Part shown: in pieces, positions 1 through 64,000 of the stretch | How positions within the stretch are numbered: position 1 is the first letter of the stretch | Layout of the letters: each line of letters begins with the position of its first letter | IMG/VR virus record: IMGVR_UViG_3300029516_000004 | Span: 31,480 to 95,479 of that record | DNA length: 64,000 nucleotides | Strand: one strand, 5' to 3' | From: a virus | Taxonomy: Duplodnaviria > Heunggongvirae > Uroviricota > Caudoviricetes | Program-made: the position numbers and the translations under genes | Notes under the pieces: model-generated | The model's input: only the letters and a program-made list of their open reading frames with translations | The model's database searches: none | Told to the model about the DNA's origin: nothing

Positions 1-491
1 AGAAATGCCAGATTACGTATATCCTGGCAGCGATCGCTATTTTCCATGAGTGAACGAACCTGGTCGAAATCAGTGCGTTCGAACGCCAGCGCCTGTTTTG
101 CACGCTCACCGGCATCAACGTTTTCTTTTCGGATCCGTCGCATGACCAGTGAAACAGCATTGCTGTCACTTGGTCGTGGCAGCCCGGACCGACGATGAAG
201 CATATTTAGCTGGCCCAAATGTTGCTGGATAGTTTTCACTGCCAGACCGCGCGCCTGAAGATATAGAAGATAATCGCGAACATCTTCAGGTTCTGCGGGA
301 AACCACTTCCGGTTATTCAACTTGCACCATGCCGCCCACGACCGGCAAACGGACAGAAGCATTTTCCAGGTATGCTCAGAAAACGCCTGGCGATCCCTGA
401 ACATGTCCATCAGGTTCTTGCGAACCTCATCACTCGTTGCATCGACCGGTAATGCAGGCAAATTTTGGTGTACGGTCAGTAAATTAGACAT
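1..491 (-). CDS. cre: Cre tyrosine site-specific recombinase, N-terminal 163 codons (3' end lies beyond window start)
   Basis: Reverse-strand translation from ATG at 491 gives MSNLLTVHQNLPALPVDATSDEVRKNLMDMFRDRQAFSEHTWKMLLSVCRSWAAWCKLNNRKWFPAEPEDVRDYLLYLQARGLAVKTIQQHLGQLNMLHRRSGLPRPSDSNAVSLVMRRIRKENVDAGERAKQALAFERTDFDQVRSLMENSDRCQDIRNLAF, recognised as P1 Cre; ORF runs off the window edge so absent from the ORF track. Confidence 0.97.
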   Translation of the reverse strand, partial: MSNLLTVHQNLPALPVDATSDEVRKNLMDMFRDRQAFSEHTWKMLLSVCRSWAAWCKLNNRKWFPAEPEDVRDYLLYLQARGLAVKTIQQHLGQLNMLHRRSGLPRPSDSNAVSLVMRRIRKENVDAGERAKQALAFERTDFDQVRSLMENSDRCQDIRNLAF

Positions 492-498
492 TTAACAC

Positions 499-720
499 TC
501 AGATAATGGTTTTAAGTAAAGTGTACAGGATCGGCTCTGCCTTTACCTGTTTATGGTTCTCGTCATAGAAACGCCAGCGACCGCGCGTGCGTTCTATTTT
601 CTCTTCACCGCGCGATAATGACAGTTGGCAACTATCACGCTCAAACCCTTTTGCCCGCCAGTAACCACGGTTTTTCTCAAGCTCAAGATGAGTGGACACT
701 TTAGCAGCTGAATATCCCAT
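499..720 (-). CDS. hypothetical 73-aa protein between loxP and cre
   Basis: ORF-track ORF; GAGGTG Shine-Dalgarno 5 nt upstream of ATG at 720; ends 8 nt before cre start; function unknown. Confidence 0.35.
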   Translation of the reverse strand: MGYSAAKVSTHLELEKNRGYWRAKGFERDSCQLSLSRGEEKIERTRGRWRFYDENHKQVKAEPILYTLLKTII

Positions 721-809
721 TTTTCACCTCTGATTGATTGGTGGTGCTAAGTGCGCTACGCGAAATCTGGAGCACTAACACTGCCAACATTTCGCAGATT
801 TTACGTAGC

Positions 810-840
810 GCAACCTTGATCAAATGATCAAGTGATCACT
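810..840. promoter_or_regulatory. GATC (Dam) cluster in cre upstream region
   Basis: Three GATC within 20 bp (818-821, 826-829, 834-837) in TTGATCAAATGATCAAGTGATCAC; consistent with a Dam-sensitive cre promoter. Confidence 0.45.
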
Positions 841-909
841 ATTTGACCTGATAAGGTATTGAACTGTATGGATTTACAGGTAAATTGATCATATTCAATA
901 ACCCTTAAG

Positions 910-943
910 ATAACTTCGTATAATGTATGCTATACGAAGTTAT
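910..943. other. loxP: loxP recombination site (34 bp)
   Basis: Exact ATAACTTCGTATAATGTATGCTATACGAAGTTAT: 13-bp inverted repeats flanking 8-bp spacer. Confidence 0.98.
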
Positions 944-986
944 TAGGTCTGAAGAGGGGTTTACTTCCAGCTGCGCATAAAAATCA

Positions 987-1003
987 AGAATTATTAGAGC
1001 AAT
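987..1003. promoter_or_regulatory. C1 operator-like 17-mer (reverse orientation)
   Basis: agAATTATTAGAGCAAT, 15/17 match to reverse complement of ATTGCTCTAATAAATTT. Confidence 0.6.
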
Positions 1004-1069
1004 AAATTTTGAGAGAAAAATCCCACTCCACCAGCCAAAAACTGGATTGCTTTTCATAGTTGTTTGACA

Positions 1070-1086
1070 ATTGCTCTAATAAATTA
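1070..1086. promoter_or_regulatory. C1 operator 17-mer upstream of coi-c1
   Basis: ATTGCTCTAATAAATTA (16/17), immediately preceded by TTGACA. Confidence 0.7.
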
Positions 1087-1324
1087 TAGTTTTGCCGCCG
1101 TTTCGTAATACGACTTTGGATTCACTATTTAATGTGTCTTCAGCGTTGTAGAGCGGCTCAGAAGGAAATGAGCAAACAGGGAAACCTTATACAACGGCAT
1201 TACAGCTATGCATTGCTCATCTTACACACAGCGCAATGTTGTTAGATTACCCCAGCATGGATCATGGGTGAAACAGTAGGTCAGAGCTTCAGGCTCTGTG
1301 TTGTCAATACAGTGAGGCATAATT

Positions 1325-1534
1325 ATGGCTTTCATTCCACCAACCATCGACGACGTTAGACATTGCTCTAACGCTTTATCTGTAGACCCTGCCGAAACCG
1401 ACGCTGCCCGCGCCATTGCTGAACACTACTCAAAGATATCCAATCAGGAGTACCGCATCACCCAAGACGACCTGGATGATCTCACTGACACAATCGAATA
1501 TCTCATGGCCACTAACCAGCCAGACTCACAATAA
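1325..1534 (+). CDS. coi: Coi, C1 inactivator (69 aa)
   Basis: 69-aa ORF directly upstream of c1 in same orientation; size and position match P1 coi. Confidence 0.75.
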   Translation: MAFIPPTIDDVRHCSNALSVDPAETDAARAIAEHYSKISNQEYRITQDDLDDLTDTIEYLMATNQPDSQ

Positions 1535-1644
1535 ATGCACTAATAAATCTATTATTTTCGTTGGATCCTTCTATAATGGTGGCCAACAACTCCCAGTGTA
1601 ATCCGCTGTGAGTTGTTGGCCATGTCAATTCTGGAGGAGGATCA

Positions 1645-2496
1645 ATGATAAATTATGTCTACGGCGAACAACTGTACCAGGAGTTCGTCAGCTTCAGGGA
1701 TCTCTTTCTAAAAAAAGCTGTTGCACGCGCCCAACACGTTGATGCCGCCAGCGACGGTCGTCCTGTACGCCCGGTTGTCGTTCTGCCGTTCAAAGAAACG
1801 GACAGCATTCAGGCTGAAATTGATAAATGGACTTTAATGGCGCGGGAACTGGAACAGTACCCAGATCTCAATATCCCAAAGACTATTTTATATCCTGTGC
1901 CTAACATCCTTCGCGGTGTGCGTAAGGTTACGACTTATCAGACAGAAGCTGTGAACAGCGTCAATATGACCGCTGGCCGCATTATTCATCTGATTGATAA
2001 GGACATTCGCATCCAAAAAAGCGCGGGGGTCAATGAGCACAGTGCGAAATACATAGAGAACCTGGAAGCAACAAAAGAGCTAATGAAGCAGTACCCGGAG
2101 GATGAAAAATTCCGTATGCGCGTACACGGCTTTAGCGAAACAATGCTGCGCGTCCATTACATTTCCAGTAGCCCTAACTACAATGATGGTAAATCAGTTA
2201 GTTACCATGTGCCGCTATGTGGCGTGTTTATCTGCGATGAAACTCTCCGAGATGGAATCATCATCAACGGTGAATTTGAGAAAGCAAAATTTAGCCTTTA
2301 TGACTCTATAGAACCGATCATCTGCGACCGCTGGCCGCAGGCAAAAATATATCGCCTGGCAGATATTGAAAATGTAAAAAAACAAATTGCCATCACTCGC
2401 GAAGAGAAAAAGGTCAAATCAGCCGCATCAGTTACGCGCAGCCGTAAAACTAAGAAGGGGCAGCCAGTAAACAGCAACCCCGAAAGCGCGCAATAG
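1645..2496 (+). CDS. c1: C1 repressor of lytic functions (283 aa)
   Basis: 283-aa ORF with strong GGAGGAGG RBS, between coi and pacB as in P1; its predicted 17-bp operator recurs at about 12 sites in the window. Confidence 0.85.
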   Translation: MINYVYGEQLYQEFVSFRDLFLKKAVARAQHVDAASDGRPVRPVVVLPFKETDSIQAEIDKWTLMARELEQYPDLNIPKTILYPVPNILRGVRKVTTYQTEAVNSVNMTAGRIIHLIDKDIRIQKSAGVNEHSAKYIENLEATKELMKQYPEDEKFRMRVHGFSETMLRVHYISSSPNYNDGKSVSYHVPLCGVFICDETLRDGIIINGEFEKAKFSLYDSIEPIICDRWPQAKIYRLADIENVKKQIAITREEKKVKSAASVTRSRKTKKGQPVNSNPESAQ

Positions 2497-2521
2497 TTTT
2501 CCATCCGGCATGGTCAAATTG

Positions 2522-4006
2522 TTATTCATTAAGCCATGCCAGAGCTTCATCAACCTGCGCTTCGTCTTCGACGCTAAGCACTTCATCTTGGGGAACATAG
2601 TTCGCCAACATAGCGAAACAATATGTATCCCAATGGTCCGGTGAGTGCAGGTTGAGTTTTTTCTTCATATCTTCCTTTGACATCACCTTCCATTGACCTG
2701 CGGAATTTATCCCTACCGGTATCTTTGATGCTTCCTCTATAGTCGCAGCCCCCTTATCAAGCCGCATACGCCCTGATTTTACAGCTTCTGCCGCCTGAAT
2801 ATTCGCGAAAGCGCGCATATCGAAATAAAGGCTTTTATCTTCACGGCTGTGCATCTTTTTACCCCAGCGGATACGCTGGACGGTAATACCATAGCGTTCG
2901 TACATCAGATCAGCCGTCGATTTCCCCAAGCCATCGCCATCAATAGCTATGGTTATGTTCGGGAACCGTTCTGGGTTACATTCTGCGAAAATCTTGGCGG
3001 CTAACTGCGTTTCTGTAACGTCTGTGTATTCCAGCATACGATAGTTGATTACACGGCGTTTATTTCGCTGGCCGGACACCATCATGATATTAATAACGGA
3101 CTTATCTCGTCCTGCGCCACCAGCAACGTCAACACATGCAACCCAGCCCCATCCTTTGGCAATCTTGACCTTTCGCCGCGTCGCCCGCTCAACCTCATCA
3201 CGACCAAGAAGAAAGCCATCTTGAGATTTGGGAAATTCACCACGTACTTTAATCATATACATGGGGTTATCACGACCGCCATACTCCGCAAGTTTTGCTC
3301 GTATAAATTTTGCATCTACAAGCGGAGATTCTTCACTATTCAGTATTATCGCAGTAAACAATCCATCAGGATTTCCCGGGCGAATAGCTAGTCTGTGGTG
3401 TGAATCGTAGAAATAGCCTGAAGGTCGCGTAGGCTGGGAAAGAAGCAGAATACGGTTATCCTTACCGGTCAGCGCACCTGTTATCACACTGAATGCTTTA
3501 TCACTCACACCCGACGCTTCGTCGATGATATACAAGAGATGATCGGCGTGTTCACCAGCCAACGCCTCCTCATTTCCGGGGCGACAGGACTTTATCAATA
3601 TTGTCCAAACACCCTTGCCAGTCACCTCAAAAAAAGACGTTTCTGTAAGAATGAAATACTTCGACAACCACGGGAATCTGCTAACAGCAGTAGCCCAATT
3701 GCTCTTTATGTATTTGAAAATACCATCAAGGACTTGCTGTCTTTTGTTAGCGACCAGAATAACGCGAGCGCCGGGGAAAAACATGATGAAGAGTATTGCA
3801 ATGATACTCGTCATATCCGACTTACCAGTACCATGGCCGGAGGTCACACTTGTCCAACTGCCGTCCTGCTGCGTGGACTCAATGATCTCATCCTGCTGCC
3901 AGGTTGGTGTCTTCCCAAACAACACATCAGCGGCCGCAATCCAGTCATAACGATATAGCGCCACCAGCTCGCGCCAACGTGGGTCCGTTACGCAACTTCT
4001 GGCCAT
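2522..4006 (-). CDS. pacB: PacB terminase large subunit (494 aa)
   Basis: 494 aa, start overlaps pacA stop; synteny pacA-pacB-c1. Confidence 0.85.
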
Positions 4007-5199
4007 TAATCATCATCCCCGTACAGTTTGCGGGTAACTTCTTCGTCTTCCTCCTCGTCTTCGTCCAGATCCTGTTCAAGCCATGCTTCGTTTGATATGC
4101 CTTCCGCATCGACATCACCATAACCACCTGTATCGACGATATCGGCAATTTCTTCTCTACGATGCTCAATCCACAATGCGGCATCAGCGCGGCGGCTGGC
4201 GGCCCGTTCTCGCGCGATTTTATCCAGATCTTCAAGTGATGGAGCGCCAGATGCTGTTTGGTTTTCCTCGTCATCGGTATTGGTCTTAGGAGCACGCAGA
4301 TCGGCTTTGATTTGCTCCAGCATCAGGGGCGGCACTTTCCCTCCATGCGCCTCGATGAATTCAGCTGCTTCCAGCACTGACCAGTTATTTTCACGCTTTC
4401 GTTCGTATGCCAGCTTAACAATGCCAGCTTGCCCCATAGATAAAGCGTGCTTTTCCGCCTCCCGGCTTTCTTTTCGATAGTTATTCCGGATGCTGTAAAT
4501 GGTGTTGATCAGGCTGCTTATCTGCGCGGAACAGCTGTTTAGCATGCTCGCGATACGGTATTCAGGCGGAGTACCTTCATCATCGTCTTTTTGCTGATCG
4601 CGCATTTCCTGCACCAGGCGAATACACGTATCCCTGGCGTTCTCCAGCATAAGGAGATGAGAAAGAGACTTTTCAAGAAGAGTGGTTTCCAGAACATCGG
4701 CCCCGGACCGACGCAACATAGCGCGCGCGGCCTTCCGTGCTTCAACGTTATCTATCAGGTAATCGCCAGCTTCGAATTCAAAGCGTTCACCATCATCATC
4801 CAGGGTGTCGCGTTCCAGGCGATCACGTAAGGTACGGTGGGCGCGAGTGATCACGTCATGATCATCAGAACGATCATTTATGCGCTTATTTTGGCGCTTA
4901 GCGTTCTCGACTGCGGCACTGACAACAGCATTAACTCTTTGTTTTTCAGCCATTTCAGCCACAATGTGATCACCTGCACGTTGATCATTAGCGTGATCAA
5001 TGATCATGCTTTTTAGTGGTTTCCTGACAGGCTTATTTGGCTTACGACTGTCCGCTGTTCCGGTGTCTTCTTTGAATGCACGGAGATAACGACGTGCGGT
5101 GTTTGGGTTGAGATTAAACTCGGCGGCATATTGTGCGATGGTGTAACCACCATCTCGCGCCAGGCGAGCAAAATTCTTCTTGTGATCGTCCCAGGTCAC
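4006..5199 (-). CDS. pacA: PacA terminase subunit (397 aa), contains pac site
   Basis: 397 aa; the GATC-hexamer pac site lies in its 5' coding region. Confidence 0.85.
4821..5008. other. pac: pac packaging site with clustered TGATCA/G hexamers
   Basis: Two clusters of four Dam-site hexamers each (around 4821-4876 and 4965-5006) flanking a central segment, inside pacA. Confidence 0.75.
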
Positions 5200-5285
5200 T
5201 TATGCTTCCTTTCGTATAAAACTCTTTTTGACGCGAGGGTAACGAAAGTCACATGTCAAAAGGCCCGGAACGGGCAAGCAATCAA

Positions 5286-5738
5286 TCAGATACGTGCGGA
5301 TGTAGCATTACCGTAATGACGGTGCTGACGGGCCACCTTATTGAAAAGTTGACGCGCCATTACCCAAGGCTGGTGCTCCCGGCGTTCCTTTTCGTCCTGC
5401 GTCATATAGAGTTCGTTCTGGAGTTTTTCATCAAACCGGCGCGGAGCGCGGCTACGGCGAAAGAATTCAGGATTCAGAGAGTGGATCTGAAATCTACGTG
5501 GGCGTGTACTGTCATCAATCAAAACAGACGAATACTTAGACACAGCGATAGCCTTTAAGCGCAGATAAACATCGCGCTTATCGACATCCAGATGCGGGTA
5601 TTCCTTTTCAAGAATTGCTGCGAGTTCTTTCGCTGATAGAAGAGATTTAGTGCGGATCATGTAATCCGCAATCTCGTACGATGTTATTCGTGAGTGATTT
5701 ATTTCCATGAAGTGGCGTCCCTGCCAGTTAAGTAACAT
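5286..5738 (-). CDS. lpa: Lpa late promoter activator (150 aa)
   Basis: 150-aa ORF immediately upstream of pacA with operator-like site upstream; matches P1 gene 10 position and size. Confidence 0.7.
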   Translation of the reverse strand: MLLNWQGRHFMEINHSRITSYEIADYMIRTKSLLSAKELAAILEKEYPHLDVDKRDVYLRLKAIAVSKYSSVLIDDSTRPRRFQIHSLNPEFFRRSRAPRRFDEKLQNELYMTQDEKERREHQPWVMARQLFNKVARQHRHYGNATSARI

Positions 5739-5808
5739 CCTGTCACCTACTGATTAGCCCATGTCAACTAATCAACGTGGAATATAATACCCTCGATTAA
5801 AGAAATAG

Positions 5809-5825
5809 CAATACATTAGAGCAAT
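5809..5825. promoter_or_regulatory. C1 operator-like site upstream of lpa
   Basis: caATACATTAGAGCAAT, 14/17 to operator reverse complement. Confidence 0.5.
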
Positions 5826-5826
5826 T

Positions 5827-6870
5827 TTATCTAACGCTCAACGAGTGACTTGTGATAGCGCCGACTCCAAGCGCGTAATCAAAGAACAATCGTTGATGCA
5901 TCGCCAGCCTACCGTGCGTCTTCTCCCAATTATCGCGGTCACGCTCAATATCACGCTGGCATGACTGGCACAGAGGAATTGCGTAAATGTCATGCGCGCA
6001 TAATCGACTATGACGAACAATATAAGGCGTAATGTGAGCGCCAGCTCCCGCCGCTCCACACCCACAGCATGGACGGGAAGCAACAAAGTCCATGTACTCA
6101 GGTAATTTTAGCGATTGCAGTTTTGGTATTTTGAAATGCGCCATGCCAGGGTCGGAGTCAACATCCACAGGGCATACTTTTGCACGCATCGGCGCGGCGC
6201 GTTCTTCCATCATCTGAACATATGCTGTAGCGCGATCGTCATACGGGCGAATATCCGCCTCTTTCAGAGGTCCGCTATCCTGCGTTGCGGCTTTCATCTT
6301 ATTTATTGATATACGGCAAACTTCTTCCGGCATCAGGTGCATCATGTTGCGCATGAAAGCCCACCAGCACAGTTCCTGAATACTTAAATCATGGCCATCT
6401 GAAAGCCCCATTTCCTGACGGGCGACATCCAGTATCCAGTTAACGCGATTATTATGCAGCGTTTCTTTCAGCTCATTAAAACCACGCATCCGGTAATGGT
6501 TATCGTGATGCCAGCACAGCAACACCGCGCTATTGTCTCGTTCAGCGTGGACAATATGGTTGTCACACCAACTATGATCTGCGGCCTGGCATCGCCCCTC
6601 TTTCCTGCGCAACCACGCCACCAGCGCGTCAATTCCACCAATACGACGAAACAGCTCATCGCTGTTAAAAAACGGCTGCAACGCCTCATTTGTTGCCATG
6701 GTTTGCTCGGAAACAACGAGGCCGTCGTCCATGTGCTCGATTAACTCACGCGGCACCGGCTCCATAATAAATTTACGGCCAGCCTCCACCAGCTTTCTGA
6801 CCTCCTGATCCACTTTGAACGTGGCGAGGCCAAGCTCTTTCTGTACAAAGGGAGTAATTACGGCTTTCAC
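5827..6870 (-). CDS. hypothetical Cys/His-rich protein (347 aa), post-doc region
   Basis: ORF-track ORF; motifs CWHHDNH and [12 protein letters not shown]...CQSCQ suggest a metal-binding, possibly HNH-like, fold. Confidence 0.6.
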
Positions 6871-6897
6871 ATCACACCTTTAATCACTGATTGGGCT

Positions 6898-7098
6898 TTA
6901 TCTGCTGCCCGGCATTCTCTGTTTAAGCACAACCATTTCCTGACGGCATAACACAGCAATAGCGGTCCTGGCACCAATTTGCTTACCAACCAGGTATTGC
7001 TTTACCTTGCGGCGACTCACGCCATCAAGAAGCATCTTTAACGCTTCACGGGACAATTTGTTGTATTTGCGTGCCATTAATCTACTCCGCAGAACCAT
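6898..7098 (-). CDS. hypothetical small basic protein (66 aa)
   Basis: ORF immediately downstream of doc, overlapping its stop. Confidence 0.45.
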
Positions 7099-7462
7099 AC
7101 AATCTACGTAACGTGTCGGCGACAGAAGATACAGATATCTCGCCAGTCGCAGCGCCTACGGTAAGGTCTGCCAGTTCAGGTGAATCAAATACCTGCACCC
7201 CGTTACGGCGTAGAAATAGCAGCGCACTGTTTAGCGCGGTACGCTTATTGGCATCATTGAATATATGCCCTCTCGCTGTAGCCACCAGGTAGGTGGCGGA
7301 GACTTCGAAAAGGTCGGTGATCTCTTCGTAGGCAACTCTGGCCTGAACTCTCCCGATAATGGCCTCTGCCCTACCCGGATCTGACATTCCCGGCAGGCCG
7401 CCGTAGCGGTTTATATTCGCATCATGAAGCGCAATAAGTTCTTCCGGTGATATATGCCTCAT
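7082..7462 (-). CDS. doc: Doc toxin (Fic-fold kinase), 126 aa
   Basis: [43 protein letters not shown]... recognised as P1 Doc; start overlaps phd stop. Confidence 0.95.
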
Positions 7463-7683
7463 TATCGGTTAACCAGTTCCTTGTTGGTGGAGTCCAGGGT
7501 GTCAAACAGGGATGCAAATTCAGCATCCAGCGCCGCTTTTTTGTAGGCTTCGAAAGTAGCCTTGCTGACAATTACTGCTGGCTCACGGCCTCTGCGGGTG
7601 ATTTCAACCTCTTCCCCGGCCTCAACATTGTTGAGCACTTCAGAAAGGTTGCCGCGCGCGGTACGGAAGTTAATGGATTGCAT
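7462..7683 (-). CDS. phd: Phd antitoxin, 73 aa
   Basis: [73 protein letters not shown] recognised as P1 Phd. Confidence 0.95.
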
Positions 7684-7692
7684 AAATACCTC

Positions 7693-7720
7693 GTGTACTC
7701 GTTATGTGTACACAATTATA
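7693..7720 (-). promoter_or_regulatory. phd-doc promoter/operator with GTGTAC palindromes
   Basis: TATAAT (minus strand, 7715-7720) followed by TGTGTACACA and GTGTAC half-sites just upstream of phd RBS. Confidence 0.5.
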
Positions 7721-7859
7721 AACTTCACAGGCATAAAGCACCAGCACTTTGCGGCTTAACAAACCTCTAGGCAGGTCATTCGTAGCCTAATGTCCGAACT
7801 GCTAAAGCATCCAAGTTGCTGTAGAATCACCGCCAATTACATAAGCCTGAAATAAGTGG

Positions 7860-9422
7860 ATGAAAATGACAAGTATTCAACAACGTGCAGAGCTTCATCG
7901 TCAAATCTGGCAAATTGCTAACGATGTCAGGGGTTCGGTCGATGGATGGGATTTTAAGCAATACGTTCTGGGCGCACTTTTCTACCGTTTTATCAGCGAA
8001 AATTTTTCCAGCTATATTGAAGCCGGGGATGACAGTATCTGTTATGCGAAACTGGATGACAGCGTAATTACTGATGACATTAAAGACGATGCTATCAAAA
8101 CTAAAGGCTACTTCATCTACCCCAGTCAGCTTTTCTGCAACGTAGCGGCGAAAGCAAATACCAATGACAGACTGAATGCAGATTTAAACAGCATCTTCGT
8201 TGCTATCGAAAGTTCTGCTTACGGTTATCCTTCAGAAGCTGACATCAAAGGTTTGTTTGCTGATTTCGATACCACCAGTAACCGCCTGGGTAACACCGTT
8301 AAAGATAAAAATGCCCGCCTGGCTGCGGTTCTGAAAGGGGTTGAAGGGTTAAAACTTGGTGACTTCAACGAACATCAGATTGACCTGTTCGGTGATGCCT
8401 ATGAGTTCCTGATCTCTAACTATGCGGCAAATGCCGGTAAGTCAGGCGGCGAGTTCTTTACACCGCAGCACGTCTCTAAGCTGATTGCACAACTGGCTAT
8501 GCACGGGCAGACCCACGTTAACAAAATCTACGACCCGGCAGCAGGCTCCGGTTCGCTGTTGTTGCAGGCTAAAAAACAGTTTGATGACCATATCATCGAA
8601 GAAGGTTTTTTTGGTCAGGAAATCAACCATACGACCTATAACCTGGCGCGTATGAACATGTTTTTGCACAACATCAACTACGACAAGTTTGATATCAAGC
8701 TGGGCAATACGCTGACTGAACCGCACTTCAGAGATGAAAAACCGTTTGATGCCATCGTTTCTAACCCGCCGTATTCGGTGAAATGGATTGGCAGCGATGA
8801 CCCGACGCTGATTAACGATGAACGTTTTGCCCCGGCTGGCGTTCTGGCCCCCAAATCCAAAGCTGACTTTGCGTTTGTATTACATGCGCTGAACTATCTT
8901 TCTGCCAAAGGTCGTGCTGCGATTGTTTGCTTCCCGGGTATTTTTTACCGTGGCGGTGCGGAGCAGAAAATCCGTCAGTATCTGGTCGACAATAACTATG
9001 TCGAAACCGTGATTTCACTGGCACCGAATCTGTTCTTTGGCACCACCATTGCCGTCAATATTCTGGTGCTGTCTAAACATAAAACCGATACCAAAGTTCA
9101 GTTTATTGACGCCAGCGAACTATTCAAAAAAGAGACCAACAACAATATCCTGACCGATGCCCATATCGAACAGATTATGCAGGTATTTGCCAGCAAGGAA
9201 GATGTTGCTCATCTGGCGAAATCAGTCGCGTTTGAGACCGTTGTTGCTAATGACTATAACCTGTCGGTGAGCAGCTATGTTGAAGCGAAAGATACTCGCG
9301 AAATTATCGATATCGCTGAGTTGAATGCAGAGCTGAAAACCACGGTCAGCAAAATCGACCAGTTGCGTAAAGATATTGATGCAATTGTGGCTGAAATTGA
9401 AGGCTGCGAGGTGCAGAAATGA
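7860..9422 (+). CDS. hsdM: Type I R-M N6-adenine DNA methyltransferase HsdM (520 aa)
   Basis: Motif [12 protein letters not shown] and motif IV SNPPY; translationally coupled to hsdS (ATGA overlap). Confidence 0.95.
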
Positions 9423-10636
9423 GCGAGTTGAGTTATCTGGAAAAATTGATGGATGGGGTTGAAGTTGAGTGGTTGCCACTCTCAAAAGTATTCAACTTAA
9501 GGAATGGTTATACACCGTCTAAAACTAAAAAAGAATTTTGGGCGAATGGTGATATACCTTGGTTCAGAATGGATGACATACGTGAAAATGGTAGAATTCT
9601 AGGGAGTTCACTTCAAAAAATTTCATCCTGCGCCGTAAAAGGGGGGAAACTATTTCCTGAAAATTCAATATTAATATCAACGTCGGCAACAATTGGTGAG
9701 CATGCTTTAATCACTGTACCTCATCTAGCCAATCAAAGGTTTACATGTTTGGCTTTAAAAGAGTCTTATGCTGATTGCTTTGATATTAAATTTTTATTTT
9801 ACTACTGTTTTTCTTTAGCTGAGTGGTGCCGAAAAAACACAACGATGTCCAGTTTTGCGTCTGTTGATATGGATGGATTCAAAAAATTTTTAATCCCTCG
9901 CCCCTGCCCGGATAATCCGGAAAAATCCCTTGCCATCCAGTCTGAAATCGTGCGAATTCTGGACAAATTCAGCGCCCTTACTGCAGAGCTTACTGCAGAG
10001 CTTACTGCAGAGCTTAGCATGCGTAAAAAACAATACAACTACTATCGCGACCAGTTGTTGAGTTTTAAAGAGGATGAGGTTGAGGGTAAGAGGAAAACCT
10101 TAGGGGAAATTATGAAGATGCGTGCCGGACAACATATTTCGGCTCATAATATAATTGAAAGAAAAGAAGAGAGTTATATATATCCTTGTTTTGGAGGAAA
10201 TGGCATACGGGGTTACGTCAAAGAAAAAAGTCATGATGGAGAACATCTATTAATAGGGCGACAAGGAGCATTGTGTGGTAATGTTCAAAGAATGAAAGGC
10301 CAGTTCTATGCTACAGAACATGCTGTTGTAGTTTCAGTCATGCCCGGGATTAACATTGACTGGGCATTTCATATGTTAACGGCAATGAATCTAAACCAAT
10401 ATGCTTCAAAATCGGCACAACCGGGACTTGCTGTAGGGAAATTACAGGAATTGAAATTATTTGTCCCTTCAATAGAGAGACAAATATATATTGCCGCAAT
10501 ACTCGATAAATTCGACACTCTGACCAACTCCATCACCGAAGGTCTCCCGCGTGAAATCGAGTTACGCCAGAAACAGTACGAATATTATCGAGATATGCTA
10601 TTTAGTTTCCTGAAGCCGGAAGTAGCAGAGGCATGA
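9419..10636 (+). CDS. hsdS: Type I R-M specificity subunit HsdS, type IC-like (405 aa)
   Basis: Two AT-rich variable TRD-like halves separated by a conserved central region carrying [13 protein letters not shown]; conserved C-terminal repeat region. Confidence 0.92.
9977..10012 (+). repeat. 3 x 12-bp in-frame tandem repeat CTTACTGCAGAG encoding (LTAE)x3 in hsdS central spacer
   Basis: Perfect triplicate at 9977-9988, 9989-10000, 10001-10012, plus partial fourth unit. Confidence 0.95.
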
Positions 10637-10637
10637 C

Positions 10638-11828
10638 ATGGGCAAGACACTCTCGGAAATAGCTCAACAGCTTAGTACGCCTCAGAAAGTCAAGAAGACT
10701 GTCCATAAAGAAGTTGAAGCGACCAGGGCCGTGCCAAAGGTGCAGTTAATCTACGCTTTCAATGGCACGGGGAAAACGCGTCTTTCCCGGGATTTCAAGC
10801 AACTGCTTGAGTCCAAAGTTCATGACGGAGAAGGTGAAGACGAAGCTGAACAGTCCGCGTTGTCGCGCAAAAAAATCCTCTATTATAATGCCTTCACCGA
10901 GGACTTGTTCTATTGGGATAACGATCTGCAAGAAGACGCAGAACCGAAGCTGAAGGTGCAGCCTAACTCCTATACAAACTGGTTGCTGACCTTGCTAAAA
11001 GATTTGGGACAGGATAGCAATATCGTCCGTTATTTCCAGCGCTATGCGAACGACAAGCTAACGCCACACTTCAATCCAGATTTTACCGAAATCACTTTTT
11101 CCATGGAGCGCGGTAACGATGAGCGTTCCGCCCACATCAAGTTATCCAAAGGTGAAGAGAGCAACTTCATCTGGAGTGTGTTTTACACCCTACTGGATCA
11201 AGTGGTAACAATTCTCAATGTCGCTGACCCGGATGCGCGCGAGACCCACGCATTTGATCAACTGAAATATGTATTCATTGATGATCCCGTTAGCTCCCTT
11301 GATGATAACCACTTGATTGAACTGGCGGTTGATCTTGCAGGGCTGATCAAATCCAGCGAATCCGATTTGAAGTTCATTATCACGACACATAGTCCAATAT
11401 TTTATAATGTACTTTTCAATGAGTTGAACGGTAAAGTTTGCTACATGTTGGAAAGTTTTGAGGATGGTACATTTGCCCTCACAGAAAAATATGGCGACTC
11501 TAACAAGAGTTTTTCCTACCATCTCCACCTAAAGCAAACAATCGAACAGGCAATTGCTGACAACAACGTTGAAAGATATCATTTCACGTTACTGCGCAAT
11601 CTTTATGAGAAAACGGCCAGCTTTCTGGGCTACCCTAAATGGTCTGAACTCTTGCCTGACGACAAGCAGCTTTATCTGAGCAGAATCATCAATTTCACAA
11701 GCCACAGCACGCTATCGAATGAGGCCGTTGCAGAGCCAACGCCAGCGGAGAAAGCGACTGTCAAACTGTTGCTCGATCACTTGAAGAACAACTGTGGCTT
11801 CTGGCAGCAGGAACAAAAAAATGGTTGA
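10638..11828 (+). CDS. prrC: PrrC-type anticodon nuclease (396 aa) embedded in hsd locus
   Basis: N-terminal Walker A FNGTGKTR; C-terminal R-x3-E (LRNLYEKT) with His 36 residues later, falling at positions 320/324/356; gene order hsdM-hsdS-prrC-hsdR. Confidence 0.85.
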
Positions 11829-14800
11829 TTGCACCAAACCAATTGCTGAGTCCAATAATTTTATCATTTTGGACAAATACAACCCGGACTGGAAGATTAC
11901 CGAGAGCTACCAGAGCGAAGGTGATCTGGAGCGTGAGCTGATTCAGGATTTGGTTAACCAGGGCTATGAATACCTGCCAACCCTGAACAACACCAAGGCT
12001 ATGCTCGCTAATGTCAGGGAACAGTTGCAAAACCTTAACAATGTAGAGTTCCTGGAGGCTGAATGGCGTCGCTTTGTGGAAACCTGGATGGACAAGCCCA
12101 GCGATGGCGTTGTTGAAAAGGCCCGCAAGATTCATGATGATTATGTTCATGATTTCGTCTTCGACGATGGCCGTATTCAGAATATCTATCTGCTGGATAG
12201 AAAAAACATCCTTCGCAATAAAGTGCAGGTCATCAAGCAGTTTGAACAAGCAGGCACGCACGCCAATCGCTACGATGTCACCATTCTGGTCAATGGCCTG
12301 CCGCTGGTACAAATTGAATTGAAAAAACGTGGTGTAGCGATTCGTGAGGCTTTCAACCAGATACATCGTTACAGTAAAGAGAGTTTTAACAGCGAAAATT
12401 CCCTGTTTAAGTATCTGCAGCTGTTCGTCATTTCCAACGGCACTGATACCCGTTATTTTGCCAACACCACAAAGCGCGATAAAAACAGTTTTGACTTCAC
12501 CATGAACTGGGCTAAATCAGACAATACACTGATTAAAGACCTCAAAGACTTTACCGCTACCTTTTTCCAGAAACATACTCTGCTTAATGTTCTGGTGAAC
12601 TACAGCGTTTTTGACAGCAGTCAGACGCTACTGGTAATGCGACCGTACCAGATTGCCGCCACCGAGCGCATTCTGTGGAAAATTAAGAGTTCCTTTACAG
12701 CGAAGAACTGGTCAAAACCGGAAAGCGGTGGGTATATCTGGCACACTACCGGTTCTGGTAAAACCCTCACCAGCTTTAAAGCCGCGCGTCTGGCAACAGA
12801 ACTGGACTTTATTGATAAAGTTTTCTTTGTGGTCGACAGGAAAGACCTCGATTACCAGACCATGAAGGAATATCAGCGTTTTTCGCCAGACAGCGTCAAC
12901 GGCTCGGAAAATACCGCAGGCCTTAAACGAAATCTGGATAAGGACGATAACAAAATTATCGTCACTACTATTCAGAAACTCAATAACCTGATGAAAGCAG
13001 AAAGCGACCTGCCTGTATATAATCAGCAAGTGGTGTTTATATTTGATGAATGCCACCGCAGCCAGTTTGGAGAAGCGCAGAAAAACCTGAAGAAGAAATT
13101 CAAACGCTATTATCAGTTTGGTTTTACCGGCACCCCTATTTTCCCGGAAAACGCCTTAGGCTCAGAAACAACCGCCAGCGTATTTGGTCGTGAATTGCAT
13201 TCGTATGTAATTACCGATGCGATTCGTGACGAAAAAGTGCTCAAATTCAAGGTGGACTACAACGATGTGCGGCCACAGTTTAAGTCTTTAGAGACAGAAA
13301 CTGACGAGAAAAAACTGAGTGCGGCTGAAAATCAGCAGGCGTTTCTTCATCCCATGCGTATTCAGGAAATCACGCAATATATTCTGAATAATTTCCGCCA
13401 GAAAACCCACCGTACCTTCCCTGGCTCAAAAGGTTTTAATGCTATGTTGGCAGTGAGCAGCGTGGATGCCGCGAAAGCCTATTATGCGACGTTTAAACGG
13501 TTACAAGAAGAAGCCGCTAATAAATCGGCTACCTATAAACCGCTGCGTATTGCGACAATCTTCTCCTTTGCCGCCAATGAAGAACAAAATGCCATTGGTG
13601 AAATTTCCGATGAAACTTTTGATACCAGCGCAATGGACAGCAGTGCTAAAGAGTTTCTGGACGCTGCAATTCGTGAATATAACAGCCATTTTAAAACTAA
13701 CTTTAGCACCGACAGTAACGGTTTTCAGAACTACTATCGTGATTTAGCCCAGCGGGTTAAAAATCAGGATATCGATCTGCTAATTGTCGTGGGGATGTTT
13801 TTAACCGGTTTCGATGCTCCAACATTAAACACGCTATTCGTCGATAAAAACTTGCGTTTTCACGGCCTGATGCAGGCATTCTCCCGCACCAACCGCATTT
13901 ATGACGCGACTAAAACCTTCGGTAATATTGTCACGTTCCGAGATCTGGAACGCTCAACCATTGATGCCATAACGCTGTTTGGTGACAAAAATACCAAAAA
14001 TGTGGTTTTAGAAAAGAGTTATGCAGAGTATATGGAAGGCTTTACTGATGCTGCCACTGGTGAAGCTAAGCGCGGCTTTATGGCAGTAGTTTCAGAACTG
14101 GAACAACGGTTCCCTGACCCTACCAGTATTGAAAGTGAAAAAGAGAAGAAAGACTTCGTTAAACTGTTTGGTGAATACCTGCGTGCCGAGAACATCCTGC
14201 AAAACTATGATGAATTTGCCACGCTGAAAGCCCTGCAACAAATCGATCTTAGCGATCCTGTTGCGGTAGAAAAATTCAAAGAAGAACATTATGTGGATGA
14301 TGAAAAGTTCGCTGAATTGCAAACGATTCGTCTCCCTGCTGAACGCAAGATTCAGGATTATCGTTCTGCCTATAACGATATTCGTGACTGGCAGCGCCGC
14401 GAGAAAGAAGCTGATAAAAAAGAAAAATCAACCACTGACTGGGATGACGTGGTTTTTGAGGTCGATTTGCTGAAGTCTCAGGAAATAAACCTGGATTATA
14501 TCCTTGGACTGATTTTCGAACACAACAGACAAAATAAAGGCAAGGGCGAAATGATCGAAGAGGTCAAACGCTTAATTCGTTCAAGCCTGGGGAACCGGGC
14601 GAAAGAGGGCCTGGTGGTCGATTTTATTCAGCAAACGAACCTGGATGATTTACCAGACAAAGCCAGTATCATTGAGGCATTCTTTACGTTTGCTCAACGC
14701 GAACAGCAACGTGAAGCAGAAGCATTGATAAAAGAAGAAAATCTCAATGAAGATGCAGCAAAACGCTATATTCGCACGTCTTTAAAACGCGAATACGCCA

Positions 14801-14940
14801 CCGAAAATGGCACAGAATTAAACGAAACATTACCAAAACTTAGTCCGTTGAATCCGCAATATAAAACGAAAAAACAGGCAGTTTTCCAGAAAATCGTCTC
14901 GTTTATTGAGAAGTTTAAAGGCGTAGGCGGAAAAATATAG
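11821..14940 (+). CDS. hsdR: Type I R-M restriction endonuclease/translocase HsdR
   Basis: PD-(D/E)xK-like D..ELK ([18 protein letters not shown]), helicase motif I HTTGSGKT, motif II DECH; ORF-track start 11794 lacks RBS, ATG at 11821 has AGGAAC RBS. Confidence 0.93.
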
Positions 14941-14956
14941 CCCAATTCGTGTTTTT

Positions 14957-14984
14957 CTTGCGGGTTCTTAATTAAACCCGCAAG
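14957..14984. other. 10-bp-stem hairpin downstream of hsdR
   Basis: CTTGCGGGTT-cttaatta-AACCCGCAAG perfect inverted repeat; no U-tract on either strand. Confidence 0.4.
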
Positions 14985-15019
14985 AGCTCGTGGGGTTCCA
15001 AATGGCTAATATACTCCCC

Positions 15020-15106
15020 TTACCCATGCGCGACGATGCCGCCAAAAGTGATAGAGAACAGCCAGAAATAGATCGCGGCCATAATGATTTTGAATGCCGT
15101 GTTCAT
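15020..15106 (-). CDS. candidate small hydrophobic peptide (28 aa)
   Basis: Manual translation MNTAFKIIMAAIYFWLFSITFGGIVAHG; AGGAG RBS 7 nt upstream; below ORF-track size cut-off; downstream of a C1 operator. Confidence 0.3.
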   Translation of the reverse strand: MNTAFKIIMAAIYFWLFSITFGGIVAHG

Positions 15107-15134
15107 ATTTTCAGCTCCTGTGATTGATTGGATA

Positions 15135-15165
15135 CATGCCGCGCCTTGCGGCATGTTTTTATTTT
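15135..15165 (+). terminator. rho-independent terminator ending the hsd operon
   Basis: CATGCCGC-gcctt-GCGGCATG 8-bp stem followed by TTTTTATTTT. Confidence 0.65.
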
Positions 15166-15188
15166 CACTTCCCCTGCCTTAAAAATCT

Positions 15189-15205
15189 ATATTTATTAGA
15201 GCAAT
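15189..15205. promoter_or_regulatory. C1 operator 17-mer at the distal edge of the hsd island
   Basis: ATATTTATTAGAGCAAT (16/17, reverse orientation); candidate -35 TTCATC and -10 TAAATA overlap on minus strand. Confidence 0.65.
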
Positions 15206-15711
15206 TATTGTTGATGAAGAAGCGCATTTTCATACTCCCTGACCATTAATGTAAGTACGCCGTGACTCCTGAAAACACGCGCCACTTCAATCTTATCTTC
15301 CAGCGCGAACGCAATTTTACTTAGACCAATTTTCTTCAGGAGATCAATCTTTGCTGGACCGTCATTTCTGTCATCGGTGGCAGGACGCATAGATAGCAAA
15401 GGCTCCGCCCCATTTGTTACGTGCTTACGCAACCAGGCTCGTGTTTTATCCCTGGCTATCTCACAGCGCCCGGTTACAAACCAGAGGGTGTAAATGCCGG
15501 ACAACTGGCGCACCATATCAATAACTGGAGTGATGGGAGCATCAGTGTCACAGGCAAGGTTAAACTCGTTCCAGTGCTCTGTTAATGCACCTTTGCCAGG
15601 TGGTGGAAGTAAATGCAGCCTGTCTTCCGTTGCCTCTGATATCGTCCCATCAATATCTACTATGACGATGTACGGACGTTCCTGGTGTGCGTGTTTATTG
15701 AAAATACTCAA
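15205..15711 (-). CDS. HAD-superfamily phosphatase-like protein (168 aa)
   Basis: N-terminal VIVDIDGTIS (DxDGT catalytic motif of HAD phosphatases, as in polynucleotide 3'-phosphatases). Confidence 0.7.
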   Translation of the reverse strand: MSIFNKHAHQERPYIVIVDIDGTISEATEDRLHLLPPPGKGALTEHWNEFNLACDTDAPITPVIDMVRQLSGIYTLWFVTGRCEIARDKTRAWLRKHVTNGAEPLLSMRPATDDRNDGPAKIDLLKKIGLSKIAFALEDKIEVARVFRSHGVLTLMVREYENALLHQQ

Positions 15712-15783
15712 ATGCCCTCCTCATTGGACGAAAAAAATGCTGGTGGGAGCACTCCACCAGCATTAAAAGTGACACTGTAACTA

Positions 15784-17046
15784 TCAGCGAACGTAAATAG
15801 TGCCGCCGTTCTCTTTTTCCCATGCATCGCTACGTGCATAGCAAACATCGAGAAGTCTTCTTGCCGCAGTTTCCTCTAAACCCAATTCGACAACCAACTG
15901 CTCATGACGGCGGGTAACCACATCAAACAGGGTATGCAGCCCTTTAGTTGCCAGATCATCAATGAATTCCGGTTCGAACGGCAGCTCTGCATCTGCCAAC
16001 ATAACCTCTTGCGCCCACTCAACTCGACGGACCAATTCCGGGCGACGGCTTTCCATCTCTTTACAGATCAATTCATGGAAGAACTCTACCCAACCTTCCG
16101 GCTGGAACTCGCGGAAAATTGCCAACGGCTGGAAGTTTGGCATCAACCATTCGTTGATTCGGATATCAATGGCATAGCCCATGTCGCAGCAGAACTGATA
16201 AGCAAAGTCCAGCTTAGAAACGATATAAGGACGCTCGTTATTGAACTCTTTAGGCGATGAGATCCCATAAGCCAGGAGGCGCGGGAAGAAGGAGATTTGC
16301 CCTAACGTCGGATGAAGTTTGCTTGCAGGGAAACGGCGCTCAGTAATGCCATACATTTCCTTCTTGAGCGTCGCAAATTTGGCATTCTCATTAACCAGCG
16401 CGGTAACCTCTGCTTTTTTATTAGCAAATGCCACGCGCGCCTCGCTTGCATCTTTAATAGTTTTTTTGAGCTGTTGGTTAAGGTCGGCGACCTGCTTACG
16501 CAGTTCCTGTCGCTCGCTTTTAGCTTTGTTATAGCGTTTCTCAAGGTTAAAAGGATCAAGTTTCATGATCTCTTTATATTGAGATTTTAGCGTTGAAATC
16601 TGTGAGTTCCGCAGTTCAACCATCGCAGTCATTTCATTGAGTTTTGTTTCCAGCTCAATGCTTATACGTTCGGCATTATCAGCACGCTGGTTGGCGTCAT
16701 GCGTCGCATCGTCGATCGCGTCCTGTTGCTGGCGTTTCAAATGTTCAATTTCCAGCTGAAGCTCTTCAATTTCTTTACCCTTCAGACCGAGATCCAACTG
16801 CATATTTTCAGCTGCATCTACCAGGGAGTTATGGCTATCAGCTTCTGCGTTATAAACATCAATAAGCTGTGCGTGAAGCATCTCCGCTGACTGAACCGCA
16901 TTATCAAAAAAACGTGCTGTGAGGTCATCACAACTAACGCGGCGTTGCGCGGCCCGGATGTTCTGGATAATGGCCGGGATACCGGCATTCAGGACATCAG
17001 GGATACATACATTTTCGATTGATTGGTTTTGTGCTGAAGTGCTCAT
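15784..17046 (-). CDS. hypothetical protein with long coiled-coil segment (420 aa)
   Basis: ORF-track ORF; heptad-rich central region (ELQLEIEHLKRQQQ...). Confidence 0.6.
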   Translation of the reverse strand: MSTSAQNQSIENVCIPDVLNAGIPAIIQNIRAAQRRVSCDDLTARFFDNAVQSAEMLHAQLIDVYNAEADSHNSLVDAAENMQLDLGLKGKEIEELQLEIEHLKRQQQDAIDDATHDANQRADNAERISIELETKLNEMTAMVELRNSQISTLKSQYKEIMKLDPFNLEKRYNKAKSERQELRKQVADLNQQLKKTIKDASEARVAFANKKAEVTALVNENAKFATLKKEMYGITERRFPASKLHPTLGQISFFPRLLAYGISSPKEFNNERPYIVSKLDFAYQFCCDMGYAIDIRINEWLMPNFQPLAIFREFQPEGWVEFFHELICKEMESRRPELVRRVEWAQEVMLADAELPFEPEFIDDLATKGLHTLFDVVTRRHEQLVVELGLEETAARRLLDVCYARSDAWEKENGGTIYVR

Positions 17047-17047
17047 T

Positions 17048-17266
17048 TCAAAGTTCCGTATTAGCTTGTGCTTCGGTCATTTTTCCTAAGTATGAAGGAG
17101 GAAGGACTACGCAATTTGTATCCAGTCCCTCACCTATGGCAGCCTGTAAAATTCTGGCTAAGGTGAGTCTCTTGTTGCGATACCTGGTGATGACATGCCT
17201 GATACCGCCGGTCGGCGTAACAAAGGCGATCAGCCAGTAGTGATATTTCCGTCGGAATGGCCACAT
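17048..17266 (-). CDS. hypothetical protein (72 aa)
   Basis: ORF abutting the downstream gene; preceded by operator/terminator module. Confidence 0.45.
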   Translation of the reverse strand: MWPFRRKYHYWLIAFVTPTGGIRHVITRYRNKRLTLARILQAAIGEGLDTNCVVLPPSYLGKMTEAQANTEL

Positions 17267-17280
17267 AGTGCACCTTGTAG

Positions 17281-17346
17281 ATTGCTCTAATAAAAAACGT
17301 GATGAGTGTACATCACGTTTTAAAAATATGGAATTATTAGAGCAAT
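17281..17346. promoter_or_regulatory. two inverted C1 operator-like 17-mers flanking a bidirectional terminator hairpin
   Basis: ATTGCTCTAATAAAAAA (17281-17297), hairpin ACGTGATG-agtgta-CATCACGT with flanking A/T runs, then GGAATTATTAGAGCAAT (17330-17346). Confidence 0.6.
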
Positions 17347-17347
17347 A

Positions 17348-18049
17348 TTATTCTGATTCTCGCTCAAAAAATGAGCTGATAAGGGGAAGCCAATCCTCTG
17401 ACACTTCGCGAGGTCGCGGTTTGCCGTGGAAAAAGATTATTCGGCAGTCTTTTGGTAATGCCCCATTCCCCCTGGAGTAACGCGCGCTCGCATATTTTGA
17501 ACCAGGTTCCACAACATCGGCCTTGTAACTTACAAACCATCCTGGATACAGATCCTGAAATGCTGGTGTATCATCGCCCATAACCTTTCGTAAGAACCCC
17601 TGGTCCCCCCAGCACTCAGTAGTGACACAACGAGAAATCCAACCTTCCGGATCTTGCCAGAATGAACTCCAGATATGCGCTTTAACACTATTTGGTATCC
17701 ACAGGGCACCGCTGCCACGATATTGTGGATGGTAAAAATCCCTAAGCATGGTGAAGCTGGTTGGTGGATGCTCTAGGATTGGGCGTATATCACCGGCAAT
17801 AACCGTGTCCAAATCCAGATAGAACAGATCATCGGTTATATCCGGTCGGAACAACTCGATTTTCGCCCACCAGCCACGGCACTTTTGCCACTGGTTGATC
17901 AATGGGACAACTTTGACGCCAGGTACATGTAAACGCTTCAGGTCTGTCAGGCAAATAATTTCATAGCCTTTTGGCAGTTGATTAACCAGCCACTGCACAT
18001 CGGAAGCGTTATAGTCACCACCAGAGCGAAAAACTAAAGCAATCTTCAT
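17348..18049 (-). CDS. hypothetical protein (233 aa)
   Basis: ORF-track ORF, stop overlaps downstream start of the phosphatase operon. Confidence 0.6.
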
Positions 18050-18738
18050 GCTGCACCATCACCTTTCACTTTCATCAATGTCAGGTTTCCGCAAAATACG
18101 GCACCAGTGTCGATATACTGCTGATTCCAGAATGTCTTCGGGCTTTTCACCGGAGTGTGACCAAAGATAAAACGATCTGCGCCCGAAATTTCGCCACCAA
18201 TATCATCCATCGAATCACTGATACGCTCGCGCGCCCAGACAACGTTGAAAAGCGGCACCTCCTTACCGAATTGGTATTCATTATCCGGATAGTCGGCATG
18301 GGCTATAACGATAGTTTCTTGCCCGGTGTTCAACTCAATGATATAGGGCAGACGCTTTACCAGCTCCACCAGCGCCCAGGCTAATATTTCCTGATCAGTG
18401 TCCAGCATGAAGAACCATTGTCCGCCATTCATTAGCCAGTTATTCACGTTGCCATCTGGACTTAACGCATCAATCATCAGCCGCTCATGGTTCCCCATCA
18501 CTGCCCTGAACCAGGGCATCTGCAATAGTTCCAGACATTCGACATTTTCAGTACCGCGATCGATAAGGTCGCCGACCGATATCAGTAAATCCTGCGCCGG
18601 GTCAAAATCCACACGATGGAGTTCGGACATCAGTCTGGTGTAACAACCATGCAGATCACCAACAACCCAGATATTCCTGTATTTGGTACCGTCGATACGG
18701 TGATAAATTGTTGGTGCCATCATGTATTCTTCAGCCAT
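18046..18738 (-). CDS. ppp: Ser/Thr protein phosphatase, lambda-PPase-like metallophosphatase (230 aa)
   Basis: GDLHG, GDLIDRG and GNHE metallophosphatase motifs. Confidence 0.85.
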
Positions 18739-19346
18739 TCTTTAAGAGTCATCTGCGGAATACCTCCCATTTTCCCGCATGAAACAACGTCAATCTGTTC
18801 ACGCGCAGACTGGAATAACAAAGGCAGGTGACTTAGATTTTTTGGCGTGCCGCCGGAGTGAACGCGTGGTTCTTGCGTAGCGTCAACGCCCACCAGGGCG
18901 ACATGTTTGAATCCGATATGGAAAGCCAGGTTCAGAGCACCATATGCACTATTGCCGCTGGCAATTTCATTCTCATCTTCGCAAAGTCCGAAATGTGCGG
19001 ACCAGCGCCACGCCCACCACTCGGGAGAATTCGTATTTTTTGGCTCCATGCCACGTTCAGCCACACGACGGAAGCACAGAACGCCGTCTCTGACTTCACG
19101 TTCTTTAACATCGGGTAGTGCCATGCAATAACAAACACCACGGCGACGGCGGCCACGACCAACGCGCCGCATATTGTCTGGCGATGGATCAAGTGTGAAA
19201 AAATAAGAAGCGCGGTTCAGCCAGTCGATGGCCCCATTGACCGCTATAATCGGCACTCCGCGCGGCGCAACAAAGTTTGCGGCGCTTGGGCCACTGCCGA
19301 CGATAATAACGCGATCACTGCCTCTAAATTTATTCTTGGGAAACAT
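18720..19346 (-). CDS. hypothetical protein, paralog A with GSGPS motif (208 aa)
   Basis: VIIVGSGPS...IIAVNGAID...VALVGVD; paralogous to the upstream ORF. Confidence 0.6.
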
Positions 19347-19906
19347 TGAATTGCACTGCTCCTACTTGCATTCAAAATATGTAAATCTGCGTGTTTTTTG
19401 CGGGTATCCAAGAACTGCTGTTGCCATTTTGAAATAGACACCTGCGTTGGATTCCGTAGGGCTTGAGGGTGCGCACCATGCCAATGAAGGCCGTTTTGCA
19501 GAGAACAGTCATAGCCGACTAATACCACTACTTCAGCCCCTGATTCAGCAGCCAGACTGATAGCCTGCGCGCCGCTATTTACCCCTTCCGCCGGTCCACA
19601 ATATCGCCTGTACTCCAACGAAAATGATTTCGCCGCCGCTAGGTTGGCTGTCACTTTGCGGAATCTCCCTCCCGGTATGGTGGAGCCGTATTGCTTCCAC
19701 CATGACAAATCACCGGCGTATAAGGCATAAATGTCATCGAACATCTGCCAGGAATTGTTAACCGCGATGATTGAACAGCCAGTTTTTTCTATAGCAGCAC
19801 AGTCCTCACGAGTGAGTGACGGACCGCTACCGACACAAAAAACAGTCCTAGTCGCCCTGGGTGGTATGTTCATTCTCAGCTGCAAATTCAGCCTCCAGGC
19901 GAGCAT
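19244..19906 (-). CDS. hypothetical protein, paralog B with GSGPS motif (220 aa)
   Basis: VFCVGSGPS...IIAVNNSWQ...VVLVGYD; overlaps the downstream paralog by 103 nt. Confidence 0.6.
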   Translation of the reverse strand: MLAWRLNLQLRMNIPPRATRTVFCVGSGPSLTREDCAAIEKTGCSIIAVNNSWQMFDDIYALYAGDLSWWKQYGSTIPGGRFRKVTANLAAAKSFSLEYRRYCGPAEGVNSGAQAISLAAESGAEVVVLVGYDCSLQNGLHWHGAHPQALRNPTQVSISKWQQQFLDTRKKHADLHILNASRSSAIQCFPRINLEAVIALLSSAVAQAPQTLLRRAECRL

Positions 19907-20069
19907 TCATTTCAGCGATTACAGGGTCCACTACAGCATCTGTTTCCTGTTCATTACGCGGCATGATCGATGCCAGCGATTCATAATTAGCCTTGGATGA
20001 CACGATTATTCTCCCGATGTTAATGTGCGCTATATCAAATGGCGCATATGTACTAATTAATTTATTATT

Positions 20070-20648
20070 TTAAGCAGCATACAACCACTTGTCGCCGTTC
20101 AATACATGCTCAATAGCCTCACCCTTTTTAAGGCTCATGTATTCCAGGATGGCGGTTATCGCTTGTTCTGCACCATACGCAAGAACGACGTAGTAACCTT
20201 CCTCTCTAAGCCTGCGCATCCAGGCGATCTGCTCTTGCGTCGGGGCTTTACCATTTGGTTCTTTAAGCTCAATTCGCATGCCGTGATAAATACCGCATGC
20301 TTTATCGAGACTCATGTCCGGATAACCTTTTTTCTGCCCTTCAGCCTTCATTTTCCCGGCGGTTGCTTTTGAACGTTTCCCTCCGTTAGGCGTTGCATGC
20401 AACAGCTCATAGATGTCAGGGTGCTTGCGTTCGAAGTAATCAAAAATGAAAACCTGCTCGAAGTGCTCGCAATTTCCGTCGCGCAGGTCTGGGTTCTTTG
20501 CCAGTGCTGCAAGTGCCTTCGCATGTGGAGAAACTTCTTTTACCGGCGCAAGCGATAAGAATGGATCCTTTTTGGTTTTTGGCCTGGACCGCCCCTTATT
20601 TCGACGCTCACTAAAAGCCTGAAACTCTTCCTCAGTAAAGCGCAACAT
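20070..20648 (-). CDS. VRR-NUC / PD-(D/E)xK-like nuclease domain protein (192 aa)
   Basis: GYPDMSL...GMRIELK pattern typical of VRR-NUC domains. Confidence 0.6.
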   Translation of the reverse strand: MLRFTEEEFQAFSERRNKGRSRPKTKKDPFLSLAPVKEVSPHAKALAALAKNPDLRDGNCEHFEQVFIFDYFERKHPDIYELLHATPNGGKRSKATAGKMKAEGQKKGYPDMSLDKACGIYHGMRIELKEPNGKAPTQEQIAWMRRLREEGYYVVLAYGAEQAITAILEYMSLKKGEAIEHVLNGDKWLYAA

Positions 20649-20650
20649 AA

Positions 20651-33743: not shown

Positions 33744-34092
33744 GTTGTAACCCTTGAATATCAACCACAGAAAGCTCGTTTTTGTAGAAAAAGGCCAGGT
33801 TGAGGCACCCCCTAGTTTGAGCGTATGAGCTGGGACCAATTTCGTTCTTCCAGACAAATGGCTTCAAATCCGTACGGCGAAGCATAAAAATGCGATTTGT
33901 TCCGCTCTGATTCCCAATGAGGCAAAAGCCTTCTTTCACCTTGATAGCCTGCAAGTTGTCGAGTTCACCGCTGGTTACACGGCTATCGAACTCTTTGCGG
34001 CTTATTAGCTCCATCTGCATCTGACGACTCCAAACAAATACCCATTGAAGGGCGATGGCTGAATGGTACCGAAAACACGACATAAAAAACAA
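33736..34092 (-). CDS. hypothetical protein (118 aa)
   Basis: ORF between operator at 34092 and hrdC. Confidence 0.4.
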
Positions 34093-34108
34093 TATTTATT
34101 AGAGCAAT
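34092..34108. promoter_or_regulatory. C1 operator 17-mer in divergent promoter region
   Basis: ATATTTATTAGAGCAAT (16/17). Confidence 0.6.
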
Positions 34109-34188
34109 AATGCAATAGTTAACACCATGTAGACCACAATTAACCTAAGTTAAAATAACGAAAACCAGAGCAAATAATTGGTGATGAC

Positions 34189-34473
34189 GTGGCAAGTATT
34201 GCAACAAAAGACAGCATTTGTTCGGGGCACGGAGGATTCCCATCCAGGCCTCCTGTAGAGAGTGAACCACTACTTAAAGTCAACGGAGTCGAAGTGTTAG
34301 TTGATGGTAAGCAATATGCACAGCATACCGATGGAAACAGTACGCACGGTGGGCAAGCTATATCAACCAGGGCATGGTTTACCGTCAATGGTAAAGGGAT
34401 CGTATGCGTTGGTGACCCTGTTTCATGCGGATCTACCGTAGCGTCCGGAGACGGCCTGGTTCAGGTAAGTTAG
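34189..34473 (+). CDS. hypothetical protein (94 aa)
   Basis: ORF-track ORF, first gene of plus-strand cluster preceding the replicon. Confidence 0.45.
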   Translation: MASIATKDSICSGHGGFPSRPPVESEPLLKVNGVEVLVDGKQYAQHTDGNSTHGGQAISTRAWFTVNGKGIVCVGDPVSCGSTVASGDGLVQVS

Positions 34474-35270
34474 GAGATATCATGCTGGAAAAAGACTACC
34501 AGTTATCCGCATATAAAAAATTGGCCGCCGCCGGTGGGATGAAAACACCTGGTGCCATAACATCGGCACGAAACAGTGCTAACACAGCAAAACTGCTTGC
34601 AGAAGAATTGACCGGATTAATTCTGGATACAATTGTCTATCCCGACACTATTACCAGCTATGTTTCAACGATCAGAACAACCACAACCGGCTTAACGAAC
34701 ATTGGAGAACTGACAACTAAGCACGCGGACCTGTTGGCTGGTTATGCAGATCTGTCAATGCTGCTTCAACTCGATATTGGTTGGGATGTTTACTGCCGTG
34801 CTAATGAGCGAGAAGTTTCAGAACTGCCGATCTCTATTGCCATTGGTGATGTGAATATTACTAAATCGCTTGAGGACGCTGTTAACGCGCTTAATACATC
34901 AAGTTTAGTCGCTGCTATGGGGGAGATTAACCAGACCCTTAACACTGGCTCAGGAAGCTCGTCAAGCTCTGGTTCAGGCGGCGGCACTGCCACTCCCCCA
35001 CCAGCACTAACAGAAGAGCAAATTGAACCTCTGAAAGTAGCAACTGAACAGTTTGGTGTTGTTTTCAACCAGACAACAGCGCCCACAACTGCGTTACAAC
35101 AGCAGTATGAACGAGCGAATGAAAGCGCCAACGTAGCCATAACTGCTTATAACCATGCTATCGGTACCGCGCTTGCGGAAGCATCAGCAAATAAGGTCAG
35201 CACAGCCAGCGCAGTTGCCGCTTTGGTTCCTGATTCTGTTCTTGATGAATTAAACAAAGCGGCACAGTAA
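34425..35270 (+). CDS. hypothetical protein with Gly/Ser-rich linker (281 aa)
   Basis: ORF-track ORF. Confidence 0.55.
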   Translation: MRIYRSVRRRPGSGKLGDIMLEKDYQLSAYKKLAAAGGMKTPGAITSARNSANTAKLLAEELTGLILDTIVYPDTITSYVSTIRTTTTGLTNIGELTTKHADLLAGYADLSMLLQLDIGWDVYCRANEREVSELPISIAIGDVNITKSLEDAVNALNTSSLVAAMGEINQTLNTGSGSSSSSGSGGGTATPPPALTEEQIEPLKVATEQFGVVFNQTTAPTTALQQQYERANESANVAITAYNHAIGTALAEASANKVSTASAVAALVPDSVLDELNKAAQ

Positions 35271-35309
35271 CAAAGGACTTCATTGATAATTTTTCTTCAG
35301 GAGGAAGAC

Positions 35310-35732
35310 ATGTCATTCTTTTCTACGTTAAAAACAGCTTTGTCTTTGAAGGAGAAACTTGCTGCTACTGGTGTTCTTGTTCTGATTTGCGCACTTGTTG
35401 GTGCTGGGTTTGCATGGGAACGTCATCAGCTAAAGCAAGCCATGGAGAAAATTGGCAGTCTTGATCAGGCTATTAAGGAACGTGATAAGTCAATAATGGA
35501 TCTTAACCAGACCATTGAGACGATGAACAAAGCAGAGCAACATTTTCACAGCCAGGAAGTGAAAAATGAATCAGAACAAGCCAAATATGCTGACAGGCAA
35601 ATGGAACGAAAAGCTGAAGTTCAGAAACAACTGGTTGCGGCGGGTAATGTTCGCCAGCGCATTCCTGCTGATACTCAGCGGTTGCTCCGGGAGTCGATCA
35701 GCGAATTTAACGCCGACGCCGACAAAGGTTAA
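35310..35732 (+). CDS. membrane-anchored coiled-coil protein
   Basis: ATG at 35310 has AGGAGGAAG RBS; N-terminal TM helix VLVLICALVGAGFAW. Confidence 0.5.
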   Translation: MSFFSTLKTALSLKEKLAATGVLVLICALVGAGFAWERHQLKQAMEKIGSLDQAIKERDKSIMDLNQTIETMNKAEQHFHSQEVKNESEQAKYADRQMERKAEVQKQLVAAGNVRQRIPADTQRLLRESISEFNADADKG

Positions 35733-35898
35733 CCACCCTGCCCCCAAAAGTGCATTTATGTGCAGGATGCCAGAGTTTAGCAGTGAATATTTTGATGATC
35801 TGCCAGCGTATATCCTCGATACAGAAACGATGCTGATGGGGATTAACAGGAAGAATCGCAACGTTAATGATTACAACCGCGCTATCAGAGGTAACTAA
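35587..35898 (+). CDS. mlp: putative lipoprotein (lipobox LSGC)
   Basis: From Met at 35587: basic n-region then FASAFLLILSGC; overlaps upstream gene in another frame. Confidence 0.5.
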   Translation: MLTGKWNEKLKFRNNWLRRVMFASAFLLILSGCSGSRSANLTPTPTKVNHPAPKSAFMCRMPEFSSEYFDDLPAYILDTETMLMGINRKNRNVNDYNRAIRGN

Positions 35899-35909
35899 AA
35901 GGGATTTTT

Positions 35910-36302
35910 ATGTCTGATAAAGTAACAGTAAAGCAAACTATCAACAAAGCGACTTCAATCTACAAAATTGAGCACATCACTGTTGGCAAGCCAGGATCTG
36001 AACAATACCGTCATGCTTTCGAGCTTGCCGATCAGCTTGGTTTAAAACACCCGGATTGCATCGAGCATGTATTTCCGACCTATGCTGATGAGCAATGTAC
36101 TCATGTCCTTACCGAAGAGGATTTTTTCAGCACTGAAGAACGAGAAGGCGTTGATCGCTGCATTGGTGTGATTTGCTCTTCAGTGAGTTATGAGTTATTC
36201 CCTAATGTCCATGAAGATGGTGGTATTGGATACCAATTCCTGTACGAAGGCGATGAGCTTAAATGTTATGAACATGGTCTTCTCATCGAAAGCATAGAAT
36301 AA
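35910..36302 (+). CDS. hypothetical protein (130 aa)
   Basis: ORF-track ORF with RBS, followed by a terminator. Confidence 0.55.
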   Translation: MSDKVTVKQTINKATSIYKIEHITVGKPGSEQYRHAFELADQLGLKHPDCIEHVFPTYADEQCTHVLTEEDFFSTEEREGVDRCIGVICSSVSYELFPNVHEDGGIGYQFLYEGDELKCYEHGLLIESIE

Positions 36303-36315
36303 TACAGCTTCCTTC

Positions 36316-36341
36316 CAACCGGCTTTGTTGGCCGGTTTTTC
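36316..36341 (+). terminator. rho-independent terminator upstream of oriR
   Basis: AACCGGC-tttgttg-GCCGGTT followed by TTTTT. Confidence 0.6.
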
Positions 36342-36343
36342 AC

Positions 36344-36565
36344 TTATCCACATTATCCACTGGATAGATCCAATAATTAGGTCCATACAGATCCCTATTA
36401 GATCCATATAGATCCCTGATCGTTGCAGGCCGCGCCACGTCTGGCTTAGAAGTGTATCGCGATGTGTGCTGGAGGGAAAACGATGTGTGCTGGAGGGATA
36501 AAAATGTGTGCTGACGGGTTGCTAATGTGTGCTGGCGGGATATAGGATGTGTGCTGACGGGAAAG
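36344..36565. other. oriR: plasmid origin oriR: tandem DnaA boxes, GATC cluster, five 19-bp RepA iterons (incC)
   Basis: TTATCCACA and TTATCCACT (36344-36361); five GATC in 36367-36418; iterons GATGTGTGCTGGAGGGAAA-like x5 (36459-36565). Confidence 0.85.
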
Positions 36566-36620
36566 CCTGGGTAGTTATCACCACTTATAAAAACTATCCA
36601 CACAATTCGGAAAAAGTAAT

Positions 36621-37481
36621 ATGAATCAATCATTTATCTCCGATATTCTTTACGCAGACATTGAAAGTAAGGCAAAAGAACTAACAGTTAATTCAAACAA
36701 CACTGTGCAGCCTGTAGCGTTGATGCGCTTGGGGGTATTCGTGCCGAAGCCATCAAAGAGCAAAGGAGAAAGTAAAGAGATTGATGCCACCAAAGCGTTT
36801 TCCCAGCTGGAGATAGCTAAAGCCGAGGGTTACGATGATATTAAAATCACCGGTCCTCGACTCGATATGGATACTGATTTCAAAACGTGGATCGGTGTCA
36901 TCTACGCGTTCAGCAAATACGGCTTGTCCTCAAACACCATCCAGTTATCGTTTCAGGAATTCGCTAAAGCCTGTGGTTTCCCTTCAAAACGTCTGGATGC
37001 GAAACTGCGTTTAACCATTCATGAATCACTTGGACGCTTGCGTAACAAGGGTATCGCTTTTAAGCGCGGAAAAGATGCTAAAGGCGGCTATCAGACTGGT
37101 CTGCTGAAGGTCGGGCGTTTTGATGCTGACCTTGATCTGATAGAGCTGGAGGCTGATTCGAAGTTGTGGGAGCTGTTCCAGCTTGATTATCGCGTTCTGT
37201 TGCAACACCACGCCTTGCGTGCCCTTCCGAAGAAAGAAGCTGCACAAGCCATTTACACTTTCATCGAAAGCCTTCCGCAGAACCCGTTGCCGCTATCGTT
37301 CGCGCGAATCCGTGAGCGCCTGGCTTTGCAGTCAGCTGTTGGCGAGCAAAACCGTATCATTAAGAAAGCGATAGAACAGCTTAAAACAATCGGCTATCTC
37401 GACTGTTCAATTGAGAAGAAAGGCCGGGAAAGTTTTGTAATCGTCCATTCTCGCAATCCAAAGCTGAAACTTCCCGAATAA
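36621..37481 (+). CDS. repA: RepA plasmid replication initiator (286 aa)
   Basis: 286-aa ORF flanked by iteron arrays on both sides. Confidence 0.92.
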   Translation: MNQSFISDILYADIESKAKELTVNSNNTVQPVALMRLGVFVPKPSKSKGESKEIDATKAFSQLEIAKAEGYDDIKITGPRLDMDTDFKTWIGVIYAFSKYGLSSNTIQLSFQEFAKACGFPSKRLDAKLRLTIHESLGRLRNKGIAFKRGKDAKGGYQTGLLKVGRFDADLDLIELEADSKLWELFQLDYRVLLQHHALRALPKKEAAQAIYTFIESLPQNPLPLSFARIRERLALQSAVGEQNRIIKKAIEQLKTIGYLDCSIEKKGRESFVIVHSRNPKLKLPE

Positions 37482-37482
37482 G

Positions 37483-37760
37483 TGTGTGCTGGAGGGCAGC
37501 TGCATTTGAAAAATGTGCGCTGCCGGGAATGCCTGCCCATTTTCCTGTTTTTGGTGTGCGCTGGAGGGTTGCGCCACGCAGTTTGCCCAGACATTCCCTC
37601 CAGCACACATCTAACCATCCAAGTTTCCCTCCAGCGCACATCTAATCTTCTATCTTTCCCTCCAGCACACATATTTGATACCAGCGATCCCTCCACAGCA
37701 CATAATTCAATGCGACTTCCCTCTATCGCACATTCTGGTCATGCATCATCCCTCCAGCAC
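37483..37760. repeat. incA: incA iteron array (RepA-binding copy-number control)
   Basis: Multiple TGTGTGCTGGAGGG-type iterons in both orientations downstream of repA. Confidence 0.8.
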
Positions 37761-37874
37761 ACATCTAATAGCCTCATCGCCATTTCTTTACGTGCAATAA
37801 TTGACGCACGAATCAAAAAAAGTTGCACGTAGCAGAATCAAACGTACAATTCACTCATACGAAATGATAAGGAG

Positions 37875-39086
37875 ATGATGATGAAACGCGATTACGGCGG
37901 TGTCGGCACCATAGCTCTTCGTGCAAGCGCATTACTTAAGGCCATGAGTCAGGATATTGAAGATCAGCGTAAAGAGTTCAATCAGACCGAGTATTATCAG
38001 ACGTTCACTCGTAACGCTGTGGCAAAGTTGCCGAAGCTGAGCCGCCGCATTGTGGAGCAGGCCATCAAAGAGATGGAAGATGATGGGTACCAGTTCAACA
38101 AGAAACAGGTCGGTAACGTTGAACAGTACGCGCTGACCATCCAGAACGTCATTGATATCTATGCCCACCGTAAGATCCCCAAATATCGCGACATTCACAA
38201 ATCGCCTTACGTTATTTTTGTCGTAAACCTGAAGGGTGGCGTATCCAAAACGGTTTCCACAGTCACGTTGGCGCACGCTCTGCGTGTGCATCAGGATTTA
38301 CTGCGTCACGATCTGCGCATTCTGGTAATTGACCTTGACCCTCAGGCATCCAGCACAATGTTCCTCGACCATACTCACAGTATTGGTTCCATCCTGGAAA
38401 CCGCCGCGCAGGCGATGCTGAACGACCTGGACGCGGAGACGCTACGCAAAGAGGTGATTCGTCCGACCATCGTTCCTGGCGTAGACGTGATTCCAGCCTC
38501 TATCGACGATGGCTTTGTTGCCAGCCAATGGAAAGAGCTGGTTGAAGAGCATCTTCCCGGACAAAATCAGTACGAAATCCTTCGACGCAATATCATTGAT
38601 CGTGTTGCGGATGATTATGACTTTATCTTTATTGATACCGGTCCACACCTGGATCCGTTCCTGCTCAACGGTCTGGCGGCCAGCGATTTGCTGCTTACCC
38701 CTACCCCACCAGCCCAGGTTGACTTCCACTCAACACTGAAATATCTCACCCGTCTGCCAGAAATGCTGGAGCAACTGGAGGAGGAAGGCGTAGAACCGCG
38801 TTTGAGCGCCAGCATTGGTTTTATGTCGAAGATGACCGGCAAGCGCGATCACGAGACATCACACAGCCTTGCGCGTGAGGTTTACGCCAGCAACATTCTG
38901 GACTCTTCTCTGCCTCGTCTGGATGGCTTTGAGCGATGCGGCGAGTCTTTCGACACCGTAATCAGTGCCAACCCGCAATCGTATCCAGGCAGTGCAGAGG
39001 CGCTGAAGAAGGCACGAACCGAGGCCGAGCGTTTCACTAAGGCTGTGTTTGATCGAATTGAGTTTGTTAGGGGTGAGGCGGCATGA
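37875..39086 (+). CDS. parA: ParA partition ATPase (403 aa)
   Basis: Deviant Walker A NLKGGVSKTVSTV; P1-family ParA architecture. Confidence 0.92.
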   Translation: MMMKRDYGGVGTIALRASALLKAMSQDIEDQRKEFNQTEYYQTFTRNAVAKLPKLSRRIVEQAIKEMEDDGYQFNKKQVGNVEQYALTIQNVIDIYAHRKIPKYRDIHKSPYVIFVVNLKGGVSKTVSTVTLAHALRVHQDLLRHDLRILVIDLDPQASSTMFLDHTHSIGSILETAAQAMLNDLDAETLRKEVIRPTIVPGVDVIPASIDDGFVASQWKELVEEHLPGQNQYEILRRNIIDRVADDYDFIFIDTGPHLDPFLLNGLAASDLLLTPTPPAQVDFHSTLKYLTRLPEMLEQLEEEGVEPRLSASIGFMSKMTGKRDHETSHSLAREVYASNILDSSLPRLDGFERCGESFDTVISANPQSYPGSAEALKKARTEAERFTKAVFDRIEFVRGEAA

Positions 39087-40048
39087 AAAAAATAGTTTCC
39101 CGTGGACGAGTGCTGGGCAAGAATAGCTCCGAGTTTGCTCGCATGCTTGAAGGCAGTGAAGGCACCAAAACCTTTACCCTAAAATCTGGCCGCCAGGCTA
39201 AATTCTTGCTTACCGTCGTGCTGAGTGGTGAGATTGAGTCGCGCACGTTCGTTGACCCGGCAGTTAACGGCCGCGATCAGTCTCTGCTCACCCCTGAGTC
39301 GGTAAGCGATATTTCCCGCACCATTAAATTGCAACAGTTCTTCCCGGCTATCGGTCGTATGGTTGGGGAGCGCATTGAGGTATTGGACGGATCGCGTCGC
39401 CGTGCTGCGTGTATCTTCAATGAAACGAAATTTGAGATTCTGGTGACGAAAGATGAGATCAGCCTGGCGGATGCCCGCCAGCTGGCCATTGATATCCAGA
39501 CAGCCCGCGAACACACTCTGCGCGAGCTGGGTAAACGCTTCGAGGTTATGTACGGTAAGAATATGACCAAAGAAGAGATCGCCCGAGCTGAGAACATCTC
39601 AAAGGCTAAAGTGACGCGAGCTTTCCAGGCTGCCGCGGTGCCGGATGAGATGATTGCTGTCTTCCCCGTAGCCAGCGATCTCGCCCTTCCAGATTACCAG
39701 TTACTGCTCCAGATCGCCGAGGATGCTAACGCTAAAAGCGTGCCGATTGAAGAGCTGGTTGATACGGTGCGCGAACGAATTGCAGAGACTGAGGGCGCGA
39801 AAGAGGATAAAGCGAAGATACTGGCTATCTTCAAAGCGGAAAGCAAAAGCCTGAAGCCCGCGCCGGTTAAATCTGTGGTGGTTGAGAAGCTGCGAGACTT
39901 CTCTGACCGTCGCCAATATGCCCGAAAGAAGTCCGATCCGAAAAAACGGGTTGTCGCCTACGAGTTCTCCAGACTCCCGTCTGAAGTGCAAACTGAAATT
40001 GACGAAGCAATAAAAAAAATCATTGGGAAAATGTCTGCTGGGGAATAA
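39083..40048 (+). CDS. parB: ParB centromere-binding protein (321 aa)
   Basis: Overlaps parA stop; conserved GSRRR/ParB box region (ILDGSRRRAA). Confidence 0.9.
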   Translation: MKKIVSRGRVLGKNSSEFARMLEGSEGTKTFTLKSGRQAKFLLTVVLSGEIESRTFVDPAVNGRDQSLLTPESVSDISRTIKLQQFFPAIGRMVGERIEVLDGSRRRAACIFNETKFEILVTKDEISLADARQLAIDIQTAREHTLRELGKRFEVMYGKNMTKEEIARAENISKAKVTRAFQAAAVPDEMIAVFPVASDLALPDYQLLLQIAEDANAKSVPIEELVDTVRERIAETEGAKEDKAKILAIFKAESKSLKPAPVKSVVVEKLRDFSDRRQYARKKSDPKKRVVAYEFSRLPSEVQTEIDEAIKKIIGKMSAGE

Positions 40049-40094
40049 TCCCGCTGGTGGGAGGCGGCTTTAGCCCCCTCCCCTGTCTAAAATG

Positions 40095-40175
40095 TCCCGC
40101 GCCTATTTCATGTATAAATATATGATATATATAGATATTAATGAAAAATTTCAGACTGAAATTCCCACGGTTTCA
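40095..40175. other. parS: parS centromere (heptamer/hexamer boxes around AT-rich IHF-like core)
   Basis: ATTTCAT, AT-rich core, then TGAAAT-TCCCAC-G-GTTTCAC downstream of parB. Confidence 0.5.
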
Positions 40176-40236
40176 CGCCTGTTTTACTTGCCCCCCTCCC
40201 CCGCACAAAAAATTTAAAAAATTACTTTTAGCGAGA

Positions 40237-40263
40237 AAGTCAACAAGTGACTTTCAATAAAAT
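40237..40263 (+). promoter_or_regulatory. putative late promoter with palindrome AAAGTCA-acaag-TGACTTT and TAAAAT -10
   Basis: GTGACTT-N4-TAAAAT upstream of the head/sheath operon. Confidence 0.5.
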
Positions 40264-40314
40264 CTCTTCCGAAAAGGGATTCACACAAGTGCCTTGTGTT
40301 TAAGGAAGAGTAAA

Positions 40315-42021
40315 TTGAGTAACTTACGCGAATACCAGAATCGTATTGCAGATATCGCAAAACGCTCTAAAGCTGTGCTTGGCTGGGCAAGCACTGCGCA
40401 GTTCGGTACTGATAACCAATTCATTAAAGATGATGCCGCGCGTGCCGCATCTATCCTTGAAGCTGCACGTAAAGACCCAATTTTTGCGGGTATCTCTGAT
40501 AATGCCACCGCTCAAATCGCTACAGCGTGGGCAAGTGCACTGGCTGACTACGCCGCAACACATAAATCTATGCCACGTCCGGAAATTCTGGCCTCCTGCC
40601 ACCAGACGCTGGAAAACTGCCTGATTGAGTCCACCCGCAATAGCATGGACGCCACCAATAAAGCGATGCTGGAATCAGTCGCGGCAGAGATGATGAGTGT
40701 TTCTGACGGGGTTATGCGTCTGCCTTTATTCCTGGCGATGATCCTGCCTGTTCAGTTGGGGGCAGCTACCGCTGATGCGTGTACATTCATTCCGGTTACG
40801 CGTGACAAGTCCGAAATCTATGAAATCTTTAACGTAGCGGGTTCTTCTTTTGGCTCTTATGCTATTGGTGATGTTCTGGACATGCAATCCGTTGGCGTGT
40901 ACAGCCAGTTGCGCCGCCGCTATGTGCTGGTTGCAAGCTCCGACGGCACCAGCAAAACTGCAACCTTCAAGATGGAAGATGTCGAAGGTCAGAATGTCCC
41001 GATTCGCAAAGGTCGAACAAACATCTACGTTAACCGTATTAAGTCTGTTGTTGATAACGGCTCCGGCACTCTGCTTCACACATTCAATAACAAAGCAGGC
41101 GAACAAATCACTGTTACTTGCTCTTTGAATTACAACGTTGGTCAGATTGCCCTGTCGTTCTCCAAAGCGCCGGATAAAGGCACTGAGATCGCCATTGAGG
41201 TGGAGATCAATATAGAAGCAGCTCCTGAGCTGATCCCACTTATCAACCACGAAATGAAGAGTTACACCCTGTTCCCAAACCAGTTCGTCATCGCGGCTGA
41301 GCATACGGTACAGGCGGCGTATGAAGCACAGCGTGAATTTGGTCTGGATCTTGGCTCCCTACAGTTCCGCACCCTGAAGGAATACCTGTCCCATGAGCAA
41401 GATATGCTTCGTCTTCGTATCATGATTTGGCGAACTCTTGCGACCGACTCCTTTGATATTGCACTGCCAGCTAACCAGTCCTTTGATGTGTGGGCAACCA
41501 TCATTCGAGGCAAATTCCAGACGGTATATCGCGGTATTATTGAGCGTATTAAATCTTCTGGTGCGATGGGGATGTATGCCGGTGCTGATGCGGCATCTTT
41601 CTTCAAACAATTGCCGAAGGATTTCTTCCAGCCAGCAGAAGATTACATCCAGACCCCATACGTCCACTACATTGGCACTCTGTTCGGCAACGTCAAAGTG
41701 TTCGAAGTACCAGAAGGTATTTGTACGAACCTGACCGCCGACGGTATCCAGTTCAGCCCAATGGATGTGCTGTGCTACGTCCGTGATGAAAATCCGGGCA
41801 AAGCGGGCTTCGTAACTGGTGATGCAGTCCCGGCTGTCCCATTCCAGCATCCGACCACCCCGGCACTAGTCAACCGAACCACTCTGTGGGGTTCGGCTAT
41901 CAACGATATGCACCCACGTAACGGCGCTGACTACTTCACGCGTGTAACTCTGACTATGGCCAAAAATGGCGGAATTAACTTCCTGACCGGTAACATGATT
42001 GATGCCGGTGACTCTGAGTAA
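40315..42021 (+). CDS. putative major head (capsid) protein
   Basis: Long ORF at head of late operon; no in-frame ATG near 5' end, TTG at 40315 with AGGAAGAG RBS is the probable start (ORF track reports 40294). Confidence 0.55.
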   Translation: MSNLREYQNRIADIAKRSKAVLGWASTAQFGTDNQFIKDDAARAASILEAARKDPIFAGISDNATAQIATAWASALADYAATHKSMPRPEILASCHQTLENCLIESTRNSMDATNKAMLESVAAEMMSVSDGVMRLPLFLAMILPVQLGAATADACTFIPVTRDKSEIYEIFNVAGSSFGSYAIGDVLDMQSVGVYSQLRRRYVLVASSDGTSKTATFKMEDVEGQNVPIRKGRTNIYVNRIKSVVDNGSGTLLHTFNNKAGEQITVTCSLNYNVGQIALSFSKAPDKGTEIAIEVEINIEAAPELIPLINHEMKSYTLFPNQFVIAAEHTVQAAYEAQREFGLDLGSLQFRTLKEYLSHEQDMLRLRIMIWRTLATDSFDIALPANQSFDVWATIIRGKFQTVYRGIIERIKSSGAMGMYAGADAASFFKQLPKDFFQPAEDYIQTPYVHYIGTLFGNVKVFEVPEGICTNLTADGIQFSPMDVLCYVRDENPGKAGFVTGDAVPAVPFQHPTTPALVNRTTLWGSAINDMHPRNGADYFTRVTLTMAKNGGINFLTGNMIDAGDSE

Positions 42022-42081
42022 TCACGGGAAGTTCTCCGTTTAACATAGCGCCCCCGTGCGGGGCGCATAACAGGGAAAGTT

Positions 42082-43671
42082 ATGTCTCAATATTCAATTC
42101 AACAGTCATTAGGTAATGCATCCAGCGTCGCGGTTAGCCCGATCAATGCCGATGCGACGTTATCTACCGGTGTTGCATTAAATAGCAGCTTATGGGCTGG
42201 TATTGGCGTATTTGCGCGTGGCAAGCCGTTTACTGTTCTTGCGGTTACTGAGTCCAATTACGAAGATGTTCTCGGCGAACCGCTGAAGCCGTCTTCCGGC
42301 TCACAGTTTGAACCAATTCGCCATGTGTACGAAGCTATTCAGCAAACGTCTGGTTATGTTGTCCGTGCTGTTCCGGATGATGCGAAGTTCCCGATTATTA
42401 TGTTCGATGAATCAGGCGAACCGGCTAACAGTGCGTTGCCATACGGTTCTGAAATTGAACTTGATAGCGGCGAAGCCTTTGCTATCTACGTTGATGATGG
42501 TGATCCGTGTATTTCACCTACCCGTGAGTTAACCATCGAAACGGCAACAGCGGACAGCGCGGGTAATGAACGCTTCCTCTTAAAACTGACCCAGACGACT
42601 TCGCTCGGTGTGGTAACGACCCTGGAGACACACACTGTGTCTTTGGCGGAAGAAGCGAAAGATGACATGGGCCGCTTGTGTTATCTGCCTACGGCTCTGG
42701 AAGCCCGTTCTAAATATCTGCGTGCGGTTGTTAATGAAGAGCTGATTTCTACAGCGAAAGTAACAAATAAAAAATCGGTGGCATTCACTGGCGGTACCAA
42801 TGGCGATCAGTCGAAAATCTCAACCGCTGCTTACCTGCGTGCGGTTAAAGTGCTGAATAATGCGCCGTACATGTACACCGCTGTTCTTGGCCTGGGCTGC
42901 TATGACAATGCGGCTATCACCGCATTAGGTAAAATCTGTGCAGATCGCCTGATTGATGGCTTCTTTGATGTCAAACCGACATTAAGGTACGCAGAAGCAC
43001 TAACAGCTGTTGAGGGTACCGGTTTACTTGGTACCGATTATGTAAGCTGTTCTGTCTATCACTACCCGTTCTCCTGCAAAGACAAATGGACCCAATCCCG
43101 TGTGGTCTTCGGTCTGTCTGGCGCGGCGTATGCGGCGAAAGCTCGTGGCGTCAAGAAAAACTCTGATGTCGGCGGTTGGCATTACTCACCGGCTGGTGAA
43201 GAACGTGCCGTCATTGCTCGTGCGTCAATTCAACCGCTGTATCCGGAAGATACCCCGGACGAAGAAGCAATGGTCAAGGGCCGTCTCAATAAAGTATCTG
43301 TTGGCACCTCTGGCCAGATGATCATCGACGATGCTTTAACTTGCTGCACGCAGGATAACTATCTGCACTTCCAGCACGTCCCATCCCTGATGAATGCAAT
43401 CAGCCGTTTCTTTGTCCAGTTAGCCCGACAGATGAAGCATAGCCCGGACGGTATTACTGCGGCTGGCCTGACTAAAGGGATGACCAAACTTTTAGATCGC
43501 TTTGTCGCCTCCGGCGCTCTGGTGGCTCCTCGTGATCCCGATGCTGACGGTACAGAACCGTATGTGCTGAAAGTTACGCAGGCGGAATTCGATAAATGGG
43601 AAGTAGTCTGGGCCTGCTGCCCGACTGGCGTAGCCCGTCGTATCCAGGGCGTACCGCTGCTTATTAAGTAA
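42082..43671 (+). CDS. putative tail sheath protein (529 aa)
   Basis: Size, composition and position after capsid gene in contractile-tail operon. Confidence 0.55.
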   Translation: MSQYSIQQSLGNASSVAVSPINADATLSTGVALNSSLWAGIGVFARGKPFTVLAVTESNYEDVLGEPLKPSSGSQFEPIRHVYEAIQQTSGYVVRAVPDDAKFPIIMFDESGEPANSALPYGSEIELDSGEAFAIYVDDGDPCISPTRELTIETATADSAGNERFLLKLTQTTSLGVVTTLETHTVSLAEEAKDDMGRLCYLPTALEARSKYLRAVVNEELISTAKVTNKKSVAFTGGTNGDQSKISTAAYLRAVKVLNNAPYMYTAVLGLGCYDNAAITALGKICADRLIDGFFDVKPTLRYAEALTAVEGTGLLGTDYVSCSVYHYPFSCKDKWTQSRVVFGLSGAAYAAKARGVKKNSDVGGWHYSPAGEERAVIARASIQPLYPEDTPDEEAMVKGRLNKVSVGTSGQMIIDDALTCCTQDNYLHFQHVPSLMNAISRFFVQLARQMKHSPDGITAAGLTKGMTKLLDRFVASGALVAPRDPDADGTEPYVLKVTQAEFDKWEVVWACCPTGVARRIQGVPLLIK

Positions 43672-43680
43672 GGGAATACA

Positions 43681-44496
43681 ATGAGCAAAAACTTTTTTCA
43701 ATCCGGGGCATTTTTGGGGAATGGACTGTCCCGTTTCGCTTTGAACTCTGATCCTGTGCAGCTGATGGAGTCTGCCCGAGCAAGCGCCGAACCGCCAACA
43801 GATCCGGTTATTAATAATAATCCGGAACCGGCGGCACAGACTAACGATAACGTTCCATCTGCCCCGGCTCCAGAGCAAATCCTGGAAGGGAAAGACGGTA
43901 AAGAATGGACCGTCGAACAGGCGCACCAGATGATTCTGGAAGCTGCAAATCGAAGTGCTATGCAGAATGCGTTGAGTGATGCGGCCGACGCCGTTTTCTC
44001 CTGGGCTGATAGCGGTGATCTGACTTTCGACTCCCTTGATGGTTTCGTTCAGGCTATCGCTGGTATCTCTGATGACGACGACTCCGAAGTTACAGAAGAA
44101 CAGGACGATGCCTATAACGAAGCATGGGCAAATGTTGCTGACTTCCTCGCAGCATGCGGTGTAGATGATGACCTGATCGAAGCACTGGCTGACGATGAAG
44201 ACGACGACGCTGCTGCTGATGTTGGTGCCTCTATCGCTGGTTTAGATAGCGACGACCGCGACGAACTGGAAGCGGCGTTTGTTGTTGCTGGCACTTCTGA
44301 TGAAATGCTGACTGAAGCATTTAAGAAGGTTGTTCGTAACGGTGAGATCAAACTCATCCGTAAACGCCTGCGTAAAAAACGTCTGACTGCGGCTCAAAAA
44401 TCGGCGCTGAAAAAAGCACGTCGAAAAGCCCAGACCGGCGCGGCAAAACTTGCCCGCAAAAAGTCAATGAAACTGCGCCGTAAGCGCCTTGGCTAA
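43681..44496 (+). CDS. hypothetical acidic protein with basic C-terminal tail (271 aa)
   Basis: ORF-track ORF; Asp/Glu-rich body and KRK-rich C-terminus. Confidence 0.55.
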   Translation: MSKNFFQSGAFLGNGLSRFALNSDPVQLMESARASAEPPTDPVINNNPEPAAQTNDNVPSAPAPEQILEGKDGKEWTVEQAHQMILEAANRSAMQNALSDAADAVFSWADSGDLTFDSLDGFVQAIAGISDDDDSEVTEEQDDAYNEAWANVADFLAACGVDDDLIEALADDEDDDAAADVGASIAGLDSDDRDELEAAFVVAGTSDEMLTEAFKKVVRNGEIKLIRKRLRKKRLTAAQKSALKKARRKAQTGAAKLARKKSMKLRRKRLG

Positions 44497-44531
44497 AGGA
44501 GGAGGCCGGAGAACTCCGGCCTTTAACTTGA

Positions 44532-45113
44532 ATGGCACCTATACCTTATGGGGTTTACAGCCAGGCTGACGGTGTATCGCCATTTCTGAAAGTTACTTTA
44601 ACGAACTCTCAGTACCAGGTTACCGGATATATCAGCCAGGGGGCAGCAATGAACATGGCCCAGAATTGGGAAGCGCCGTTTACCGGTATGTCCATGGGGT
44701 CTGTTGCTGGTGCTTTCAGTGGTTTTGCGCAGGTTGGTACTGAAACAACGTCGGTGGCCCGTTGGAACAGCTTAATGGTTTGGGAGGGGGGAACACCGCC
44801 GACTTTCACGCTGCCAGTAACTTTCATCGCTTTGTTTGACCCATTCACTGAGGTTTCAGGAGCTATCGCCGCATTGTCAGCGATGATTAGCCCGGAACTT
44901 AAAGATGCCAGCATTGGTGGTCGAATCCCGGAGCGTGTGACGCTAAACATTGGTCGCCGGATCAACATCATTGATGTCGCTATCCAGGACATAAGTTTCG
45001 ATCTCGATGCGCCCAGGGACAGCAATGGGCATTTCCTGAAAAACACCGTCAACCTCCAGTTGACCGGTTCTTCGATATATAACAGCTCCGATATTGTTCG
45101 GGCGTTCCAGTAA
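44532..45113 (+). CDS. putative virion structural protein (193 aa)
   Basis: ORF in late operon. Confidence 0.5.
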   Translation: MAPIPYGVYSQADGVSPFLKVTLTNSQYQVTGYISQGAAMNMAQNWEAPFTGMSMGSVAGAFSGFAQVGTETTSVARWNSLMVWEGGTPPTFTLPVTFIALFDPFTEVSGAIAALSAMISPELKDASIGGRIPERVTLNIGRRINIIDVAIQDISFDLDAPRDSNGHFLKNTVNLQLTGSSIYNSSDIVRAFQ

Positions 45114-45124
45114 AAGGATTTTAT

Positions 45125-45634
45125 ATGGGGCACAATAACACTAAGGGAAACCGTAAATTTATTAAGGGCCGCTATACTGCCAACGCGGCCAAAGGCGAAC
45201 GACTGGTATCTTCTGAATTCCAGCTCACTTTTGCAGGCCATGAAGATATCAGCGTACTGGTTCGCACGTCGCAAATTCCTGAAATGACCCGCGAGGATGT
45301 GGAGGACTATGGTCCGAATGGTGTGAAGTTCAACCAGCACGGTCCAATTCGAAACTCTGGGGAAATCCAGGTCCAGTGCGTGGAGACTATCGAAGGCGAT
45401 ATTCTTCAGTTCATTAAAGATCGCATTGCGGCGAAGGACTATGTTGATATCACGATGGCTGCGACCCCTGAATCCAAATCTTCCGGGGTTAACGCTGTGA
45501 CTAAAGCTGCTACAACAATTGAAATGTTGGACTGCAAAATCTACAGTGATGCAATCGACTTTAGTACCGAAGATGTGACTGCTGCTGTGCGCCCGTCACT
45601 TCGTATCGTCTACAACTGGATTGAGTGGGATTAA
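45125..45634 (+). CDS. putative tail tube protein (169 aa)
   Basis: Size and position after sheath gene. Confidence 0.5.
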   Translation: MGHNNTKGNRKFIKGRYTANAAKGERLVSSEFQLTFAGHEDISVLVRTSQIPEMTREDVEDYGPNGVKFNQHGPIRNSGEIQVQCVETIEGDILQFIKDRIAAKDYVDITMAATPESKSSGVNAVTKAATTIEMLDCKIYSDAIDFSTEDVTAAVRPSLRIVYNWIEWD

Positions 45635-45653
45635 GAGTCATCCCTTGTATTTT

Positions 45654-45677
45654 AAAGCTCCTTCGGGAGCTTTTTTT
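45654..45677 (+). terminator. rho-independent terminator ending the head/sheath operon
   Basis: AAAGCTCC-ttcg-GGAGCTTT followed by TTTTT. Confidence 0.7.
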
Positions 45678-45805
45678 ATAACTATTTTATATAAACATGC
45701 ATCGATAACATTGTCTGGAGTTTTATGTTAGATTATTAATGTTCTAATAAACTACAATTATTGAGGTAGATGTTTGTGCCTGTACTGTTAAAGGGGGACT
45801 CTAAA

Positions 45806-46402
45806 ATGGCTGTGATTCCAATGTCGTACTCCCCGGGTACTGTCGCTCGTCGATTTTCGATCCTGGACGGAGTTACCATCCAGGGTGTGCTTTACCAGGT
45901 TATATGGGATTCCAAAACCCCATTTGCAGCTGTAATAGAGGCTGCGCCTTCTATTATCGATGGTGATATGCGCCATAAGGTTGTCGCCACTCTTGAACTT
46001 CAACGTCGCCCACAGCTTGAAGGCGTACTGGTGAGGAAGTTCTGGGAAGATAACGATGTTGCCCAGATTGAAGGTATCGTGGTTGATGGAATCGTCCGGG
46101 ATGTCGGTTTAGCCACTTTTGTTTATGAAACCGTAGCTTCAAAAGCCGGAGTTGTTTTGCTAAGTGACAATGAGCAATACGAAGGCGGAAAGGCTCTTTG
46201 GCAGCACATCGCTCGTCGTTCTTCCGAACTAAAAGTTTTTATCCTGGACACCGATACTGCTCAGTATTACCCATTTGATGGCGAACGTGTTTGCTATGAC
46301 GGGAAAAGTATTCCTGAATCCGAGATATGGAGTGAACATCCGGATCGAAGTAAGCATGGGGTTGTTCTTGTCGCAGAATCCATAACTGGAAAGGCGGCAT
46401 AG
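45806..46402 (+). CDS. hypothetical protein in an isolated transcription unit
   Basis: ATG at 45806 has AAGGGGGAC RBS (ORF track begins 45770); AT-rich upstream region after a terminator. Confidence 0.5.
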   Translation: MAVIPMSYSPGTVARRFSILDGVTIQGVLYQVIWDSKTPFAAVIEAAPSIIDGDMRHKVVATLELQRRPQLEGVLVRKFWEDNDVAQIEGIVVDGIVRDVGLATFVYETVASKAGVVLLSDNEQYEGGKALWQHIARRSSELKVFILDTDTAQYYPFDGERVCYDGKSIPESEIWSEHPDRSKHGVVLVAESITGKAA

Positions 46403-46689
46403 CAGTAAAAAATTCCTTGCTCCTTGACAGAGGAGAGGATTAATCTAAGTACGCTAAGCATAGGTATGGCCCCGGTTAATGTTAAGCGTTGTGCGGGACG
46501 CATAATGTTTACTGGGGCTTTCTTTTACCTATTTTGGGATAATCCTGAATTCCGTAGTATTTTGTATCGGCTGCGGCTGCATCAGCGTTTGACTCTATTT
46601 CTATAGAAATCACCTGGAATGGTGAATACCCACATCAGAAGAAACGTTGCAGCAAACATGATCCCTAATGGCCAGACCGCGCCAAAGAA

Positions 46690-48050
46690 AATCCATAGTG
46701 ACTGCTCCCCGCCCTGTCGGGCGAGGCTTCCCACTTCTTAAGCCGCAACCGTCTGTGTGACGGATTTACGCTGGCCTCCATGGGCAGAAACGACGAGTCC
46801 CGCCGCTTGTAATTCCAGTATTCCCTTGCGTTTGATGTTGAGCGCCGCATTGATATCGCGGTCATGTTCAACTCCACACTCTGGACACTGCCAGAAGCGC
46901 TTATGTAATGGCATCTCCGACATTTTGTGACCGCAGCAGTGGCAGGTTTTCGAACTGGCGAACCATTGATCCAGTTTCACCAGATGCACACCTTTCTCTG
47001 TTGCTTTGTATTCCAGTTTTGTGATGAATCCAGACCATCCAGCATCGCCTATCGCACGAGCCAGATGGTGATTTTTCATCATATTTGCCGTTTTCAATGT
47101 CTCGACAATTATCGCTTGGTTTTCGTCAACAATTGCGCGAGATAACTTGTGCTGGAAATCGGCACGGGCACTGGCTACCCGTTCGTGAACGGCTGCAAGT
47201 TGTATTCTGGCTTTGCGCCTGTTTGCGCTCCCTTTTTTCTTACGGGACAGTGCTTTCTGCTTCCGGCGCAGGTTGCGACTTGCATTGATTAGGTGGCGGG
47301 GACTGGCAATTTTATTGCCGTCCGATTTGATGACAAAATGCGCCAGCCCCATATCCAGCCCTGTCACATTTGATATCAGTGCGGGCTTTGCCGGCGCTTC
47401 CATCCCGTCGTCACAGAGTAACGACGCGTAGTATTTCCCGGTTGCGCTGCGGCTCAACGTGATACTTTTCAGCATTCCCGTAATTTCACGATGTAAACGC
47501 GCTTCAATCGGCAAGATTTTCGGTATTTTTATCGCACCATCAAGGACTTTTATGCCAACACAATGATAGCTAGATTGTCTGCCGTGTTTACTTTTAAAGG
47601 TAGGTTTACCTGCTTTCAGTTTCGGATTGAAAAAGTTAGAAAAAGCCACGTCGAGGTTAATTACCGCCTGCTGCAACGCAATAGAATCATATTCTTTAAG
47701 CCATCCATACCGGCGGGATTTCTTCGCCACTGCAAGCAGTGGTTTGAGGTCTTTACGCGGGTTTAAATTTACGCGGTGCCGCTGGTAAGAATGTTTCTTG
47801 ATATGCAGAGCTTTGTTGTACACAAAACGCACTGCACCGAACTGGGCGTTGATAAATTCAGCCTGTTCTGGTGTCGGATAGATGCGTACTTTTGTTGCTC
47901 TTAACATAGTCACCGCTCATTGGTACAGGTTTTTATGCTAACACCGTAATAATATTTTTAAAGCCCTTCGGGCTTTTCCGCCTTTCCTACCCGCCCGCAT
48001 TGGGCGAGGGTTCTCGGCGGTTTTTCGCTGAAAACGCCTGGTGACTCCAG
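46690..48050 (-). mobile_element. IS200/IS605-family insertion element carrying tnpB only (boundaries approximate)
   Basis: Intact tnpB flanked by sub-terminal hairpins sharing CGCCC-N5/6-GGGCGAGG at both ends (46713-46730 and 47997-48014) plus AAAGCCCTTCGGGCTTT hairpin at 47956-47972. Confidence 0.6.
46738..47913 (-). CDS. tnpB: TnpB (OMEGA RNA-guided nuclease; RuvC-like plus zinc finger), 391 aa
   Basis: RuvC-I GLDMG, RuvC-II IIVETLK, zinc finger CHCCGH...CPECG, RuvC-III HDRDINAALNI. Confidence 0.85.
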   Translation of the reverse strand: MTMLRATKVRIYPTPEQAEFINAQFGAVRFVYNKALHIKKHSYQRHRVNLNPRKDLKPLLAVAKKSRRYGWLKEYDSIALQQAVINLDVAFSNFFNPKLKAGKPTFKSKHGRQSSYHCVGIKVLDGAIKIPKILPIEARLHREITGMLKSITLSRSATGKYYASLLCDDGMEAPAKPALISNVTGLDMGLAHFVIKSDGNKIASPRHLINASRNLRRKQKALSRKKKGSANRRKARIQLAAVHERVASARADFQHKLSRAIVDENQAIIVETLKTANMMKNHHLARAIGDAGWSGFITKLEYKATEKGVHLVKLDQWFASSKTCHCCGHKMSEMPLHKRFWQCPECGVEHDRDINAALNIKRKGILELQAAGLVVSAHGGQRKSVTQTVAA

Positions 48051-48064
48051 ATTAGAGCAATCTA

Positions 48065-48910
48065 TCACCCTCTGAATCCTGCCGGTATACCCCATTGTTC
48101 GTTATCTTTATTTTTGGCTAAAACCGCATTAAGAGCTTCGTTTACCGTCATGCAATGCGGCAGATTATCGAAGTTTGATACCCCGCCAATATCAGGAGAA
48201 CGCTTGTTCTTCAGGTAAGCATATTTCCGCGCTGCCGCCTCTACTTTCTGCTTGAACTCATGTTTTTGAGCGCGTTTTTTGGATAACCGCAGATTGTCAG
48301 CCTTTGCTTTTGCCTCAGCGATCCATGAAGTCAATTTTTTGAGTCTGCTCGTTCCGGCACCGCCGGAAACTGATCTTTTTGTTTTTTTAACTTGTGACTT
48401 CTTATTCTTTATTGCCACGTCATCCTGACAGGGGGAAGGGGTATCATTTTGACATGGGGGTGTGGATAAAAAATTAAATAAAGCCAATGTTTTAGCGAGA
48501 ACAGCTTTAACCTTGGTTGCCGCTGAAGAGATCTTTAATTTGCTTTCAATCAGCGCATTTTTGGCTTGTTGTGCGAAGGCCAAAAAGGATGGCGTAAACC
48601 GGTACAGGTTAGCGCGACGTTCACGGTGATCGCCGATAACAATCTCTACAGACAGAATTCCTTTGTTTACAGCTTCACGGAATGCACGAACGACGGTTGA
48701 TTGGCTATAACCAGTTTCTGCCGCGATCAGGCGGTGAGGCTTGTGAATGAAGTATTCACTGGTTGTTGCCGCGAGATTTGCACATTGCGACAGGATATGC
48801 CCGGCGCTACGAGATAAACCGGAGTGTGTTACAAAGCAGGCCAATTCATAGCCAGAAAAAGTAAAATCGCTCATCGTTATACAGCTCAGGAAAGTGACTT
48901 TAGCCAGCAT
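48065..48910 (-). CDS. repL: RepL lytic replication initiator (281 aa)
   Basis: 281-aa ORF downstream of kilA in the c4-icd-ant-kilA-repL arrangement. Confidence 0.8.
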   Translation of the reverse strand: MLAKVTFLSCITMSDFTFSGYELACFVTHSGLSRSAGHILSQCANLAATTSEYFIHKPHRLIAAETGYSQSTVVRAFREAVNKGILSVEIVIGDHRERRANLYRFTPSFLAFAQQAKNALIESKLKISSAATKVKAVLAKTLALFNFLSTPPCQNDTPSPCQDDVAIKNKKSQVKKTKRSVSGGAGTSRLKKLTSWIAEAKAKADNLRLSKKRAQKHEFKQKVEAAARKYAYLKNKRSPDIGGVSNFDNLPHCMTVNEALNAVLAKNKDNEQWGIPAGFRG

Positions 48911-48939
48911 TACAATGCTGGTGGTTCTTACTACGTCTG

Positions 48940-49740
48940 TTAGCGCGTTGCCGCGACAGGTACCAGCACACCAGCATCAAGCAATCGCTTCATCAGCCAC
49001 TGCTGACCTTTGCCGGTTATACGAGTCGTGAAAGAAATCCTGCTTCCATTGCTTGTATCGATCACGGTTTCTTTAAGGGTGAAATACCCACGGGATATGT
49101 ATTCTTGTTTGGGGACGTTTCTGCGTTCACCGGTTGCGATCAGAATTCCGTTATCACGCAACCAGGTGAAGAGATAGTTTTGGCCCAGGCCGAGCACTTT
49201 GGCATAGTTGCCGATTAGAACCCCGCTGGCGGTAGCAACGCGTTCGGCGAATTCGACTTTAGGTGCATCCATCAGCATTTTTTGCTCCAGCCGTTGCTTT
49301 TGCTCTGCCAGGTCAGCAGCCAAACGGAGAGCTTCTGGGAGGCTCTTCGGAATAGCAGGTTGTAATCTTCCAGCTCGATAGTCGATAAATGTCTGGTTTA
49401 CCTTCAGCCGAAACGCGGGAGAAATCCAACCAGCGTACTCCACTGCGAGCAATTCATGGGCAAAAGTGCCGCCGCCACGGCCTTCGAACGAAACTATGCA
49501 ATTCTGCATAGTTTCTTTTTCAAGCTCTTCGATGAGCTGTTTAGCTGACAGCGTTCTTAGCCATTGAGCTGGCGCTTTATGGGCACCGAGTCCGCTCGCT
49601 CTGTGTAGAGCATTAAGGTTGTAACGGCCAGCGCGGTCGGTCGTAATTTCAACACCACAAATAACAGGCAGAGAGGTTGAAGGATCGACATTTTGATGAA
49701 GGTTTGATATATTCATATCCGCATTGAATGTTTGTTGCAT
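48940..49740 (-). CDS. kilA: KilA (266 aa), shares C-terminal domain with Ant
   Basis: C-terminal ~140 aa paralogous to Ant C-terminus (LPEALRLAA-LAEQK...GKGQQWL). Confidence 0.8.
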   Translation of the reverse strand: MQQTFNADMNISNLHQNVDPSTSLPVICGVEITTDRAGRYNLNALHRASGLGAHKAPAQWLRTLSAKQLIEELEKETMQNCIVSFEGRGGGTFAHELLAVEYAGWISPAFRLKVNQTFIDYRAGRLQPAIPKSLPEALRLAADLAEQKQRLEQKMLMDAPKVEFAERVATASGVLIGNYAKVLGLGQNYLFTWLRDNGILIATGERRNVPKQEYISRGYFTLKETVIDTSNGSRISFTTRITGKGQQWLMKRLLDAGVLVPVAATR

Positions 49741-49809
49741 TTTTTCTCCAAATTTGCATCAACCTTCAATCACCAGCACGAAATGGTGATTCTTTGCACT
49801 TAGAAAACG

Positions 49810-49826
49810 AAATTTATTAGAGCAAA
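49810..49826. promoter_or_regulatory. C1 operator 17-mer upstream of kilA-repL
   Basis: AAATTTATTAGAGCAAA (16/17). Confidence 0.65.
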
Positions 49827-49903
49827 TTTTTCCGGCTCGATCCAGATCGGGTTGGTCGAACTGCTCAGAAACCTGCCAGTTTGCTGGCAGGTTTTTTCTT
49901 TTG

Positions 49904-50941
49904 TTAACTTATTGCTACTGGTTTTAACAAATCAGCATCAAGTAGCTTGCGAGTTAACCACTGCTGGCCTTTACCCGTTAATTGGGGCGTCAGCCGTATC
50001 TGGTAGCCATTTTCATCATCCAGCACCACTTCTTTCACCGTGAAATACCCGGCGTTAATGTACTGCTGGCGCGGTACGTTTTTGCGCGCACCAAAAGCCA
50101 TGAGAATGCCGTTCTGGCGCAACCATGAGAAAAGGGCGTTTTGCTTAAGTCCAACGACCTTTGCAAAGTTCCCGATCAGGATTCCATTGGCCACTGATAC
50201 CCGGTCGGCAAAATCGACTTTAGGGGCTGCGGCCACCAGCTGTTGTTCCAGCTGCATTTTCTGTTCTGCCAACTCGGCAGCCAGGCGTAGAGCTTCTGGT
50301 AATGTTTGGGGGATCGATGGGGCAGGGGAGTTTGCCTGCTGCAATTCTTCCAGTTTGTCGATCAGCGAACGGCGGACCGCTTTTGACTCGCGCGCGGCGA
50401 CTCGCAGGGCTTGTTTGAAAGTCATGGTTATGACAAGCATTGATGTTTTGTTCATTTTTTCCACTACACTTTTTGTGTAGTGCTCACCATCAAGCTCATC
50501 GAGTATTTTTTCGATGAATTTGTTGTTCCGAACCTCTGGTTCCCCACATAACTTACGCGCTTCATTGACCATCTTTAACAGTGTCTGGCTGTCGATTGTG
50601 TCTCCAGAGTTGGAGATAACATTCACAGCTGGTGATGGCGTAGCTGAAGCAACAGGTGCTGGTTTTTCAACATTCAAATTATTACCGGTCATTCTGCGCG
50701 CCTCCTTTCTCATTTCTGCTGCCACCGTTGCGTAACGTAGACGTCCTTGTTCAATCAAATAATCCCTGATCTCGGCTATCAGTAGCCTGTTGATCACAGC
50801 CTTATCTGTTCGGGTATAAAAACGCCTGGTTATCATGAAATAGTTGGCAATTGCGCCGGGGATCTCCCGTGTCGGCATACAGGCAGTATGCAGGGCGATC
50901 GCTTCGGCTATGTCATTACGGGTGACGAGAGGTTTTTTCAT
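49904..50941 (-). CDS. ant: Ant antirepressor (345 aa)
   Basis: Downstream of icd; C-terminal antirepressor domain shared with KilA. Confidence 0.8.
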   Translation of the reverse strand: MKKPLVTRNDIAEAIALHTACMPTREIPGAIANYFMITRRFYTRTDKAVINRLLIAEIRDYLIEQGRLRYATVAAEMRKEARRMTGNNLNVEKPAPVASATPSPAVNVISNSGDTIDSQTLLKMVNEARKLCGEPEVRNNKFIEKILDELDGEHYTKSVVEKMNKTSMLVITMTFKQALRVAARESKAVRRSLIDKLEELQQANSPAPSIPQTLPEALRLAAELAEQKMQLEQQLVAAAPKVDFADRVSVANGILIGNFAKVVGLKQNALFSWLRQNGILMAFGARKNVPRQQYINAGYFTVKEVVLDDENGYQIRLTPQLTGKGQQWLTRKLLDADLLKPVAIS

Positions 50942-51159
50942 AAACCCCCCTGAACGTCGGCAGAGAAGGGGAGGCTCCAGTAACTAAGTGAATTGCGCGA
51001 GTTAGTTGAAAAACGGGCAGTAAAAATGCAGGGGCCATCAGGCAATTGAGAGCGTGCTTCGTCTTCAGTTGCTGCGATAACGAAGTGATAGTGGTGTTTT
51101 TTACAGGAATAGAAACGCCAGATGAATTCTGGGCGTGCGCAAGGATTGGCATTAACCAT
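50938..51159 (-). CDS. icd: Icd, interference with cell division (73 aa)
   Basis: 73-aa ORF overlapping ant start, preceded by structured untranslated region. Confidence 0.7.
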   Translation of the reverse strand: MVNANPCARPEFIWRFYSCKKHHYHFVIAATEDEARSQLPDGPCIFTARFSTNSRNSLSYWSLPFSADVQGGL

Positions 51160-51164
51160 AGTTA

Positions 51165-51260
51165 CGGCCTCACTAACAGGTTTAACAACCTGCTACCCGC
51201 TGTCAAACAGGTGGCAGGACGTGACAGGGTTGACAGACTGGCGTTAGTGAAACCAGCAGG
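51165..51260 (-). ncRNA. c4: candidate c4 antisense repressor RNA (approximate)
   Basis: About 100-nt structured region (hairpins CCTGC...GCAGG, CTGG...CCAG) between a TTGACC-17-TATAGT promoter (minus strand, around 51404-51432) and icd; position inferred from P1 organisation. Confidence 0.3.
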
Positions 51261-51472
51261 CCGAAGCCTCCCCATCACGCCCCACCATAATTCGGGCGTA
51301 ACGCGGTTTACGGACACAAAAATACCGCAATATCGGAAATCTGCGGTTGTCCGCACTAACATTCAGGCTGTCAAACCTGGTCGCAGAATTTGCTACGACG
51401 GCGGAACTATAAGCCTGAACGATTAAAAGGTCAATATGATGCGAAAAGATAGCATTCGCGACTTAAAAATAC

Positions 51473-51489
51473 AAATTTATTAGAGCATT
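51473..51489. promoter_or_regulatory. C1 operator 17-mer upstream of c4
   Basis: AAATTTATTAGAGCATT (16/17). Confidence 0.6.
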
Positions 51490-51585
51490 ACATGCTTAAT
51501 AAATACACAATTGGATCTAATAACCTCTTTTTTTTAAAGGCGAAAATATGTACCCTAAATGAGTTATAAGGCAGGTGAGGTTATA

Positions 51586-52233
51586 ATGAGAAAACTATTA
51601 CTACCGTTATTATTTATGGCTGGGACTGTTAATGCAGCATCAAGCGTAAAGGAGATTTGTACCGATTATACGAAATACCTTGGGCACGTTTACGGCTTTG
51701 CTGTCAGTCAAGACGAATCCATGCGCAAGAAGTTACTGTCAGATATGAAACGCCTTAAACTTTCTGAAGCGATGGTGCAGCAAGAACTGTATAAAGTCGC
51801 AACCAACGAAAATGCTAAATATCAATATTCTCGCCTGTTAAATCCCGACGCAAACGAGATCAATCGAAGCTCTTTCGATTATATGGTAAAGGCATGCGAA
51901 ACCGCTCCTGATTTTGCTATTCCTAGCTGGGGTGTGCTGGTGGCGAGCAATGCCGTTAATAAAGAAGACGTTGGAAGAAATGGCATTGACTCAATCAGAA
52001 ATGCCCCAGGAATGCGCCATCAAAACGTGCAGGGTACGCTTGAAGAGCGGGCCAGGGGGCCGGGTACAAACTCCCCAATGGGAAACCTCTCACCAGAGGA
52101 ATTGCAAGAGTATAACCAACGGATGGAGCAGTATGAGAAAGCGGCACGCGAACAAATGGAACAACAAAAGAACGGCTCACTTAATACCTTTCAGCAAGGT
52201 TTAAAAGCGCTTAATTTACCCTATGAATGGTAA
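51586..52233 (+). CDS. secreted protein with cleavable signal peptide
   Basis: From Met at 51586: MRKLLLPLLFMAGTVNAASS signal peptide with GGTGAGG RBS; C-terminal PGMR...VQGTLEERARG motif also present in Sit. Confidence 0.55.
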   Translation: MRKLLLPLLFMAGTVNAASSVKEICTDYTKYLGHVYGFAVSQDESMRKKLLSDMKRLKLSEAMVQQELYKVATNENAKYQYSRLLNPDANEINRSSFDYMVKACETAPDFAIPSWGVLVASNAVNKEDVGRNGIDSIRNAPGMRHQNVQGTLEERARGPGTNSPMGNLSPEELQEYNQRMEQYEKAAREQMEQQKNGSLNTFQQGLKALNLPYEW

Positions 52234-52294
52234 ATATATTATGGATAACCAATTAAAATATTGATAATCGTTAATATCCAAAGGAGATAAATTA

Positions 52295-52771
52295 ATGCGC
52301 ATCAAACGATTTTTTCTAATTCTTGCTTTGCTTACTCCATTTTCATCAATGGCAAATGTAAGCAAATGGTCAACCGGCGAGACTCATGGTGTTCGTTCTT
52401 ATGCTGTTTCCAGCAAAGATAATTATACGCTTACATTTGAGTGCGATGTTGGATTTAATAATACGGATCCCAATCAAGTAGGAACACGACTACTCACTCT
52501 CATGAAAACAGAACCTGGCGGTGAGTCATTTGATGCTAAAAAAGAACAAATAACGCTGAAAGTTGGTGATGATGAATATCCTATCAGTTCTATCGGTTCC
52601 TCTGTGGGTGATAGTTACTGGTATGGTTTTTGGTCAGATACCCCTGATATGGAAGTTAAAACATTCGATGCATACGTAGACGGAAAAAAAATAGCAACAT
52701 TTACGCTACGTAAGGCCGCAGAGCTTTTCAACGTGGCACCTGAAGATGGTTGTCTGAAGCGCGCAAAATGA
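52295..52771 (+). CDS. secreted protein with signal peptide (158 aa)
   Basis: MRIKRFFLILALLTPFSSMA signal peptide; strong AAAGGAG RBS. Confidence 0.55.
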   Translation: MRIKRFFLILALLTPFSSMANVSKWSTGETHGVRSYAVSSKDNYTLTFECDVGFNNTDPNQVGTRLLTLMKTEPGGESFDAKKEQITLKVGDDEYPISSIGSSVGDSYWYGFWSDTPDMEVKTFDAYVDGKKIATFTLRKAAELFNVAPEDGCLKRAK

Positions 52772-52779
52772 CCTGTCAC

Positions 52780-52798
52780 AAATGACTACTCGTAGAAT
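52780..52798 (+). promoter_or_regulatory. putative late promoter (TGACTA-N4-TAGAAT)
   Basis: GTCACAAATGACTActcgTAGAAT upstream of the baseplate/sit operon. Confidence 0.45.
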
Positions 52799-52805
52799 CG
52801 GGTAA

Positions 52806-53396
<591 letters not shown>

Positions 53397-53406
53397 GGAG
53401 GCTGAT

Positions 53407-54018
53407 ATGGGGCTTAATGTTGCTTCAGTAAAGTCTTATGTATCTTCGGCATTAACGACGACATTATTTGGCTCCGGCGTTGGTGAGCGGGAAGTTGGCA
53501 AGCTGACGTCAATCATCATGAACAAAATGCTGTTCGCGCAAGGATGGCAGTTCTCTGTCGAAGTTGATGGTCTGGAGGGGGCAGACTTCTTTGCTAAAGA
53601 CATTACCTACCACGATTACAGCATCGAATATGAAACGATTAAAATCGGCGGAGGGAATATCCTTCAGCCAACGGAGCGTTCGCCTGGGCAGATAACAATG
53701 ATGGTCAGGGATACCGTTGATGGCCTCGTTTTGGACTGGTTTAAGACGGCAAAAAGTCGGGTGATCAATCCGGACGGTACCGGGAATATACCGTCTAAAT
53801 ATTTGCTCAATGTGCGTATTTATCGGTTGCTGTCTTCCGGCTTAACCAAACTGGAAAATGAGATGACGGTATTCCCGGTCACTACCGGCGATGTCACCTA
53901 TGCGCGAGATCAGGTTACTGAATTTAAGTCATTCCCAATGACCTTCGCATTGCACAGCACGTTTAACCAATCCTCAAGTTCTTTGGCTTCCCTTCTGGGC
54001 TTTAGTTTTTCTCTTTGA
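53407..54018 (+). CDS. putative tail/baseplate structural protein (203 aa)
   Basis: ORF in late operon with AGGAGG RBS. Confidence 0.55.
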   Translation: MGLNVASVKSYVSSALTTTLFGSGVGEREVGKLTSIIMNKMLFAQGWQFSVEVDGLEGADFFAKDITYHDYSIEYETIKIGGGNILQPTERSPGQITMMVRDTVDGLVLDWFKTAKSRVINPDGTGNIPSKYLLNVRIYRLLSSGLTKLENEMTVFPVTTGDVTYARDQVTEFKSFPMTFALHSTFNQSSSSLASLLGFSFSL

Positions 54019-54032
54019 ATTAAGGAGCAAGG

Positions 54033-54914
54033 ATGCTTTTACCCCTTTTCCCGCTACCATCGCGGCCAACTGAATTGATCCAGTTCCGTCAGCCAAATAT
54101 TGCTGATGCGATGCGTTTCAACTCGATAACACCGGAGGAACAAGAACAACAGACAACGGCGTATTTAAAAGCCTTGCTGGCTGAACCCGCGAAACATGAT
54201 CCCCTGACATGGACGGCGCAGGACCGGATTACCGCGTTATGGTGGATATTTACCGGCTCCCGTGAAACACCGGTCGAGACATTCACCTACACCTGTAAAC
54301 ATTGCGGTAAAGAGCATTATTACGATTGCGATATGAATGCTCTGGCTGAAGATATCCAGGTCCTGGAAGTGGAACCGTTCATTGACGATATTGAGGTGCC
54401 TGTAGAGGGAGTACCTTATCAATGGCGTATCGTGCCGCTTGATGGTTGGGCAATGGAAATGCTGGAGATGCGCCGTGCAGCATTGCCACCTGAAGACGAC
54501 GCGGAATTCAAAGAAGCGATCGTTGATTTGCGTTTTTGGGAATTCGCTTATCAGTGTGAGCTTTATAACGATGTTAGTGGTACTCGTGAAGATCAGGCTG
54601 AGCGTCGTTATGAAACGATTAAACGGATGGCCATTGATACTGAATTTATGAAGCTGGCGGCACACATCCGACTGGCTCATGAAAAGCTCGAACATGGTTT
54701 ACCGTGCTACATCGATAAAGGTGAAATGCGTCTTCGTCTCCCGCCGCATAAATGCCCAAATCAGGATAAAAAGGAGTCCACAGAGGGTGCATATACCCGT
54801 CTGTGGGTGCCCTTTCGGGCTACCGACTTCATTCCACAGGTGGGGATTGAAAAGCTATCAGACCTTAGTGTCCAACCTGGTTTTGTATGGGGGTATACCG
54901 ATTCAGGACGCTGA
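54033..54914 (+). CDS. putative virion morphogenesis protein (293 aa)
   Basis: ORF in late operon immediately upstream of sit. Confidence 0.55.
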   Translation: MLLPLFPLPSRPTELIQFRQPNIADAMRFNSITPEEQEQQTTAYLKALLAEPAKHDPLTWTAQDRITALWWIFTGSRETPVETFTYTCKHCGKEHYYDCDMNALAEDIQVLEVEPFIDDIEVPVEGVPYQWRIVPLDGWAMEMLEMRRAALPPEDDAEFKEAIVDLRFWEFAYQCELYNDVSGTREDQAERRYETIKRMAIDTEFMKLAAHIRLAHEKLEHGLPCYIDKGEMRLRLPPHKCPNQDKKESTEGAYTRLWVPFRATDFIPQVGIEKLSDLSVQPGFVWGYTDSGR

Positions 54915-54995
54915 AAGGCTTACTGAATCCTATGCGTTTTTCCTGTTGGAGAAACTGGAAGAAAAACTTAAACCGAAACGGTAGGCGATAAGATC

Positions 54996-57900
54996 ATGGA
55001 AAGAAAAAACGCCAATATTGACGATGTTATAAGGACAGTTGAAACCGCCAGCGCGAAAGAGCTGGAAGAGCTTGCAGGTATTCGGGAAGCTGTTGAAGAT
55101 TTGAAAGGGGAACGCGTTGCAACTGTTGACCCAGTATCTCGCAGTGTGTCGGCATTAAATCGCACAATCGAAAATTCACGTCCTGACTTTGTGACCAATG
55201 CGCCATCAGTGGACCCTATTGTTGACGCAATAAAACGGCTTAATTTAGGGGACGTTTCTCGTATACGGGAGGACAAAGTCACTAACCGTGAACAGCAGGC
55301 TGCACCAACAGCGCACAATCCCCCAAATAGACGAAGAGAGGCAATAACAGAGGATGTTAAAGCACAGCGGTTAGAAACGGTCAAACTCGCTCGTGATTTG
55401 AAAGGGGAACGCGTTGCAACGGTTGACCCAGTATCTCGCAGTGTGTCGGCATTAAATCGAACAATCGAAAATTCCCGGCCAGACTTTGTGGCCAATGCGC
55501 CATCAGTAGACCCTATTGTTGACGCAATGAAACGGCTTAATTTAGGGGACGTTTCTCGTATAGTTCAGGAGGGCATTGCTCAACAGGAACAGCAGGTCAA
55601 ATCAACTACACCAAAGGGTAAAAAACGACGCAGGAAGGCTATACCAGAGGATATAAAGGCGCAACGGACCGAAGCAGCCGAACACGCTCGCGAAATGTTC
55701 GATCAAAAAGGCGGTGCGCAAAAAAGCCAAAACCAACGCGATGCGCGTGGTCGTTTTATTGGAAAGTCAGGGAGTAAGGCCGCAGCGGAAGATGCCCGTG
55801 CTGAACGTGCTGAAAGGGCCAGGCGCAAAGAGGATGATGAGCGTCTAAATGCTGAATCAGGTTTATTAAAAAAACTGTCAAAAGTAGCTGAAGGCATAGG
55901 TAACCCTTCAGAGACTCGTGCCGTCGATGCGTTAGGTTATGCCGTTGCTGGTCCATTGTGGGCAGCAGGGAAGGAGCTTGGCGGGATATCAAAAGAAGTT
56001 GGTGGATCGCTTAATGGTGCCAGAAAGTCTATTGCCGATGTGATTCGTGGCAATGACGATAACAGCCGTAGAAAAGGTTTTTTTAGGCGTAAATCGCAAA
56101 ATAGTGCCGATGTCGTTCAGGTTAACACCCAAAAACGGACGGTTCAGGAACTTCAGGAGCAGACCAGCGAAATTAAAGAGGGCAATGACAAGATTCTCAG
56201 CGCCCTTGATCAGATAGCCAAAAACACCGGGAAAAAGAAGGGCGGCTTGCTGTCCAAACTATTTAGCCTGTTAGGGAAGGGGGCCGGTGGCGTCGCGTCG
56301 TTGTTAATGGGGCGTGGCATGCTGAAAAAAGCTGGAGCACTCGCTTTTGGCGCTCTGGGGGCAAAGAAACTTGTAGGAATGCTACGCGGTGGTGGCAAGA
56401 AGACTATCGCCCATGAAGGTGGAGATTTGGCTGCCCGGGCAGCAGGTAAACTTGGATTAAAGGCAGTTGGTAAAGGGGCGTTACGCGCAATTCCCTTAGT
56501 CGGCACAGTGGCTGGAGGTATTTATGATGCGGTAACCGGTTGGAATGATACAGAAGCGCAACGTCGAGCGTTTGGGCTTAAATCAGGACAAGATCCATCA
56601 TTCCAGCAAAAAGCCGCTTATACGTTAGCCAATGTTCTTGATATGGGGGGACTGGTATCTGGTATTAGCAGCGCCATTGGTGAGGTTCTCAAATCACTTG
56701 GATTTGAGGATATCGGCAATATGTTGCAATCATTTTCGACGGAAAGTATTGCCCAGGCCATTGATAGTGGGATTACCAACTTAGAAACATATATTTCTAA
56801 CCTTGGCGACACCATTTCTACCAAGTTCGAAGATTACACAGCAAAGATTGGTGATGCTGTTTCAGCATGGTTTAGCGATACATCTAATAAGCTGCTTGAA
56901 AAGCTGGATGCCATCAAAGACTTCTTTACTGTTGATAACCTGAAACAGGTTTTCAGTGATGCAATTGATAGTGCAATTGATTTCATTAAGAACCCAGGGA
57001 AACACATTAAAGAGGCGGCTGGTAATATTTGGGATGGGGTTAAAAATTTACCTGGTAAAGCATTAGATGCAGCGGTTGATGCCGTTAAAAATACCCCTGC
57101 GGCAATGATTGTATCAAAAATACCCAATCCGATCGGCGAAGCTAATGCGAAAGAAATCACTCCAGAGTTAAAAGCTCCGGTTAATAGCCACCAGGAGACA
57201 TCTGATTCTAAAACTGAATCCGATGCCAAACAGACTAATATTGTTACCCGCGTGATAAATGCGGCACTGGACTCGGCGAAAGATAGCAATAAAACAGTTA
57301 AAGAAACTGCGAATCAGATTATCAATGCAAATGCCGTAGAAACGGGCAATAGCGCGTTGCAGAAAATTGATAAAGCTATTGGTCAAAATAGCTCGTCATC
57401 ATCGTCGCTTAATACCACTGGCACCAGGAATGACATTCAGAAAGCTGCGGATACCTACAACAATGGCCGCTTGGATGTAAAAGTCGGAAGTCTTGGATCT
57501 GAAGGTAAGGCAAATCTCGATAAGTTGGCTCCGTATTTTGCTGAACTAGAGAATAAATATGGTCTTCCAGAAGGCACTCTTTACGCGATTGCTGCAACTG
57601 AATCTGGTGGTAATCCGTATGCAAAATCCCAAACCGGTGCTCTGGGAATGTTTCAGTTCACGGGGATTGCTCGTGAAGAGACTGGCTTAGCTGAAGGTGA
57701 ATCGTTTGATCCTGTGAAATCGGCAGAAGCTGCGGCTCTTCTCATGAGCAAGTATCTGAAGCAAGCCAATGGAGACTTAAACGAGGCCATCACTGCATAT
57801 AACGCTGGGTTTGGCACTATCAATAAGTGGAAAAAAGGCACAGGTGACTTATCGAAAGAAAACCGTGAGTACGCGATCAAGGTCAATACTCATCGTGCTC

Positions 57901-58685
57901 GCTATTTAGGTGGTGAAATCTATACACCTGGAGCAGGAGCACAGGGTGGGGCGCAATATGGAGTGAGGGGACCACTGCCTGATAACGCTGTTATCGATCA
58001 GTCTACTGGCCTGGCGTTTACCCCTGGTGATAGCCCGTTTGAGAAAGGCGGTCTGGTAGACAAAATCGGCAATGCTGTTGGCGTTAACGATCTGGTCAAC
58101 AAATTCATGAATGGCCGGGGTATGCGTCGGGAAGTCGTTCAGGGAACGCTCGAAGAACGTGCACGAGGGAAGGGGACCGCAACAGCAGCTGGCAATGTGT
58201 ATGTTGATACTCCGATGCCAGTTGAAGAGGCGCGTCCGGTGGCCAGCAACTCAAGTTACTTTGACCAACTCGGCGCACAAATGGGGATTGATGGACTATT
58301 CGATAAACTCCGCAACTCGCCGGGGATGCGGAAAAATAATGCGACTGAACCAGCCTCCACGTCCAAGGTGACGACTGCCGCCAACGATTTGCAGCAACCA
58401 ACCGGTCGTATGCAGATAGACGGGCAGGTTATTAGTGACCTTGGCGGTTCCGGTGCCAAGCCGACAATGCAGTTGGCTGATAATACCGTTTCACTTGATG
58501 GTGAAACGAAGCGGCTGTTTGCGCAGATGACCTCATTGCTTGCCAGGATTGAAGAGCACACCAAAGACTCGGCGAAAGGCCAGGGAACTGTCGTAAAGGT
58601 CAGCACGCCTCAGCCGGGCGTTATGCGCACGGTACCACTGTCAATTGATGATCCGTTGATGAATGACTACGCGAGAGTTGATTGA
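54996..58685 (+). CDS. sit: Sit-like injection/tape-measure protein with lytic transglycosylase domain (1229 aa)
   Basis: SLT motifs AIAATESGGNPYAKSQTGALGMFQF; long Gly/Ala-rich and coiled segments; internal in-frame duplication. Confidence 0.85.
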   Translation: MERKNANIDDVIRTVETASAKELEELAGIREAVEDLKGERVATVDPVSRSVSALNRTIENSRPDFVTNAPSVDPIVDAIKRLNLGDVSRIREDKVTNREQQAAPTAHNPPNRRREAITEDVKAQRLETVKLARDLKGERVATVDPVSRSVSALNRTIENSRPDFVANAPSVDPIVDAMKRLNLGDVSRIVQEGIAQQEQQVKSTTPKGKKRRRKAIPEDIKAQRTEAAEHAREMFDQKGGAQKSQNQRDARGRFIGKSGSKAAAEDARAERAERARRKEDDERLNAESGLLKKLSKVAEGIGNPSETRAVDALGYAVAGPLWAAGKELGGISKEVGGSLNGARKSIADVIRGNDDNSRRKGFFRRKSQNSADVVQVNTQKRTVQELQEQTSEIKEGNDKILSALDQIAKNTGKKKGGLLSKLFSLLGKGAGGVASLLMGRGMLKKAGALAFGALGAKKLVGMLRGGGKKTIAHEGGDLAARAAGKLGLKAVGKGALRAIPLVGTVAGGIYDAVTGWNDTEAQRRAFGLKSGQDPSFQQKAAYTLANVLDMGGLVSGISSAIGEVLKSLGFEDIGNMLQSFSTESIAQAIDSGITNLETYISNLGDTISTKFEDYTAKIGDAVSAWFSDTSNKLLEKLDAIKDFFTVDNLKQVFSDAIDSAIDFIKNPGKHIKEAAGNIWDGVKNLPGKALDAAVDAVKNTPAAMIVSKIPNPIGEANAKEITPELKAPVNSHQETSDSKTESDAKQTNIVTRVINAALDSAKDSNKTVKETANQIINANAVETGNSALQKIDKAIGQNSSSSSSLNTTGTRNDIQKAADTYNNGRLDVKVGSLGSEGKANLDKLAPYFAELENKYGLPEGTLYAIAATESGGNPYAKSQTGALGMFQFTGIAREETGLAEGESFDPVKSAEAAALLMSKYLKQANGDLNEAITAYNAGFGTINKWKKGTGDLSKENREYAIKVNTHRARYLGGEIYTPGAGAQGGAQYGVRGPLPDNAVIDQSTGLAFTPGDSPFEKGGLVDKIGNAVGVNDLVNKFMNGRGMRREVVQGTLEERARGKGTATAAGNVYVDTPMPVEEARPVASNSSYFDQLGAQMGIDGLFDKLRNSPGMRKNNATEPASTSKVTTAANDLQQPTGRMQIDGQVISDLGGSGAKPTMQLADNTVSLDGETKRLFAQMTSLLARIEEHTKDSAKGQGTVVKVSTPQPGVMRTVPLSIDDPLMNDYARVD
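55098..55564 (+). repeat. in-frame direct duplication inside sit (about 170 bp repeated at 297-bp spacing)
   Basis: 55098-55267 nearly identical to 55395-55564; both encode GERVATVDPVSRSVSALNRTIENSRPDFV(T/A)NAPSVDPIVDA(I/M)KRLNLGDVSRI. Confidence 0.9.
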
Positions 58686-59041
58686 TGGCCAACAATAACG
58701 AAATTGATCCTTTGCTGACGCTGGAGTTATCCGGCGTAAAAACGTATGAGTCCCAGGAGGAGGCCTGGGGCGCTCGTTTATATGAGTGGCTAAACACTTA
58801 TCAGGGTGAGGTATACGGAGATCCGTCATGGGGCAATGTTTTACCGCAGTTTAAACACGAACCGACCAACTTGTCGCATGTTCAAATTGCGGTTGAGGCA
58901 ATGCTGTTGCAAAAACTGACGGTAGATTTACCTGACATACCGATTTCTGGCTTGTCAGTAGCCGAGGGAGATGCTTTTGATAAGTTGAAAATATCCATTC
59001 GTATCAGGGATATAACTATCACACAGGACGTGGTGCTATGA
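58682..59041 (+). CDS. putative baseplate wedge protein (119 aa)
   Basis: Small ORF coupled between sit and the baseplate J-like gene. Confidence 0.55.
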   Translation: MMANNNEIDPLLTLELSGVKTYESQEEAWGARLYEWLNTYQGEVYGDPSWGNVLPQFKHEPTNLSHVQIAVEAMLLQKLTVDLPDIPISGLSVAEGDAFDKLKISIRIRDITITQDVVL

Positions 59042-60471
59042 GTAAAACAACACCGACTAAAGACAGTATTCGTGCAGAGTTTGAAGAGCTTGTCGAGAAA
59101 GATTCATTCTGGTCGAAGTTTGTCGGCTCTCAATTTGTCTCGATGCTGACATTGTTTATTACCCAGATTGTCTACAGGTGCTTTCAGTATGCCGATGCGG
59201 CGCTGGCTGAAGGCTTTATATCGACCGCGACGCGGCGTTCCTCTATCCTGGCAGCGGCAGAAACGAATAGTTACGTTGGTACCAAGCCAACACCGTCATC
59301 GGGGATGATTGAGATCACCGCCACAAGTGAAGATGCTCCAGCGGTAATCCCCAAAAACATGCCTTTAATATCTGACGACCAGTACCCTTACATGACTATG
59401 GATGTATGCAGGTTGGTTGACGGCACCGGTACGGTAGAAGTGGCACAGTTGGAAATCCAGGAGGTGACATATACCGTTACGGCAGCCAAAGAATTTCTGG
59501 AAGTCGTGTTATCAAAGGCTCTTACTGCTGTCTGCTATAAGCTGGAAGTATTCGTGACGACCGATGGTAAGACCACGCAGTGGTCTTCCAGCACTATGTT
59601 CCGGTTAGCCGGTAGTAAAAGCCAGGTCTACGTTGAGTTTTATAAACCATCCGAGCAGTTGGGGGTTCGATTCGGCGATGGGCTAATTGGGCAAATACCG
59701 CCAGAAGGTTCGACAATTACGCTTAAGGTATGGTGCACCAACGGCGATATAACCCTGGTTGCTGGCCAAAACCTGACGCCTGTCGATTCTGCGGCTAATT
59801 TAGCTAATTTGATTTCAGTTAAGACAACGACACCTATAACCGCAGGTACCGATGCTGAAACAACGGAGATCACACGTAACCGTGCACAATATTACCTTGC
59901 CTATGATGATCAGGTCGTATGGGGCGGGGACTATACGTATTTTCTGGTTCGTAACATCCCTGGGCTGTCCTGGGTAAAGGCATGGGGCGAAGGCCAGCAA
60001 GAGAAATTAGATGGTGCTTATAATGTCCGGAATATCAATAAGATATTTATTTCAGGATGGCATCCAAACAAAAGCCAGTCAGAGCTTGAAGAAATGATCC
60101 TGGCTGCCTTTAAGAAGGTGCCGAATGAGTTGAACAAGAAATTCTCGTATAAAGAGGTCAGAAAACTACCCTTTAAGATCACCATCACCGGGCGGATATC
60201 GGCAAGCCTGACCATTGAGAACGTGACTGATGAGCTGAAGTCGGCACTGGAAACAAAATTTGGGCGTGACTCAACTTTCTTTGATCCGAACCGTGTCGGC
60301 AAGTACATCCTAATCAAGAAAAAAGACGTTTGGGCATTTATCGAAACGCTGGGTTATTTCCGCGACTTTTATCTGGAATTTGTCGAGTGGAATGAGTCAA
60401 ACGGCTTTTACGATTTCGTTTATCTGGATACAGAAAACTCCACCTTTAATATTTCGTATGAGGAGGAGTGA
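59038..60471 (+). CDS. putative baseplate J-like protein (477 aa)
   Basis: Size and operon position before tail-fibre genes. Confidence 0.6.
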   Translation: MSKTTPTKDSIRAEFEELVEKDSFWSKFVGSQFVSMLTLFITQIVYRCFQYADAALAEGFISTATRRSSILAAAETNSYVGTKPTPSSGMIEITATSEDAPAVIPKNMPLISDDQYPYMTMDVCRLVDGTGTVEVAQLEIQEVTYTVTAAKEFLEVVLSKALTAVCYKLEVFVTTDGKTTQWSSSTMFRLAGSKSQVYVEFYKPSEQLGVRFGDGLIGQIPPEGSTITLKVWCTNGDITLVAGQNLTPVDSAANLANLISVKTTTPITAGTDAETTEITRNRAQYYLAYDDQVVWGGDYTYFLVRNIPGLSWVKAWGEGQQEKLDGAYNVRNINKIFISGWHPNKSQSELEEMILAAFKKVPNELNKKFSYKEVRKLPFKITITGRISASLTIENVTDELKSALETKFGRDSTFFDPNRVGKYILIKKKDVWAFIETLGYFRDFYLEFVEWNESNGFYDFVYLDTENSTFNISYEEE

Positions 60472-61307
60472 TGCAACGTTCCTGGTTTAATAATCGGCTT
60501 ACATCAGCTAAGCAAAAGTCATTGCTCTATAAATCATTGGCTGATTTGGTTCAGTCAATGATGGACACCTTTGTTGACCCATGGTTGGAGCGAATTACCA
60601 ACCGGAAGTCTATTTTTTCCATGAGCAAGGAGGATCTGGAGACCAGGACAAATGAACTTGGCCAGTTCTTTACTATCAGAACCTCAAACTCATCTTCCGT
60701 TCCGATGTTGTTACAACAGCGGCTTGATGAGATTCACTTTAAGGGGACTGAACGCCCTATAAACCAGACAATTTACCGCGAATTTAACGGTATTTCTGTT
60801 TTATGGGATCCGATATATGCACCGGTGGACCTTGAACGTCATCCCTATGGCACAGTTCTAATACCAGAAAGCACACTGGAAACTACCGGCGGCACATTCG
60901 GCGAGATGTTTCTGACTTCCAGAGGGATGATCAGTATTCCCATAAACGACCTGGCCCGGACAATGGGTATTACTGGCACGATAGATCAGTCCGCAATTAC
61001 AGAAGAAATTCTCAGAAAGTTTAATCAGTTCGTAAAGCCTCTACTGCCACTGCATATAGTGTTTGATGGGCTTACGCTCTATTTGTCGGTTGTTGTGAAT
61101 GAACAGGCCGACATGATCACTTTGAACGAGATTTCTGATACCGAAAAAGCGTACTGCTGGTTTGAAACTTCGGATACAACTTCGCTTACTGGAGTTACGT
61201 CGATTAGCGCCCCGATCACCGCAACGCCTGGTGGCACTATTGTGAAAGCGACACCTACGTTTGATCGCACACGCGCAGATGATTTGTTGCTGGATAGCGA
61301 TGCCTGA
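60468..61307 (+). CDS. putative baseplate/tail-fibre-associated protein (279 aa)
   Basis: Translationally coupled ORF in the same operon. Confidence 0.55.
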   Translation: MMQRSWFNNRLTSAKQKSLLYKSLADLVQSMMDTFVDPWLERITNRKSIFSMSKEDLETRTNELGQFFTIRTSNSSSVPMLLQQRLDEIHFKGTERPINQTIYREFNGISVLWDPIYAPVDLERHPYGTVLIPESTLETTGGTFGEMFLTSRGMISIPINDLARTMGITGTIDQSAITEEILRKFNQFVKPLLPLHIVFDGLTLYLSVVVNEQADMITLNEISDTEKAYCWFETSDTTSLTGVTSISAPITATPGGTIVKATPTFDRTRADDLLLDSDA

Positions 61308-61385
61308 CAATCACCCCGTCCGCAGGGCGGGGTGACAAGTTACTTCTCTTACAATGAGGCTTCACAACATTGATTAGGGAAAATC

Positions 61386-61820
61386 ATGTCTGACGTCTCA
61401 ACAAACCTCTATAAGAGTCAGTTGTTGGACTATTACTATCAGCGGCGCGCTGAATCGTCCATTAACAAAGGCTCTCGATTTTTAATCAGCAAGGCCGTTT
61501 TCGGTACCAGTTCACTGGTTACTAAGAAAGGAGATGGCACTTATGAGATTGGAGAACTGCCAAAGGCTTTCGATCTGGCAGAACTGACCAGTAAATTTTG
61601 CACCATCAACCTCGTCCCAACCTACTCAGGCGGGATAATTACTGTCCGAATGGACCTTGATCAAAGCCAGTTGCAGAAAGGGAAAAACTACCCATTCAAC
61701 ACTCTGGTTGTTCTGGATAACGAGAACAAGCCAATCGCCATTATTTGTGTCCAGGAAGACTCGCTGTATGTGGGCAAAACATATACCGCAGTTATGGCCA
61801 TAAACACGACTACAGCATAA
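61386..61820 (+). CDS. putative tail-fibre structural protein R-like (144 aa)
   Basis: ORF immediately upstream of tail-fibre gene S. Confidence 0.55.
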   Translation: MSDVSTNLYKSQLLDYYYQRRAESSINKGSRFLISKAVFGTSSLVTKKGDGTYEIGELPKAFDLAELTSKFCTINLVPTYSGGIITVRMDLDQSQLQKGKNYPFNTLVVLDNENKPIAIICVQEDSLYVGKTYTAVMAINTTTA

Positions 61821-61831
61821 GGATATGCTTG

Positions 61832-64000
61832 ATGAATGACGTTACAGTTGTCACATCGGTTACTTACCCATCACCCGAGTCGTTGGCTCTGGTGGCTGAT
61901 GTGCAATACCACGAACCATATCTGTCAGCCGCGCTAAACCGAAAATTCAGGGGGATTGTTGACCCGGGATTTTATGCCGGTTTCTTACCTAAGCCTGGCG
62001 GTGGGATGAACCTGTTAATCACCTCAGTGGATGGTGATAAAACCGCAGGCGCGGCGTCGGTGGATATTGGTGAATTCTACCAGGTAACTATTCAGCAACG
62101 TAAGGATATTTCTCTTGCACTTAGTGCAGGCAAGAAATATGCAATTGTGCTGAAGGGAAGATACCTCCTTGGAGAAGATACCTATCAGGTGAATACCGCG
62201 TCACATATTCATGCGGCTGAATTTGTTTCCAGAACCTATACCGATTCATATCAGTTAGGAGATGGGGAGCTGCTTGTTTGTACGGTGAATATCCCTGCTG
62301 GTGTATCTGCCATTACCCAGGAGATGATTGATACATCCAAGCGTATCAACCGCACGATCGGCATTGATATTTCAGACTCTGTAACCAGTACCAGAAGTGA
62401 TGTTGCTGCGAGTTCGCTGGCAGTTAAAAAAGCCTACGATCTGGCTAAAAGCAAGTATACGGCGCAGGATGCAAGCACAACACAAAAGGGATTAGTTCAG
62501 CTCAGTAGCGCAACTAACAGCGACAGCGAAACAATGGCGGCTACCCCTAAAGCCGTTAAGTCGGTAAAAGAGCTGGCTGATACCAAAGCGCCAATAGAAA
62601 GCCCGAGTCTGACAGGAACGCCAACCGCGCCGACGGCAGCGCAAGGTACAAACAGCACGCAGATCGCAAATACAGCCTTTGTTAAGGCAGCTATAACGGC
62701 ACTTATCAACGGTGCACCTGGCACACTGGATACGCTTAAAGAAATAGCTGCTGCGATCAATAACGACCCGAATTTCAGCACAACTATCAACAATGCTCTG
62801 GCTCTTAAAGCTCCTTTAGCAAGTCCTGCATTAACGGGAATACCTACTGCGCCTACCGCTGCACAGGGTACGAATAACACGCAGATTGCTACGACCGCTT
62901 ATGTAAGAGCTGCTATCTCTGCATTGGTCGGCTCATCACCTGAAGCTCTTGATACTCTGAATGAGCTTGCAGCAGCACTGGGCAATGACCCGAACTTTGC
63001 GACAACAATGACAAATGCGCTGGCAGGCAAACAGCCTCTGGATGCAACTTTAACCGCGCTCGCTGCCCTTGCGACTGGTGCAAACAAACTGCCTTATTTC
63101 ACTGGTAAGGATACGGTAGCGCAGACTGATTTAACGTCAGTCGGTCGCGATATTCTGGCTAAAACAAGCACACTGGCCGTTATCCAATACCTTGGTTTAA
63201 GTGAACTCGGTACCAGCGGTGAAAAGATCCCCCTGTTGAGCACGGCTAACACATGGAGTGCGCGCCAGACTTTCAACGGCGGGATCACCGGGGCGCTGAC
63301 AGGGAACGCCGACACCGCGACGAAATTGAAAACAGCACGCACGATTGGCGGTGTGGCATTTGATGGCTCCGCCAATATCAACCTGCCGGGTGTAAACATT
63401 GCTGGTAACCAGAACACCACGGGGAATGCTGCTACCGCGACAAAACTTGCGACGGCAAGAAACATCAACGGTGTTAAGTTTGATGGCTCAGGCGATATCA
63501 ACATTAATACATTGGTATCTCGTGGCCGAGTTACGGCGTTAAGCGGCTCTACTCAAGGCACTGCTGGCATTCAAATGTACGAGGCGTACAACAATAGCTA
63601 CCCGACCACGTATGGCAACGTATTGCACATGAAAGGTGCGAGTGCTGCTGGTGAGGGCGAGTTGCTTATTGGCTGGAGTGGTACGAGCGGTGCACATGCG
63701 CCAGTTTTCATTCGCTCCCGAAGAGATAACACAGATGCGGCATGGTCAGCGTGGGCGCAGGTATATACATCAAGGGACTCCATTCCTGGTGTGAATGCCA
63801 CTGGCAATCAGAATACAACTGGCAATGCAGCAACCGCTACAAAACTACAGACGGCAAGAACTATCGGCGGAGTTAGCTTTGATGGTACTGCGAATATTAA
63901 TTTACCTGGTGTTAACGTTGCGGGTAACCAGAACACCACGGGGAATGCTGCTACCGCGACAAAACTTGCGACGGCAAGAAACATCAACGGTGTTAAGTTT
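61832..64000 (+). CDS. S: tail fibre protein S, 5' portion (ORF runs off window end)
   Basis: Manual translation MNDVTVVTSVTYPSPESLALVADVQYHEPYL... with repeated motifs TAPTAAQGTNNTQIA and NQNTTGNAATATKL; open to 64000; includes perfect 78-bp direct repeat (63404-63481 and 63923-64000). Confidence 0.8.
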   Translation, partial: MNDVTVVTSVTYPSPESLALVADVQYHEPYLSAALNRKFRGIVDPGFYAGFLPKPGGGMNLLITSVDGDKTAGAASVDIGEFYQVTIQQRKDISLALSAGKKYAIVLKGRYLLGEDTYQVNTASHIHAAEFVSRTYTDSYQLGDGELLVCTVNIPAGVSAITQEMIDTSKRINRTIGIDISDSVTSTRSDVAASSLAVKKAYDLAKSKYTAQDASTTQKGLVQLSSATNSDSETMAATPKAVKSVKELADTKAPIESPSLTGTPTAPTAAQGTNSTQIANTAFVKAAITALINGAPGTLDTLKEIAAAINNDPNFSTTINNALALKAPLASPALTGIPTAPTAAQGTNNTQIATTAYVRAAISALVGSSPEALDTLNELAAALGNDPNFATTMTNALAGKQPLDATLTALAALATGANKLPYFTGKDTVAQTDLTSVGRDILAKTSTLAVIQYLGLSELGTSGEKIPLLSTANTWSARQTFNGGITGALTGNADTATKLKTARTIGGVAFDGSANINLPGVNIAGNQNTTGNAATATKLATARNINGVKFDGSGDININTLVSRGRVTALSGSTQGTAGIQMYEAYNNSYPTTYGNVLHMKGASAAGEGELLIGWSGTSGAHAPVFIRSRRDNTDAAWSAWAQVYTSRDSIPGVNATGNQNTTGNAATATKLQTARTIGGVSFDGTANINLPGVNVAGNQNTTGNAATATKLATARNINGVKF

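Follow-up and report, generated by a model that had tools for sequence, protein, structure and literature searches.

A probable allele of the EcoprrI restriction and anticodon nuclease system in the phd-to-pap cargo slot of a P1-like phage-plasmid

The hsdM-hsdS-prrC-hsdR block considered here, carried by a 64,000-nucleotide stretch of viral DNA (hereafter the window), is very probably an allele of the EcoprrI system (HsdM2-HsdS-HsdR2 plus PrrC) that occupies the exchangeable cargo slot between phd and pap in a P1-like phage-plasmid. The locus is ordinary, since a textbook EcoprrI stands at a site for which loci of this kind have been reported since 1997, and the literature or annotated records already cover the system and the way it works, the fact that it lies between phd-doc and pap, and its carriage by P1-like phage-plasmids. 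The novelty implied by the original prediction is thereby lost: among deposited plasmids, type IC hsd genes turn out to be the commoner allele at this site, and PrrC is listed among the defence systems of P1-like phage-plasmids in a 2025 preprint. Carrying little weight as a discovery, the locus offers a clean example of a P1-like cargo slot with fixed boundaries trading dispensable genes for a defence cassette, of PrrC as a guard layered on type IC restriction-modification (R-M), and of HsdS diversification via exchange of target-recognition domains (TRDs) and slippage of TAEL repeats. Its sole practical value is that of a well-defined natural construct for PrrC in the phage-plasmid context.

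Gene content of the block

[quoted passage not shown] Order and identities had both been anticipated, and profile, UniProt, PDB and PADLOC matches agree with them. As read from the sequence, hsdM and hsdS overlap in ATGA, the ATG of prrC follows the hsdS stop after 1 nt, and prrC and hsdR overlap by 8 nt. The G+C content of the block is 43.8% against 47.6% for the window, only 0.4% of same-size windows being as low, so that the block is approximately the lowest-GC stretch of its size. The predicted AT-richer composition was thus recovered, together with the orientation opposite to the flanks, the four genes being read from the plus strand and doc/phd and pap/pmgS from the minus strand.

Table 1. 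Features of the block and its flanks (window coordinates)
Feature	Position	Strand	Description	Evidence
doc	7082-7462	-	addiction operon, left flank	Pfam Fic/DOC; P1 annotation
phd	7462-7683	-	addiction operon, left flank	Pfam PhdYeFM_antitox; P1 annotation
Non-P1 segment	7760-15015		7256 bp	blastn against P1
Upstream 100 bp	7760-7859	+	first non-P1 DNA, presumed hsdM promoter region	sequence; blastn against P1
hsdM	7860-9422	+	type IC methyltransferase subunit, 520 aa	TIGR00497 hsdM, E 1.8e-195
hsdS	9419-10636	+	specificity subunit, 405 aa	Pfam Methylase_S; PADLOC Specificity_I, E 6e-159
prrC	10638-11828	+	latent tRNA-Lys anticodon nuclease, 396 aa	PADLOC PDLC02360, E 6.1e-148
hsdR	11821-14940	+	type IC restriction/translocase subunit, 1039 aa	TIGR00348, E 5.5e-223
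3' tail of non-P1 block	14941-15015	+		sequence; right junction 15015/15016
Small ORF	15017-15106	-	conserved, 28 codons, hydrophobic (MNTAFKIIMAAIYFWLFSITFGGIVAHG), AGGAG Shine-Dalgarno; P1 backbone, downstream of PpmgT	translation
Intrinsic-terminator-like hairpin	15134-15166 (hairpin 15134-15156)	+	10 pairs, 6 G-C, then TTTTTATTTT	conserved in P1
C1 operator OpmgT (Op88)	15189-15205	-	overlaps pap end	one mismatch to consensus; P1 annotation
pap	15205-15711	-	phosphatase with HAD_PNKP-type domain, P1 backbone	PF25109, E 3e-11; P1 annotation
pmgS	15784-17046	-	right flank	ORF calling; domain search; P1 annotation

Assignment of the R-M genes to the type IC family, also part of the prediction, agrees with the EcoR124 matches, the EcoR124_C domain and the TAEL repeats. 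In the comparison with EcoprrI and EcoR124, HsdM is exactly UniProt Q47163, the M subunit of EcoprrI, and aligns over its full length (residues 1-520, 1160 bits) with the EcoR124II M protein (PDB 7bst, 7bst_D), while HsdR matches that of EcoR124I (PDB 2w00) with 2180 bits over residues 4-1039. The latter contains the Pfam domains HSDR_N, SWI2_SNF2/ResIII, a T1R_D3-like domain and EcoR124_C (PF12008, E 1.1e-71, residues 738-1041 of a 1048-aa ORF); its ATG at 11821 is the start annotated in CP057689.1, the ORF listing giving an upstream GTG at 11794. Scores for TIGR00497 and TIGR00348 lie well over their cut-offs. HsdS, to which no NCBIfam model matches, resembles the EcoR124II S protein in the conserved regions only (247 bits), and no homologue named EcoprrI S is found among the 120 matches listed; its nearest database proteins are identical apart from having two TAEL repeats instead of three. 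The underlying 12-bp repeat in the centre of hsdS, CTTACTGCAGAG, is present 3.3 times at 9977-10016 and gives TAEL three times. Since the number of tandem TAEL repeats sets the length of the HsdS spacer (PMC3874165), a 7-nt spacer is predicted, and with TRDs unlike those of EcoR124II the predicted DNA target differs from that of EcoR124II.

The 396-aa protein proposed to be PrrC aligns as such over its whole length, the C-terminal nuclease domain included: its residues 3-395 correspond to positions 19-353 of the 372 in the PDLC02360 model. Pfam recognizes the AAA_13 part of the protein only, no NCBIfam model matches, and no PDB sequence match is obtained at E <= 0.01. Each of the 17 residues that publications on E. 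coli PrrC name is present, including those of the NTPase at their published positions (Walker A K46, K168, signature K171, Walker B D222 and linchpin H251), the catalytic triad R320/E324/H356 (defined in PMC1484252), and D287, S288, F292 and Y294 within residues 284-294, which equal the published 11-mer of the tRNA-Lys recognition stretch (LARP), a feature of the E. coli-type PrrC subset only (sequence in PMC1950546). Judged by its sequence, PrrC has lost none of the residues on which NTP binding, tRNA-Lys recognition and catalysis are known to depend. The position of prrC between hsdS and hsdR fits the published linkage of this gene to a type I (EcoprrI-like) hsd locus (PMC1484252, PMC3458546). 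Exactly this protein is found on 88 contigs; it stands under a UniRef entry other than that of the prototype and so may differ from it by a few residues (by one or more from the published CT196 protein).

Junctions, distribution and the P1-like backbone

Comparison with P1 gave two sharp junctions, 7759/7760 on the left and 15015/15016 on the right. The start proposed earlier, 7760, is exactly the left one; the proposed end, 15205, runs 190 bp into the P1 backbone past the right one. The block does adjoin phd-doc (97.7% identical to P1), which lies directly to its left on the minus strand. What had been described as an insertion is an allelic replacement, the block standing in place of 3.5 kb of P1 DNA, namely the 3487-bp humD-lxr-hot-upfMNO-pmgVUT segment (humD to pmgT). 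The replaced genes are dispensable, being non-essential for lytic growth, and P1 collinearity is preserved around the block, in keeping with the status of exchangeable cargo. The interval is known as "variable region 8" in P1-like phage-plasmids (PMC9603915), and at these positions the P1 GenBank annotation notes homology, at 96-98% identity, with the sequences flanking the hsd loci of EcoDXXI and R124/3. A search of 7650-15250 revealed no direct or inverted repeats pairing both junctions; transposition or site-specific insertion is therefore unsupported, and exchange by homologous recombination in the conserved flanks appears the most likely route. Functional pairing of the PNKP-type phosphatase pap with prrC was likewise considered and rejected as coincidence, since pap belongs to the conserved P1 backbone whether or not an element carries prrC.

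When queries spanning the junction were compared with PLSDB and coverage of at least 80% was required, 715 plasmids had the phd-hsdM junction versus 454 with the P1-type phd-humD junction, these being counts of deposited plasmids that are biased by sampling, with many of the 715 conjugative or mobilizable and not P1-like. Type IC hsd is the commoner allele at this site among deposited plasmids. The prrC gene itself is rare: it was found in 4 E. coli P1-like plasmids and in 6 of 5426 complete E. coli genomes, and tblastn gave no match in a phage collection of 50,697 records. The same cassette is present in pRHB17-C14_2 (CP057689.1), CP057875.1, NZ_CP116245.1 and NZ_CP061756.1 and in a P1-like element within the "chromosome" NZ_CP097001.1, all five copies being 98-99% identical in nucleotide sequence across 93-100% of the 7.7-kb query and having the same phd ... 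pap surroundings; the match in NZ_CP061756.1 ends at query position 7572, and pap is absent from the features listed under it. Their prrC is labelled "anticodon nuclease" in the four plasmids, CP057689.1 included, and "hypothetical protein" in NZ_CP097001.1.

The prevalence of the phd-hsdM junction raises the possibility that the hsd cassette occupied the phd-pap slot first and that the humD to pmgT segment of P1 and P7 replaced it later. Identity of the junctions in all elements examined would suit such an order of events, as would the maintenance in P1 of a plus-strand terminator next to genes (pmgT onwards) lying on the other strand. We consider it rather doubtful, because the plasmid counts carry the biases given above, the terminator hairpin might just as well be a structure in the 5'-UTR of the pmgT transcript, the cassette is lowest in G+C within the window, and near-identical hsdM-hsdR genes occur in Klebsiella plasmids that lack P1 flanks and in unrelated chromosomal islands, as fits a mobile cassette.

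Over the compared part of the window (all but 927-4598), long blocks collinear with P1 at 96.5-98.8% identity span packaging, lysis-control, immunity, replication, partition, tail, baseplate and morphogenesis genes, and besides the cassette only four short segments depart from P1, three lying where variable regions have been published or at the tail-fibre end. A defective P1-derived plasmid, in which the cassette would be ordinary plasmid-borne defence and not the means by which a prophage arms its host, might be suspected from the visible part being 64 kb only, from a TnpB/IS605-type ORF in the rlf region, from best-matching records filed as plasmids or "chromosome" and none as phages, and from the lack of prrC in phage records. 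Such a status is nevertheless unlikely given this collinearity, with four of the five differing segments at published variable regions or the tail-fibre end, given that the P1 genes lost are non-essential, and given that the isolated P1-like phages vB_EcoM-673R5 and phi456 carry type IC hsd at the same site. We therefore retain the reading of cargo in a P1-like phage-plasmid.

Transcription signals and predicted function

Upstream of hsdM, a consensus scan of 7760-7859 detected no promoter-like site; TAGAAT is visible by eye at 7822-7827, and the promoter of its own that had been predicted for the block would presumably reside within this interval, which is faced by the divergent minus-strand Pphd at about 7714-7742 (offset from P1). 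At the opposite end, the 3' tail of the block contains a hairpin with a 10-bp stem and without a T tail (14957-14984). The strong terminator predicted for this end does exist as a plus-strand hairpin with a T-run, oriented for the hsd operon, yet it lies in P1-homologous DNA and belongs to the backbone, not to the cargo. A similar correction applies to the C1 operator said to control the minus-strand operon on the right: the operator is there, but it is OpmgT of P1, and the flanking pmgR-pmgS operon is under Op86a/b (17281-17346). The C1 operator consensus ATTGCTCTAATAAATTT has 14 matches in the window versus 0.36 expected when up to 3 mismatches are allowed.

In P1, OpmgT/Op88 controls the pmgT promoters P1pmgT/P2pmgT, which read leftwards; in the present element the pmgT promoter, now orphaned, is directed into the hsdR 3' end. 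No minus-strand terminator is seen between OpmgT and the hsdR 3' end, the small ORF lying in between; it is conserved in P1 and also in plasmids, whether these carry hsd or not, and in SJ46 a "membrane protein" is annotated within the stretch that matches window 15016-15300. One may speculate, though with slight expectation, that the orphaned C1-controlled promoter wires the cassette into the phage immunity circuit. If so, the loss of C1 repression upon induction or superinfection would lead to antisense transcription across hsdR and possibly prrC, which could tune restriction and the suicide nuclease during lytic growth of P1 itself. The arrangement of the pmgT promoter relative to hsdR is, as a separate observation, common to every hsd-bearing allele.

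By analogy with the EcoprrI/PrrC prototype (PMC3014915, PMC12707154, PMC3874165), the Hsd complex of a lysogen would methylate its bipartite target and cut unmodified incoming DNA, while PrrC would be held latent on this complex. An invader disabling the restriction enzyme, for which Stp of T4 is the known case, would unmask PrrC, with GTP hydrolysis and dTTP as co-activator, and the nuclease would then cleave tRNA-Lys 5' of the wobble base so that translation stops in the infected cell. Expression, restriction activity and PrrC latency of the present copy are presumed from its similarity to the prototype. That PrrC lacks activity or importance in this element, its gene being carried along silently within the R-M operon, seems most improbable: rarity relative to type IC cassettes that occupy the site without prrC (4 of about 715 plasmids) does suggest a gene easily lost or seldom selected, but the ORF has its full length, all residues for NTPase function, recognition and catalysis are intact, the coupling to hsdS and hsdR is preserved, and the exact protein recurs on the 88 contigs.

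Comparison with known systems

The closest relative is the prr locus of E. coli, reportedly described by Levitz 1990 and Tyndall 1994, in which prrA-prrB-prrC-prrD equal hsdM-hsdS-prrC-hsdR; gene order and the 396-aa length of PrrC are the same here, as are HsdM, all mapped PrrC residues and the three TAEL repeats. DNA specificity may differ from the CCA(N7)RTGC of EcoprrI, since no database entry has exactly the present HsdS sequence and no match bears the name of EcoprrI S. The title of Tyndall et al. 1997 names the P1 homology of the flanks of such hsd loci. The EcoprrI prototype is reported there to be likewise flanked by phd-doc and P1 DNA.

EcoR124I and EcoR124II of plasmid R124 have HsdR and HsdM near-identical over their full length to the present ones, at the bit scores given above, and share the conserved regions of HsdS with TAEL repeats; they differ in the TRDs and in the lack of prrC, an hsdS-hsdR intergenic region standing in its place. 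Sequence 3' of hsdR in R124/3 is P1-homologous according to the P1 GenBank annotation, and Stp also inhibits EcoR124I (PMC3014915). The hsdS alleles of the five deposited copies of the cassette differ from the present one, either by TRD segments or by two versus three TAEL repeats. In pPK8277-98kb, vB_EcoM-673R5 and phi456, the P1 slot holds a prrC-less hsdMSR with the same junctions, phd-doc on the left, 95-97% nucleotide identity in hsdM/hsdR and a 121-bp hsdS-hsdR spacer where prrC stands here; pap is on the right in pPK8277-98kb and phi456, no pap CDS being annotated in the vB_EcoM-673R5 stretch. RloC, a distant PrrC homologue, combines like PrrC an ABC-ATPase N-domain with an anticodon-nuclease C-domain, but departs from the present PrrC in all of the following: it is seldom linked to R-M, it excises the wobble nucleotide and it possesses a Rad50-like zinc hook.

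Position of the cassette in the P1 backbone

Judged by its sequence, the window comes from a P1-like phage-plasmid. It follows the gene order of P1 with 96.5-98.8% identity in a comparison that covered the window outside 927-4598, and it contains 14 matches to the C1 operator with 0.36 expected. P1 homology ends at 7759 on the phd-doc side and restarts at 15016 on the pap side. The original prediction assumed a simple insertion at this place; the alignment to P1, which it proposed as a check, reveals replacement instead, with junctions at 7759/7760 and 15015/15016 and 7256 bp of non-P1 DNA (7760-15015) standing in for 3487 bp of P1, a segment from humD to pmgT that carries humD, lxr, hot, upfO/N/M and pmgV/U/T. 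The interval corresponds to "variable region 8" of P1-like phage-plasmids (PMC9603915). Repeat search found no direct or inverted repeats pairing the two junctions, so homologous recombination in the conserved flanks would be the simplest route of exchange. The AT-richer composition ascribed to the block was confirmed (43.8% G+C versus 47.6% for the window, essentially the lowest value among stretches of equal size), and its reading as cargo was right.

Besides the cassette, four short segments are unmatched to P1, three of them located at published variable regions or at the tail-fibre end (see table). In the segment 45677-48050 there is also a 210-aa ORF that matched no protein family. A 224-aa ORF at 51559-52233 gave only a weak match to PTP-like phytase, below Pfam's cut-off.

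The 190 bp between 15016 and 15205 belong to the P1 backbone; P1 itself has them, and so do plasmids regardless of whether they carry hsd. It is in this P1 DNA that the hairpin with its T-run lies, which had been taken for the cassette's own terminator; since the T-run is on the plus strand only, the structure would stop hsd transcripts and spare those initiated at PpmgT. Likewise, the C1 operator supposed to control the flanking minus-strand operon turned out to be OpmgT/Op88, controlling in P1 the leftward-reading pmgT promoters (P1 annotation), while the pmgR-pmgS operon is controlled by Op86a/b. The C1-controlled pmgT promoter and Op88 survive here without pmgT, and this promoter faces the 3′ end of hsdR through the conserved 28-codon ORF.

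Positions of the cassette genes and other features of the window
Feature	Position	Strand	Source or remark
hsdM	7860-9422	+	ORF listing
hsdS	9419-10636	+	ORF listing
prrC	10638-11828	+	ORF listing
hsdR	11821-14940	+	ORF listing; start ATG 11821
28-codon hydrophobic ORF MNTAFKIIMAAIYFWLFSITFGGIVAHG	15106 down to 15017	-	good Shine-Dalgarno; conserved; unannotated in P1
Hairpin and T-run	15134-15166	T-run on + only	sequence
OpmgT/Op88 C1 operator	15189-15205	-	P1 annotation, operator matches
pap	15205-15711	-	phosphatase
Op86a/b	17281-17297 and 17330-17346		operator matches and P1 annotation
tRNA, CAT anticodon	28489-28564	-	ARAGORN: Met; one RefSeq record: tRNA-Ile
Non-P1 segment	28810-29296		beside tci region
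tRNA-Thr	29996-30071	-	ARAGORN
tRNA-Asn	30074-30149	-	ARAGORN
Non-P1 segment	45677-48050		rlfA/rlfB/pmgF variable region; 2.4 kb replaces P1
TnpB/IS605 OrfB-type protein, 391 aa	46738-47913	-	Pfam OrfB_IS605, Cas12f1-like_TNB
Non-P1 segment	51726-52777		sim superimmunity region; published variable region
Non-P1 segment	63337-64000		tail-fibre S gene, tail-fibre end

Genes of the cassette and the anticodon nuclease

The compact plus-strand arrangement of four genes was corroborated by ORF coordinates (four long ORFs within 7860-14940) and by overlaps read directly from the sequence: an ATGA overlap joins hsdM and hsdS, the boundary between hsdS and prrC is TGA-c-ATG, prrC and hsdR overlap by 8 nt, and a purine-rich Shine-Dalgarno-like stretch precedes all four starts. 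For hsdR the start annotated in CP057689.1 was used, the mechanical ORF list giving GTG 11794. Promoter scan flagged nothing in 7760-7859 upstream of hsdM, where TAGAAT at 7822-7827 is the sole promoter-like element seen by eye.

The 396-aa protein matches the PADLOC model of PrrC over residues 3-395 (E 6.1e-148), and its C-terminal nuclease domain aligns, which bears out the identity initially proposed. All 17 numbered residues of E. coli PrrC discussed by Blanga-Kanfi et al. 2006 (PMC1484252) are in place, namely K46, K168, K171, D222, H251, D287, S288, F292, Y294, H295, H315, R320, E324, K325, D341, H356 and E371, while residues 284-294 exactly reproduce the "LARP" peptide given in PMC1950546. 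Because of these matches, the protein is collinear with the prototype tRNA-Lys anticodon nuclease and, as far as sequence can tell, functionally indistinguishable from it. By analogy with the prototype (PMC3014915, PMC12707154, PMC3874165, PMC1484252), the Hsd complex would modify its own target and restrict unmodified DNA, keeping PrrC bound in a latent form. Stp, a T4 peptide of 26 residues that inhibits type IC enzymes, would unmask the nuclease in a step that involves GTP hydrolysis and has dTTP as co-activator; PrrC would then cut tRNA-Lys 5′ of the wobble base, and T4 would respond with Pnk and Rnl1. As in P1, three tRNA genes are found in the window, with no tRNA-Lys among them to buffer the cleavage.

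The neighboring pap encodes a phosphatase with a HAD domain of T4-type polynucleotide kinase-phosphatase (PF25109, E 3e-11), the enzyme class with which T4 heals tRNA cut by PrrC. Functional pairing of pap with prrC was considered and set aside: their adjacency is probably coincidence, since P1 elements lacking prrC have pap as well and its product is devoid of a kinase domain.

HsdM matches TIGR00497 (E 1.8e-195), is identical by exact-sequence look-up to UniProt Q47163, "Type I restriction enzyme EcoprrI methylase subunit", and aligns over its full length with the EcoR124II M protein (PDB 7bst, 1160 bits). HsdR matches TIGR00348 (E 5.5e-223), contains the EcoR124_C domain and aligns over residues 4-1039 with HsdR of EcoR124I (PDB 2w00, 2180 bits). 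Domain searches define HsdS as a specificity subunit with two TRDs, resembling the EcoR124II S protein in conserved regions only; EcoprrI S is not named among the homologues listed, and the exact 405-aa sequence was not found in a collection of 15 billion proteins. Its gene contains a perfect 12-bp repeat CTTACTGCAGAG in 3.3 copies (9977-10016) encoding three TAEL repeats, from which a 7-nt target spacer is predicted; EcoR124II, EcoDXXI and EcoprrI are known as enzymes of this three-TAEL, 7-nt-spacer type (PMC3874165). The nearest database proteins, P0032 and P0033, are 401 aa long and have two TAEL repeats versus three here, being otherwise 99-100% identical; one of the two is encoded by the P1-like element that E. 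coli NCCP 15734 carries. Such natural allele pair should differ in spacer length only (N7 versus N6), like EcoR124II and EcoR124I.

Occurrence of hsd and prrC in other elements

Using 300-bp queries spanning the junction, at least 80% covered, phd|hsdM was found in 715 PLSDB plasmids and the equivalent phd|humD junction of P1 in 454, so type IC hsd is the commoner deposited allele at precisely this site. Isolated P1-like phages vB_EcoM-673R5 and phi456 also carry hsd genes there. It is prrC that is the rare part of the cassette, present in four E. coli P1-like plasmids (99.0-99.8% nucleotide identity), three Klebsiella plasmids of ~110 kb, one Azotobacter plasmid and 6 of 5426 complete E. coli genomes (chromosomal in four of the six); tblastn found it in no phage record. 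In prrC-less alleles, a 121-bp hsdS-hsdR spacer stands in its place and homology restarts 21 bp into hsdR. For three chromosomal copies homology spans the coding block alone, from hsdM start to hsdR stop, and the one copy whose context was examined resides in an island adjoining mcrBC and CP4-type genes, which indicates that the cassette moves between contexts.

The Klebsiella carriers are IncFIB plasmids, among them K. pneumoniae pRJA166c (locus L006, NZ_CP019050.1, 6292-13312), NZ_CP141781.1 and NZ_CP129759.1, sharing the hsdM-hsdS-prrC-hsdR cassette type, with 90% nucleotide identity that refers to prrC and not to the other cassette genes. A DUF262 gene is situated 5′ of their cassette, and phage-type genes (rnhA, phage N6-adenine methyltransferase) surround it. 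These plasmids look like SSU5-type elements and would constitute a second phage-plasmid lineage with prrC. The P1-like element of NCCP 15734 (locus L005, NZ_CP097001.1, 422572-463762), with the same cassette at 99.1% identity, is recorded within a 5.17-Mb "chromosome", which may reflect real integration of the element or else a join made during assembly.

Relation to described hsd loci

PrrC is listed as a phage-plasmid defence system in a 2024 review (PMC11652158), and "PrrC (Type I RM)" is one of the defences that a 2025 preprint, based on a screen of 846 P1-like contigs, reports for P1 elements, with SSU5-group phage-plasmids sharing it. Near-identical copies of the cassette are already deposited with "anticodon nuclease" annotation, and nothing about the locus is new. 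Tyndall and co-workers in 1997 reportedly covered EcoprrI too, with phd-doc upstream and P1 DNA starting at the same point downstream. The P1 GenBank record gives 98% identity to "conjugative plasmid sequence upstream of EcoDXXI hsd locus" for the stretch reaching from doc to slightly beyond phd; according to the same record, DNA from the equivalent of window position 15016 is 96-98% identical to the sequences downstream of hsdR in EcoDXXI and R124/3, so that the flank junctions in these notes are the very ones mapped here.

Follow-up and report, generated by a model that had tools for sequence, protein, structure and literature searches.

A perfect TAEL-coding repeat in the hsdS gene of a P1-like phage-plasmid and the natural variation of its copy number

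The hsd operon and its embedded anticodon nuclease

The DNA analysed here, referred to as the window, is a stretch of 64,000 nucleotides from a tailed-phage record (IMGVR_UViG_3300029516_000004, positions 31,480 to 95,479). Its plus strand carries hsdM (7860..9422), hsdS (9419..10636), prrC (10638..11828), and hsdR (11821..14940) in succession, which by their sequences make up an intact type IC operon of the EcoR124/EcoprrI type with an embedded PrrC anticodon nuclease. The hsdM product, which matches the Pfam families N6_Mtase (2.5e-121) and HsdM_N, comprises 520 amino acids if read from 7860 and 518 if read from 7866, the start used in annotated relatives, and the end of the gene overlaps the hsdS start in an ATGA. 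The 405-amino-acid product of hsdS is a type IC specificity subunit that matches Methylase_S (PF01420) at 1.8e-43. HsdR, the type IC motor and nuclease subunit of 1039 amino acids, is read from the ATG at 11821, the same start codon as in annotated relatives, and contains the domains EcoR124_C (1.1e-71), T1R_D3-like, SWI2_SNF2, and HSDR_N. Three features that mark the type IC, or EcoR124, family are found here, namely the conserved regions of HsdS, an in-frame 12-bp TAEL repeat in the central conserved region D1, and HsdR and HsdM of the EcoR124 type.

The 396-amino-acid prrC gene, named "anticodon nuclease" by its source, begins two nucleotides past the hsdS stop, overlaps the start of hsdR, and occupies the position between hsdS and hsdR that is typical of EcoprrI. 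Residues K46, D222, D287, F292, Y294, R320, E324, and H356 all occupy the positions known from E. coli PrrC (PMC1484252, PMC1950546), so that the catalytic triad R320/E324/H356, the Walker A lysine K46, D222, and the 11-residue peptide 284-294 at the tRNA-Lys recognition position are all in place. This identity of the 396-amino-acid ORF therefore marks the locus as a type IC system of the EcoprrI type.

The slot in P1-like DNA

The operon is carried by a P1-like phage-plasmid, in which it lies between phd/doc and pap. It is flanked on the left by pacA/pacB, lpa, pdcB, doc, and phd and on the right by pap, pmgS, and ppp. The hsdMS-prrC-hsdR island (window 7684-15204) replaces humD, lxr, hot, upfM-O, and pmgT-V of P1 (AF234172, 3510-7000). 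The P1 reference annotation (AF234172) also notes these flanking sequences at the hsd loci of EcoDXXI and R124/3, the classical examples. Type IC cassettes thus have a fixed place in P1-derived DNA, historically the home of the family, and that of the window occupies it. Here, then, a P1-like phage-plasmid carries the classical "optional" prr locus, with prrC complete.

The island is directly adjoined by P1 pap (window 15205-15711, minus strand), whose product contains a PNKP-type 3'-phosphatase domain (Pfam HAD_PNKP). Phage T4 undoes PrrC damage with Pnk and RNA ligase; the placement of pap next to the prrC island may be coincidental, pap being ordinary P1 backbone. Elsewhere in the window, direct-repeat arrays of about 19-31 bp containing GATGTGTGCTGG occur at 36364-36562 and 37594-37672, flanking a 286-amino-acid ORF (36621-37481), an arrangement that we take to resemble the P1 incC/incA iterons around repA. 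Additionally, a 297-bp unit repeated 1.9 times at 83% identity (55098-55652) lies within a 1229-amino-acid ORF (54996-58685) and is an internal duplication in a large, probably structural phage protein.

The repeat array and the architecture of HsdS

Tandem Repeats Finder located a perfect array at 9977..10016 on the plus strand, with a period of 12, 3.3 copies of the consensus CTTACTGCAGAG, 100% matches, and no indels, in agreement with the raw sequence. The array lies in frame 0 of the ORF 9419..10636 and encodes (LTAE)3L, which reads as TAEL three times and falls at residues 187-198 of the 405-amino-acid protein; the random expectation for a perfect 3 x 12 repeat in a sequence of the same length and composition is about 2.4e-10. 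The original prediction had described a perfect, in-frame repeat of three 12-bp units in hsdS encoding LTAE three times, and this is borne out by the repeat search, the raw sequence, and the translation. The end that it had given, 10012, correctly closes the third full unit, but the array runs for four bases more (CTTA), to 10016.

The best solved-structure match of HsdS, in a phmmer search against the PDB, is the specificity subunit of EcoR124 (7bst_A, 2.3e-72). The conserved stretches 1-26, 119-236, and 310-402 align with it, but neither target-recognition domain (TRD) does, and within D1 the alignment sets two TAEL copies in EcoR124 against three in the window. The N-terminal TRD (approximately residues 15-160; 9461..9898, plus strand) is not alignable to that of EcoR124, and other N-terminal TRDs are found in three related loci (L003, L004, and L005). 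The C-terminal TRD (approximately residues 222-350; 10082..10468, plus strand), which likewise does not align to EcoR124, is common to these three loci and to two further proteins (P0025 and P0026). A comparison with the HsdS of EcoKI (target ...GTGC), aimed at the C-terminal TRD as a possible reader of TGC, gave no significant similarity to the window HsdS.

An AlphaFold2 model of HsdS, built with 120 homologues and reaching a mean pLDDT of 87, contains two long helices. The first runs unbroken through 48 residues (167-214), in the middle of which lies the repeat, and the second spans residues 352-394. The former is the central conserved helix D1 (9917..10060, plus strand), which aligns to the central region of EcoR124, and the latter is the C-terminal conserved helix D2 (10472..10600, plus strand). 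In the S subunits whose structures have been solved, D1 and D2 pair as an antiparallel coiled coil (PMC3874165), and D2 is the putative partner of D1 in the window protein. With three copies, D1 has 17 residues between ILDKF and RKKQY, and D2 has 17 between ILDKF and RQKQY; this equality of length is in line with PMC3874165, where three copies are called symmetric and "optimal". At the DNA level, D1 and D2 share no useful identity, so that intragenic recombination between them is not a likely route of change. Since the window contains neither silent hsdS cassettes nor a second hsdS, the TAEL repeat alone provides the hsd locus with a built-in means of variation.

Two- and three-copy relatives of the allele

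The HsdS of E. coli NCCP 15734 is the same as that of the window except for a deletion of four residues (12 bp) in the array. At the DNA level, the only difference between window 1419-18636 and a 95.3-kb contig (L011, GCA_053667825.1) is one 12-bp gap at the repeat; the match extends over 17,206 bp and is free of substitutions. The 12.7 kb shared with a contig from SRR29736714 (L014) show the same pattern. A second pair exists on another haplotype, which is 64-66 substitutions away from that of the window: the three-copy plasmid pRHB17-C14_2 (CP057689) differs from two two-copy loci (L007 and L009) by two substitutions and one 12-bp gap over the 7.5-kb operon, and by 13 substitutions over 13 kb. 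The difference between two and three copies would have arisen at least twice, unless, as could in principle have happened, a short recombination patch moved the repeat region between the haplotypes. The original prediction had held that unequal crossing-over or slippage in the array would change recognition specificity, and the natural two-copy versions of the same allele, together with this second pair, support it.

Copy number within the allele is markedly uneven. Two copies are present in all 15 further contigs fetched for the window allele, and at least 34 of the contigs listed encode two-copy proteins of this allele, whereas three copies are confined to the window and CP057689. Furthermore, a collection of about 15 billion proteins includes the two-copy form but not the exact 405-amino-acid HsdS of the window. 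These comparisons suggest that the ancestral state is likely two copies and that the window likely represents a very recent gain of one unit (2 to 3), because its closest relative has two copies and is otherwise identical.

The absence of the exact protein from so large a collection that holds its two-copy form would also fit a third copy produced by faulty assembly or sequencing of the record. Such an artefact is hardly credible, since any read is longer than the whole array of 40 bp, the same three copies are present in CP057689, an independent complete plasmid, CP061756 has three copies with a different N-terminal TRD, and other plasmids and species commonly have three.

Variation at this locus extends to the TRDs. 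At about 90% identity, the TRD pair of the window is accompanied by two copies in Citrobacter and Enterobacter and by one copy in a protein of Enterobacter hormaechei (P0023). In the same P1 slot, L003 and L004 (2560-3717) combine the C-terminal TRD of the window with essentially the GAA-reading N-terminal TRD of EcoR124I and two copies, and L005 (2560-3783) combines it with a third N-terminal TRD and three copies. These sister prr loci with other N-terminal TRDs indicate that TRD swapping and repeat-number change both operate at the locus.

Copy number and unit sequence across the family

Arrays of one, two, three, and four copies all occur in the family. Exactly two copies are found in 103 of the 120 closest homologues, a sample biased to proteins that share the N-terminal TRD of the query. 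A scan of one genome per species gave 14 two-unit, 3 three-unit, and no four-unit arrays among 17 loci, and in a set of evenly spread plasmid hits, in which copies were read from alignment spans, about 30 of the 55 usable rows had two copies, about 24 had three, and one had four. The impression given by the 120 homologues that three copies are very rare is ruled out by the 3 of 17 species-level loci and the approximately 24 of 55 plasmid rows, according to which such arrays are common across the family. The sampled plasmids are mostly P1-sized (90-115 kb), non-mobilizable, and from E. coli. The four-copy array was confirmed in sequence as CTTACCGCTGAG repeated four times (NZ_CP122941.1; L038, 3074-3121), and an IS3-family element interrupts this hsdS about 250 bp downstream of the array, so the only four-copy case seen is a disrupted gene. 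Four-copy constructs made by Gubler and Bickle in 1991 reportedly relaxed gap discrimination. A pattern for the D1 region with one to three or four to six units, which does match the window and the fetched loci, gave no matches in the IMG/VR viral contigs.

Of the 17 species-level loci, 16 have arrays whose units are exact DNA copies of one another, while units of different genes differ at synonymous positions (CTTACCGCTGAG, CTTACCGCCGAG, CTTACAGCTGAA, and CTTACGGCTGAG, next to CTTACTGCAGAG in the window). Identity within genes combined with synonymous divergence between them bears the mark of concerted evolution, a pattern to be anticipated where units keep being lost and restored from neighbouring ones.

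A repeat that merely serves as a fixed structural segment of the coiled coil, with three identical turns by chance and a copy number that is constant in practice, would account for the agreement of most members within any one lineage, for the two copies in 15 of 15 further contigs of the allele, and for the prevalence of two copies among the closest homologues. Such constancy is nevertheless very improbable. It is already contradicted by the identical 17.2-kb pair and is at odds with the presence of near-isogenic two- and three-copy pairs on two different haplotypes, with the existence of one- and four-copy variants, with the identity of units within genes despite their synonymous divergence between genes, and with the laboratory switch between EcoR124 and EcoR124/3 in the literature (PMC3874165). 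Recurrent natural change in copy number is shown here, as are the anatomy of the array and its family membership.

Two side observations concern the distribution of these genes. One Kiloniellaceae MAG carries two type IC hsdS genes built on the same unit, CTTACCGCCGAG, one with two units and the other with three (L024, 5516-5589, and L025, 7401-7486). Enterobacterial-looking central regions of type IC hsdS also occur in a Flavobacteriia assembly, on contigs of Chryseobacterium sp. 18061 (L023 and L035), where horizontal transfer or contamination could explain them.

Copy number as a probable determinant of specificity

That TAEL repeats act as a ruler in type IC enzymes has been textbook knowledge since 1987-1992. 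EcoR124I, with two copies, recognizes GAA N6 RTCG, while EcoR124II, with three, recognizes GAA N7 RTCG, and each unit moves the TRDs 0.34 nm further apart and turns them by 36 degrees (PMC3874165). EcoDXXI (TCA N7 RTTC) and EcoprrI (CCA N7 RTGC) have three copies each, and in engineered hybrids the gap shifted exactly as the copy number predicted (PMC3874165). Changes in copy number at the repeat arise by unequal crossing-over, and the switch between EcoR124 and EcoR124/3 was a laboratory event (PMC3874165). The same account of copy number and gap is given in PMC7383803, which also considers that repeats between TRDs may be phase-variable. The rule put forward in the original prediction, that two copies give N6 and three give N7 as in EcoR124I and EcoR124II, matches both sources.

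Against this background, the array of the window is best read, with a probability of roughly 0.85, as the TAEL length module of D1 in a type IC HsdS, whose copy number would set the spacing of the TRDs and hence the specificity of the enzyme. In the proposed mechanism, D1 and D2 would form an antiparallel coiled coil and thereby keep the two TRDs apart, and each added 12-bp unit would contribute four residues more, or about one helical turn. Replication slippage or unequal crossing-over between identical units could add or remove one unit in frame, and the altered distance and twist between the TRDs would then admit a different number of unspecified base pairs in the target. The outcome would be a new restriction and modification specificity, with the same half-sites separated by a different gap.

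The effect of copy number on the recognized sequence is carried over from the work on EcoR124I/II and EcoDXXI, an extrapolation from three or four characterised enzymes; by this analogy, the firmer prediction is that the half-sites of the window enzyme should lie one base pair further apart than those of its two-copy sibling. The gaps would be N7 for the window and N6 for the sibling only if the half-sites are of three and four bases. To our knowledge, all characterised type IC enzymes have half-sites of these lengths.

Tempo and significance of copy-number change

The original prediction had called the repeat a candidate specificity switch. The natural variation in copy number agrees with this description, but a switch in the sense of fast phase variation is not what the relatives display, as at least 34 contigs of the allele have two copies. 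A fast, reversible contingency tract, with mixed two-, three-, and four-copy subpopulations in each culture and possibly a methylation-dependent regulon under its control, would be in keeping with variable copy number in nature and with the treatment of inter-TRD repeats as candidate phase-variable elements in PMC7383803. It is very unlikely on three grounds. The tract consists of only three 12-bp units, far below the long, hypermutable tracts of known contingency loci, the 34 or more independent contigs of the same allele were uniformly assembled with two copies, and a phage-plasmid location together with an abortive-infection nuclease points to defence rather than gene regulation. Change in the TAEL length module instead appears to be a rare, heritable re-keying on an evolutionary timescale, and nothing in the sequences points to rapid phase variation. 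It is considered rare in view of the shortness of the tract and of the uniform copy number in almost all contigs sampled from any one lineage.

More tentatively, the TAEL array might serve P1-like phage-plasmids as a recurrent re-keying device, by which otherwise identical lineages would become mutually restricting after the gain or loss of a single 12-bp unit, and the homogenised units might reflect selection for a slippage-prone array. This extension is possible, though the odds are against it. If it holds, a prophage would exclude its closest relatives and escape their restriction while keeping PrrC as a back-up. A cell that changes its specificity survives, because restriction by type I systems is alleviated for as long as its chromosome lacks modification at the new sites.

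The mechanism itself is long known, and the window provides a further natural example from the same P1-derived context as the classical ones. What is new is a natural near-isogenic pair, formed by the window and either GCA_053667825.1 or SRR29736714, along with a second, independent pair. These isogenic pairs offer material for testing the rule of one turn to one base pair on new TRDs, and could help to show whether such changes matter for competition among P1-like phage-plasmids, in which a fixed slot is taken by this type IC cassette, often together with PrrC. In annotation, hsdS alleles 12 bp apart should be counted as different specificities.

Comparison with known systems

The closest structural parallel is EcoR124I/II, whose HsdS proteins have the same conserved regions, including the (T/S)ALTAEL stretch, and the same 12-bp TAEL-coding repeat, and which themselves form a natural pair of two and three copies with otherwise identical genes (PMC3874165). 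The EcoR124_C domain of HsdR is also shared, and, by the P1 reference annotation, DNA beside pap in P1 corresponds to that which follows hsdR in R124/3, so that the genomic slot is the same. In contrast, both TRDs of the window differ from those of EcoR124I, from which it follows that its half-sites are not GAA and RTCG; the repeat units differ at synonymous sites, the D1 flanks read SAL...SMRKK in the window and TAL...NMRKK in EcoR124, and the window has prrC inserted between hsdS and hsdR.

In gene order, the window resembles EcoprrI (the prrA-D locus of E. coli CT196; CCA N7 RTGC), which is likewise arranged as hsdM-hsdS-prrC-hsdR. The functional residues and the 284-294 peptide of PrrC occupy the same positions in the 396-amino-acid protein of the window, and three TAEL repeats are reported for EcoprrI (PMC3874165), as in the window. 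The specificity of EcoprrI cannot be assumed for the window, since at least three different N-terminal TRDs occur among related P1-borne prr loci. No HsdS named EcoprrI appeared among the cluster look-ups and the homologue search, in which source names are generic.

EcoDXXI (TCA N7 RTTC) differs from the window in its TRDs, and no prrC has been reported for it. Its two- and three-copy hybrids with EcoR124I constitute experimental evidence, whereas that from the window is comparative. It nevertheless shares with the window both the three TAEL units, which in EcoDXXI accompany an N7 gap, and the P1 sequences on either side of the hsd locus, those of doc/phd and of the pap side.

Follow-up and report, generated by a model that had tools for sequence, protein, structure and literature searches.

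An intact prrC anticodon nuclease gene within the type IC hsd operon of a P1-like phage-plasmid

[quoted passage not shown] Published biochemistry, reviewed in PMC3014915, has established the physical association of PrrC with the restriction enzyme EcoprrI. The prototype has also been followed through its successive states, from latency with EcoprrI and unmasking by Stp to GTP hydrolysis, cleavage of tRNA-Lys and repair of the cut by Pnk and Rnl1, and its active form is stabilised by dTTP (PMC3014915, PMC1484252, PMC12707154). Production of PrrC alone is toxic to E. coli or limits itself there, and it is lethal to yeast (PMC1484252, PMC3025547), which fits the toxicity anticipated in an earlier note on the present DNA. 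Alanine scanning of EcoPrrC covered 53 residues, of which 33 proved essential to its toxicity (Meineke et al. 2010, PMC3025547 Table 1), and a catalytic triad of R320, E324 and H356 has been proposed from null, leaky and chemically rescued mutants, with the authors' own caution that the general-acid role of H356 is unconfirmed by chemical rescue, H356A not being rescuable (PMC1484252). The HEPN classification stresses an R-x4-6-H motif (PMC3710099).

Two further groups of known systems bear on the locus. RloC shares with PrrC an ABC-type NTPase N-domain and a HEPN-type C-domain with conserved Arg-Glu-His (PMC2610378, PMC3710099), but is described in the literature as much longer, with a Rad50-like coiled-coil/zinc-hook insert, as rarely linked to restriction-modification genes and as excising the wobble base. 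The type IC systems EcoR124I/II and EcoDXXI of P1-related plasmids combine an EcoR124-type HsdR with an HsdS carrying tandem TAEL repeats, as does the operon described below, but they lack prrC and have a short intergenic gap between hsdS and hsdR.

The window, that is, the whole 64,000-nucleotide stretch analysed (positions 31,480 to 95,479 of IMG/VR record IMGVR_UViG_3300029516_000004), carries prrC on the plus strand at 10638..11828, running from an ATG to a TGA stop at 11826-11828. Direct counting bears out the 396-residue product that the earlier note, written from the sequence alone, had given for this frame. The pairwise comparison with CT196 PrrC that the note had called for shows the protein to be identical to Swiss-Prot PRRC_ECOLX (P17223) at 395 of 396 residues, with the single substitution N232D, so the "PrrC-like" of that note was right as to family and too modest as to degree: the protein is EcoPrrC itself with one change. 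The reference was fixed by exact-sequence look-ups: that of the chromosomal-island allele of E. coli strain B1 identified it as PRRC_ECOLX, the UniRef100 representative, and neither the window allele nor a third E. coli allele, H166Y, led to the Swiss-Prot name. The PADLOC PrrC profile (PDLC02360) matches residues 3-395 at E = 6.1e-148, Pfam returns only the generic AAA_13 (2.9e-13), and no NCBIfam model matches. Along with its length, the window protein shares with EcoPrrC the NTPase motifs, the lysine-anticodon recognising peptide (LARP), R320/E324/H356 and R349-x6-H356, and the two loci have the same gene order. They differ in that the window locus lies on a P1-like phage-plasmid and the EcoPrrC-type locus in a chromosomal island, and the window HsdS does not share its target-recognition domains with the other prr loci in complete genomes.

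The functional residues established for the prototype are retained throughout. All 53 scanned residue/position pairs match the window protein, including 33/33 of those essential for toxicity, as do Y294, D341 and E371 of Blanga-Kanfi et al. 2006 (PMC1484252). The Walker A motif or P-loop FNGTGKTR, reported as intact in the earlier note, is indeed so: it occupies codons 41-48 (10758..10781, plus strand) and includes K46 and T47 which, together with R48, are essential in EcoPrrC (PMC3025547 Table 1). The remaining NTPase motifs accompany it, so that the set comprises Walker A GxGKT47, LSKGE173, Walker B D215-D216, the D-loop SSLD222 and the H-loop H251 (KFIITTH251). The determinant of tRNA-Lys specificity is likewise identical, with the LARP at codons 284-294 (11487..11519, plus strand) reading as the motif quoted in PMC3025547 and containing D287 and Y294.

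As for the proposed triad, LRNLYEKT begins at residue 319 and NFTSHST at residue 352, placing the Arg, Glu and His at 320, 324 and 356 as the earlier note had them; these are ordinary N-terminal numbers, and its phrase "from the C-terminus" is no more than a quirk of expression. Codons 320-324 (R-N-L-Y-E; 11595..11609, plus strand) supply R320 (cgc, 11595-11597), the essential N321 and E324 (gag, 11607-11609), and codons 349-356 (RIINFTSH; 11682..11705, plus strand) supply the HEPN-type R-x6-H, R349-IINFTS-H356, with R349, N352 and H356 (cac, 11703-11705) all essential in EcoPrrC. The triad is as complete as had been claimed. No substitution of R320, E324 or H356 occurs (49/49) in an alignment of 49 full-length representatives with 31-63% identity to the query, and T47, W93, D215, D216, S220 and H251 are equally invariant. 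R349 is semi-conserved in the same 49 homologs (32 R, 14 K, 3 Q), although essential in EcoPrrC. The window protein thus carries both residue sets, R320/E324/H356 and R349/H356.

The alternative that survives best is that this prrC is a decaying or inactive relic in which the motifs are kept and the nuclease has been lost, for example through N232D or a changed genomic context, and we consider it highly improbable. The one non-synonymous difference from the prototype, at codon 232 (GAT, Asp; 11331..11333, plus strand), does fall at a residue that is Asn in 29/30 close homologs and that is absent from the positions tested by mutagenesis of EcoPrrC. It lies in an ABC-domain helix (223-239) just past the D-loop. 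Asp is nevertheless the commonest residue at this position among diverse homologs (28/49), and N232D is therefore within the tolerance of the family; on its sequence it is a conservative-looking substitution. The identical protein is called a "hypothetical protein" by RefSeq in strain NCCP 15734, which might be taken to favour a relic, but this label probably reflects the want of a PrrC model in NCBIfam rather than divergence. Furthermore, the frame is full length, every experimentally essential residue is kept, the partner genes are intact and a protein identical to the window PrrC is found on 88 public contigs. The conclusion of the earlier note that the nuclease looks functional rather than a relic is accordingly supported, by the 33 essential residues, the triad, the LARP and the intact hsdS and hsdR, with activity of this particular allele being what its sequence leads one to expect.

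The RefSeq treatment of these alleles is itself inconsistent: the identical protein (WP_062857936.1; positions 14827-16017 of the locus NZ_CP097001.1 427746-458934; strain NCCP 15734) bears the hypothetical label, and PrrC alleles only one residue away from it go under "anticodon nuclease". The H166/Y166 polymorphism (codon 166, window 11133-11135) falls just ahead of the ABC signature LSKGE, two residues short of the essential K168; the residue is His in both the window protein and the Swiss-Prot prototype, and homologs vary at this position (N, S, H or Y).

The partner genes of prrC form a compact operon on the plus strand. The type IC methyltransferase subunit gene hsdM (prrA) lies at 7860..9422 and encodes 520 residues from its first ATG (Pfam N6_Mtase 2.5e-121 and HsdM_N; NCBIfam TIGR00497 1.8e-195), the start in RefSeq relatives being at 7866, two codons downstream. 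The specificity subunit gene hsdS (prrB) follows at 9419..10636 and encodes 405 residues (Pfam Methylase_S 1.8e-43 in two stretches; PADLOC Specificity_I 6.3e-159). The restriction subunit gene hsdR (prrD), of EcoR124 type, occupies 11821..14940 and encodes 1039 residues (Pfam HSDR_N, SWI2_SNF2/ResIII, T1R_D3-like and EcoR124_C (PF12008) 1.1e-71; TIGR00348 5.4e-223). The system is assigned to type IC by the EcoR124-type C-terminal domain of its HsdR, by its HsdM and by an HsdS in which a central TAEL repeat accompanies two target-recognition domains. Since all three Hsd subunits have their full length and every expected domain, the complex that masks PrrC can be made.

The junctions hsdM/hsdS, hsdS/prrC and prrC/hsdR measure -4, +1 and -8 nt, the first being an ATGA overlap and the second a single nucleotide between the hsdS stop and the prrC ATG. 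The 8-nt overlap of prrC with hsdR, correctly seen in the earlier note, consists of ATGGTTGA at 11821-11828. The hsdR ATG at 11821 aligns with Met-1 of HsdR from a P1-borne type IC cassette without prrC, which confirms the start, and an identical overlap is present in the RefSeq annotation of three related records. Co-assembly with the restriction complex had been read from this overlap; tight operon or translational coupling does follow from it, whereas the physical association with EcoprrI does not and comes from the biochemistry of the prototype.

Downstream of hsdR a terminator-like GC-rich hairpin of 10 pairs followed by a T run (15134..15156, plus strand) likely marks the end of the operon, as judged by a consensus scan whose overall count is not above that of shuffled sequence. 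A promoter scan gave 11 promoter-like sites against 12.6 expected from shuffles, and no promoter is claimed.

Two features of the Hsd subunits are of separate interest. HsdS contains three tandem 12-bp TAEL repeats (codons 188-199, window 9980-10015), and that of E. coli NCCP 15734 contains two and is otherwise identical (401 vs 405 residues). This is the classic type IC spacer-length switch, of the EcoR124I/II kind, and predicts N7 versus N6 sites with unchanged half-sites. The first ~160 residues of HsdR (window 11821-12300) are 66% identical to those of the HsdR of a P1-borne cassette without prrC, and the remainder of hsdR is about 95-97% identical in nucleotides to such cassettes. On these sequences, another type IC lineage appears to have been the joint source of prrC and the 5' end of hsdR.

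The whole hsd-prr cassette (7760..15015) replaces humD-lxr-hot-upfMNO-pmgVUT of P1. By blastn, window 927-7759 corresponds to P1 94800..87970 and window 15016-25500 to P1 84482..73998, so that the junctions 7759/7760 and 15015/15016 fall at P1 87970 and 84482. The P1 GenBank record marks both junction segments as identical to the hsd flanks of EcoDXXI and R124/3, which are thus the same P1-backbone junctions, between phd and pap, as those of the window cassette, and the phd-pap interval is therefore a known and recurrent type IC cargo site. The rest of the window reads as a P1-like phage-plasmid through lox, with c1, pacAB, lpa, pdcAB and doc-phd on one side of the cassette, and pap, pmgS, ppp, tail genes, ban, three tRNAs, dmt, repA, parAB, gp23/22, repL, kilA, ant, sit and S on the other. 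Two segments, 51726-52777 and 63337-64000, find no counterpart in P1 by blastn; situated near the sim (superimmunity) region and within the variable part of the tail-fibre gene S, they are probably allelic variants of the kind typical of P1-like elements. The closest relative of the element, NZ_CP097001.1 427746-458934, has been deposited as part of a chromosome and not as a plasmid, with a GlxA-family regulator gene and a frameshifted recombinase as its flanks, and represents either a P1-like prophage that has truly integrated or an artefact of assembly.

The P1 pap gene adjoining the cassette (168 residues; window 15205-15711, minus strand) matches Pfam HAD_PNKP, a PNKP-type 3'-phosphatase domain, at 3e-11. 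A functional partnership of pap with prrC was rejected: pap belongs to P1 itself and stands at this site in all P1 relatives, with or without prrC, and its adjacency is probably coincidental for that reason. No kinase or RNA ligase partner for pap was seen. The element carries the usual three P1 tRNA genes on the minus strand at 28489-28564, 29996-30071 and 30074-30149, with anticodons CAT, TGT (Thr) and GTT (Asn). No tRNA-Lys gene is among the tRNA genes of the window, and there is thus no obvious decoy or replacement for the target of PrrC on the element. One speculative extension, to which we give little weight, is that the element may shuttle a complete EcoprrI-PrrC module between strains by way of the phd-doc/pap cargo site, with pap maybe helping the phage to heal tRNA damage of the PrrC type during lytic growth.

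This setting gives rise to a second alternative, that the nuclease is active but mainly serves the element, for example by post-segregational or addiction-type killing or by keeping out rival plasmids or phages, and is not chiefly the classic back-up against T4. The cassette directly adjoins the phd-doc addiction module on a phage-plasmid, and loss of the type I restriction-modification complex could in principle unmask PrrC; but the same cassette is found in chromosomal islands beside mcrBC, and adjacency to phd-doc is common to the far more frequent type IC cassettes without prrC, which makes this reading very unlikely. Related type IC DNA is common, a match to part of the 7.2-kb query being present in 1,688/5,426 complete E. 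coli genomes, but prrC itself is rare and was found in only six, three on P1-like elements and three in the chromosomal island beside mcrBC. [quoted passage not shown]

The window PrrC divides at about residue 264 into an N-terminal NTPase of the Rad50/SMC-type ABC class (~1-264) and a C-terminal helical ribonuclease domain of HEPN type (~265-396). Searches of the PDB with the protein and with a 30-sequence profile returned no solved PrrC relative, the sole matches being a weak one to the ApeA HEPN domain (E 0.02) and others to the Walker-B region of Rad50. An AF2 model built from a diverse alignment reached a pLDDT of 86.5 and a pTM of 0.82, and residues 294-386 are all-helical in it; a model from a shallow alignment (78-94% identity) gave a pLDDT of 56 and was discarded. 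Fold searches with the full-length model recovered the ABC head alone, leaving the HEPN fold of the C-domain without independent confirmation, and it is by its R-x6-H and its predicted all-helical structure that we place the C-domain in the HEPN superfamily after PMC3710099. The notion that the gene encodes some other ABC-ATPase/HEPN defence protein, such as RloC, a prophage ABC-HEPN protein of the APECO1_4465 type or a generic AAA_13 protein, whose trigger and target would differ, draws on the AAA_13-only Pfam result and on weak PADLOC matches to PDC-S06, AriA and ApeA (ApeA HEPN 7.8e-4), but it is barely credible for a protein with 395/396 identity to PRRC_ECOLX and an identical tRNA-Lys recognition peptide, and RloC and generic AAA_13 identities were rejected on length, context and identity, the protein having 396 residues, no coiled-coil or zinc-hook insert and a place between hsdS and hsdR within an hsd operon.

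We are therefore highly confident that this is the prrC gene known from the classical E. coli prr (EcoprrI) locus, borne as cargo by a P1-like phage-plasmid and expected to act by the established EcoPrrC mechanism, the sequence identity and the integrity of motifs and operon in this genomic context having been observed directly. For latency, activation and cleavage of tRNA-Lys we infer from the literature on the near-identical prototype the following course. PrrC would be made together with HsdM, HsdS and HsdR and held latent in the DNA-bound EcoprrI complex. An invading phage that disables the restriction enzyme, as T4 does with its 26-residue Stp peptide, would relieve the masking of PrrC. 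GTP hydrolysis by the N-domain, together with binding of dTTP, would then turn on the nuclease of the C-domain, and the active enzyme would cut tRNA-Lys 5' of the wobble base, producing 2',3'-cyclic phosphate and 5'-OH ends. Translation would halt and the infection would be aborted, unless the phage brings tRNA repair enzymes such as the Pnk and Rnl1 of T4.

The gene, its operon and its P1-like location are already known and well described, and an earlier report counts PrrC among the defence systems that P1-like and SSU5-like phage-plasmids carry (bioRxiv 10.1101/2025.09.12.675607). What the locus offers is a textbook abortive-infection nuclease, intact and nearly unchanged on a mobile P1-like phage-plasmid, and this matters mainly for correct annotation. 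For surveys of defence systems the window prrC is a clean positive control, and for the biology of P1 the cassette is a further example of the phd-pap interval as a site for type IC cargo.

Follow-up and report, generated by a model that had tools for sequence, protein, structure and literature searches.

Just beyond hsdR of a type IC restriction island, and on the opposite strand, lies a 28-codon open reading frame (ORF) with a hydrophobic product. Does it belong to the island or to the phage, and is it a gene, a leader or a relic? The window, i.e. the whole stretch of 64,000 nucleotides that was analysed, holds the following features around this ORF:

15205-15189, minus strand: C1 operator ATTGCTCTAATAAATAT, equivalent of P1 Op88/OpmgT and P7 Op(hea)
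15161..15189, minus strand: predicted sigma-70 promoter (P1pmgT of Lobocka), also a prediction in the P1 record
15156-15134, minus strand: GC-rich stem-loop ACATGCCGC aaggc GCGGCATGT (terminator scan and fold)
15107..15133, minus strand: CA-rich unstructured initiation region CCAATCAATCAC with the Shine-Dalgarno (SD) sequence AGGAG at 15119-15115
15106-15104 (ATG) to 15022-15020 (TAA), minus strand: small ORF, 28 codons and stop, encoding MNTAFKIIMAAIYFWLFSITFGGIVAHG
15013..15019, minus strand: backbone/island junction, pmgT SD remnant TAAGGGG followed by island sequence AGTATATTAGCC
7860..14940, plus strand: inverted type IC restriction island (ORFs, Pfam, PADLOC)
7860-9422, plus strand: hsdM (Pfam N6_Mtase/HsdM_N)
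9419-10636, plus strand: hsdS (Pfam Methylase_S)
10638-11828, plus strand: prrC (PADLOC PrrC, 6e-148)
11794-14940, plus strand: hsdR (ORF), convergent with the small ORF

Position of the ORF and its relatives

From 15016 onward the window was 94-98 % identical to P1, P7, SJ46, JL22 and others (BLAST), with the boundary of the match at query position 317, equal to window position 15016. The segment of pap, operator, leader and ORF had 95.8-97.6 % identity to P1 records, and homology to P1 and P7 extends to 4 nt past the ORF stop. The ORF is part of the P1 backbone and lies outside the hsd island; its earlier placement at the island edge has to be corrected, the island junction being at 15016/15015. 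This junction reads TAAGGGGAGTATATTAGCC in the window versus TAAGGGGGATGCATGAAAGG in P1 and P7, the start of pmgT/upf86.8, and agrees with notes in the P1 GenBank record. The comparison with P1 and P7 that the original prediction proposed revealed the same operator, hairpin and ORF at ~96 % nucleotide identity. Neither record annotates the ORF or any gene in the leader. In P1, pmgT/upf86.8 and then hypervariable accessory genes follow the ORF, likewise in P7. In the window the island stands in place of P1 pmgT..humD, with P1 homology resuming on the phd side at ~7759, and neither pmgT-pmgU-pmgV (P1) nor the hea genes (P7) follow the ORF. The body of the operon was replaced by the inverted hsdM-hsdS-prrC-hsdR island, which leaves the small gene as the sole remaining cistron.

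The ORF length by itself is uninformative, as 61 ORFs of at least 20 aa overlap 3.5 kb here. The span 15020..15106 (minus strand) encodes a predicted single-pass hydrophobic peptide with a GRAVY of 1.30 and a best 19-aa hydropathy window of 2.10 at residues 7-25. AlphaFold2 modelled residues 2-23 of a 53-aa homolog as a helix (pLDDT 86-90) and the tail with low confidence; both results are consistent with the single transmembrane helix expected from the first reading of the sequence. The C-terminus reads ...GGIVAHG, and no charged residue follows K6.

Homologous ORFs were found in synteny, directly after pmgS/pap and the same operator, in four diverged lineages: three Salmonella phage-plasmids, Cronobacter phage JK004 and two groups of assembled ~90-kb contigs. 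Common to all is a layout of operator, -35/-10, GC-rich 5' stem-loop, CCAATCA..GGAG and homologous ORF. The product has 46 aa in the Salmonella pCFSAN058588-type plasmids and 53 aa in JK004 and in contigs L098-L100. The ORF stop overlaps the next start (ATGA) in JK004, L098 and L100; the distance is 4 nt in the Salmonella lineage and 9 nt in P1, where the pmgT SD abuts the stop. In P1-type sequences, automated annotation starts at an in-frame upstream ATG and yields a 44-aa product. This form was rejected, because the ATG lies within the hairpin at the predicted transcript start and is found in the P1 type only; the other lineages have no in-frame upstream start codon.

The complete unit was present in 564 of 5,426 complete E. 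coli genomes. A check for disrupted ORFs in relatives that keep the operator found the frame intact in 66/66 sampled P1-type loci, free of frameshift or nonsense mutations, and kept in the diverged lineages. The scan of genome contigs with the Pap protein returned two near-identical E. coli loci only, and the IMG/VR scan with PmgS returned only P1-type loci of 99-100 % identity, which were used for polymorphism counts and not for divergence. The family comprises 11 clusters among 1.84 billion proteins, and no member had a match in Pfam, PHROGs, NCBIfam or PADLOC; with so small a family and no match among known families, a transfer of function from relatives is impossible. Literature searches retrieved no paper on the ORF or any family member and no published Ribo-seq, mass spectrometry or tagging evidence for the family; the main text of the P1vir RNA-seq paper does not mention the region. 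Judged from the sequence comparison, the gene is real and small, encodes a predicted membrane protein and is the first cistron of the P1 Op88 (pmgT) early operon.

Operator, promoter and leader

The operator agrees with the asymmetric 17-bp C1 consensus ATTGCTCTAATAAATTT at 16/17 positions, which bears out the 17-mer noted originally over the promoter. Operator-like sites with up to 3 mismatches numbered 14 in the whole window, against 0.36 expected by chance. Operator and pap stop codon share one base, the first of the operator and the last of the codon. Its position corresponds to AF234172 84293-84309, labelled 'monovalent C1-controlled operator OpmgT; former Op88', and its sequence is identical to the site labelled Op(hea) in the P7 record. 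The site is already known: it is the P1 operator Op88/OpmgT adjoining the pap stop codon.

The promoter consists of a -35 hexamer TAGATT (15189-15184), a spacer of 17 nt and a -10 hexamer GAAAAT (15166-15161) on the minus strand, with a predicted transcription start at ~15154. The P1 record annotates the predicted promoters P1pmgT/P2pmgT at matching positions. That the hexamers are plausible holds in so far as their positions are kept in five lineages (-35 T(T/A)G(A/T)TT, -10 nAnAAT), but the -35 of the window is degenerate, with a T-to-A change compared to the TTGATT of 59/66 sampled P1-type loci. In 53/53 pmgT/hea-type loci TTGATT/GAAAAT occurred without change.

The stem-loop is located at the predicted mRNA 5' end and folds with ~-19 kcal/mol (z = -3.0). 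It is the leader hairpin of the original prediction, although its stem comprises 9-10 bp rather than 8. The plus strand presents the GC-rich stem followed by the T-run TTTTTATTTTC and scores terminator-like in the terminator scan, in line with the double role assigned to the hairpin before; it could stop read-through from hsdR. Only the P1 type has this terminator property, because its T-run is complementary to the -10/start region; none of the other four lineages has a T-run on the opposite strand. The Salmonella, JK004, L098 and L100 lineages each have a hairpin at this place, though of differing sequence, and a compensatory change distinguishes L098 from L100. What is conserved is the position and the pairing of the hairpin, not its sequence. 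Since the diverged hairpins fall out of register in MAFFT, this statement is based on per-sequence folds and the L098/L100 compensatory pair.

The most conserved stretch of the leader is the initiation region, with CCAATCA..GGAGC..TATG near-invariant across the five lineages and SD and AUG predicted to be unpaired in every fold. AGGAG lies 8 nt upstream of the ATG, so the strong ribosome-binding site proposed for the ORF was confirmed. The folds gave no alternative terminator/antiterminator structures, and no terminator was detected between ORF and next gene in any lineage. An attenuation leader peptide was rejected, because the sole stable hairpin precedes the SD and no terminator intervenes before the next gene.

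Selection on the peptide and competing explanations

Nei-Gojobori pS and pN were computed over the first 25 codons. Between lineages synonymous change is near saturation (pS 0.8-1.0) at a pN of ~0.3: the values of pS/pN were 0.84/0.28 for P1-Salmonella, 0.79/0.29 for Salmonella-JK004 and 1.0/0.33 for Salmonella-L098, and 0.30/0.04 for L098-L100. The gap between pS and pN is particular to this frame; it shrinks in the +1 frame and reverses in the +2 frame. Residues M1, K6, A11 and W15 are invariant, and F/I5, Y/F13 and S/T18 vary conservatively between lineages. The 53-aa forms keep the tail motif SFKPDANM..SYDCDQQ with a pN/pS of 0.2-0.4. Within the pmgT/hea-type P1 clade piN was 0.002 versus a piS of 0.032 (piN/piS ~0.06). 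The flanking genes have a 4-9 times higher piS (0.141 and 0.278), thus part of the conservation acts on the nucleotide sequence as such and is not necessarily due to the peptide. The pN of 0.50 for P1-JK004 versus 0.29 for Salmonella-JK004 places most amino-acid change since the Salmonella split on the P1 branch, where all substitutions keep the hydrophobic helix. By these comparisons the peptide is under purifying selection across diverged relatives, and the coding constraint on an ORF unannotated in P1 and P7 is new. The P1 form, with its 28 aa, derives by truncation from an ancestor of 46-53 aa with a periplasmic tail and has evolved faster. That the P1 form lacks a C-terminal tail which its relatives keep, and that amino-acid change is concentrated on its branch, counts against the explanation preferred below, as do the nucleotide-level share of the conservation and the rare variants without the stop codon.

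We consider it fairly probable that the locus is the conserved, peptide-coding head of the C1-repressed Op88/OpmgT early operon, orphaned and relaxed in hsd-type elements. This explanation builds on the identity with Op88, the purifying selection on the peptide and the conserved layout of promoter, stem-loop and initiation region. The head would comprise the operator over a sigma-70 promoter, the 5' stem-loop, the open CA-rich region around the ribosome-binding site and the gene of a single-pass inner-membrane peptide. In the lysogen, C1 on the operator would occlude the -35, as suggested by their overlap and by established P1 biology. Once C1 is inactivated, transcription would start at the base of the stem-loop, which most likely protects the mRNA 5' end, and the ORF would be translated from its strong SD. 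The product may insert as an N-in transmembrane helix, whose conserved face of K6, A11, Y/F13, W15, S/T18 and G/T22 might pack with itself or with a host membrane protein.

An unlikely alternative holds that only the passage of ribosomes matters. Translation would keep the leader free of Rho termination and hand ribosomes on to the next gene by termination-reinitiation, with the peptide as a by-product of tolerated hydrophobicity. Consistent with this are the ORF stop always beside the next start, the initiation region as the most conserved part of the leader, the unusually low piS of the ORF, the relaxed constraint on promoter and peptide where the downstream operon is gone (see below) and the tolerance of unrelated C-terminal extensions: in rare variants that persist, the stop codon is replaced by 9-37 unrelated residues. 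However, the amino-acid pattern is kept at saturated synonymous sites, which an ORF serving coupling alone would not need, and the same applies to the constrained tail motif of the 53-aa forms.

Five independent deletions have a common left endpoint, ...CATGGGTA|, within the ORF stop codon. The operon head might then be a dedicated cassette-acceptor site with an unrecognised site-specific cleavage or recombination activity, a reading we regard as quite unlikely. It was derived from this common endpoint, the hsd junction only 5 nt away and the low synonymous diversity of the ORF. Compared by eye, the endpoint had no convincing likeness to loxP, cix or Xer sites (dif/cer). If the reading were true, P1-like phage-plasmids would swap accessory and defence cassettes behind a single fixed C1-controlled promoter and small gene.

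The ORF might also be a decaying relic, a functionless truncated leftover kept only by its place between a promoter and a downstream ribosome-binding site that are both required. The lost tail and the faster amino-acid change on the P1 branch would fit, as would deletions that destroy the stop codon and IS1 insertions within or near the ORF. Moreover, ~320 complete E. coli genomes carry an IS1-truncated copy only, on IncF plasmids, a dead remnant in which the ORF is interrupted by IS1 within codon 3. These IncF copies, without promoter and start codon, are not comparable to the intact unit, though. Decay is also difficult to reconcile with the piN/piS of ~0.06, with an identical peptide encoded in 50/53 pmgT/hea-type loci while the adjoining pap has a piS of 0.14, with zero frameshift or nonsense mutations among the 66 loci, and with a hydrophobic helix retained by all P1-branch substitutions. 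We therefore judge a relic to be improbable.

Equally improbable is a small membrane toxin, type I toxin-like or holin-like, whose release on induction would depolarise or kill the host, as had been suggested originally. In size and hydrophobicity the peptide is similar to TisB, Ibs, ShoB and Hok-type peptides, C1 tightly represses its expression in the lysogen, and the opposite-strand terminator of the P1 type lies just upstream of the ribosome-binding site, where a cis-antisense RNA would end. Such an antisense RNA was rejected: the plus strand contains no promoter-like site within the conserved segment 15016-15133, and the opposite-strand T-run is missing in the other four lineages. Rfam gave only GcvB, at 20 bits versus a threshold of 42. 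P1 lysis genes are expressed late and depend on Lpa. Here the operator belongs to an early promoter repressed by C1, the ORF is surrounded by pap, pmgS and hsdR or accessory genes instead of lysis genes, and the 28-aa form lacks the charged C-terminal domain of a holin. With neither a conserved antisense RNA nor a charged C-terminus or lysis-gene context, the suggestion found no support.

A non-coding element in cis (terminator, RNA or recombination site) with an incidental ORF would account for the low synonymous diversity within the P1 clade, the P1-type hairpin doubling as plus-strand terminator and the shared deletion endpoint, but is very improbable, since most synonymous sites diverged across lineages while frame, start codon and peptide pattern were kept, and the hairpin is conserved only in position and pairing.

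The orphaned operon head and related systems

The conserved operon head of the preferred explanation differs between elements with and without the island. Promoter hexamers were changed in 8/13 hsd-type loci, including the window, versus 0/53 pmgT/hea-type loci (Fisher p = 2e-7), and peptide variants occurred in 6/13 versus 3/53 (p = 0.001); the loci counted are not phylogenetically independent. The backbone diversity of both groups is similar (pap pi 0.053 vs 0.044). The higher variability of hexamers and peptide in hsd-type loci thus indicates a relaxed constraint on the orphaned head. In the window the unit is an intact orphan that is probably still inducible. The earlier view of a remnant of the displaced operon was correct in that the ORF is the promoter-proximal Op88/pmgT cistron, but it is more than a leader remnant because the peptide is under purifying selection across diverged relatives. 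Past the ORF stop, no terminator-like site was detected on the minus strand before the hsdR 3' end is reached; the first, a weak one, follows at 14324. A transcript in an hsd-type element would enter the 3' end of hsdR in antisense orientation, as anticipated.

P1 Op88/OpmgT (AF234172 84293-84487, a 180-nt pmgT leader) and P7 Op(hea) represent the same locus, with the operator on the pap stop, the hairpin and the ORF; the window differs in its exchanged operon body and in the -35, TTGATT to TAGATT. According to notes in the P1 record, P1 84263-84482 is 96 % identical to the sequence downstream of the EcoDXXI hsd locus, and P1 84399-84482 is 98 % identical to the sequence downstream of R124/3 hsdR. 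The junction in the window is that of these plasmid type IC hsd loci, with prrC between hsdS and hsdR. A 1997 paper by Tyndall et al. in Mol Microbiol 23:729 reportedly describes plasmid type IC hsd loci (EcoDXXI, EcoR124/3, EcoprrI) with P1-homologous flanks. Neither the P1 GenBank notes nor the literature searched, this 1997 paper excepted, mention a gene in the shared hsd flank.

Among small proteins, the enterobacterial inner-membrane regulators MgrB, AcrZ, MgtR, MgtS and KdpF are alike in having less than 50 aa and one transmembrane helix, and the small/aromatic conserved face of the ORF peptide suggests, as in MgrB-type proteins, helix-helix packing. In contrast to these, the ORF is phage-borne, C1-repressed and heads an accessory-gene operon, and there is no sequence relationship (no match in Pfam and NCBIfam). 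Type I toxins (Hok/Sok, TisB/IstR-1, Ibs/Sib, Ldr/Rdl, ShoB/OhsC) are likewise short hydrophobic peptides that are off at rest; here, however, repression is transcriptional by C1, with neither a conserved antisense RNA gene nor a translation-blocking leader fold. As in promoter-proximal coupled short ORFs of phages, the stop codon of the ORF lies on or right beside the start of the following gene in each lineage, but here the peptide sequence itself is under purifying selection.

In P1 the small gene heads pmgT..humD, which varies more than any other accessory region and is 'region 8' of PMC9603915. The junction defines the left boundary of a hot spot that exchanges type IC restriction/PrrC islands, Ead/Ea22, DUF551 and methylase cassettes. 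Once the operon body is replaced, promoter and peptide of the head begin to drift, and the convergent layout predicts antisense transcription into hsdR upon induction. P1 is among the classic model phages and commonly resides in E. coli; its early programme would gain a gene if a conserved, repressor-controlled small membrane protein were recognised here.

Small ORF at the hsd junction

The original prediction had placed a C1 operator, a hairpin, a ribosome-binding site and a 28-codon ORF at the edge of the hsd island, and all of these were located in the sequence at that site:

15205, minus strand: end of pap, its stop codon having one base in common with the operator 17-mer
15205-15189, minus strand: C1 operator 17-mer ATTGCTCTAATAAATAT
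15156-15134, minus strand: hairpin ACATGCCGC-aaggc-GCGGCATGT
3' of the hairpin, minus strand: initiation region CCAATCAATCAC, then AGGAG (15119-15115)
15106 (ATG) to 15022-15020 (TAA), minus strand: small ORF, 28 codons, MNTAFKIIMAAIYFWLFSITFGGIVAHG

The operator match is not due to chance, since the window holds 14 C1-operator-like 17-mers (at most three mismatches to the C1 consensus) versus 0.36 expected. The 14 sites are scattered across 987-51489; a convergent overlapping pair of such sites lies at 30805-30832, and the pair at 17281-17346 is the counterpart of P1 Op86a/b, upstream of pmgR. The 28-codon ORF alone is little evidence, because 61 ORFs of at least 20 aa overlap the 3.5 kb around the locus. 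On the plus strand the hairpin (15134-15156), followed by TTTTTATTTTC, is the sole strong terminator-like site downstream of hsdR, in agreement with its proposed role as hsd terminator, in P1-type elements only; the opposite-strand T-run is the complement of the P1-type -10/start region and is not kept in other lineages. Between hsdR and the small ORF, the hsd flank also holds a 10-bp hairpin, CTTGCGGGTT/AACCCGCAAG (14962-14995). It is non-canonical as a terminator in either direction: on the plus strand the T-run precedes it, and on the minus strand it is followed by an A-run.

The window belongs to a P1-like phage-plasmid and, from 15016 upward, is 94-98% identical to P1, P7, SJ46, RCS47, JL22 and others. 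The homologous position in P1 and P7 carries the same operator, with the ORF in the shared backbone. The P1 record annotates the matching 17-mer as 'monovalent C1-controlled operator OpmgT; former Op88', overlapping the predicted promoters P1pmgT and P2pmgT, with pmgT-pmgU-pmgV starting 180 nt downstream; the P7 record names it Op(hea). According to further notes in the P1 record, 84263-84482 shares 96% identity with the region on the downstream side of the EcoDXXI hsd locus, and 84399-84482 shares 98% with that downstream of R124/3 hsdR, a relationship between P1 and the plasmid hsd flank reportedly described by Tyndall et al. in 1997. Thus Op88, its promoter prediction and the hsd/P1 junction, the 'edge of the hsd island', were known before. 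No gene is annotated in the leader of the P1 or P7 record. In SJ46 (AMR60016.1), JL22 (gp98) and phi456 (Orf75) automated annotation gives a 44-aa product, labelled 'membrane protein' or 'hypothetical protein', that starts at an ATG within the hairpin. This start was rejected: the upstream in-frame ATG is confined to P1-type elements, so the conserved start is the 28-codon one.

At the junction P1 and P7 read ...CATGGGTAAGGGGGATGCATGAAAGG, the last ATG being the pmgT/upf86.8 start, and the window reads ...CATGGGTAAGGGGAGTATATTAGCC. Judged from these sequences, the small ORF is part of the P1 backbone and not of the hsd island, which substitutes for P1 pmgT..humD and reaches the phd side at about 7759. 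The island genes are:

7860-9422, plus strand: hsdM
9419-10636, plus strand: hsdS
10638-11828, plus strand: prrC, 396-aa ORF between hsdS and hsdR (PADLOC PrrC 6e-148; Pfam AAA_13)
11794-14940, plus strand: hsdR

By its matches the 396-aa product is a PrrC anticodon nuclease, which makes 7860-14940 a prr-type type IC locus on a P1-like phage-plasmid. The pmgT..humD span corresponds to what has been termed 'variable region 8' in P1-like elements (PMC9603915); the P1 genes within it are non-essential (PMC10695390).

Conservation of the operon head

With the peptide as query, tblastn picked up a match of 58% identity in pCFSAN058588, a Salmonella plasmid; it sits at the syntenic site, directly 3' of pmgS. 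More relatives were found in two further Salmonella plasmids, in Cronobacter phage JK004 and in assembled contigs of about 90 kb with P1-like synteny (L098-L100). Across five lineages (P1-type, Salmonella, JK004, contig groups L098 and L100) the operator core is common, the -35 hexamer T(T/A)G(A/T)TT begins on the final operator base, a 17-nt spacer separates it from a -10 of nAnAAT, and a GC-rich hairpin of lineage-specific sequence follows after 4-7 nt. Between L098 and L100 the hairpin shows one compensatory change of G:C to A:T and one of G:U to A:U. It is predicted to fold in 5/5 lineages (whole-leader energy -15 to -20 kcal/mol), leaving SD and AUG unpaired; conserved position after the -10 and predicted folds mark it as the putative 5'-terminal stem-loop of the mRNA. 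The stretch CCAATCA..GGAGC..TATG 3' of it is near-invariant. The small ORF stop overlaps the next start as ATGA in JK004, L098 and L100 and elsewhere lies 4-9 nt before it. The following gene encodes PmgT/Upf86.8 (phrog_874) in P1/P7 and, in the non-P1 lineages, a Ren-like winged-helix protein of about 90-104 aa (sampled loci L010 4146-4418, L091 3659-3973, L098 4159-4473; matching PHROG 142 'Ren-like exclusion protein').

Table. Peptides and hairpins by lineage, and Nei-Gojobori pS/pN for codons 1-25
P1-type: MNTAFKIIMAAIYFWLFSITFGGIVAHG, 28 aa; hairpin ACATGCCGC/GCGGCATGT
Salmonella: MHTVFKLAMAAFYIWIFTIVFTGIAKATPVNASEVGVRTIYCDLGE, 46 aa; hairpin AGGCCAC/GTGGCCT
JK004: MHLIFKLAITAFYAWMLTVVITSFKPDANMKASRYLGNLSASYDCDQQGDDSL, 53 aa; hairpin GGCCGC/GCGGCC
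L098: MQVLIKLAVTAFFVWLFTIAVTSFKPDANMRASRHLGNLSASYDCDQQEAGAE, 53 aa; hairpin GGCGGTCGC/GTGACCGCC
L100: hairpin GGCAGTCAC/GTGACTGCC
P1-Sal: pS 0.84, pN 0.28
Sal-JK: pS 0.79, pN 0.29
Sal-L098: pS 1.0, pN 0.33
L098-L100: pS 0.30, pN 0.04

The excess of pS over pN became smaller in the +1 frame and was reversed in the +2 frame. Disruption in close relatives that keep the operator, which would speak against a gene, was not observed: the ORF is intact in 66/66 P1-type loci, with an identical peptide in 57, and piN was 0.002 and piS 0.032 in the pmgT/hea-type elements, which keep the operon body. A family HMM searched against 1.84 billion representative proteins returned 11 clusters, every one from this group, and Pfam, PHROG, NCBIfam and PADLOC held no family matching the peptides. 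The new finding from these comparisons of sequence is that the small ORF is a gene, conserved and under selection.

Probable drift after loss of the operon body, and deletions at the stop codon

The predicted promoter TTGATT/GAAAAT is present in 53/53 sampled pmgT/hea-type loci; a hexamer is altered in 8/13 hsd-type loci (among L006-L090; Fisher p = 2e-7, loci not phylogenetically independent). In the window the -35 (15184-15189) has changed from TTGATT to TAGATT; other altered forms are TTTATT, TTGCTT, TTGATC, TTGACC+AAAAAT and GAAGAT. Peptide variants occur in 6/13 hsd-type versus 3/53 pmgT/hea-type loci (p = 0.001, with the same non-independence), and piN of the small ORF is 0.012 versus 0.002, at similar backbone diversity (pap pi 0.053 versus 0.044). 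The ORF is intact in 13/13 hsd-type loci. Replacement of the operon body appears to have weakened the constraint on the head, a direction that is clear though the counts are phylogenetically non-independent. About 350 IncF plasmids carry a type IC hsd followed by the small ORF, cut by IS1 within codon 3 and lacking the promoter, so these copies are dead (e.g., loci L008 (5006/5007) and L009, plasmids pA0086 and pMRSN346638_67.9). An S-4TM pore-forming effector gene adjoins the remnant on IncF plasmids. A match was present in 885/5,426 complete E. coli genomes, as the full unit in 564 and as the IS1-cut remnant only in about 320.

Five independent deletions in P1-type elements (L094, L096, L097, L101, L102) have one left endpoint, ...CATGGGTA|, within the stop codon (15020-15022). 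Their right endpoints all differ (in P7 upf87.4, upstream of humD, 3 kb into an Ead/Ea22 cassette, in pmgT, in a DUF551 gene). No more than 0-3 nt of microhomology is present at the junctions, and in every case the small ORF gains 9-37 unrelated residues. The hsd junction lies 5 nt beyond this endpoint, and IS1 insertions are found at three further sites within some 90 nt. Selection that preserves the ORF but eliminates the pmgT start still allows about 14 nt, so five identical endpoints are unexpected by chance. These comparisons revealed no mechanism for the common endpoint or for the low synonymous diversity.

A putative C1-controlled membrane peptide

Hydropathy supported the predicted single transmembrane helix, as one segment at residues 7-25 with K6 N-terminal of it; AlphaFold2 gave a confident helix 2-23 and a low-confidence tail for a 53-aa homolog. 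The invariant or conservative positions K6, A11, Y/F13, W15, S/T18 and G/T22 may roughly share one helical face. The P1 form is without the 20-25-residue tail of its relatives, and a relative-rate comparison of pN (P1-JK 0.50, Sal-JK 0.29, P1-Sal 0.28) assigns most amino-acid change since the Salmonella-lineage split to the P1 branch. The best-supported reading, held with moderate confidence, is a C1-repressed early transcript that would begin at a protective 5' stem-loop and whose first cistron would give a small N-in inner-membrane peptide acting through its transmembrane helix.

An ORF serving translational coupling only is an unlikely alternative, favored by the stop/start arrangement with the next gene, by the relaxed constraint once the operon is lost and by low synonymous diversity: in the P1 clade this is 0.032, versus 0.141 in pap and 0.278 in codons 1-30 of pmgT/upf86.8, that is, 4-9x lower than in pap or the pmgT 5' end, and 15020-15205 stands out as a short patch conserved at the nucleotide level. 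However, conservation is seen at the peptide level. We regard a functionless relic in the P1 clade as quite improbable. Equally doubtful is the proposed toxin or holin-like peptide, as antisense RNA, a charged tail and a lysis context were not found. A non-coding element is the least credible explanation.

The observation behind the original prediction was confirmed and its interpretation partly supported: a remnant of the displaced operon agrees with the P1 backbone and the replaced body, but the peptide is selected and hence not a mere leader remnant. No minus-strand terminator was found before 14324 in a scan from the small ORF stop into hsdR, so the C1-repressed transcript would run antisense into hsdR, presumably until Rho or a weak terminator halts it. 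The unit in the window is an orphan, probably still inducible. The small ORF, as yet uncharacterised, is of a known type, coding for a small membrane protein that a phage carries at the head of an early accessory operon.

What the first reader, a model, noticed from the sequence alone, without database searches (positions are those of the whole stretch)
15205..15711. HAD-family phosphatase gene immediately flanking the anticodon-nuclease island
The 168-aa product starts with VIVDIDGTIS, the DxDGT catalytic signature of HAD phosphatases, which include the 3'-phosphatase domain of T4 polynucleotide kinase that heals PrrC-cleaved tRNA. Its stop overlaps the C1 operator, so it belongs to the backbone operon, yet it sits next to a locus whose damage such an enzyme could repair. 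Whether this is coincidence or functional coupling is open.
Basis: inference. Interest (0 to 1): 0.35.

Follow-up and report, generated by a model that had tools for sequence, protein, structure and literature searches.

The report
Phage P1 pap phosphatase gene
This is the long-known, non-essential pap gene of phage P1, a stand-alone relative of the T4 polynucleotide kinase 3'-phosphatase domain; it sits beside the PrrC anticodon-nuclease island only because that island was dropped into a known cargo hotspot next to it.

Summary
The ORF at 15205..15711 (-) is real and is as described: 168 aa, TTG start, DIDGT motif, and a stop that overlaps a C1 operator by one base. It is the pap gene of phage P1, 95% identical in protein to P1 Pap.

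Pap scores above threshold on Pfam HAD_PNKP. A family profile hits Pnkp1 and the T4 Pnkp phosphatase domain at E 1e-28 to 1e-22. An AlphaFold model (pLDDT 93) has the T4 Pnkp phosphatase as its best PDB match. The catalytic residues are conserved.

Functional coupling to PrrC is not supported.
- pap is found in 657 of 5426 complete E. coli genomes and 655 plasmid records. prrC is found in 6 genomes and 8 plasmids.
- Where checked (one chromosomal prr locus and one of three Klebsiella plasmids), pap is absent.
- The hsd-prrC cassette replaces pmgT..humD at the same junctions that the P1 record notes for the EcoDXXI and R124 hsd loci (Tyndall 1997).
- The window has no polynucleotide kinase or Rnl1-type RNA ligase, so Pap alone cannot reseal PrrC cuts.
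- pap lies in a C1-repressed lytic operon.

The adjacency is therefore incidental and the gene is already known. Its biochemical substrate is still untested.

The parts
15205..15711 (-). pap coding sequence (168 aa, TTG start, TAA stop): a stand-alone Pnkp-type HAD phosphatase
   Evidence: ORF list. 97-99% nucleotide identity to pap of P1, P7, SJ46 and RCS47. P1 annotation. Pfam HAD_PNKP. AF2 model and Foldseek.
15715..15722 (-). Shine-Dalgarno sequence GAGGAGGG for pap
   Evidence: Read directly from the sequence. Identical in P1.
15736..15764 (-). Terminator-like hairpin (11-bp stem followed by a T run) between pmgS and pap. If it is functional, pap would be expressed by read-through.
   Evidence: Consensus scan. 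Conserved in P1 apart from one loop base. Function not tested.
15189..15205 (-). C1 operator Op88/OpmgT, sharing one base with the pap stop codon
   Evidence: Operator search. P1 annotation of OpmgT.
15784..17046 (-). pmgS, the upstream gene of the same operon
   Evidence: PHROG 1660 PmgS-like.
17281..17346 (.). C1 operators Op86b (17281..17297, +) and Op86a (17330..17346, -), which control PpmgR, the promoter of the pmgR-pmgS(-pap) operon
   Evidence: Operator search. The positions match the P1 annotation after the offset of 9015 bases.
7760..15015 (+). Type IC hsd-prrC cargo island (hsdM 7860..9422, hsdS 9419..10636, prrC 10638..11828, hsdR about 11821..14940), which replaces P1 pmgT..humD
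   Evidence: Pfam. PADLOC PrrC and REase_I. Junctions found by BLAST against P1. The same junction coordinates are noted in the P1 record for the EcoDXXI and R124 hsd flanks.
7082..7683 (-). doc (7082..7462) and phd (7462..7683), the P1 backbone genes on the other side of the island
   Evidence: Pfam Fic/DOC and PhdYeFM. 98% identity to P1.
15020..15154 (-). Conserved 44-aa hydrophobic ORF between the operator and the island junction
   Evidence: ORF list. Annotated in phi456 and, as 'membrane protein', in SJ46.

Best explanation
The ORF is pap, a backbone gene of P1-like phage-plasmids. It encodes a cytoplasmic, stand-alone DxDxT (HAD) acyl-phosphatase homologous over its whole length to the 3'-phosphatase domain of T4 polynucleotide kinase-phosphatase.

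Inferred mechanism, by homology:
- Asp19 attacks a terminal phosphomonoester to form an aspartyl-phosphate.
- Asp21 acts as general acid-base.
- Thr80 and Lys121 hold the phosphate.
- Asp139 (with Glu138) binds Mg2+.

The most likely substrates are 3'-phosphate (or 2',3'-cyclic phosphate) ends of nucleic acids, or 3'-nucleotides, during lytic growth. A stand-alone 3'-phosphatase suffices for DNA-end clean-up or nucleotide salvage, but not for RNA resealing. The gene is an accessory, non-essential function, transcribed from the C1-repressed PpmgR operon.

Its position next to prrC is incidental. The interval between pap/Op88 and phd-doc is a recombination hotspot where the type IC hsd cassette, here the prrC-bearing version, replaces pmgT..humD.

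Shown here: gene identity, family, fold, conserved catalytic residues, distribution independent of prrC, island junctions, and absence of a kinase or Rnl1-type ligase in the window. Inferred: the substrate, and expression only in the lytic cycle.
For: Identity
- 97-99% nucleotide identity over pmgS-pap to 19 P1-group phage records.
- 160 of 168 residues identical to P1 Pap, with no change at a catalytic position.

Family
- Pfam HAD_PNKP, E 3e-11, above cut-off.
- PHROG 415 and 505, 'polynucleotide kinase'.
- A profile of 60 homologues hits Pnkp1 (4xrp) at 2.8e-28 and the T4 Pnkp phosphatase (5uj0, 1ltq) at about 1e-23, end to end (T4 residues 158-301).
- AF2 pLDDT 93. The 14 best Foldseek PDB matches are all T4 Pnkp or Pnkp1.

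Catalytic residues
- D19, D21, T23, R31, R82, K121 and D139 are invariant or nearly so in the family.
- They align with T4 D165, D167, T169, R176, R213, K258 and D278. The roles of those T4 residues are given in PMC3592404.

Independence from prrC
- pap is in 655 PLSDB plasmids and 657 of 5426 complete E. coli genomes.
- prrC is in 8 plasmids and 6 genomes.
- The hsdR-pap junction is in 249 plasmids.
- Among 29 P1-like IMG/VR loci, 12 carry pmgT, 8 carry hsd without prrC, 9 carry other cargo and none carries prrC.
- The one chromosomal prr locus and the one Klebsiella plasmid prr locus examined have no pap.

Junctions
- 7759/7760 and 15015/15016 correspond to P1 87969 and 84482. These are the coordinates that the P1 record marks as homologous to the flanks of the EcoDXXI and R124 hsd loci. 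Tyndall et al. 1997 is cited in PMC12707154.

Other
- No kinase or Rnl1-type ligase in the window.
- Non-essential by CRISPRi in P1 (PMC10695390).
- C1 operators Op86a/b lie upstream of pmgR.
Against: - No biochemical assay of Pap or of any stand-alone member was found in the held literature, so the substrate is inferred from homology only.
- The family has a roughly 14-residue insertion after motif I, with a conserved Trp, that T4 Pnkp and Pnkp1 lack. However, kinase-fused relatives also carry it.
- Contexts in other phages (a dNMP-kinase-like gene, a dATP/dGTP pyrophosphohydrolase, nrdB, and one fusion) point as much to free nucleotides as to polynucleotide ends.
- A terminator-like hairpin precedes pap, so its expression level and operon membership are not proven here.
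- The window covers only about two thirds of a P1-sized genome, so the rest was not scanned for a kinase or ligase.
Confidence: 0.8

Rival explanations
1. Functional coupling. Pap heals the 2',3'-cyclic phosphate ends left by PrrC on tRNA-Lys, either as self-immunity or a safety valve for the prrC-carrying phage-plasmid, or as P1's counter-defence on prr+ hosts.
For: - Pap is a true homologue of the T4 Pnkp phosphatase domain, which removes RNA 2',3'-cyclic phosphates in the anti-PrrC pathway (PMC3592404).
- It lies 264 bp from hsdR of the prr locus.
Against: - pap is about 100 times more frequent than prrC and is present in nearly all P1 relatives without it.
- The prr loci examined elsewhere lack pap.
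- No 5'-kinase or Rnl1-type ligase is present in the window.
- The host ligase RtcB strictly needs a 3'-phosphate (PMC3592404). Removing the phosphate would leave 3'-OH/5'-OH ends that neither pathway can seal.
- pap is behind C1-repressed promoters, whereas PrrC must act in the lysogen (inference).
- Pap in this window has no special substitutions relative to P1 Pap.
Confidence: 0.04
2. Pap is a (deoxy)nucleotide phosphatase acting on free mononucleotides (3'-dNMP, or 5'-dNMP produced by nucleases and pyrophosphohydrolases) to remodel or salvage nucleotide pools, rather than acting on polynucleotide ends.
For: - In 21 T1-like/Webervirus-type loci the homologue lies between a DNA-repair exonuclease gene (PHROG 704) and a P-loop gene matching PHROG 139, 'deoxynucleoside monophosphate kinase'.
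- In 8 loci it lies between an endonuclease VII/exonuclease pair and a dATP/dGTP pyrophosphohydrolase gene.
- P0092 is a fusion of HAD_PNKP with dGTP_diPhyd_N.
- In a Krischvirus genome a stand-alone copy follows nrdB, although a full-length pseT and rnlA are also present.
- T4 Pnkp itself hydrolyses 3'-TMP (PMC3592404).
Against: - P1 pap has no nucleotide-metabolism neighbours.
- The closest fused relatives are kinase-phosphatase proteins with the Pnkp architecture, and when fused they sit next to an RNA ligase gene.
- Many of the supporting loci are closely related phages, so the counts are not independent events.
- The 190-aa P-loop neighbour could itself be a separate polynucleotide kinase.
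Confidence: 0.25
3. Pap is a non-specific class B/C acid phosphatase, as in the original 2004 annotation ('putative P1 acid phosphatase').
For:
- Weak Pfam Acid_phosphat_B match, E 0.09.
- AphA and P4 appear among the lower Foldseek and profile hits.
Against: - Acid_phosphat_B scores 12.7 bits against a cut-off of 27.
- Profile hits to acid phosphatases are at 2e-4 or worse, against 1e-28 to 1e-22 for the Pnkp phosphatases.
- The N-terminus (MSIFNKHAHQERPY) is hydrophilic and shows no signal peptide or lipobox, unlike the secreted class B/C enzymes (sequence inspection plus established knowledge).
Confidence: 0.03

Closest known systems
Pap (gp094) of Escherichia phage P1 (NC_005856) and its orthologues in P7, SJ46, RCS47 and P1-like plasmids
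   Same: - Same gene: 160 of 168 residues identical.
- Same synteny: pmgR-pmgS-pap-Op88.
- Same TTG start and same one-base overlap between stop and operator.
   Different: What lies downstream differs. P1 has pmgT..humD, and this window has the hsdMS-prrC-hsdR cassette.
3'-phosphatase domain (aa 148-301) of T4 polynucleotide kinase-phosphatase (PDB 1ltq, 2ia5, 5uj0)
   Same: - Same fold (Foldseek E 2.9e-8, TM 0.77 normalised to the target).
- Same DxDxT, S/T-G-R, Lys and acidic-pair motifs.
   Different: - About 20% identity.
- No fused 5'-kinase domain.
- A roughly 14-residue insertion with a conserved Trp after motif I.
- Glu in place of T4 Asp277, and Lys in place of Arg279.
- No partner RNA ligase in the window.
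Pnkp1 of the Capnocytophaga gingivalis Pnkp1/Rnl/Hen1 RNA repair complex (PDB 4xrp, 4xru)
   Same: It is the best profile hit in the PDB (E 2.8e-28) and is a HAD phosphatase domain of the same sub-family.
   Different: Pnkp1 has an N-terminal kinase and works in a complex with a ligase and a methyltransferase. Pap is a single domain with no such partners nearby.
Stand-alone DNA 3'-phosphatases of eukaryotes, such as S. cerevisiae Tpp1 (recalled from memory, not tested here)
   Same: They set a precedent: a PNKP-type HAD phosphatase without a kinase suffices for healing DNA 3' ends.
Type IC hsd loci flanked by P1 DNA (EcoR124, EcoDXXI, EcoprrI; Tyndall et al. 1997, Mol Microbiol 23:729, cited in PMC12707154)
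   Same: The island junctions in this window coincide with the P1 coordinates annotated as homologous to the sequences upstream and downstream of the EcoDXXI and R124 hsd loci.
   Different: Here the cassette sits in an apparently intact P1-type backbone rather than in a conjugative plasmid or the chromosome.

Membership tests
Pnkp-type HAD phosphatase (Pfam PF25109 HAD_PNKP; DxDxT acylphosphatase) | Motif I DxDxT, with the nucleophile Asp and the acid-base Asp | tested here: met
   D19-I-D21-G-T23. All three positions are invariant in 60 homologues and align to T4 D165, D167 and T169.
Pnkp-type HAD phosphatase (Pfam PF25109 HAD_PNKP; DxDxT acylphosphatase) | Motif II Ser/Thr followed by Gly-Arg (T4 S211, R213), and the motif III Lys (T4 K258) | tested here: met
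   T80-G81-R82 and K121. G81 and R82 are at least 90% conserved and K121 is invariant.
Pnkp-type HAD phosphatase (Pfam PF25109 HAD_PNKP; DxDxT acylphosphatase) | Motif IV acidic pair that binds Mg2+ (T4 D277-D278) | tested here: met
   E138-D139. D139 is invariant. Glu at the first position is the consensus of the Pap-like family, and Asp occurs in a minority of members.
Pnkp-type HAD phosphatase (Pfam PF25109 HAD_PNKP; DxDxT acylphosphatase) | Score above the curated family threshold, and the same fold | tested here: met
   44.1 bits against a cut-off of 27.6. AF2 pLDDT 93. The top Foldseek hits are the T4 Pnkp phosphatase and Pnkp1.
Pnkp-type HAD phosphatase (Pfam PF25109 HAD_PNKP; DxDxT acylphosphatase) | Mg2+-dependent hydrolysis of 3'-phosphate or 2',3'-cyclic phosphate ends of polynucleotides | not testable with these tools
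   This needs an enzyme assay. No published assay of Pap was found.
T4-type tRNA heal-and-seal repair pathway (Pnkp + Rnl1) that counters PrrC | A 5'-OH polynucleotide kinase (P-loop) domain, fused or encoded alongside | tested here: not met
   Pap is a single domain of 168 aa. An HMM of the kinase domains of fused relatives finds nothing among 511 ORFs of the window.
T4-type tRNA heal-and-seal repair pathway (Pnkp + Rnl1) that counters PrrC | A partner RNA ligase | tested here: not met
   A search with an Rnl1-type ligase query finds nothing in the window. Only an Rnl1-type query was used, and only these 64 kb were searched. In contrast, the two kinase-fused viral loci have a ligase gene adjacent.
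T4-type tRNA heal-and-seal repair pathway (Pnkp + Rnl1) that counters PrrC | Genetic association with anticodon-nuclease loci | tested here: not met
   pap is in 657 E. coli genomes and prrC in 6. In plasmids the counts are 655 against 8. None of 29 P1-like viral loci has prrC. The prr loci examined outside P1 lack pap.
Class B/C non-specific acid phosphatase (the original annotation of pap) | Match to the family model above threshold, and a secretion signal | tested here: not met
   Acid_phosphat_B scores 12.7 bits against a cut-off of 27. By inspection the N-terminus is hydrophilic, with no signal peptide.
Punavirus (P1-like) backbone gene pap | Orthology and synteny: pmgS upstream and Op88 at the stop codon | tested here: met

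The most novel reading that the evidence does not exclude
Pap is an RNA-end-modifying enzyme with a role in the defence/counter-defence contest. By stripping 2',3'-cyclic or 3'-phosphates from RNAs cut by anticodon nucleases or toxin RNases, it would destroy the only substrate of the host ligase RtcB. That would make such damage irreversible once P1 enters lytic growth, or, with an unknown kinase and ligase, allow repair. Under this reading its constant position at the edge of the P1 defence-cargo hotspot would not be neutral.
Probability: 0.05. Interest if true: 0.5.

Novelty: already known. Interest (0 to 1): 0.12.

Why it matters
It matters little for discovery. The gene, its HAD/3'-phosphatase annotation, the placement of type IC hsd cassettes between P1 phd-doc and pap, and the presence of PrrC on P1-like phage-plasmids are all already on record.

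The useful outcome is negative. The tempting story of a repair enzyme parked next to the nuclease whose damage it repairs is a coincidence of a cargo hotspot.

One modest point is still open. The large family of stand-alone Pnkp-type phosphatases in phages (about 3000 clusters at 50% identity) has no member with a tested substrate, and the gene contexts split between DNA-end processing and nucleotide metabolism.

Tried and rejected
- A single-sequence PDB search gave only a weak Pnkp1 hit (E 0.036) plus spurious hits to designed TIM barrels. The family profile was needed.
- NCBIfam has no model for the protein, and PADLOC has none either.
- The word-indexed homologue search returned only close relatives, so the exhaustive HMMER search was used instead.
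- The P1 genome paper (PMC523184) is not held. Gonzales et al. 2022 does not discuss pap.
- I considered whether the 14-residue insertion marks a capped, small-molecule-specific subfamily. I rejected it as a discriminator because kinase-fused proteins with the Pnkp architecture carry it too.
- I considered that Pap in prrC-bearing elements might be a specialised allele. I rejected this because it differs from P1 Pap at 8 non-catalytic positions and is 98% identical to RCS47 Pap.
- The pairwise alignment to T4 misplaces R176. The profile alignment was used for that residue.

Full report
**Observation**

The ORF list gives a 168-aa ORF at 15205..15711 on the minus strand, with a TTG start and the N-terminus MSIFNKHAHQERPYIVIVDIDGTIS. 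A GAGGAGGG ribosome-binding site lies three bases upstream of the start. The stop codon TAA (15205..15207) shares its last base with a C1 operator at 15189..15205, which has one mismatch to ATTGCTCTAATAAATTT. There are 14 operator-like sites in the window against 0.36 expected by chance.

**What the window is**

Megablast of 14900..17100 finds 19 records of P1-group phages (P1, P7, SJ46, RCS47, phi456 and others) at 97-99% identity. In all of them the ORF is annotated pap, under one of three products: 'putative P1 acid phosphatase', '3'-phosphatase', or '3'-phosphatase, 5'-polynucleotide kinase'.

The P1 reference record has the same 507-nt CDS. It shows pap ending at 84293, where operator OpmgT (formerly Op88) begins. 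It shows the operon pmgR-pmgS-pap lying downstream of PpmgR, which is controlled by operators Op86a and Op86b. Those operators are present in the window at 17330..17346 and 17281..17297. The window's Pap differs from P1 Pap at 8 of 168 residues, none of them catalytic.

**The island**

BLAST of the window against P1 shows 98% identity over two stretches: 5247..7759 (lpa to phd) and 15016..22000 (pap onward). The 7.3 kb in between replaces P1 pmgT-pmgU-pmgV-upfMNO-hot-lxr-humD.

The insert encodes:
- HsdM, 7860..9422;
- HsdS, 9419..10636;
- a 396-aa PrrC, 10638..11828 (PADLOC PrrC E 6e-148; Pfam AAA_13);
- an EcoR124-type HsdR, ending at 14940.

This is the classical prr arrangement (PMC12707154).

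The two junctions correspond to P1 coordinates 87969 and 84482. The P1 record itself flags those coordinates as the limits of homology to the sequences upstream and downstream of the EcoDXXI hsd locus and downstream of R124 hsdR. That observation was published by Tyndall et al. in 1997 (reference 364 of PMC12707154). PrrC on P1-like phage-plasmids has also been reported (bioRxiv 10.1101/2025.09.12.675607 and PMC11652158).

**What Pap is**

The sequence evidence places Pap in the Pnkp-type phosphatase family.
- Pfam assigns it to HAD_PNKP (PF25109) at 44.1 bits, with a cut-off of 27.6. Acid_phosphat_B reaches only 12.7 bits against a cut-off of 27.
- PHROGs places it in families 415 and 505, both labelled 'polynucleotide kinase'. 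In family 505 it matches the C-terminal half of a 295-position profile.
- An exhaustive HMMER search finds 2961 cluster representatives at E <= 1e-3. Most are 140-200 aa. A minority are about 300 aa with the domain at the C-terminus. Five of the seven examined of that size carry an N-terminal AAA_33 kinase domain, which is the Pnkp architecture.
- A profile of 60 homologues hits Pnkp1 (4xrp) at 2.8e-28 and the T4 Pnkp phosphatase (5uj0, 1ltq) at about 1e-23, over the whole domain. The next hits, acid phosphatases and other HAD enzymes, are at 2e-4 or worse.

The structural evidence agrees. An AlphaFold2 model built with that alignment has mean pLDDT 93. Its 14 best Foldseek matches in the PDB are all T4 Pnkp or Pnkp1. 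The best is 5uj0, with E 2.9e-8 and TM 0.77 normalised to the target.

The catalytic residues are in place. The invariant or nearly invariant family residues D19, D21, T23, R31, G81-R82, R109, D113, K121, D139 and R148 include the equivalents of these T4 residues:

| T4 residue | Role | Pap equivalent |
|---|---|---|
| Asp165 | nucleophile | D19 |
| Asp167 | general acid-base | D21 |
| Ser211, Lys258 | phosphate contacts | T80, K121 |
| Asp278 | Mg2+ ligand | D139 |

The T4 roles are taken from PMC3592404 and the alignments.

The family has a roughly 14-residue insertion after motif I, with a conserved Trp, that T4 and Pnkp1 lack. Kinase-fused relatives have it too, so it does not separate stand-alone from fused enzymes.

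**Is Pap coupled to PrrC?**

Four lines of evidence say it is not.

1. Distribution.
   - pap occurs in 655 PLSDB plasmids and in 657 of 5426 complete E. coli genomes.
   - prrC occurs in 8 plasmids, 4 of them E. coli plasmids of P1-like size (93-116 kb), and in 6 genomes, 4 of them on the chromosome.
   - The hsdR-pap junction occurs in 249 plasmids, so almost all hsd cassettes at this site lack prrC.
   - Of 29 P1-like IMG/VR loci, 12 have pmgT next to pap, 8 have hsdR without prrC, 9 have other cargo and none has prrC.
   - SJ46 shows a third kind of cargo at the site.
   - Conversely, the chromosomal prr locus examined (1 of 4) and the Klebsiella plasmid prr locus examined (1 of 3) contain no pap, at either the DNA or the protein level.

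2. Pathway logic.
   - T4 needs phosphatase, 5'-kinase and Rnl1 together. The window encodes no Pnk-type kinase and no Rnl1-type ligase.
   - The host ligase RtcB strictly requires a 3'-phosphate (PMC3592404). A lone phosphatase would therefore produce 3'-OH/5'-OH ends that cannot be sealed.

3. Timing (inference). pap lies behind C1-repressed promoters, whereas hsd-prrC must be active in the lysogen.

4. Allele. The Pap encoded here is an ordinary one.

The adjacency is a by-product of a cargo hotspot bounded by pap/Op88 and phd-doc.

**Most likely function**

By homology, Pap is a Mg2+-dependent aspartyl-phosphate phosphatase. The substrate is not established.

For polynucleotide 3' ends:
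- the nearest multidomain relatives are kinase-phosphatases;
- in viral contigs the two fused examples sit beside an RNA ligase gene;
- a stand-alone 3'-phosphatase is sufficient for healing DNA ends (the precedent of yeast Tpp1 is recalled from memory).

For free nucleotides:
- of 49 stand-alone viral loci, 48 have no kinase or Rnl1-type ligase within 6 kb;
- in 21 loci the gene lies between an exonuclease gene and a gene resembling a dNMP kinase;
- in 8 loci it lies next to a dATP/dGTP pyrophosphohydrolase gene;
- one protein fuses the two domains;
- in a Krischvirus genome a stand-alone copy follows nrdB, although a full pseT and rnlA are also present.

These counts include many closely related phages, so they are not independent events.

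In P1, pap is dispensable for plaque formation by CRISPRi (PMC10695390). It is co-regulated with pmgS in RNA-seq (bioRxiv 10.64898/2025.12.28.696737).

I therefore commit to this reading: Pap is an accessory 3'-phosphoesterase of the lytic cycle that acts on nucleic-acid 3' ends or 3'-nucleotides. I am confident about identity, family and the lack of coupling (about 0.8-0.9). I am only moderately confident about polynucleotide versus mononucleotide substrate (about 0.55 against 0.25).

**Novelty and score**

Everything structural about this finding is already on record: the gene, its annotation, the hotspot, and PrrC on P1-like elements. Biochemical characterisation of Pap is lacking, but that is a general gap and not a property of this window. 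Interest is low.

Noticed in passing
window 15020..15154 (-): A 44-aa ORF with a hydrophobic core (FKIIMAAIYFWLFSITFGGIV) is the first reading frame after the Op88-controlled PpmgT promoters. It is annotated in phi456 and, as 'membrane protein', in SJ46, but not in the P1 reference. The island junction (15015/15016) lies four bases after its stop, so it is retained in this hsd-prrC element, in phi456 (hsd type) and in SJ46 (other cargo).
   Followed up: partly
window 15134..15156 (+) and 15736..15764 (-): There are two strong terminator-like hairpins. The one on the plus strand lies inside P1-derived DNA and is placed to stop the incoming hsdR transcript. The one on the minus strand lies between pmgS and pap and is conserved in P1, which would imply that pap is expressed by read-through.
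   Followed up: partly
window 18046..18738 (-): ppp encodes a homologue of lambda Ser/Thr phosphatase (64% identical according to the P1 record). [quoted passage not shown] This C1-controlled block therefore holds homologues of both known kinds of RNA-end-healing phosphatase module, 2.3 kb apart.
   Followed up: no
window 15161..15205 (-) reading into 14940 and below: With pmgT replaced, the C1-controlled promoters P1pmgT and P2pmgT now point through the small ORF and then antisense into the 3' end of hsdR. On induction this could give convergent transcription against the restriction gene.
   Followed up: no
L049 4856..7082, L056 4227..6794, protein P0092, L005 2883..4516: Stand-alone Pap-like genes in other phages are embedded in DNA and nucleotide-metabolism modules. 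These include an exonuclease plus a dNMP-kinase-like P-loop gene, endonuclease VII plus a dATP/dGTP pyrophosphohydrolase, and nrdB. One protein fuses HAD_PNKP to dGTP_diPhyd_N. The family has about 3000 clusters at 50% identity, and no member with a tested substrate was found.
   Followed up: partly
L002 (phage phi456) 8807..16041 compared with window 7860..14940: phi456 carries the type IC hsd cassette at the same site, but with different hsdS-region content and no match to the window's prrC (BLAST gap over window 9480..12089). Both the specificity region and the presence of prrC therefore vary within the cassette.
   Followed up: partly
window 11794..11828: The mechanical hsdR ORF starts at a GTG at 11794. 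Annotated homologues are 1039 aa long and overlap prrC by 8 nt, so the likely start is the ATG at 11821. prrC and hsdR are probably translationally coupled.
   Followed up: no

What the first reader, a model, noticed from the sequence alone, without database searches (positions are those of the whole stretch)
45640..46402. Orphan transcription unit between the head/sheath operon terminator and the TnpB element
After a strong terminator (45654-45677) an AT-rich region with a degenerate operator-like sequence (about 13/17) precedes a roughly 198-aa ORF with a strong AAGGGGG RBS and no recognisable motifs. Its isolation from flanking operons and adjacency to a mobile element are typical of accessory (moron) genes.
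Basis: seen in the sequence. Interest (0 to 1): 0.35.

Follow-up and report, generated by a model that had tools for sequence, protein, structure and literature searches.

The report
Divergent GNAT-like cargo gene replacing P1 pmgF
The "orphan" gene is real and is dispensable cargo, but it is not featureless: it is the full-length form of phage P1's short pmgF gene and is predicted to be a very divergent acetyltransferase-type (GNAT-fold) enzyme whose substrate is unknown.

Summary
In this P1-like phage-plasmid (closest relatives SJ46 and RCS47), a strong terminator ends the 23-22-21-pmgG-bplB operon, and a 31% G+C spacer and a conserved ORF follow. Three details change.

1. Conservation of an "MPVL" N-terminal extension puts the likely start at GTG 45776 (208 aa). 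The "AAGGGGG RBS" is then probably Lys-Gly-Asp codons.
2. The 13/17 operator-like site occurs at the chance rate.
3. The protein has recognisable features. Residues 4-66 are homologous to P1 PmgF (43% identity). The whole protein models confidently (pLDDT 91) as a divergent GNAT fold with a conserved R-x-x-G-x-A CoA-loop motif.

It belongs to a broad unnamed family: 363 clusters, no Pfam model, dN/dS 0.03-0.08. Members occur in phages, in a thrW island of E. coli and at fixed chromosomal sites in other Enterobacterales, with no conserved partner gene.

In complete E. coli genomes the long allele (127 genomes) and short pmgF (121 genomes) are about equally common. The slot is the published variable region 5 of P1-like elements, and P1's pmgF is non-essential.

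Verdict: a monocistronic accessory gene, most likely an acyl-CoA-dependent acyltransferase of unknown substrate. It is a new member of a known kind, of modest interest.

The parts
45125..45634 (+). bplB (tail tube/baseplate protein), last gene of the essential 23-22-21-pmgG-bplB late operon. Context only, not part of the unit.
   Evidence: phrog_1120 tail tube, E 8.6e-83; 99-100% identical to P1, SJ46 and RCS47 bplB; essential in P1 (PMC10695390).
45654..45677 (+). Intrinsic terminator of the bplB operon (stem 45654-45673, TTCG loop, T-run to 45677). It is also the left recombination boundary: identity to P1 and P7 ends at 45676.
   Evidence: Terminator scan; megablast to P1 and P7 covers only query bases 1-77; alignment; blastn breakpoints.
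45738..45754 (+). Degenerate C1-operator-like sequence AATGTTCTAATAAACTA (13/17). Judged not distinguishable from chance.
   Evidence: 2 four-mismatch sites in the window against 0-6 in shuffles, and 4.5% of shuffles of the spacer give such a site; the 14 good sites have 3 or fewer mismatches and lie elsewhere. The 5' two-thirds is absent upstream of the chromosomal homologs.
45753..45758 (+). Candidate -10 hexamer TACAAT (TATAAT in the E. coli and E. albertii chromosomal copies). It is the only upstream element that travels with the cassette. Inferred, not demonstrated.
   Evidence: Alignment of upstream regions across contexts. The consensus promoter scan found no full sigma-70 promoter in the spacer. 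No P1 late-promoter -22 box (AAGTGACTT) lies nearby.
45776..46402 (+). The gene: a long pmgF allele encoding a divergent GNAT-fold protein. Probable start GTG 45776 (208 aa; SD GAGG at 45763-45766). Alternative inner start ATG 45806 (198 aa; AAGGGGG at 45791-45797). Stop TAG 46400-46402. Numbering from the inner ATG: residues 4-66 are PmgF-like; motif A is R98-D-V-G101-L-A103; family-invariant residues are Q87, Y107, S120, D121, Q124, W132, Y164 and W175.
   Evidence: ORF list; phrog_7522 E 1.5e-138; PmgF homology E 4e-16; start-codon analysis; model pLDDT 91, pTM 0.87; GNAT-only top Foldseek hits; profile match to 4fd5 motif A; residue conservation; dN/dS 0.03-0.08.
46468..46527 (+). Long imperfect hairpin (46468-46519) followed by UUUCUUUU. 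Probable intrinsic terminator of the gene, unidirectional for the + strand.
   Evidence: RNA fold -48.9 kcal/mol, z = -3.9, 0 of 200 shuffles as stable. The region is part of the cassette shared with SJ46 and with insertion-free relatives.
46582..46697 (-). 3' remnant of an 83-aa predicted membrane-protein gene that is intact in SJ46 (J46_0017). Its 5' part is replaced here by the TnpB element.
   Evidence: Translations compared; breakpoints at 46693-46697; SJ46 annotation.
46698..48027 (-). TnpB-only IS200/IS605-family element (ISEc46-like; tnpB CDS 46738-47913). A late insertion between the cassette and repL, not part of the unit.
   Evidence: Pfam HTH_OrfB_IS605, OrfB_IS605 and Cas12f1-like_TNB; 99% identical to the RCS47 'Transposase ISEc46, IS605 family'; absent at this site from 29 of 31 P1-like loci carrying the gene; boundaries set against L035.

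Best explanation
The ORF (probably 45776-46402, 208 aa) is a stand-alone, monocistronic accessory gene in the known hypervariable slot between the tail operon and the lytic replicon of P1-like phage-plasmids. It is the full-length counterpart of P1's short, dispensable pmgF.

Its product is a strongly diverged member of the GNAT (acyl-CoA N-acyltransferase) fold. The C-terminal half (beta4-alpha3-beta5-alpha4-beta6-beta7) keeps the pyrophosphate-binding loop R98-x-x-G101-x-A103, and so most likely binds acetyl- or another acyl-CoA. The divergent N-terminal beta-rich half (the PmgF-like part), together with a long conserved beta6-beta7 insertion (Y164, D165, G166, W175), would form the acceptor site. 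The family-invariant S120-D121 and Y107 are candidate catalytic residues.

The enzyme would acylate an amine on a small molecule or protein. It acts alone, with no partner gene, as cargo that benefits the lysogen or the phage rather than building virions.

Shown: gene reality, selection, fold class, motif, distribution, dispensability of the slot, and terminators on both sides. Inferred: CoA binding, catalysis, the promoter, the timing of expression and the substrate.
For: Gene is real and selected:
- dN/dS is 0.06-0.08 among P1-like copies and 0.03 against chromosomal copies.
- There are 363 representative clusters at E <= 1e-3, mostly 200-220 aa.

Fold:
- The AlphaFold model with a 114-sequence alignment has pLDDT 91 and pTM 0.87.
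- Nearly all of the top 50 PDB Foldseek hits are GNATs (Naa60, RimI, HAT1, NatA, KacT), with probability up to 1.0.
- BFVD hits at E 1.8e-10 to 4e-4 include 'NAT_SF domain' phage proteins.

Sequence:
- The family profile hits arylalkylamine N-acetyltransferase 4fd5 exactly on motif A (E 0.015).
- 7 of 114 relatives touch Pfam Acetyltransf_1.
- In the family, position 101 is Gly in 93/114, position 103 is Ala or Gly in 97/114, and position 98 is Arg, Lys or Gln in 79/114.
- One source names the 87%-identical cluster 'N-acetyltransferase'.

Accessory status:
- P1 and P7 homology ends at the terminator.
- The long allele is in 127 and short pmgF in 121 of 5,426 complete E. coli genomes.
- The slot is variable region 5 (PMC9603915), and P1 pmgF is non-essential (PMC10695390).
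- Relatives sit 310 bp from thrW at the edge of an AlpA/DUF3987/integrase island, beside rsmI-lpoA in Buttiauxella and Cedecea, and in other phages after a DNA ligase or next to a DarB-like gene.
- There is no conserved neighbour.

Monocistronic: terminators lie on both sides.
Against: - Structural similarity to solved GNATs is weak in absolute terms (TM 0.3-0.42, E 4e-3 at best).
- The protein itself hits no Pfam or NCBIfam model.
- Position 98 is Glu in 17 of 114 relatives, and the invariant residues (Q87, S120-D121, Q124, W132) are not the canonical GNAT catalytic set. A non-catalytic or non-CoA use of the fold is therefore possible.
- No promoter reaches consensus in the spacer, so expression could depend on read-through of the bplB terminator during late transcription.
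- Nothing here identifies a substrate.
Confidence: 0.62

Rival explanations
1. Counter-defence or host-takeover enzyme. The GNAT-like protein acetylates, or otherwise inactivates, a host immunity or housekeeping protein. It is made early after infection or induction, as other phage GNAT-fold proteins are.
For: - Family members occur in many unrelated phages, including the jumbo Ralstonia phage RsoM2USA and large phage contigs where the gene follows an NAD-dependent DNA ligase or occurs as two paralogs.
- In L066 the gene lies between a 'released upon infection' protein and a DarB-like fragment.
- In P1 the slot holds rlfA/rlfB, which match the candidate defence system PDC-M04. The slot is therefore a conflict-gene hotspot.
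- Precedents for phage GNAT-fold effectors exist: Rac of phiKMV (PMC7552054) and Mom of Mu (PMC13219725), both listed.
Against: - The same gene is fixed at a housekeeping locus (rsmI-lpoA) across Buttiauxella, Cedecea, Enterobacter and Dryocola, and sits next to unrelated chromosomal genes elsewhere. That is not expected for a phage counter-defence factor.
- There is no similarity to Mom.
- There is no experimental link to any defence system.
Confidence: 0.2
2. Morphogenetic (virion assembly) function, as the historical name PmgF ('putative morphogenetic function') and the position just after the tail genes suggest. An example would be N-terminal acetylation of a structural protein.
For: - The gene lies directly downstream of the essential late operon, on the same strand.
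- Read-through of the terminator would give late expression.
- The best PDB matches include N-terminal acetyltransferases (Naa60, RimI, NatA).
Against: - P1 pmgF is non-essential by CRISPRi and by earlier work (PMC10695390).
- About half of E. coli P1-like elements carry only the truncated 98-aa form, which lacks motif A.
- The slot is deleted or substituted in other P1-like plasmids (PMC6906374).
- Homologs exist in non-phage chromosomal contexts.
- There is no late-promoter box upstream.
Confidence: 0.05
3. Pseudo-enzyme: the GNAT-like fold is used only as a binding scaffold (an inhibitor or adaptor) without acyl transfer.
For: - TM-scores to real GNATs are low.
- The canonical first motif-A residue is variable (Glu in 17 of 114).
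- The most invariant residues are family-specific Trp, Tyr and Gln, which could line a ligand or protein interface.
Against: - Gly101 and Ala/Gly103 of the pyrophosphate loop are conserved in 82-85% of a family whose members are only about 20-50% identical to this ORF. That conservation is hard to explain without CoA binding.
- The invariant Ser-Asp pair sits right after beta5, where GNAT catalytic residues usually lie (position from the model; the usual catalytic location is from general knowledge of GNATs).
Confidence: 0.1
4. GNAT-type toxin of a toxin-antitoxin module (TacT/AtaT/KacT-like aminoacyl-tRNA acetyltransferase) that stabilises the plasmid prophage.
For: - KacT appears among the weak structural matches (5xun_B, E 0.064).
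- P1-like plasmids do rely on addiction modules (phd-doc).
Against: - There is no small adjacent antitoxin ORF. The unit is monocistronic between two terminators.
- No neighbour is conserved across contexts.
- The gene occurs alone at chromosomal sites.
Confidence: 0.03

Closest known systems
PmgF of bacteriophage P1 (P1_gp053, 98 aa; Upf52.1 of P7)
   Same: - Same genomic slot, immediately after the bplB terminator and on the same strand.
- Residues 3-67 are 43% identical to residues 4-66 of this ORF (E 4e-16).
- Both belong to the published variable region 5.
   Different: - PmgF is half the size. It lacks beta4, motif A and the whole CoA-binding half.
- Its tail shows only a non-significant vestige ('ILSDNKE' against 'LLSDNEQ', 6.6% of shuffles score as well).
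- Other short relatives have unrelated tails typical of frameshifts or truncations.
- PGAP calls no gene over pmgF in the listed RefSeq plasmids.
- PmgF therefore looks like a decayed allele of a different lineage of the same family, not the functional equivalent.
GNAT superfamily N-acetyltransferases (e.g. human Naa60 5icv, E. coli RimI 5isv, HAT1 2p0w, arylalkylamine NAT 4fd5)
   Same: - The predicted topology of the C-terminal core is beta4-alpha3-beta5-alpha4-beta6-beta7.
- An R/Q-x-x-G-x-A/G loop precedes alpha3.
- The top structural neighbours are essentially all GNATs.
   Different: - TM is only 0.3-0.42 and sequence identity about 10-15%.
- No Pfam Acetyltransf hit reaches threshold.
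- The N-terminal half is beta-rich with a single short helix.
- There is a roughly 37-residue conserved insertion between beta6 and beta7.
- The invariant residues are different (Q87, Y107, S120-D121, Q124, W132, Y164, W175).
Characterised phage GNAT-fold effectors: Rac of phiKMV-like phages (PMC7552054), Mom of Mu (PMC13219725), and AcrVA5 (from my own knowledge, not checked here)
   Same: Small, stand-alone GNAT-fold proteins carried by phages as non-structural accessory functions acting on host or DNA targets.
   Different: - There is no detectable sequence or profile similarity to Mom (hhalign probability 0.06).
- Rac and AcrVA5 were not compared directly.
- This family is also fixed in bacterial chromosomes at housekeeping loci.
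Phage 'morons' / lysogenic-conversion cassettes (e.g. the Ail/Lom-type gene that fills the same slot in SJ46)
   Same: - A single gene between conserved operons, flanked by terminators.
- Lower G+C in the upstream spacer.
- Variable presence among close relatives.
- The neighbouring SJ46 cargo is an Ail/Lom beta-barrel.
   Different: - An autonomous promoter is not demonstrated.
- Expression in the lysogen is untested.

Membership tests
GNAT (acyl-CoA N-acyltransferase) superfamily | Mixed alpha/beta fold with the beta4-alpha3-beta5-alpha4 core recognisable by structure comparison | tested here: met
   The model has pLDDT 91 and pTM 0.87. Nearly all of the top 50 Foldseek PDB hits are GNATs, with probability up to 1.0. 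BFVD 'NAT_SF' phage proteins hit at about E 1e-6. Caveat: TM is 0.3-0.42 and the best E is 4e-3, so this is fold recognition, not close similarity.
GNAT (acyl-CoA N-acyltransferase) superfamily | Motif A: Q/R-x-x-G-x-G/A pyrophosphate-binding loop between beta4 and alpha3 | tested here: met
   The ORF has R98-D-V-G101-L-A103. In the family, Gly is found in 93/114, Ala or Gly in 97/114, and Arg, Lys or Gln in 79/114. The profile aligns this stretch to motif A of 4fd5.
GNAT (acyl-CoA N-acyltransferase) superfamily | Significant match to a curated GNAT sequence model (Pfam Acetyltransf_1 and related, or NCBIfam) | tested here: not met
   The ORF has no Pfam or NCBIfam hit at E <= 0.1. Only 7 of 114 relatives give weak Acetyltransf_1 hits, best E 6e-4.
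GNAT (acyl-CoA N-acyltransferase) superfamily | Binds acyl-CoA and transfers the acyl group to an amine | not testable with these tools
   This needs biochemistry.
PmgF (P1 gp053) family | Sequence homology and the same genomic position downstream of bplB | tested here: met
   43% identity over 65 aa, E 4e-16. phrog_7349 matches the N-terminus. Same slot.
PmgF (P1 gp053) family | Same length and architecture (about 98 aa, single small domain) | tested here: not met
   This ORF is 198 or 208 aa against 98 aa. The C-terminal 130 residues have no counterpart in PmgF or in the DNA downstream of it.
Moron / lysogenic-conversion cassette | Variable presence between conserved operons in close relatives, and dispensable | tested here: met
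   Literature: PMC9603915, PMC6906374, PMC10695390.
Moron / lysogenic-conversion cassette | Own promoter and terminator, expressed from the prophage | tested here: inconclusive
   Terminators lie on both sides. Only a -10-like TACAAT travels with the cassette. No consensus sigma-70 promoter is present. P1 annotators predicted promoters P1pmgF and P2pmgF inside the conserved bplB 3' end. Expression is untested.
C1-repressor-controlled P1 operon | A 17-bp operator close to ATTGCTCTAATAAATTT overlapping the promoter | tested here: not met
   The best site has 4 mismatches, including the otherwise invariant C5, and is found at chance frequency.
P1 late (Lpa-dependent) transcription unit | A -22 box like that of LP23 (AAGTGACTT) upstream of a -10 | tested here: not met
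   There is no match with 1 mismatch or fewer between 44599 and 48327. The exact boxes are at 40245 (before gene 23) and 48892. The motif was read from the P1 annotation and sequence.
GNAT toxin-antitoxin (TacT/AtaT/KacT type) | An adjacent, co-transcribed small antitoxin gene | tested here: not met
   The unit is monocistronic, and no neighbour is conserved across contexts.
Mom-like DNA-modifying GNAT (phage Mu) | Sequence or profile similarity to Mom | tested here: not met
   hhalign probability 0.06 and BLASTP E 0.05 on short, unrelated segments.
Known or candidate anti-phage defence systems (PADLOC) | A match to a PADLOC model | tested here: not met
   The ORF has no hit. Only scattered weak hits (E >= 5e-4) appear, in 1-2 of 114 relatives each.

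The most novel reading that the evidence does not exclude
The ORF represents an uncharacterised, widely spread clade of GNAT-fold enzymes with its own catalytic signature (Q87, Y107, S120-D121, Q124, W132, Y164, W175). The clade is carried as single-gene cargo by many phages, by a tRNA-linked island of E. coli and by phage-plasmids. In this reading it acts in phage-host or inter-bacterial conflict, for example by acylating a defence protein, a signalling molecule or an antimicrobial. P1's textbook gene pmgF would then be a dead remnant of this enzyme rather than a morphogenetic gene.
Probability: 0.25. Interest if true: 0.6.

Novelty: new member of a known kind. Interest (0 to 1): 0.3.

Why it matters
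It re-labels a long-standing P1 gene. 'pmgF, putative morphogenetic function' appears to be the truncated allele of a full-length GNAT-like gene that about half of the P1-like phage-plasmids in complete E. coli genomes carry. That removes it from the list of morphogenesis candidates.

It also marks a sizeable family (363 clusters at 50% identity) that has no Pfam model and has a clear, testable biochemical hypothesis. P1-like phage-plasmids are clinically relevant vehicles of resistance genes, and this slot is one of their eight cargo hotspots. Knowing that its common occupants are a putative acyltransferase, a candidate defence pair (rlfA/rlfB) or an Ail/Lom protein helps in interpreting their accessory gene content.

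The finding does not by itself reveal a new mechanism.

Tried and rejected
- Single-sequence searches of the ORF against Pfam, NCBIfam and PDB sequences gave nothing usable.
- The second homologous-protein run, with a profile, listed only close relatives and added nothing.
- The search for related loci with the 114-sequence alignment failed because no conserved stretch was found. It worked with a 14-sequence alignment.
- C1 operator control was rejected as unsupported.
- Late-promoter control: no -22 box was found.
- Two-gene module hypothesis: the large convergent neighbours in the E. coli island (568 aa) and in Buttiauxella (632 aa) are unrelated and have no Pfam, PHROG or PADLOC hits.
- Mom-like DNA modification was rejected.
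- 'PmgF arose by internal deletion of motif A': the vestigial 'ILSDNKE' match is not significant (6.6% of shuffles score as well), and no C-terminal remnant lies in the P1 DNA downstream. I keep only the weaker statement that PmgF is an N-terminal-only, probably decayed allele.
- The Rfam scan of 45400-48200 gave only sub-threshold chance hits (STnc130, SAM-III, HgcC).
- The first literature search for 'pmgF' was swamped by unrelated uses of the term, and one search call failed on a term that was too short.
- One PADLOC call failed on bad coordinates.
Full report
**Where we are.** The window is a P1-like phage-plasmid. The 851-bp region around the finding is 98.9% identical to Salmonella phage SJ46 and 95.8% to Escherichia phage RCS47. 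P1, P7 and their closest relatives match only the first 77 bases, which are the end of bplB plus its terminator. The upstream genes are the essential late operon 23-22(sheath)-21-pmgG-bplB. Downstream, on the other strand, lie a TnpB gene, repL and kilA.

**Checking the observation.**
- The terminator is real: AAAGCTCC-TTCG-GGAGCTTT at 45654-45673, followed by a T-run to 45677.
- The spacer to the ORF is 30.7% G+C.
- The ORF from ATG 45806 to the stop at 46402 is 198 aa, and AAGGGGG sits 8 nt upstream of that ATG.
- The operator-like sequence is at 45738-45754 and matches the P1 C1 operator consensus at 13 of 17 positions. Sites of that quality occur at chance frequency: 2 in the window against 0-6 in dinucleotide shuffles, and 4.5% of shuffles of the spacer alone contain one.
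- The window holds 14 much better operator sites with 3 or fewer mismatches, against 0.36 expected by chance, and none is here. The candidate also changes the C at position 5 that all 14 keep.
- Upstream of the chromosomal homologs, only the 3' third of the site is conserved. That third overlaps a -10-like hexamer, TACAAT here and TATAAT there.
- I conclude that the operator is unsupported.

**Start codon.** Homologs down to 30-50% identity carry an N-terminal extension, MPVLxxGDSxM. At the DNA level most of them start with ATG, and their Pro-Val-Leu codons differ at synonymous positions. That is the signature of selection on protein, not on a ribosome-binding site. In the window the corresponding start is GTG 45776, with GAGG 9 nt upstream, giving 208 aa. 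The AAGGGGG would then encode Lys-Gly-Asp. Two homologs (L007, with a stop codon in the extension, and L011) can only use the inner ATG, so an internal start remains possible.

**The unit is closed on both sides.** A long hairpin (46468-46519) followed by UUUCUUUU lies 65-125 nt after the stop codon (-48.9 kcal/mol, z = -3.9). No P1 late-promoter -22 box (AAGTGACTT, read from LP23 in the P1 record) lies near the ORF. The simple sigma-70 scan finds no consensus promoter in the spacer. The P1 annotators predicted two promoters for pmgF inside the conserved 3' end of bplB. How the gene is transcribed is therefore open.

**What the gene is.** It is not an orphan.
- Residues 4-66 are 43% identical to residues 3-67 of P1 PmgF (E 4e-16), the gene that occupies the same position in P1.
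- The whole protein matches PHROG 7522, of unknown function (E 1.5e-138). It has 159 close relatives in the 90%-clustered database and 363 representative clusters at 50% identity, most of them 200-220 aa.
- Neither the ORF nor all but a few of 114 relatives hit any Pfam family.
- With the 114-sequence alignment AlphaFold gives a confident model (pLDDT 91, pTM 0.87).
- Its PDB neighbours are essentially all GNAT acetyltransferases (Naa60, RimI, HAT1, NatA, AAC, KacT). Foldseek probabilities reach 1.0, but TM-scores are only 0.3-0.42.
- Viral predicted structures labelled 'NAT_SF domain' match at E 1e-6, and one unnamed viral protein at 1.8e-10.
- Independently of structure, the family profile aligns its 'frgkGlA' stretch to motif A of arylalkylamine N-acetyltransferase 4fd5 (E 0.015).
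- In the ORF this motif is R98-D-V-G101-L-A103, placed exactly between the predicted beta4 and alpha3. In the family, Gly101 is kept in 82% of members and Ala/Gly103 in 85%.
- The family also has its own near-invariant residues: Q87, Y107, S120, D121, Q124, W132, Y164 and W175.
- dN/dS is 0.06-0.08 among P1-like copies and 0.03 against the chromosomal copies.
- I therefore regard it as a functional, strongly diverged GNAT-fold protein that most probably still binds an acyl-CoA. Catalysis and substrate are inferred, not shown.

**Relation to PmgF.**
- P1's PmgF (98 aa) covers only the N-terminal, acceptor-side part of the fold. It lacks beta4, motif A and everything after.
- Its tail has at most a non-significant echo of the 'LLSDNEQ' motif (6.6% of shuffles score as well), and no remnant of the C-terminal half is detectable in the P1 DNA downstream.
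- Other short relatives in the databases each have a different, unconserved tail or an internal deletion. These look like frameshifted or truncated copies.
- RefSeq's pipeline annotates no gene over pmgF in the listed E. coli plasmids.
- Because the two alleles are only 43% identical while the flanking bplB is 99-100% identical, they are old alternative cassettes exchanged by recombination at the terminator. One is not a recent truncation of the other.

**Distribution and context.**
- In 5,426 complete E. coli genomes the long allele is in 127 genomes (126 of 129 copies on plasmids) and short pmgF is in 121.
- All 31 fetched P1-like loci with the long allele keep bplB-ORF-...-repL and lack rlfA/rlfB.
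- Between the ORF and repL these loci have one of four fillings: nothing (485 bp, 13 loci); a ~2-kb insert with a ParA-like ATPase and a DUF3892 protein (9 loci); an 83-aa membrane protein plus an Ail/Lom beta-barrel (7 loci, SJ46 type); or a TnpB element (RCS47 and this window).
- In this window the TnpB element (about 46698-48027) has removed the 5' part of the 83-aa gene.
- Outside P1-like elements, the 87-89% identical copies lie 310 bp from tRNA-Thr (thrW), next to proBA. They are the first gene of an island with AlpA, a DUF3987 protein and an integrase.
- The 45-50% identical copies are fixed beside rsmI-lpoA-yraN-diaA in Buttiauxella, Cedecea, Enterobacter and Dryocola.
- Pantoea copies follow an ECF sigma/anti-sigma pair. 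One copy abuts a peptide-exporter and glycosyltransferase cluster.
- More distant relatives are in other phages: after a DNA ligase, next to a DarB-like fragment and the portal gene, or duplicated.
- No neighbour is shared between contexts, and the two large convergent neighbours are unrelated. The gene works alone.

**Literature.**
- The same genes are deleted or substituted in pSvP1 and pTZ20_1P (PMC6906374).
- In the genome-wide CRISPRi map of P1, pmgF, rlfA and rlfB are non-essential, whereas bplB, pmgG, 21, 22 and 23 are essential (PMC10695390).
- No paper was found that characterises the long allele or PmgF biochemically.

**Mechanism and rivals.**
- Best explanation (confidence 0.62): a stand-alone acyl-CoA-dependent acyltransferase of unknown substrate, carried as dispensable cargo in a recombination hotspot.
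- A counter-defence or host-takeover role is plausible, given the many phage contexts and the nature of the slot. The fixed chromosomal copies argue against it as the general function (0.2).
- A pseudo-enzyme is possible (0.1).
- A morphogenetic role (0.05) and a toxin-antitoxin role (0.03) are disfavoured.
- Mom-like DNA modification was tested and rejected, and no PADLOC defence model matches.

**Verdict.** The interpretation as an accessory gene is right, but 'orphan, no motifs, operator-controlled, RBS AAGGGGG' needs correcting. The thing is a new, divergent member of a known superfamily sitting in an already described variable region. The one mildly new point is that P1's pmgF looks like the decayed allele of this enzyme. 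Interest is modest (0.3).

Noticed in passing
L002 (P1 NC_005856) 6581-7749, minus strand: rlfB and rlfA. These occupy the slot homologous to window 45677-48050.: P1 rlfA and rlfB are annotated 'possibly associated with lytic replication'. They match the two-gene PADLOC candidate defence system PDC-M04 (PDC-M04A E 1e-95; PDC-M04B E 1e-51). rlfA is a DUF3800 protein. Both are non-essential in the CRISPRi map. They may be a prophage-encoded defence pair rather than replication factors.
   Followed up: partly
L001 (SJ46 KU760857) 7294-7809, minus strand (J46_0018): The gene annotated 'replication protein RepL' is an Ail/Lom-type outer-membrane beta-barrel (Pfam OMP_b-brl E 2e-24, Ail_Lom E 1e-22). 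This is a mis-annotation, and the gene is a classic lysogenic-conversion cargo in the same slot.
   Followed up: yes
window 46582-48027: A TnpB-only IS200/IS605-family element (ISEc46-like; tnpB 46738-47913, minus strand) is inserted at about 46698-48027. It removed the 5' part of an 83-aa membrane-protein gene that is intact in SJ46, leaving the remnant 46582-46697 on the minus strand. Element ends, target site and any guide (omega) RNA were not analysed.
   Followed up: partly
RefSeq E. coli P1-like plasmids, hits H59-H68 (e.g. NZ_CP020522.1 28938-29234): PGAP annotates no feature over the short pmgF sequence in any of the 10 listed records. This is consistent with pmgF being a decayed gene.
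   Followed up: no
L037 6802-8299 (IMG/VR UViG_2630968766_000004), and 8 similar loci: This is an alternative ~2-kb filling of the slot between the long pmgF allele and repL: a ParA/MinD-like ATPase (351 aa, AAA_31) and a DUF3892 protein (123 aa). Neither has a PADLOC match.
   Followed up: partly
L076 8684-10321 and L004 6690-8396 (minus strand); L012 6662-8560 (minus strand): Large proteins of 545-568 aa and 632 aa lie convergent with the GNAT-like gene in the thrW island and in Buttiauxella. They have no Pfam, PHROG or PADLOC hit and are unrelated to each other.
   Followed up: partly
L071 1680-2285 and 5818-6456; L075: Phage contigs of about 45-95 kb carry two diverged paralogs of the family within about 4 kb of each other.
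   Followed up: no
window 44590-44598 and 48892-48900: There are late-promoter-like -22 boxes at two further sites: the palindromic AAGTTACTT just inside pmgG, and an exact AAGTGACTT inside repL near its 5' end, on the opposite strand. The expected exact box at 40245 precedes gene 23. Their function is not examined.
   Followed up: no
L066 2764-9865 (IMG/VR UViG_3300025735_000294, 89.9 kb): In a different large phage or phage-plasmid, the 72%-identical homolog lies between a phrog_1926 protein ('released from the phage upon host infection') and a DarB-like N-terminal fragment, followed by the portal gene. A RepL-like gene (35% identity) lies 5 kb further on.
   Followed up: partly
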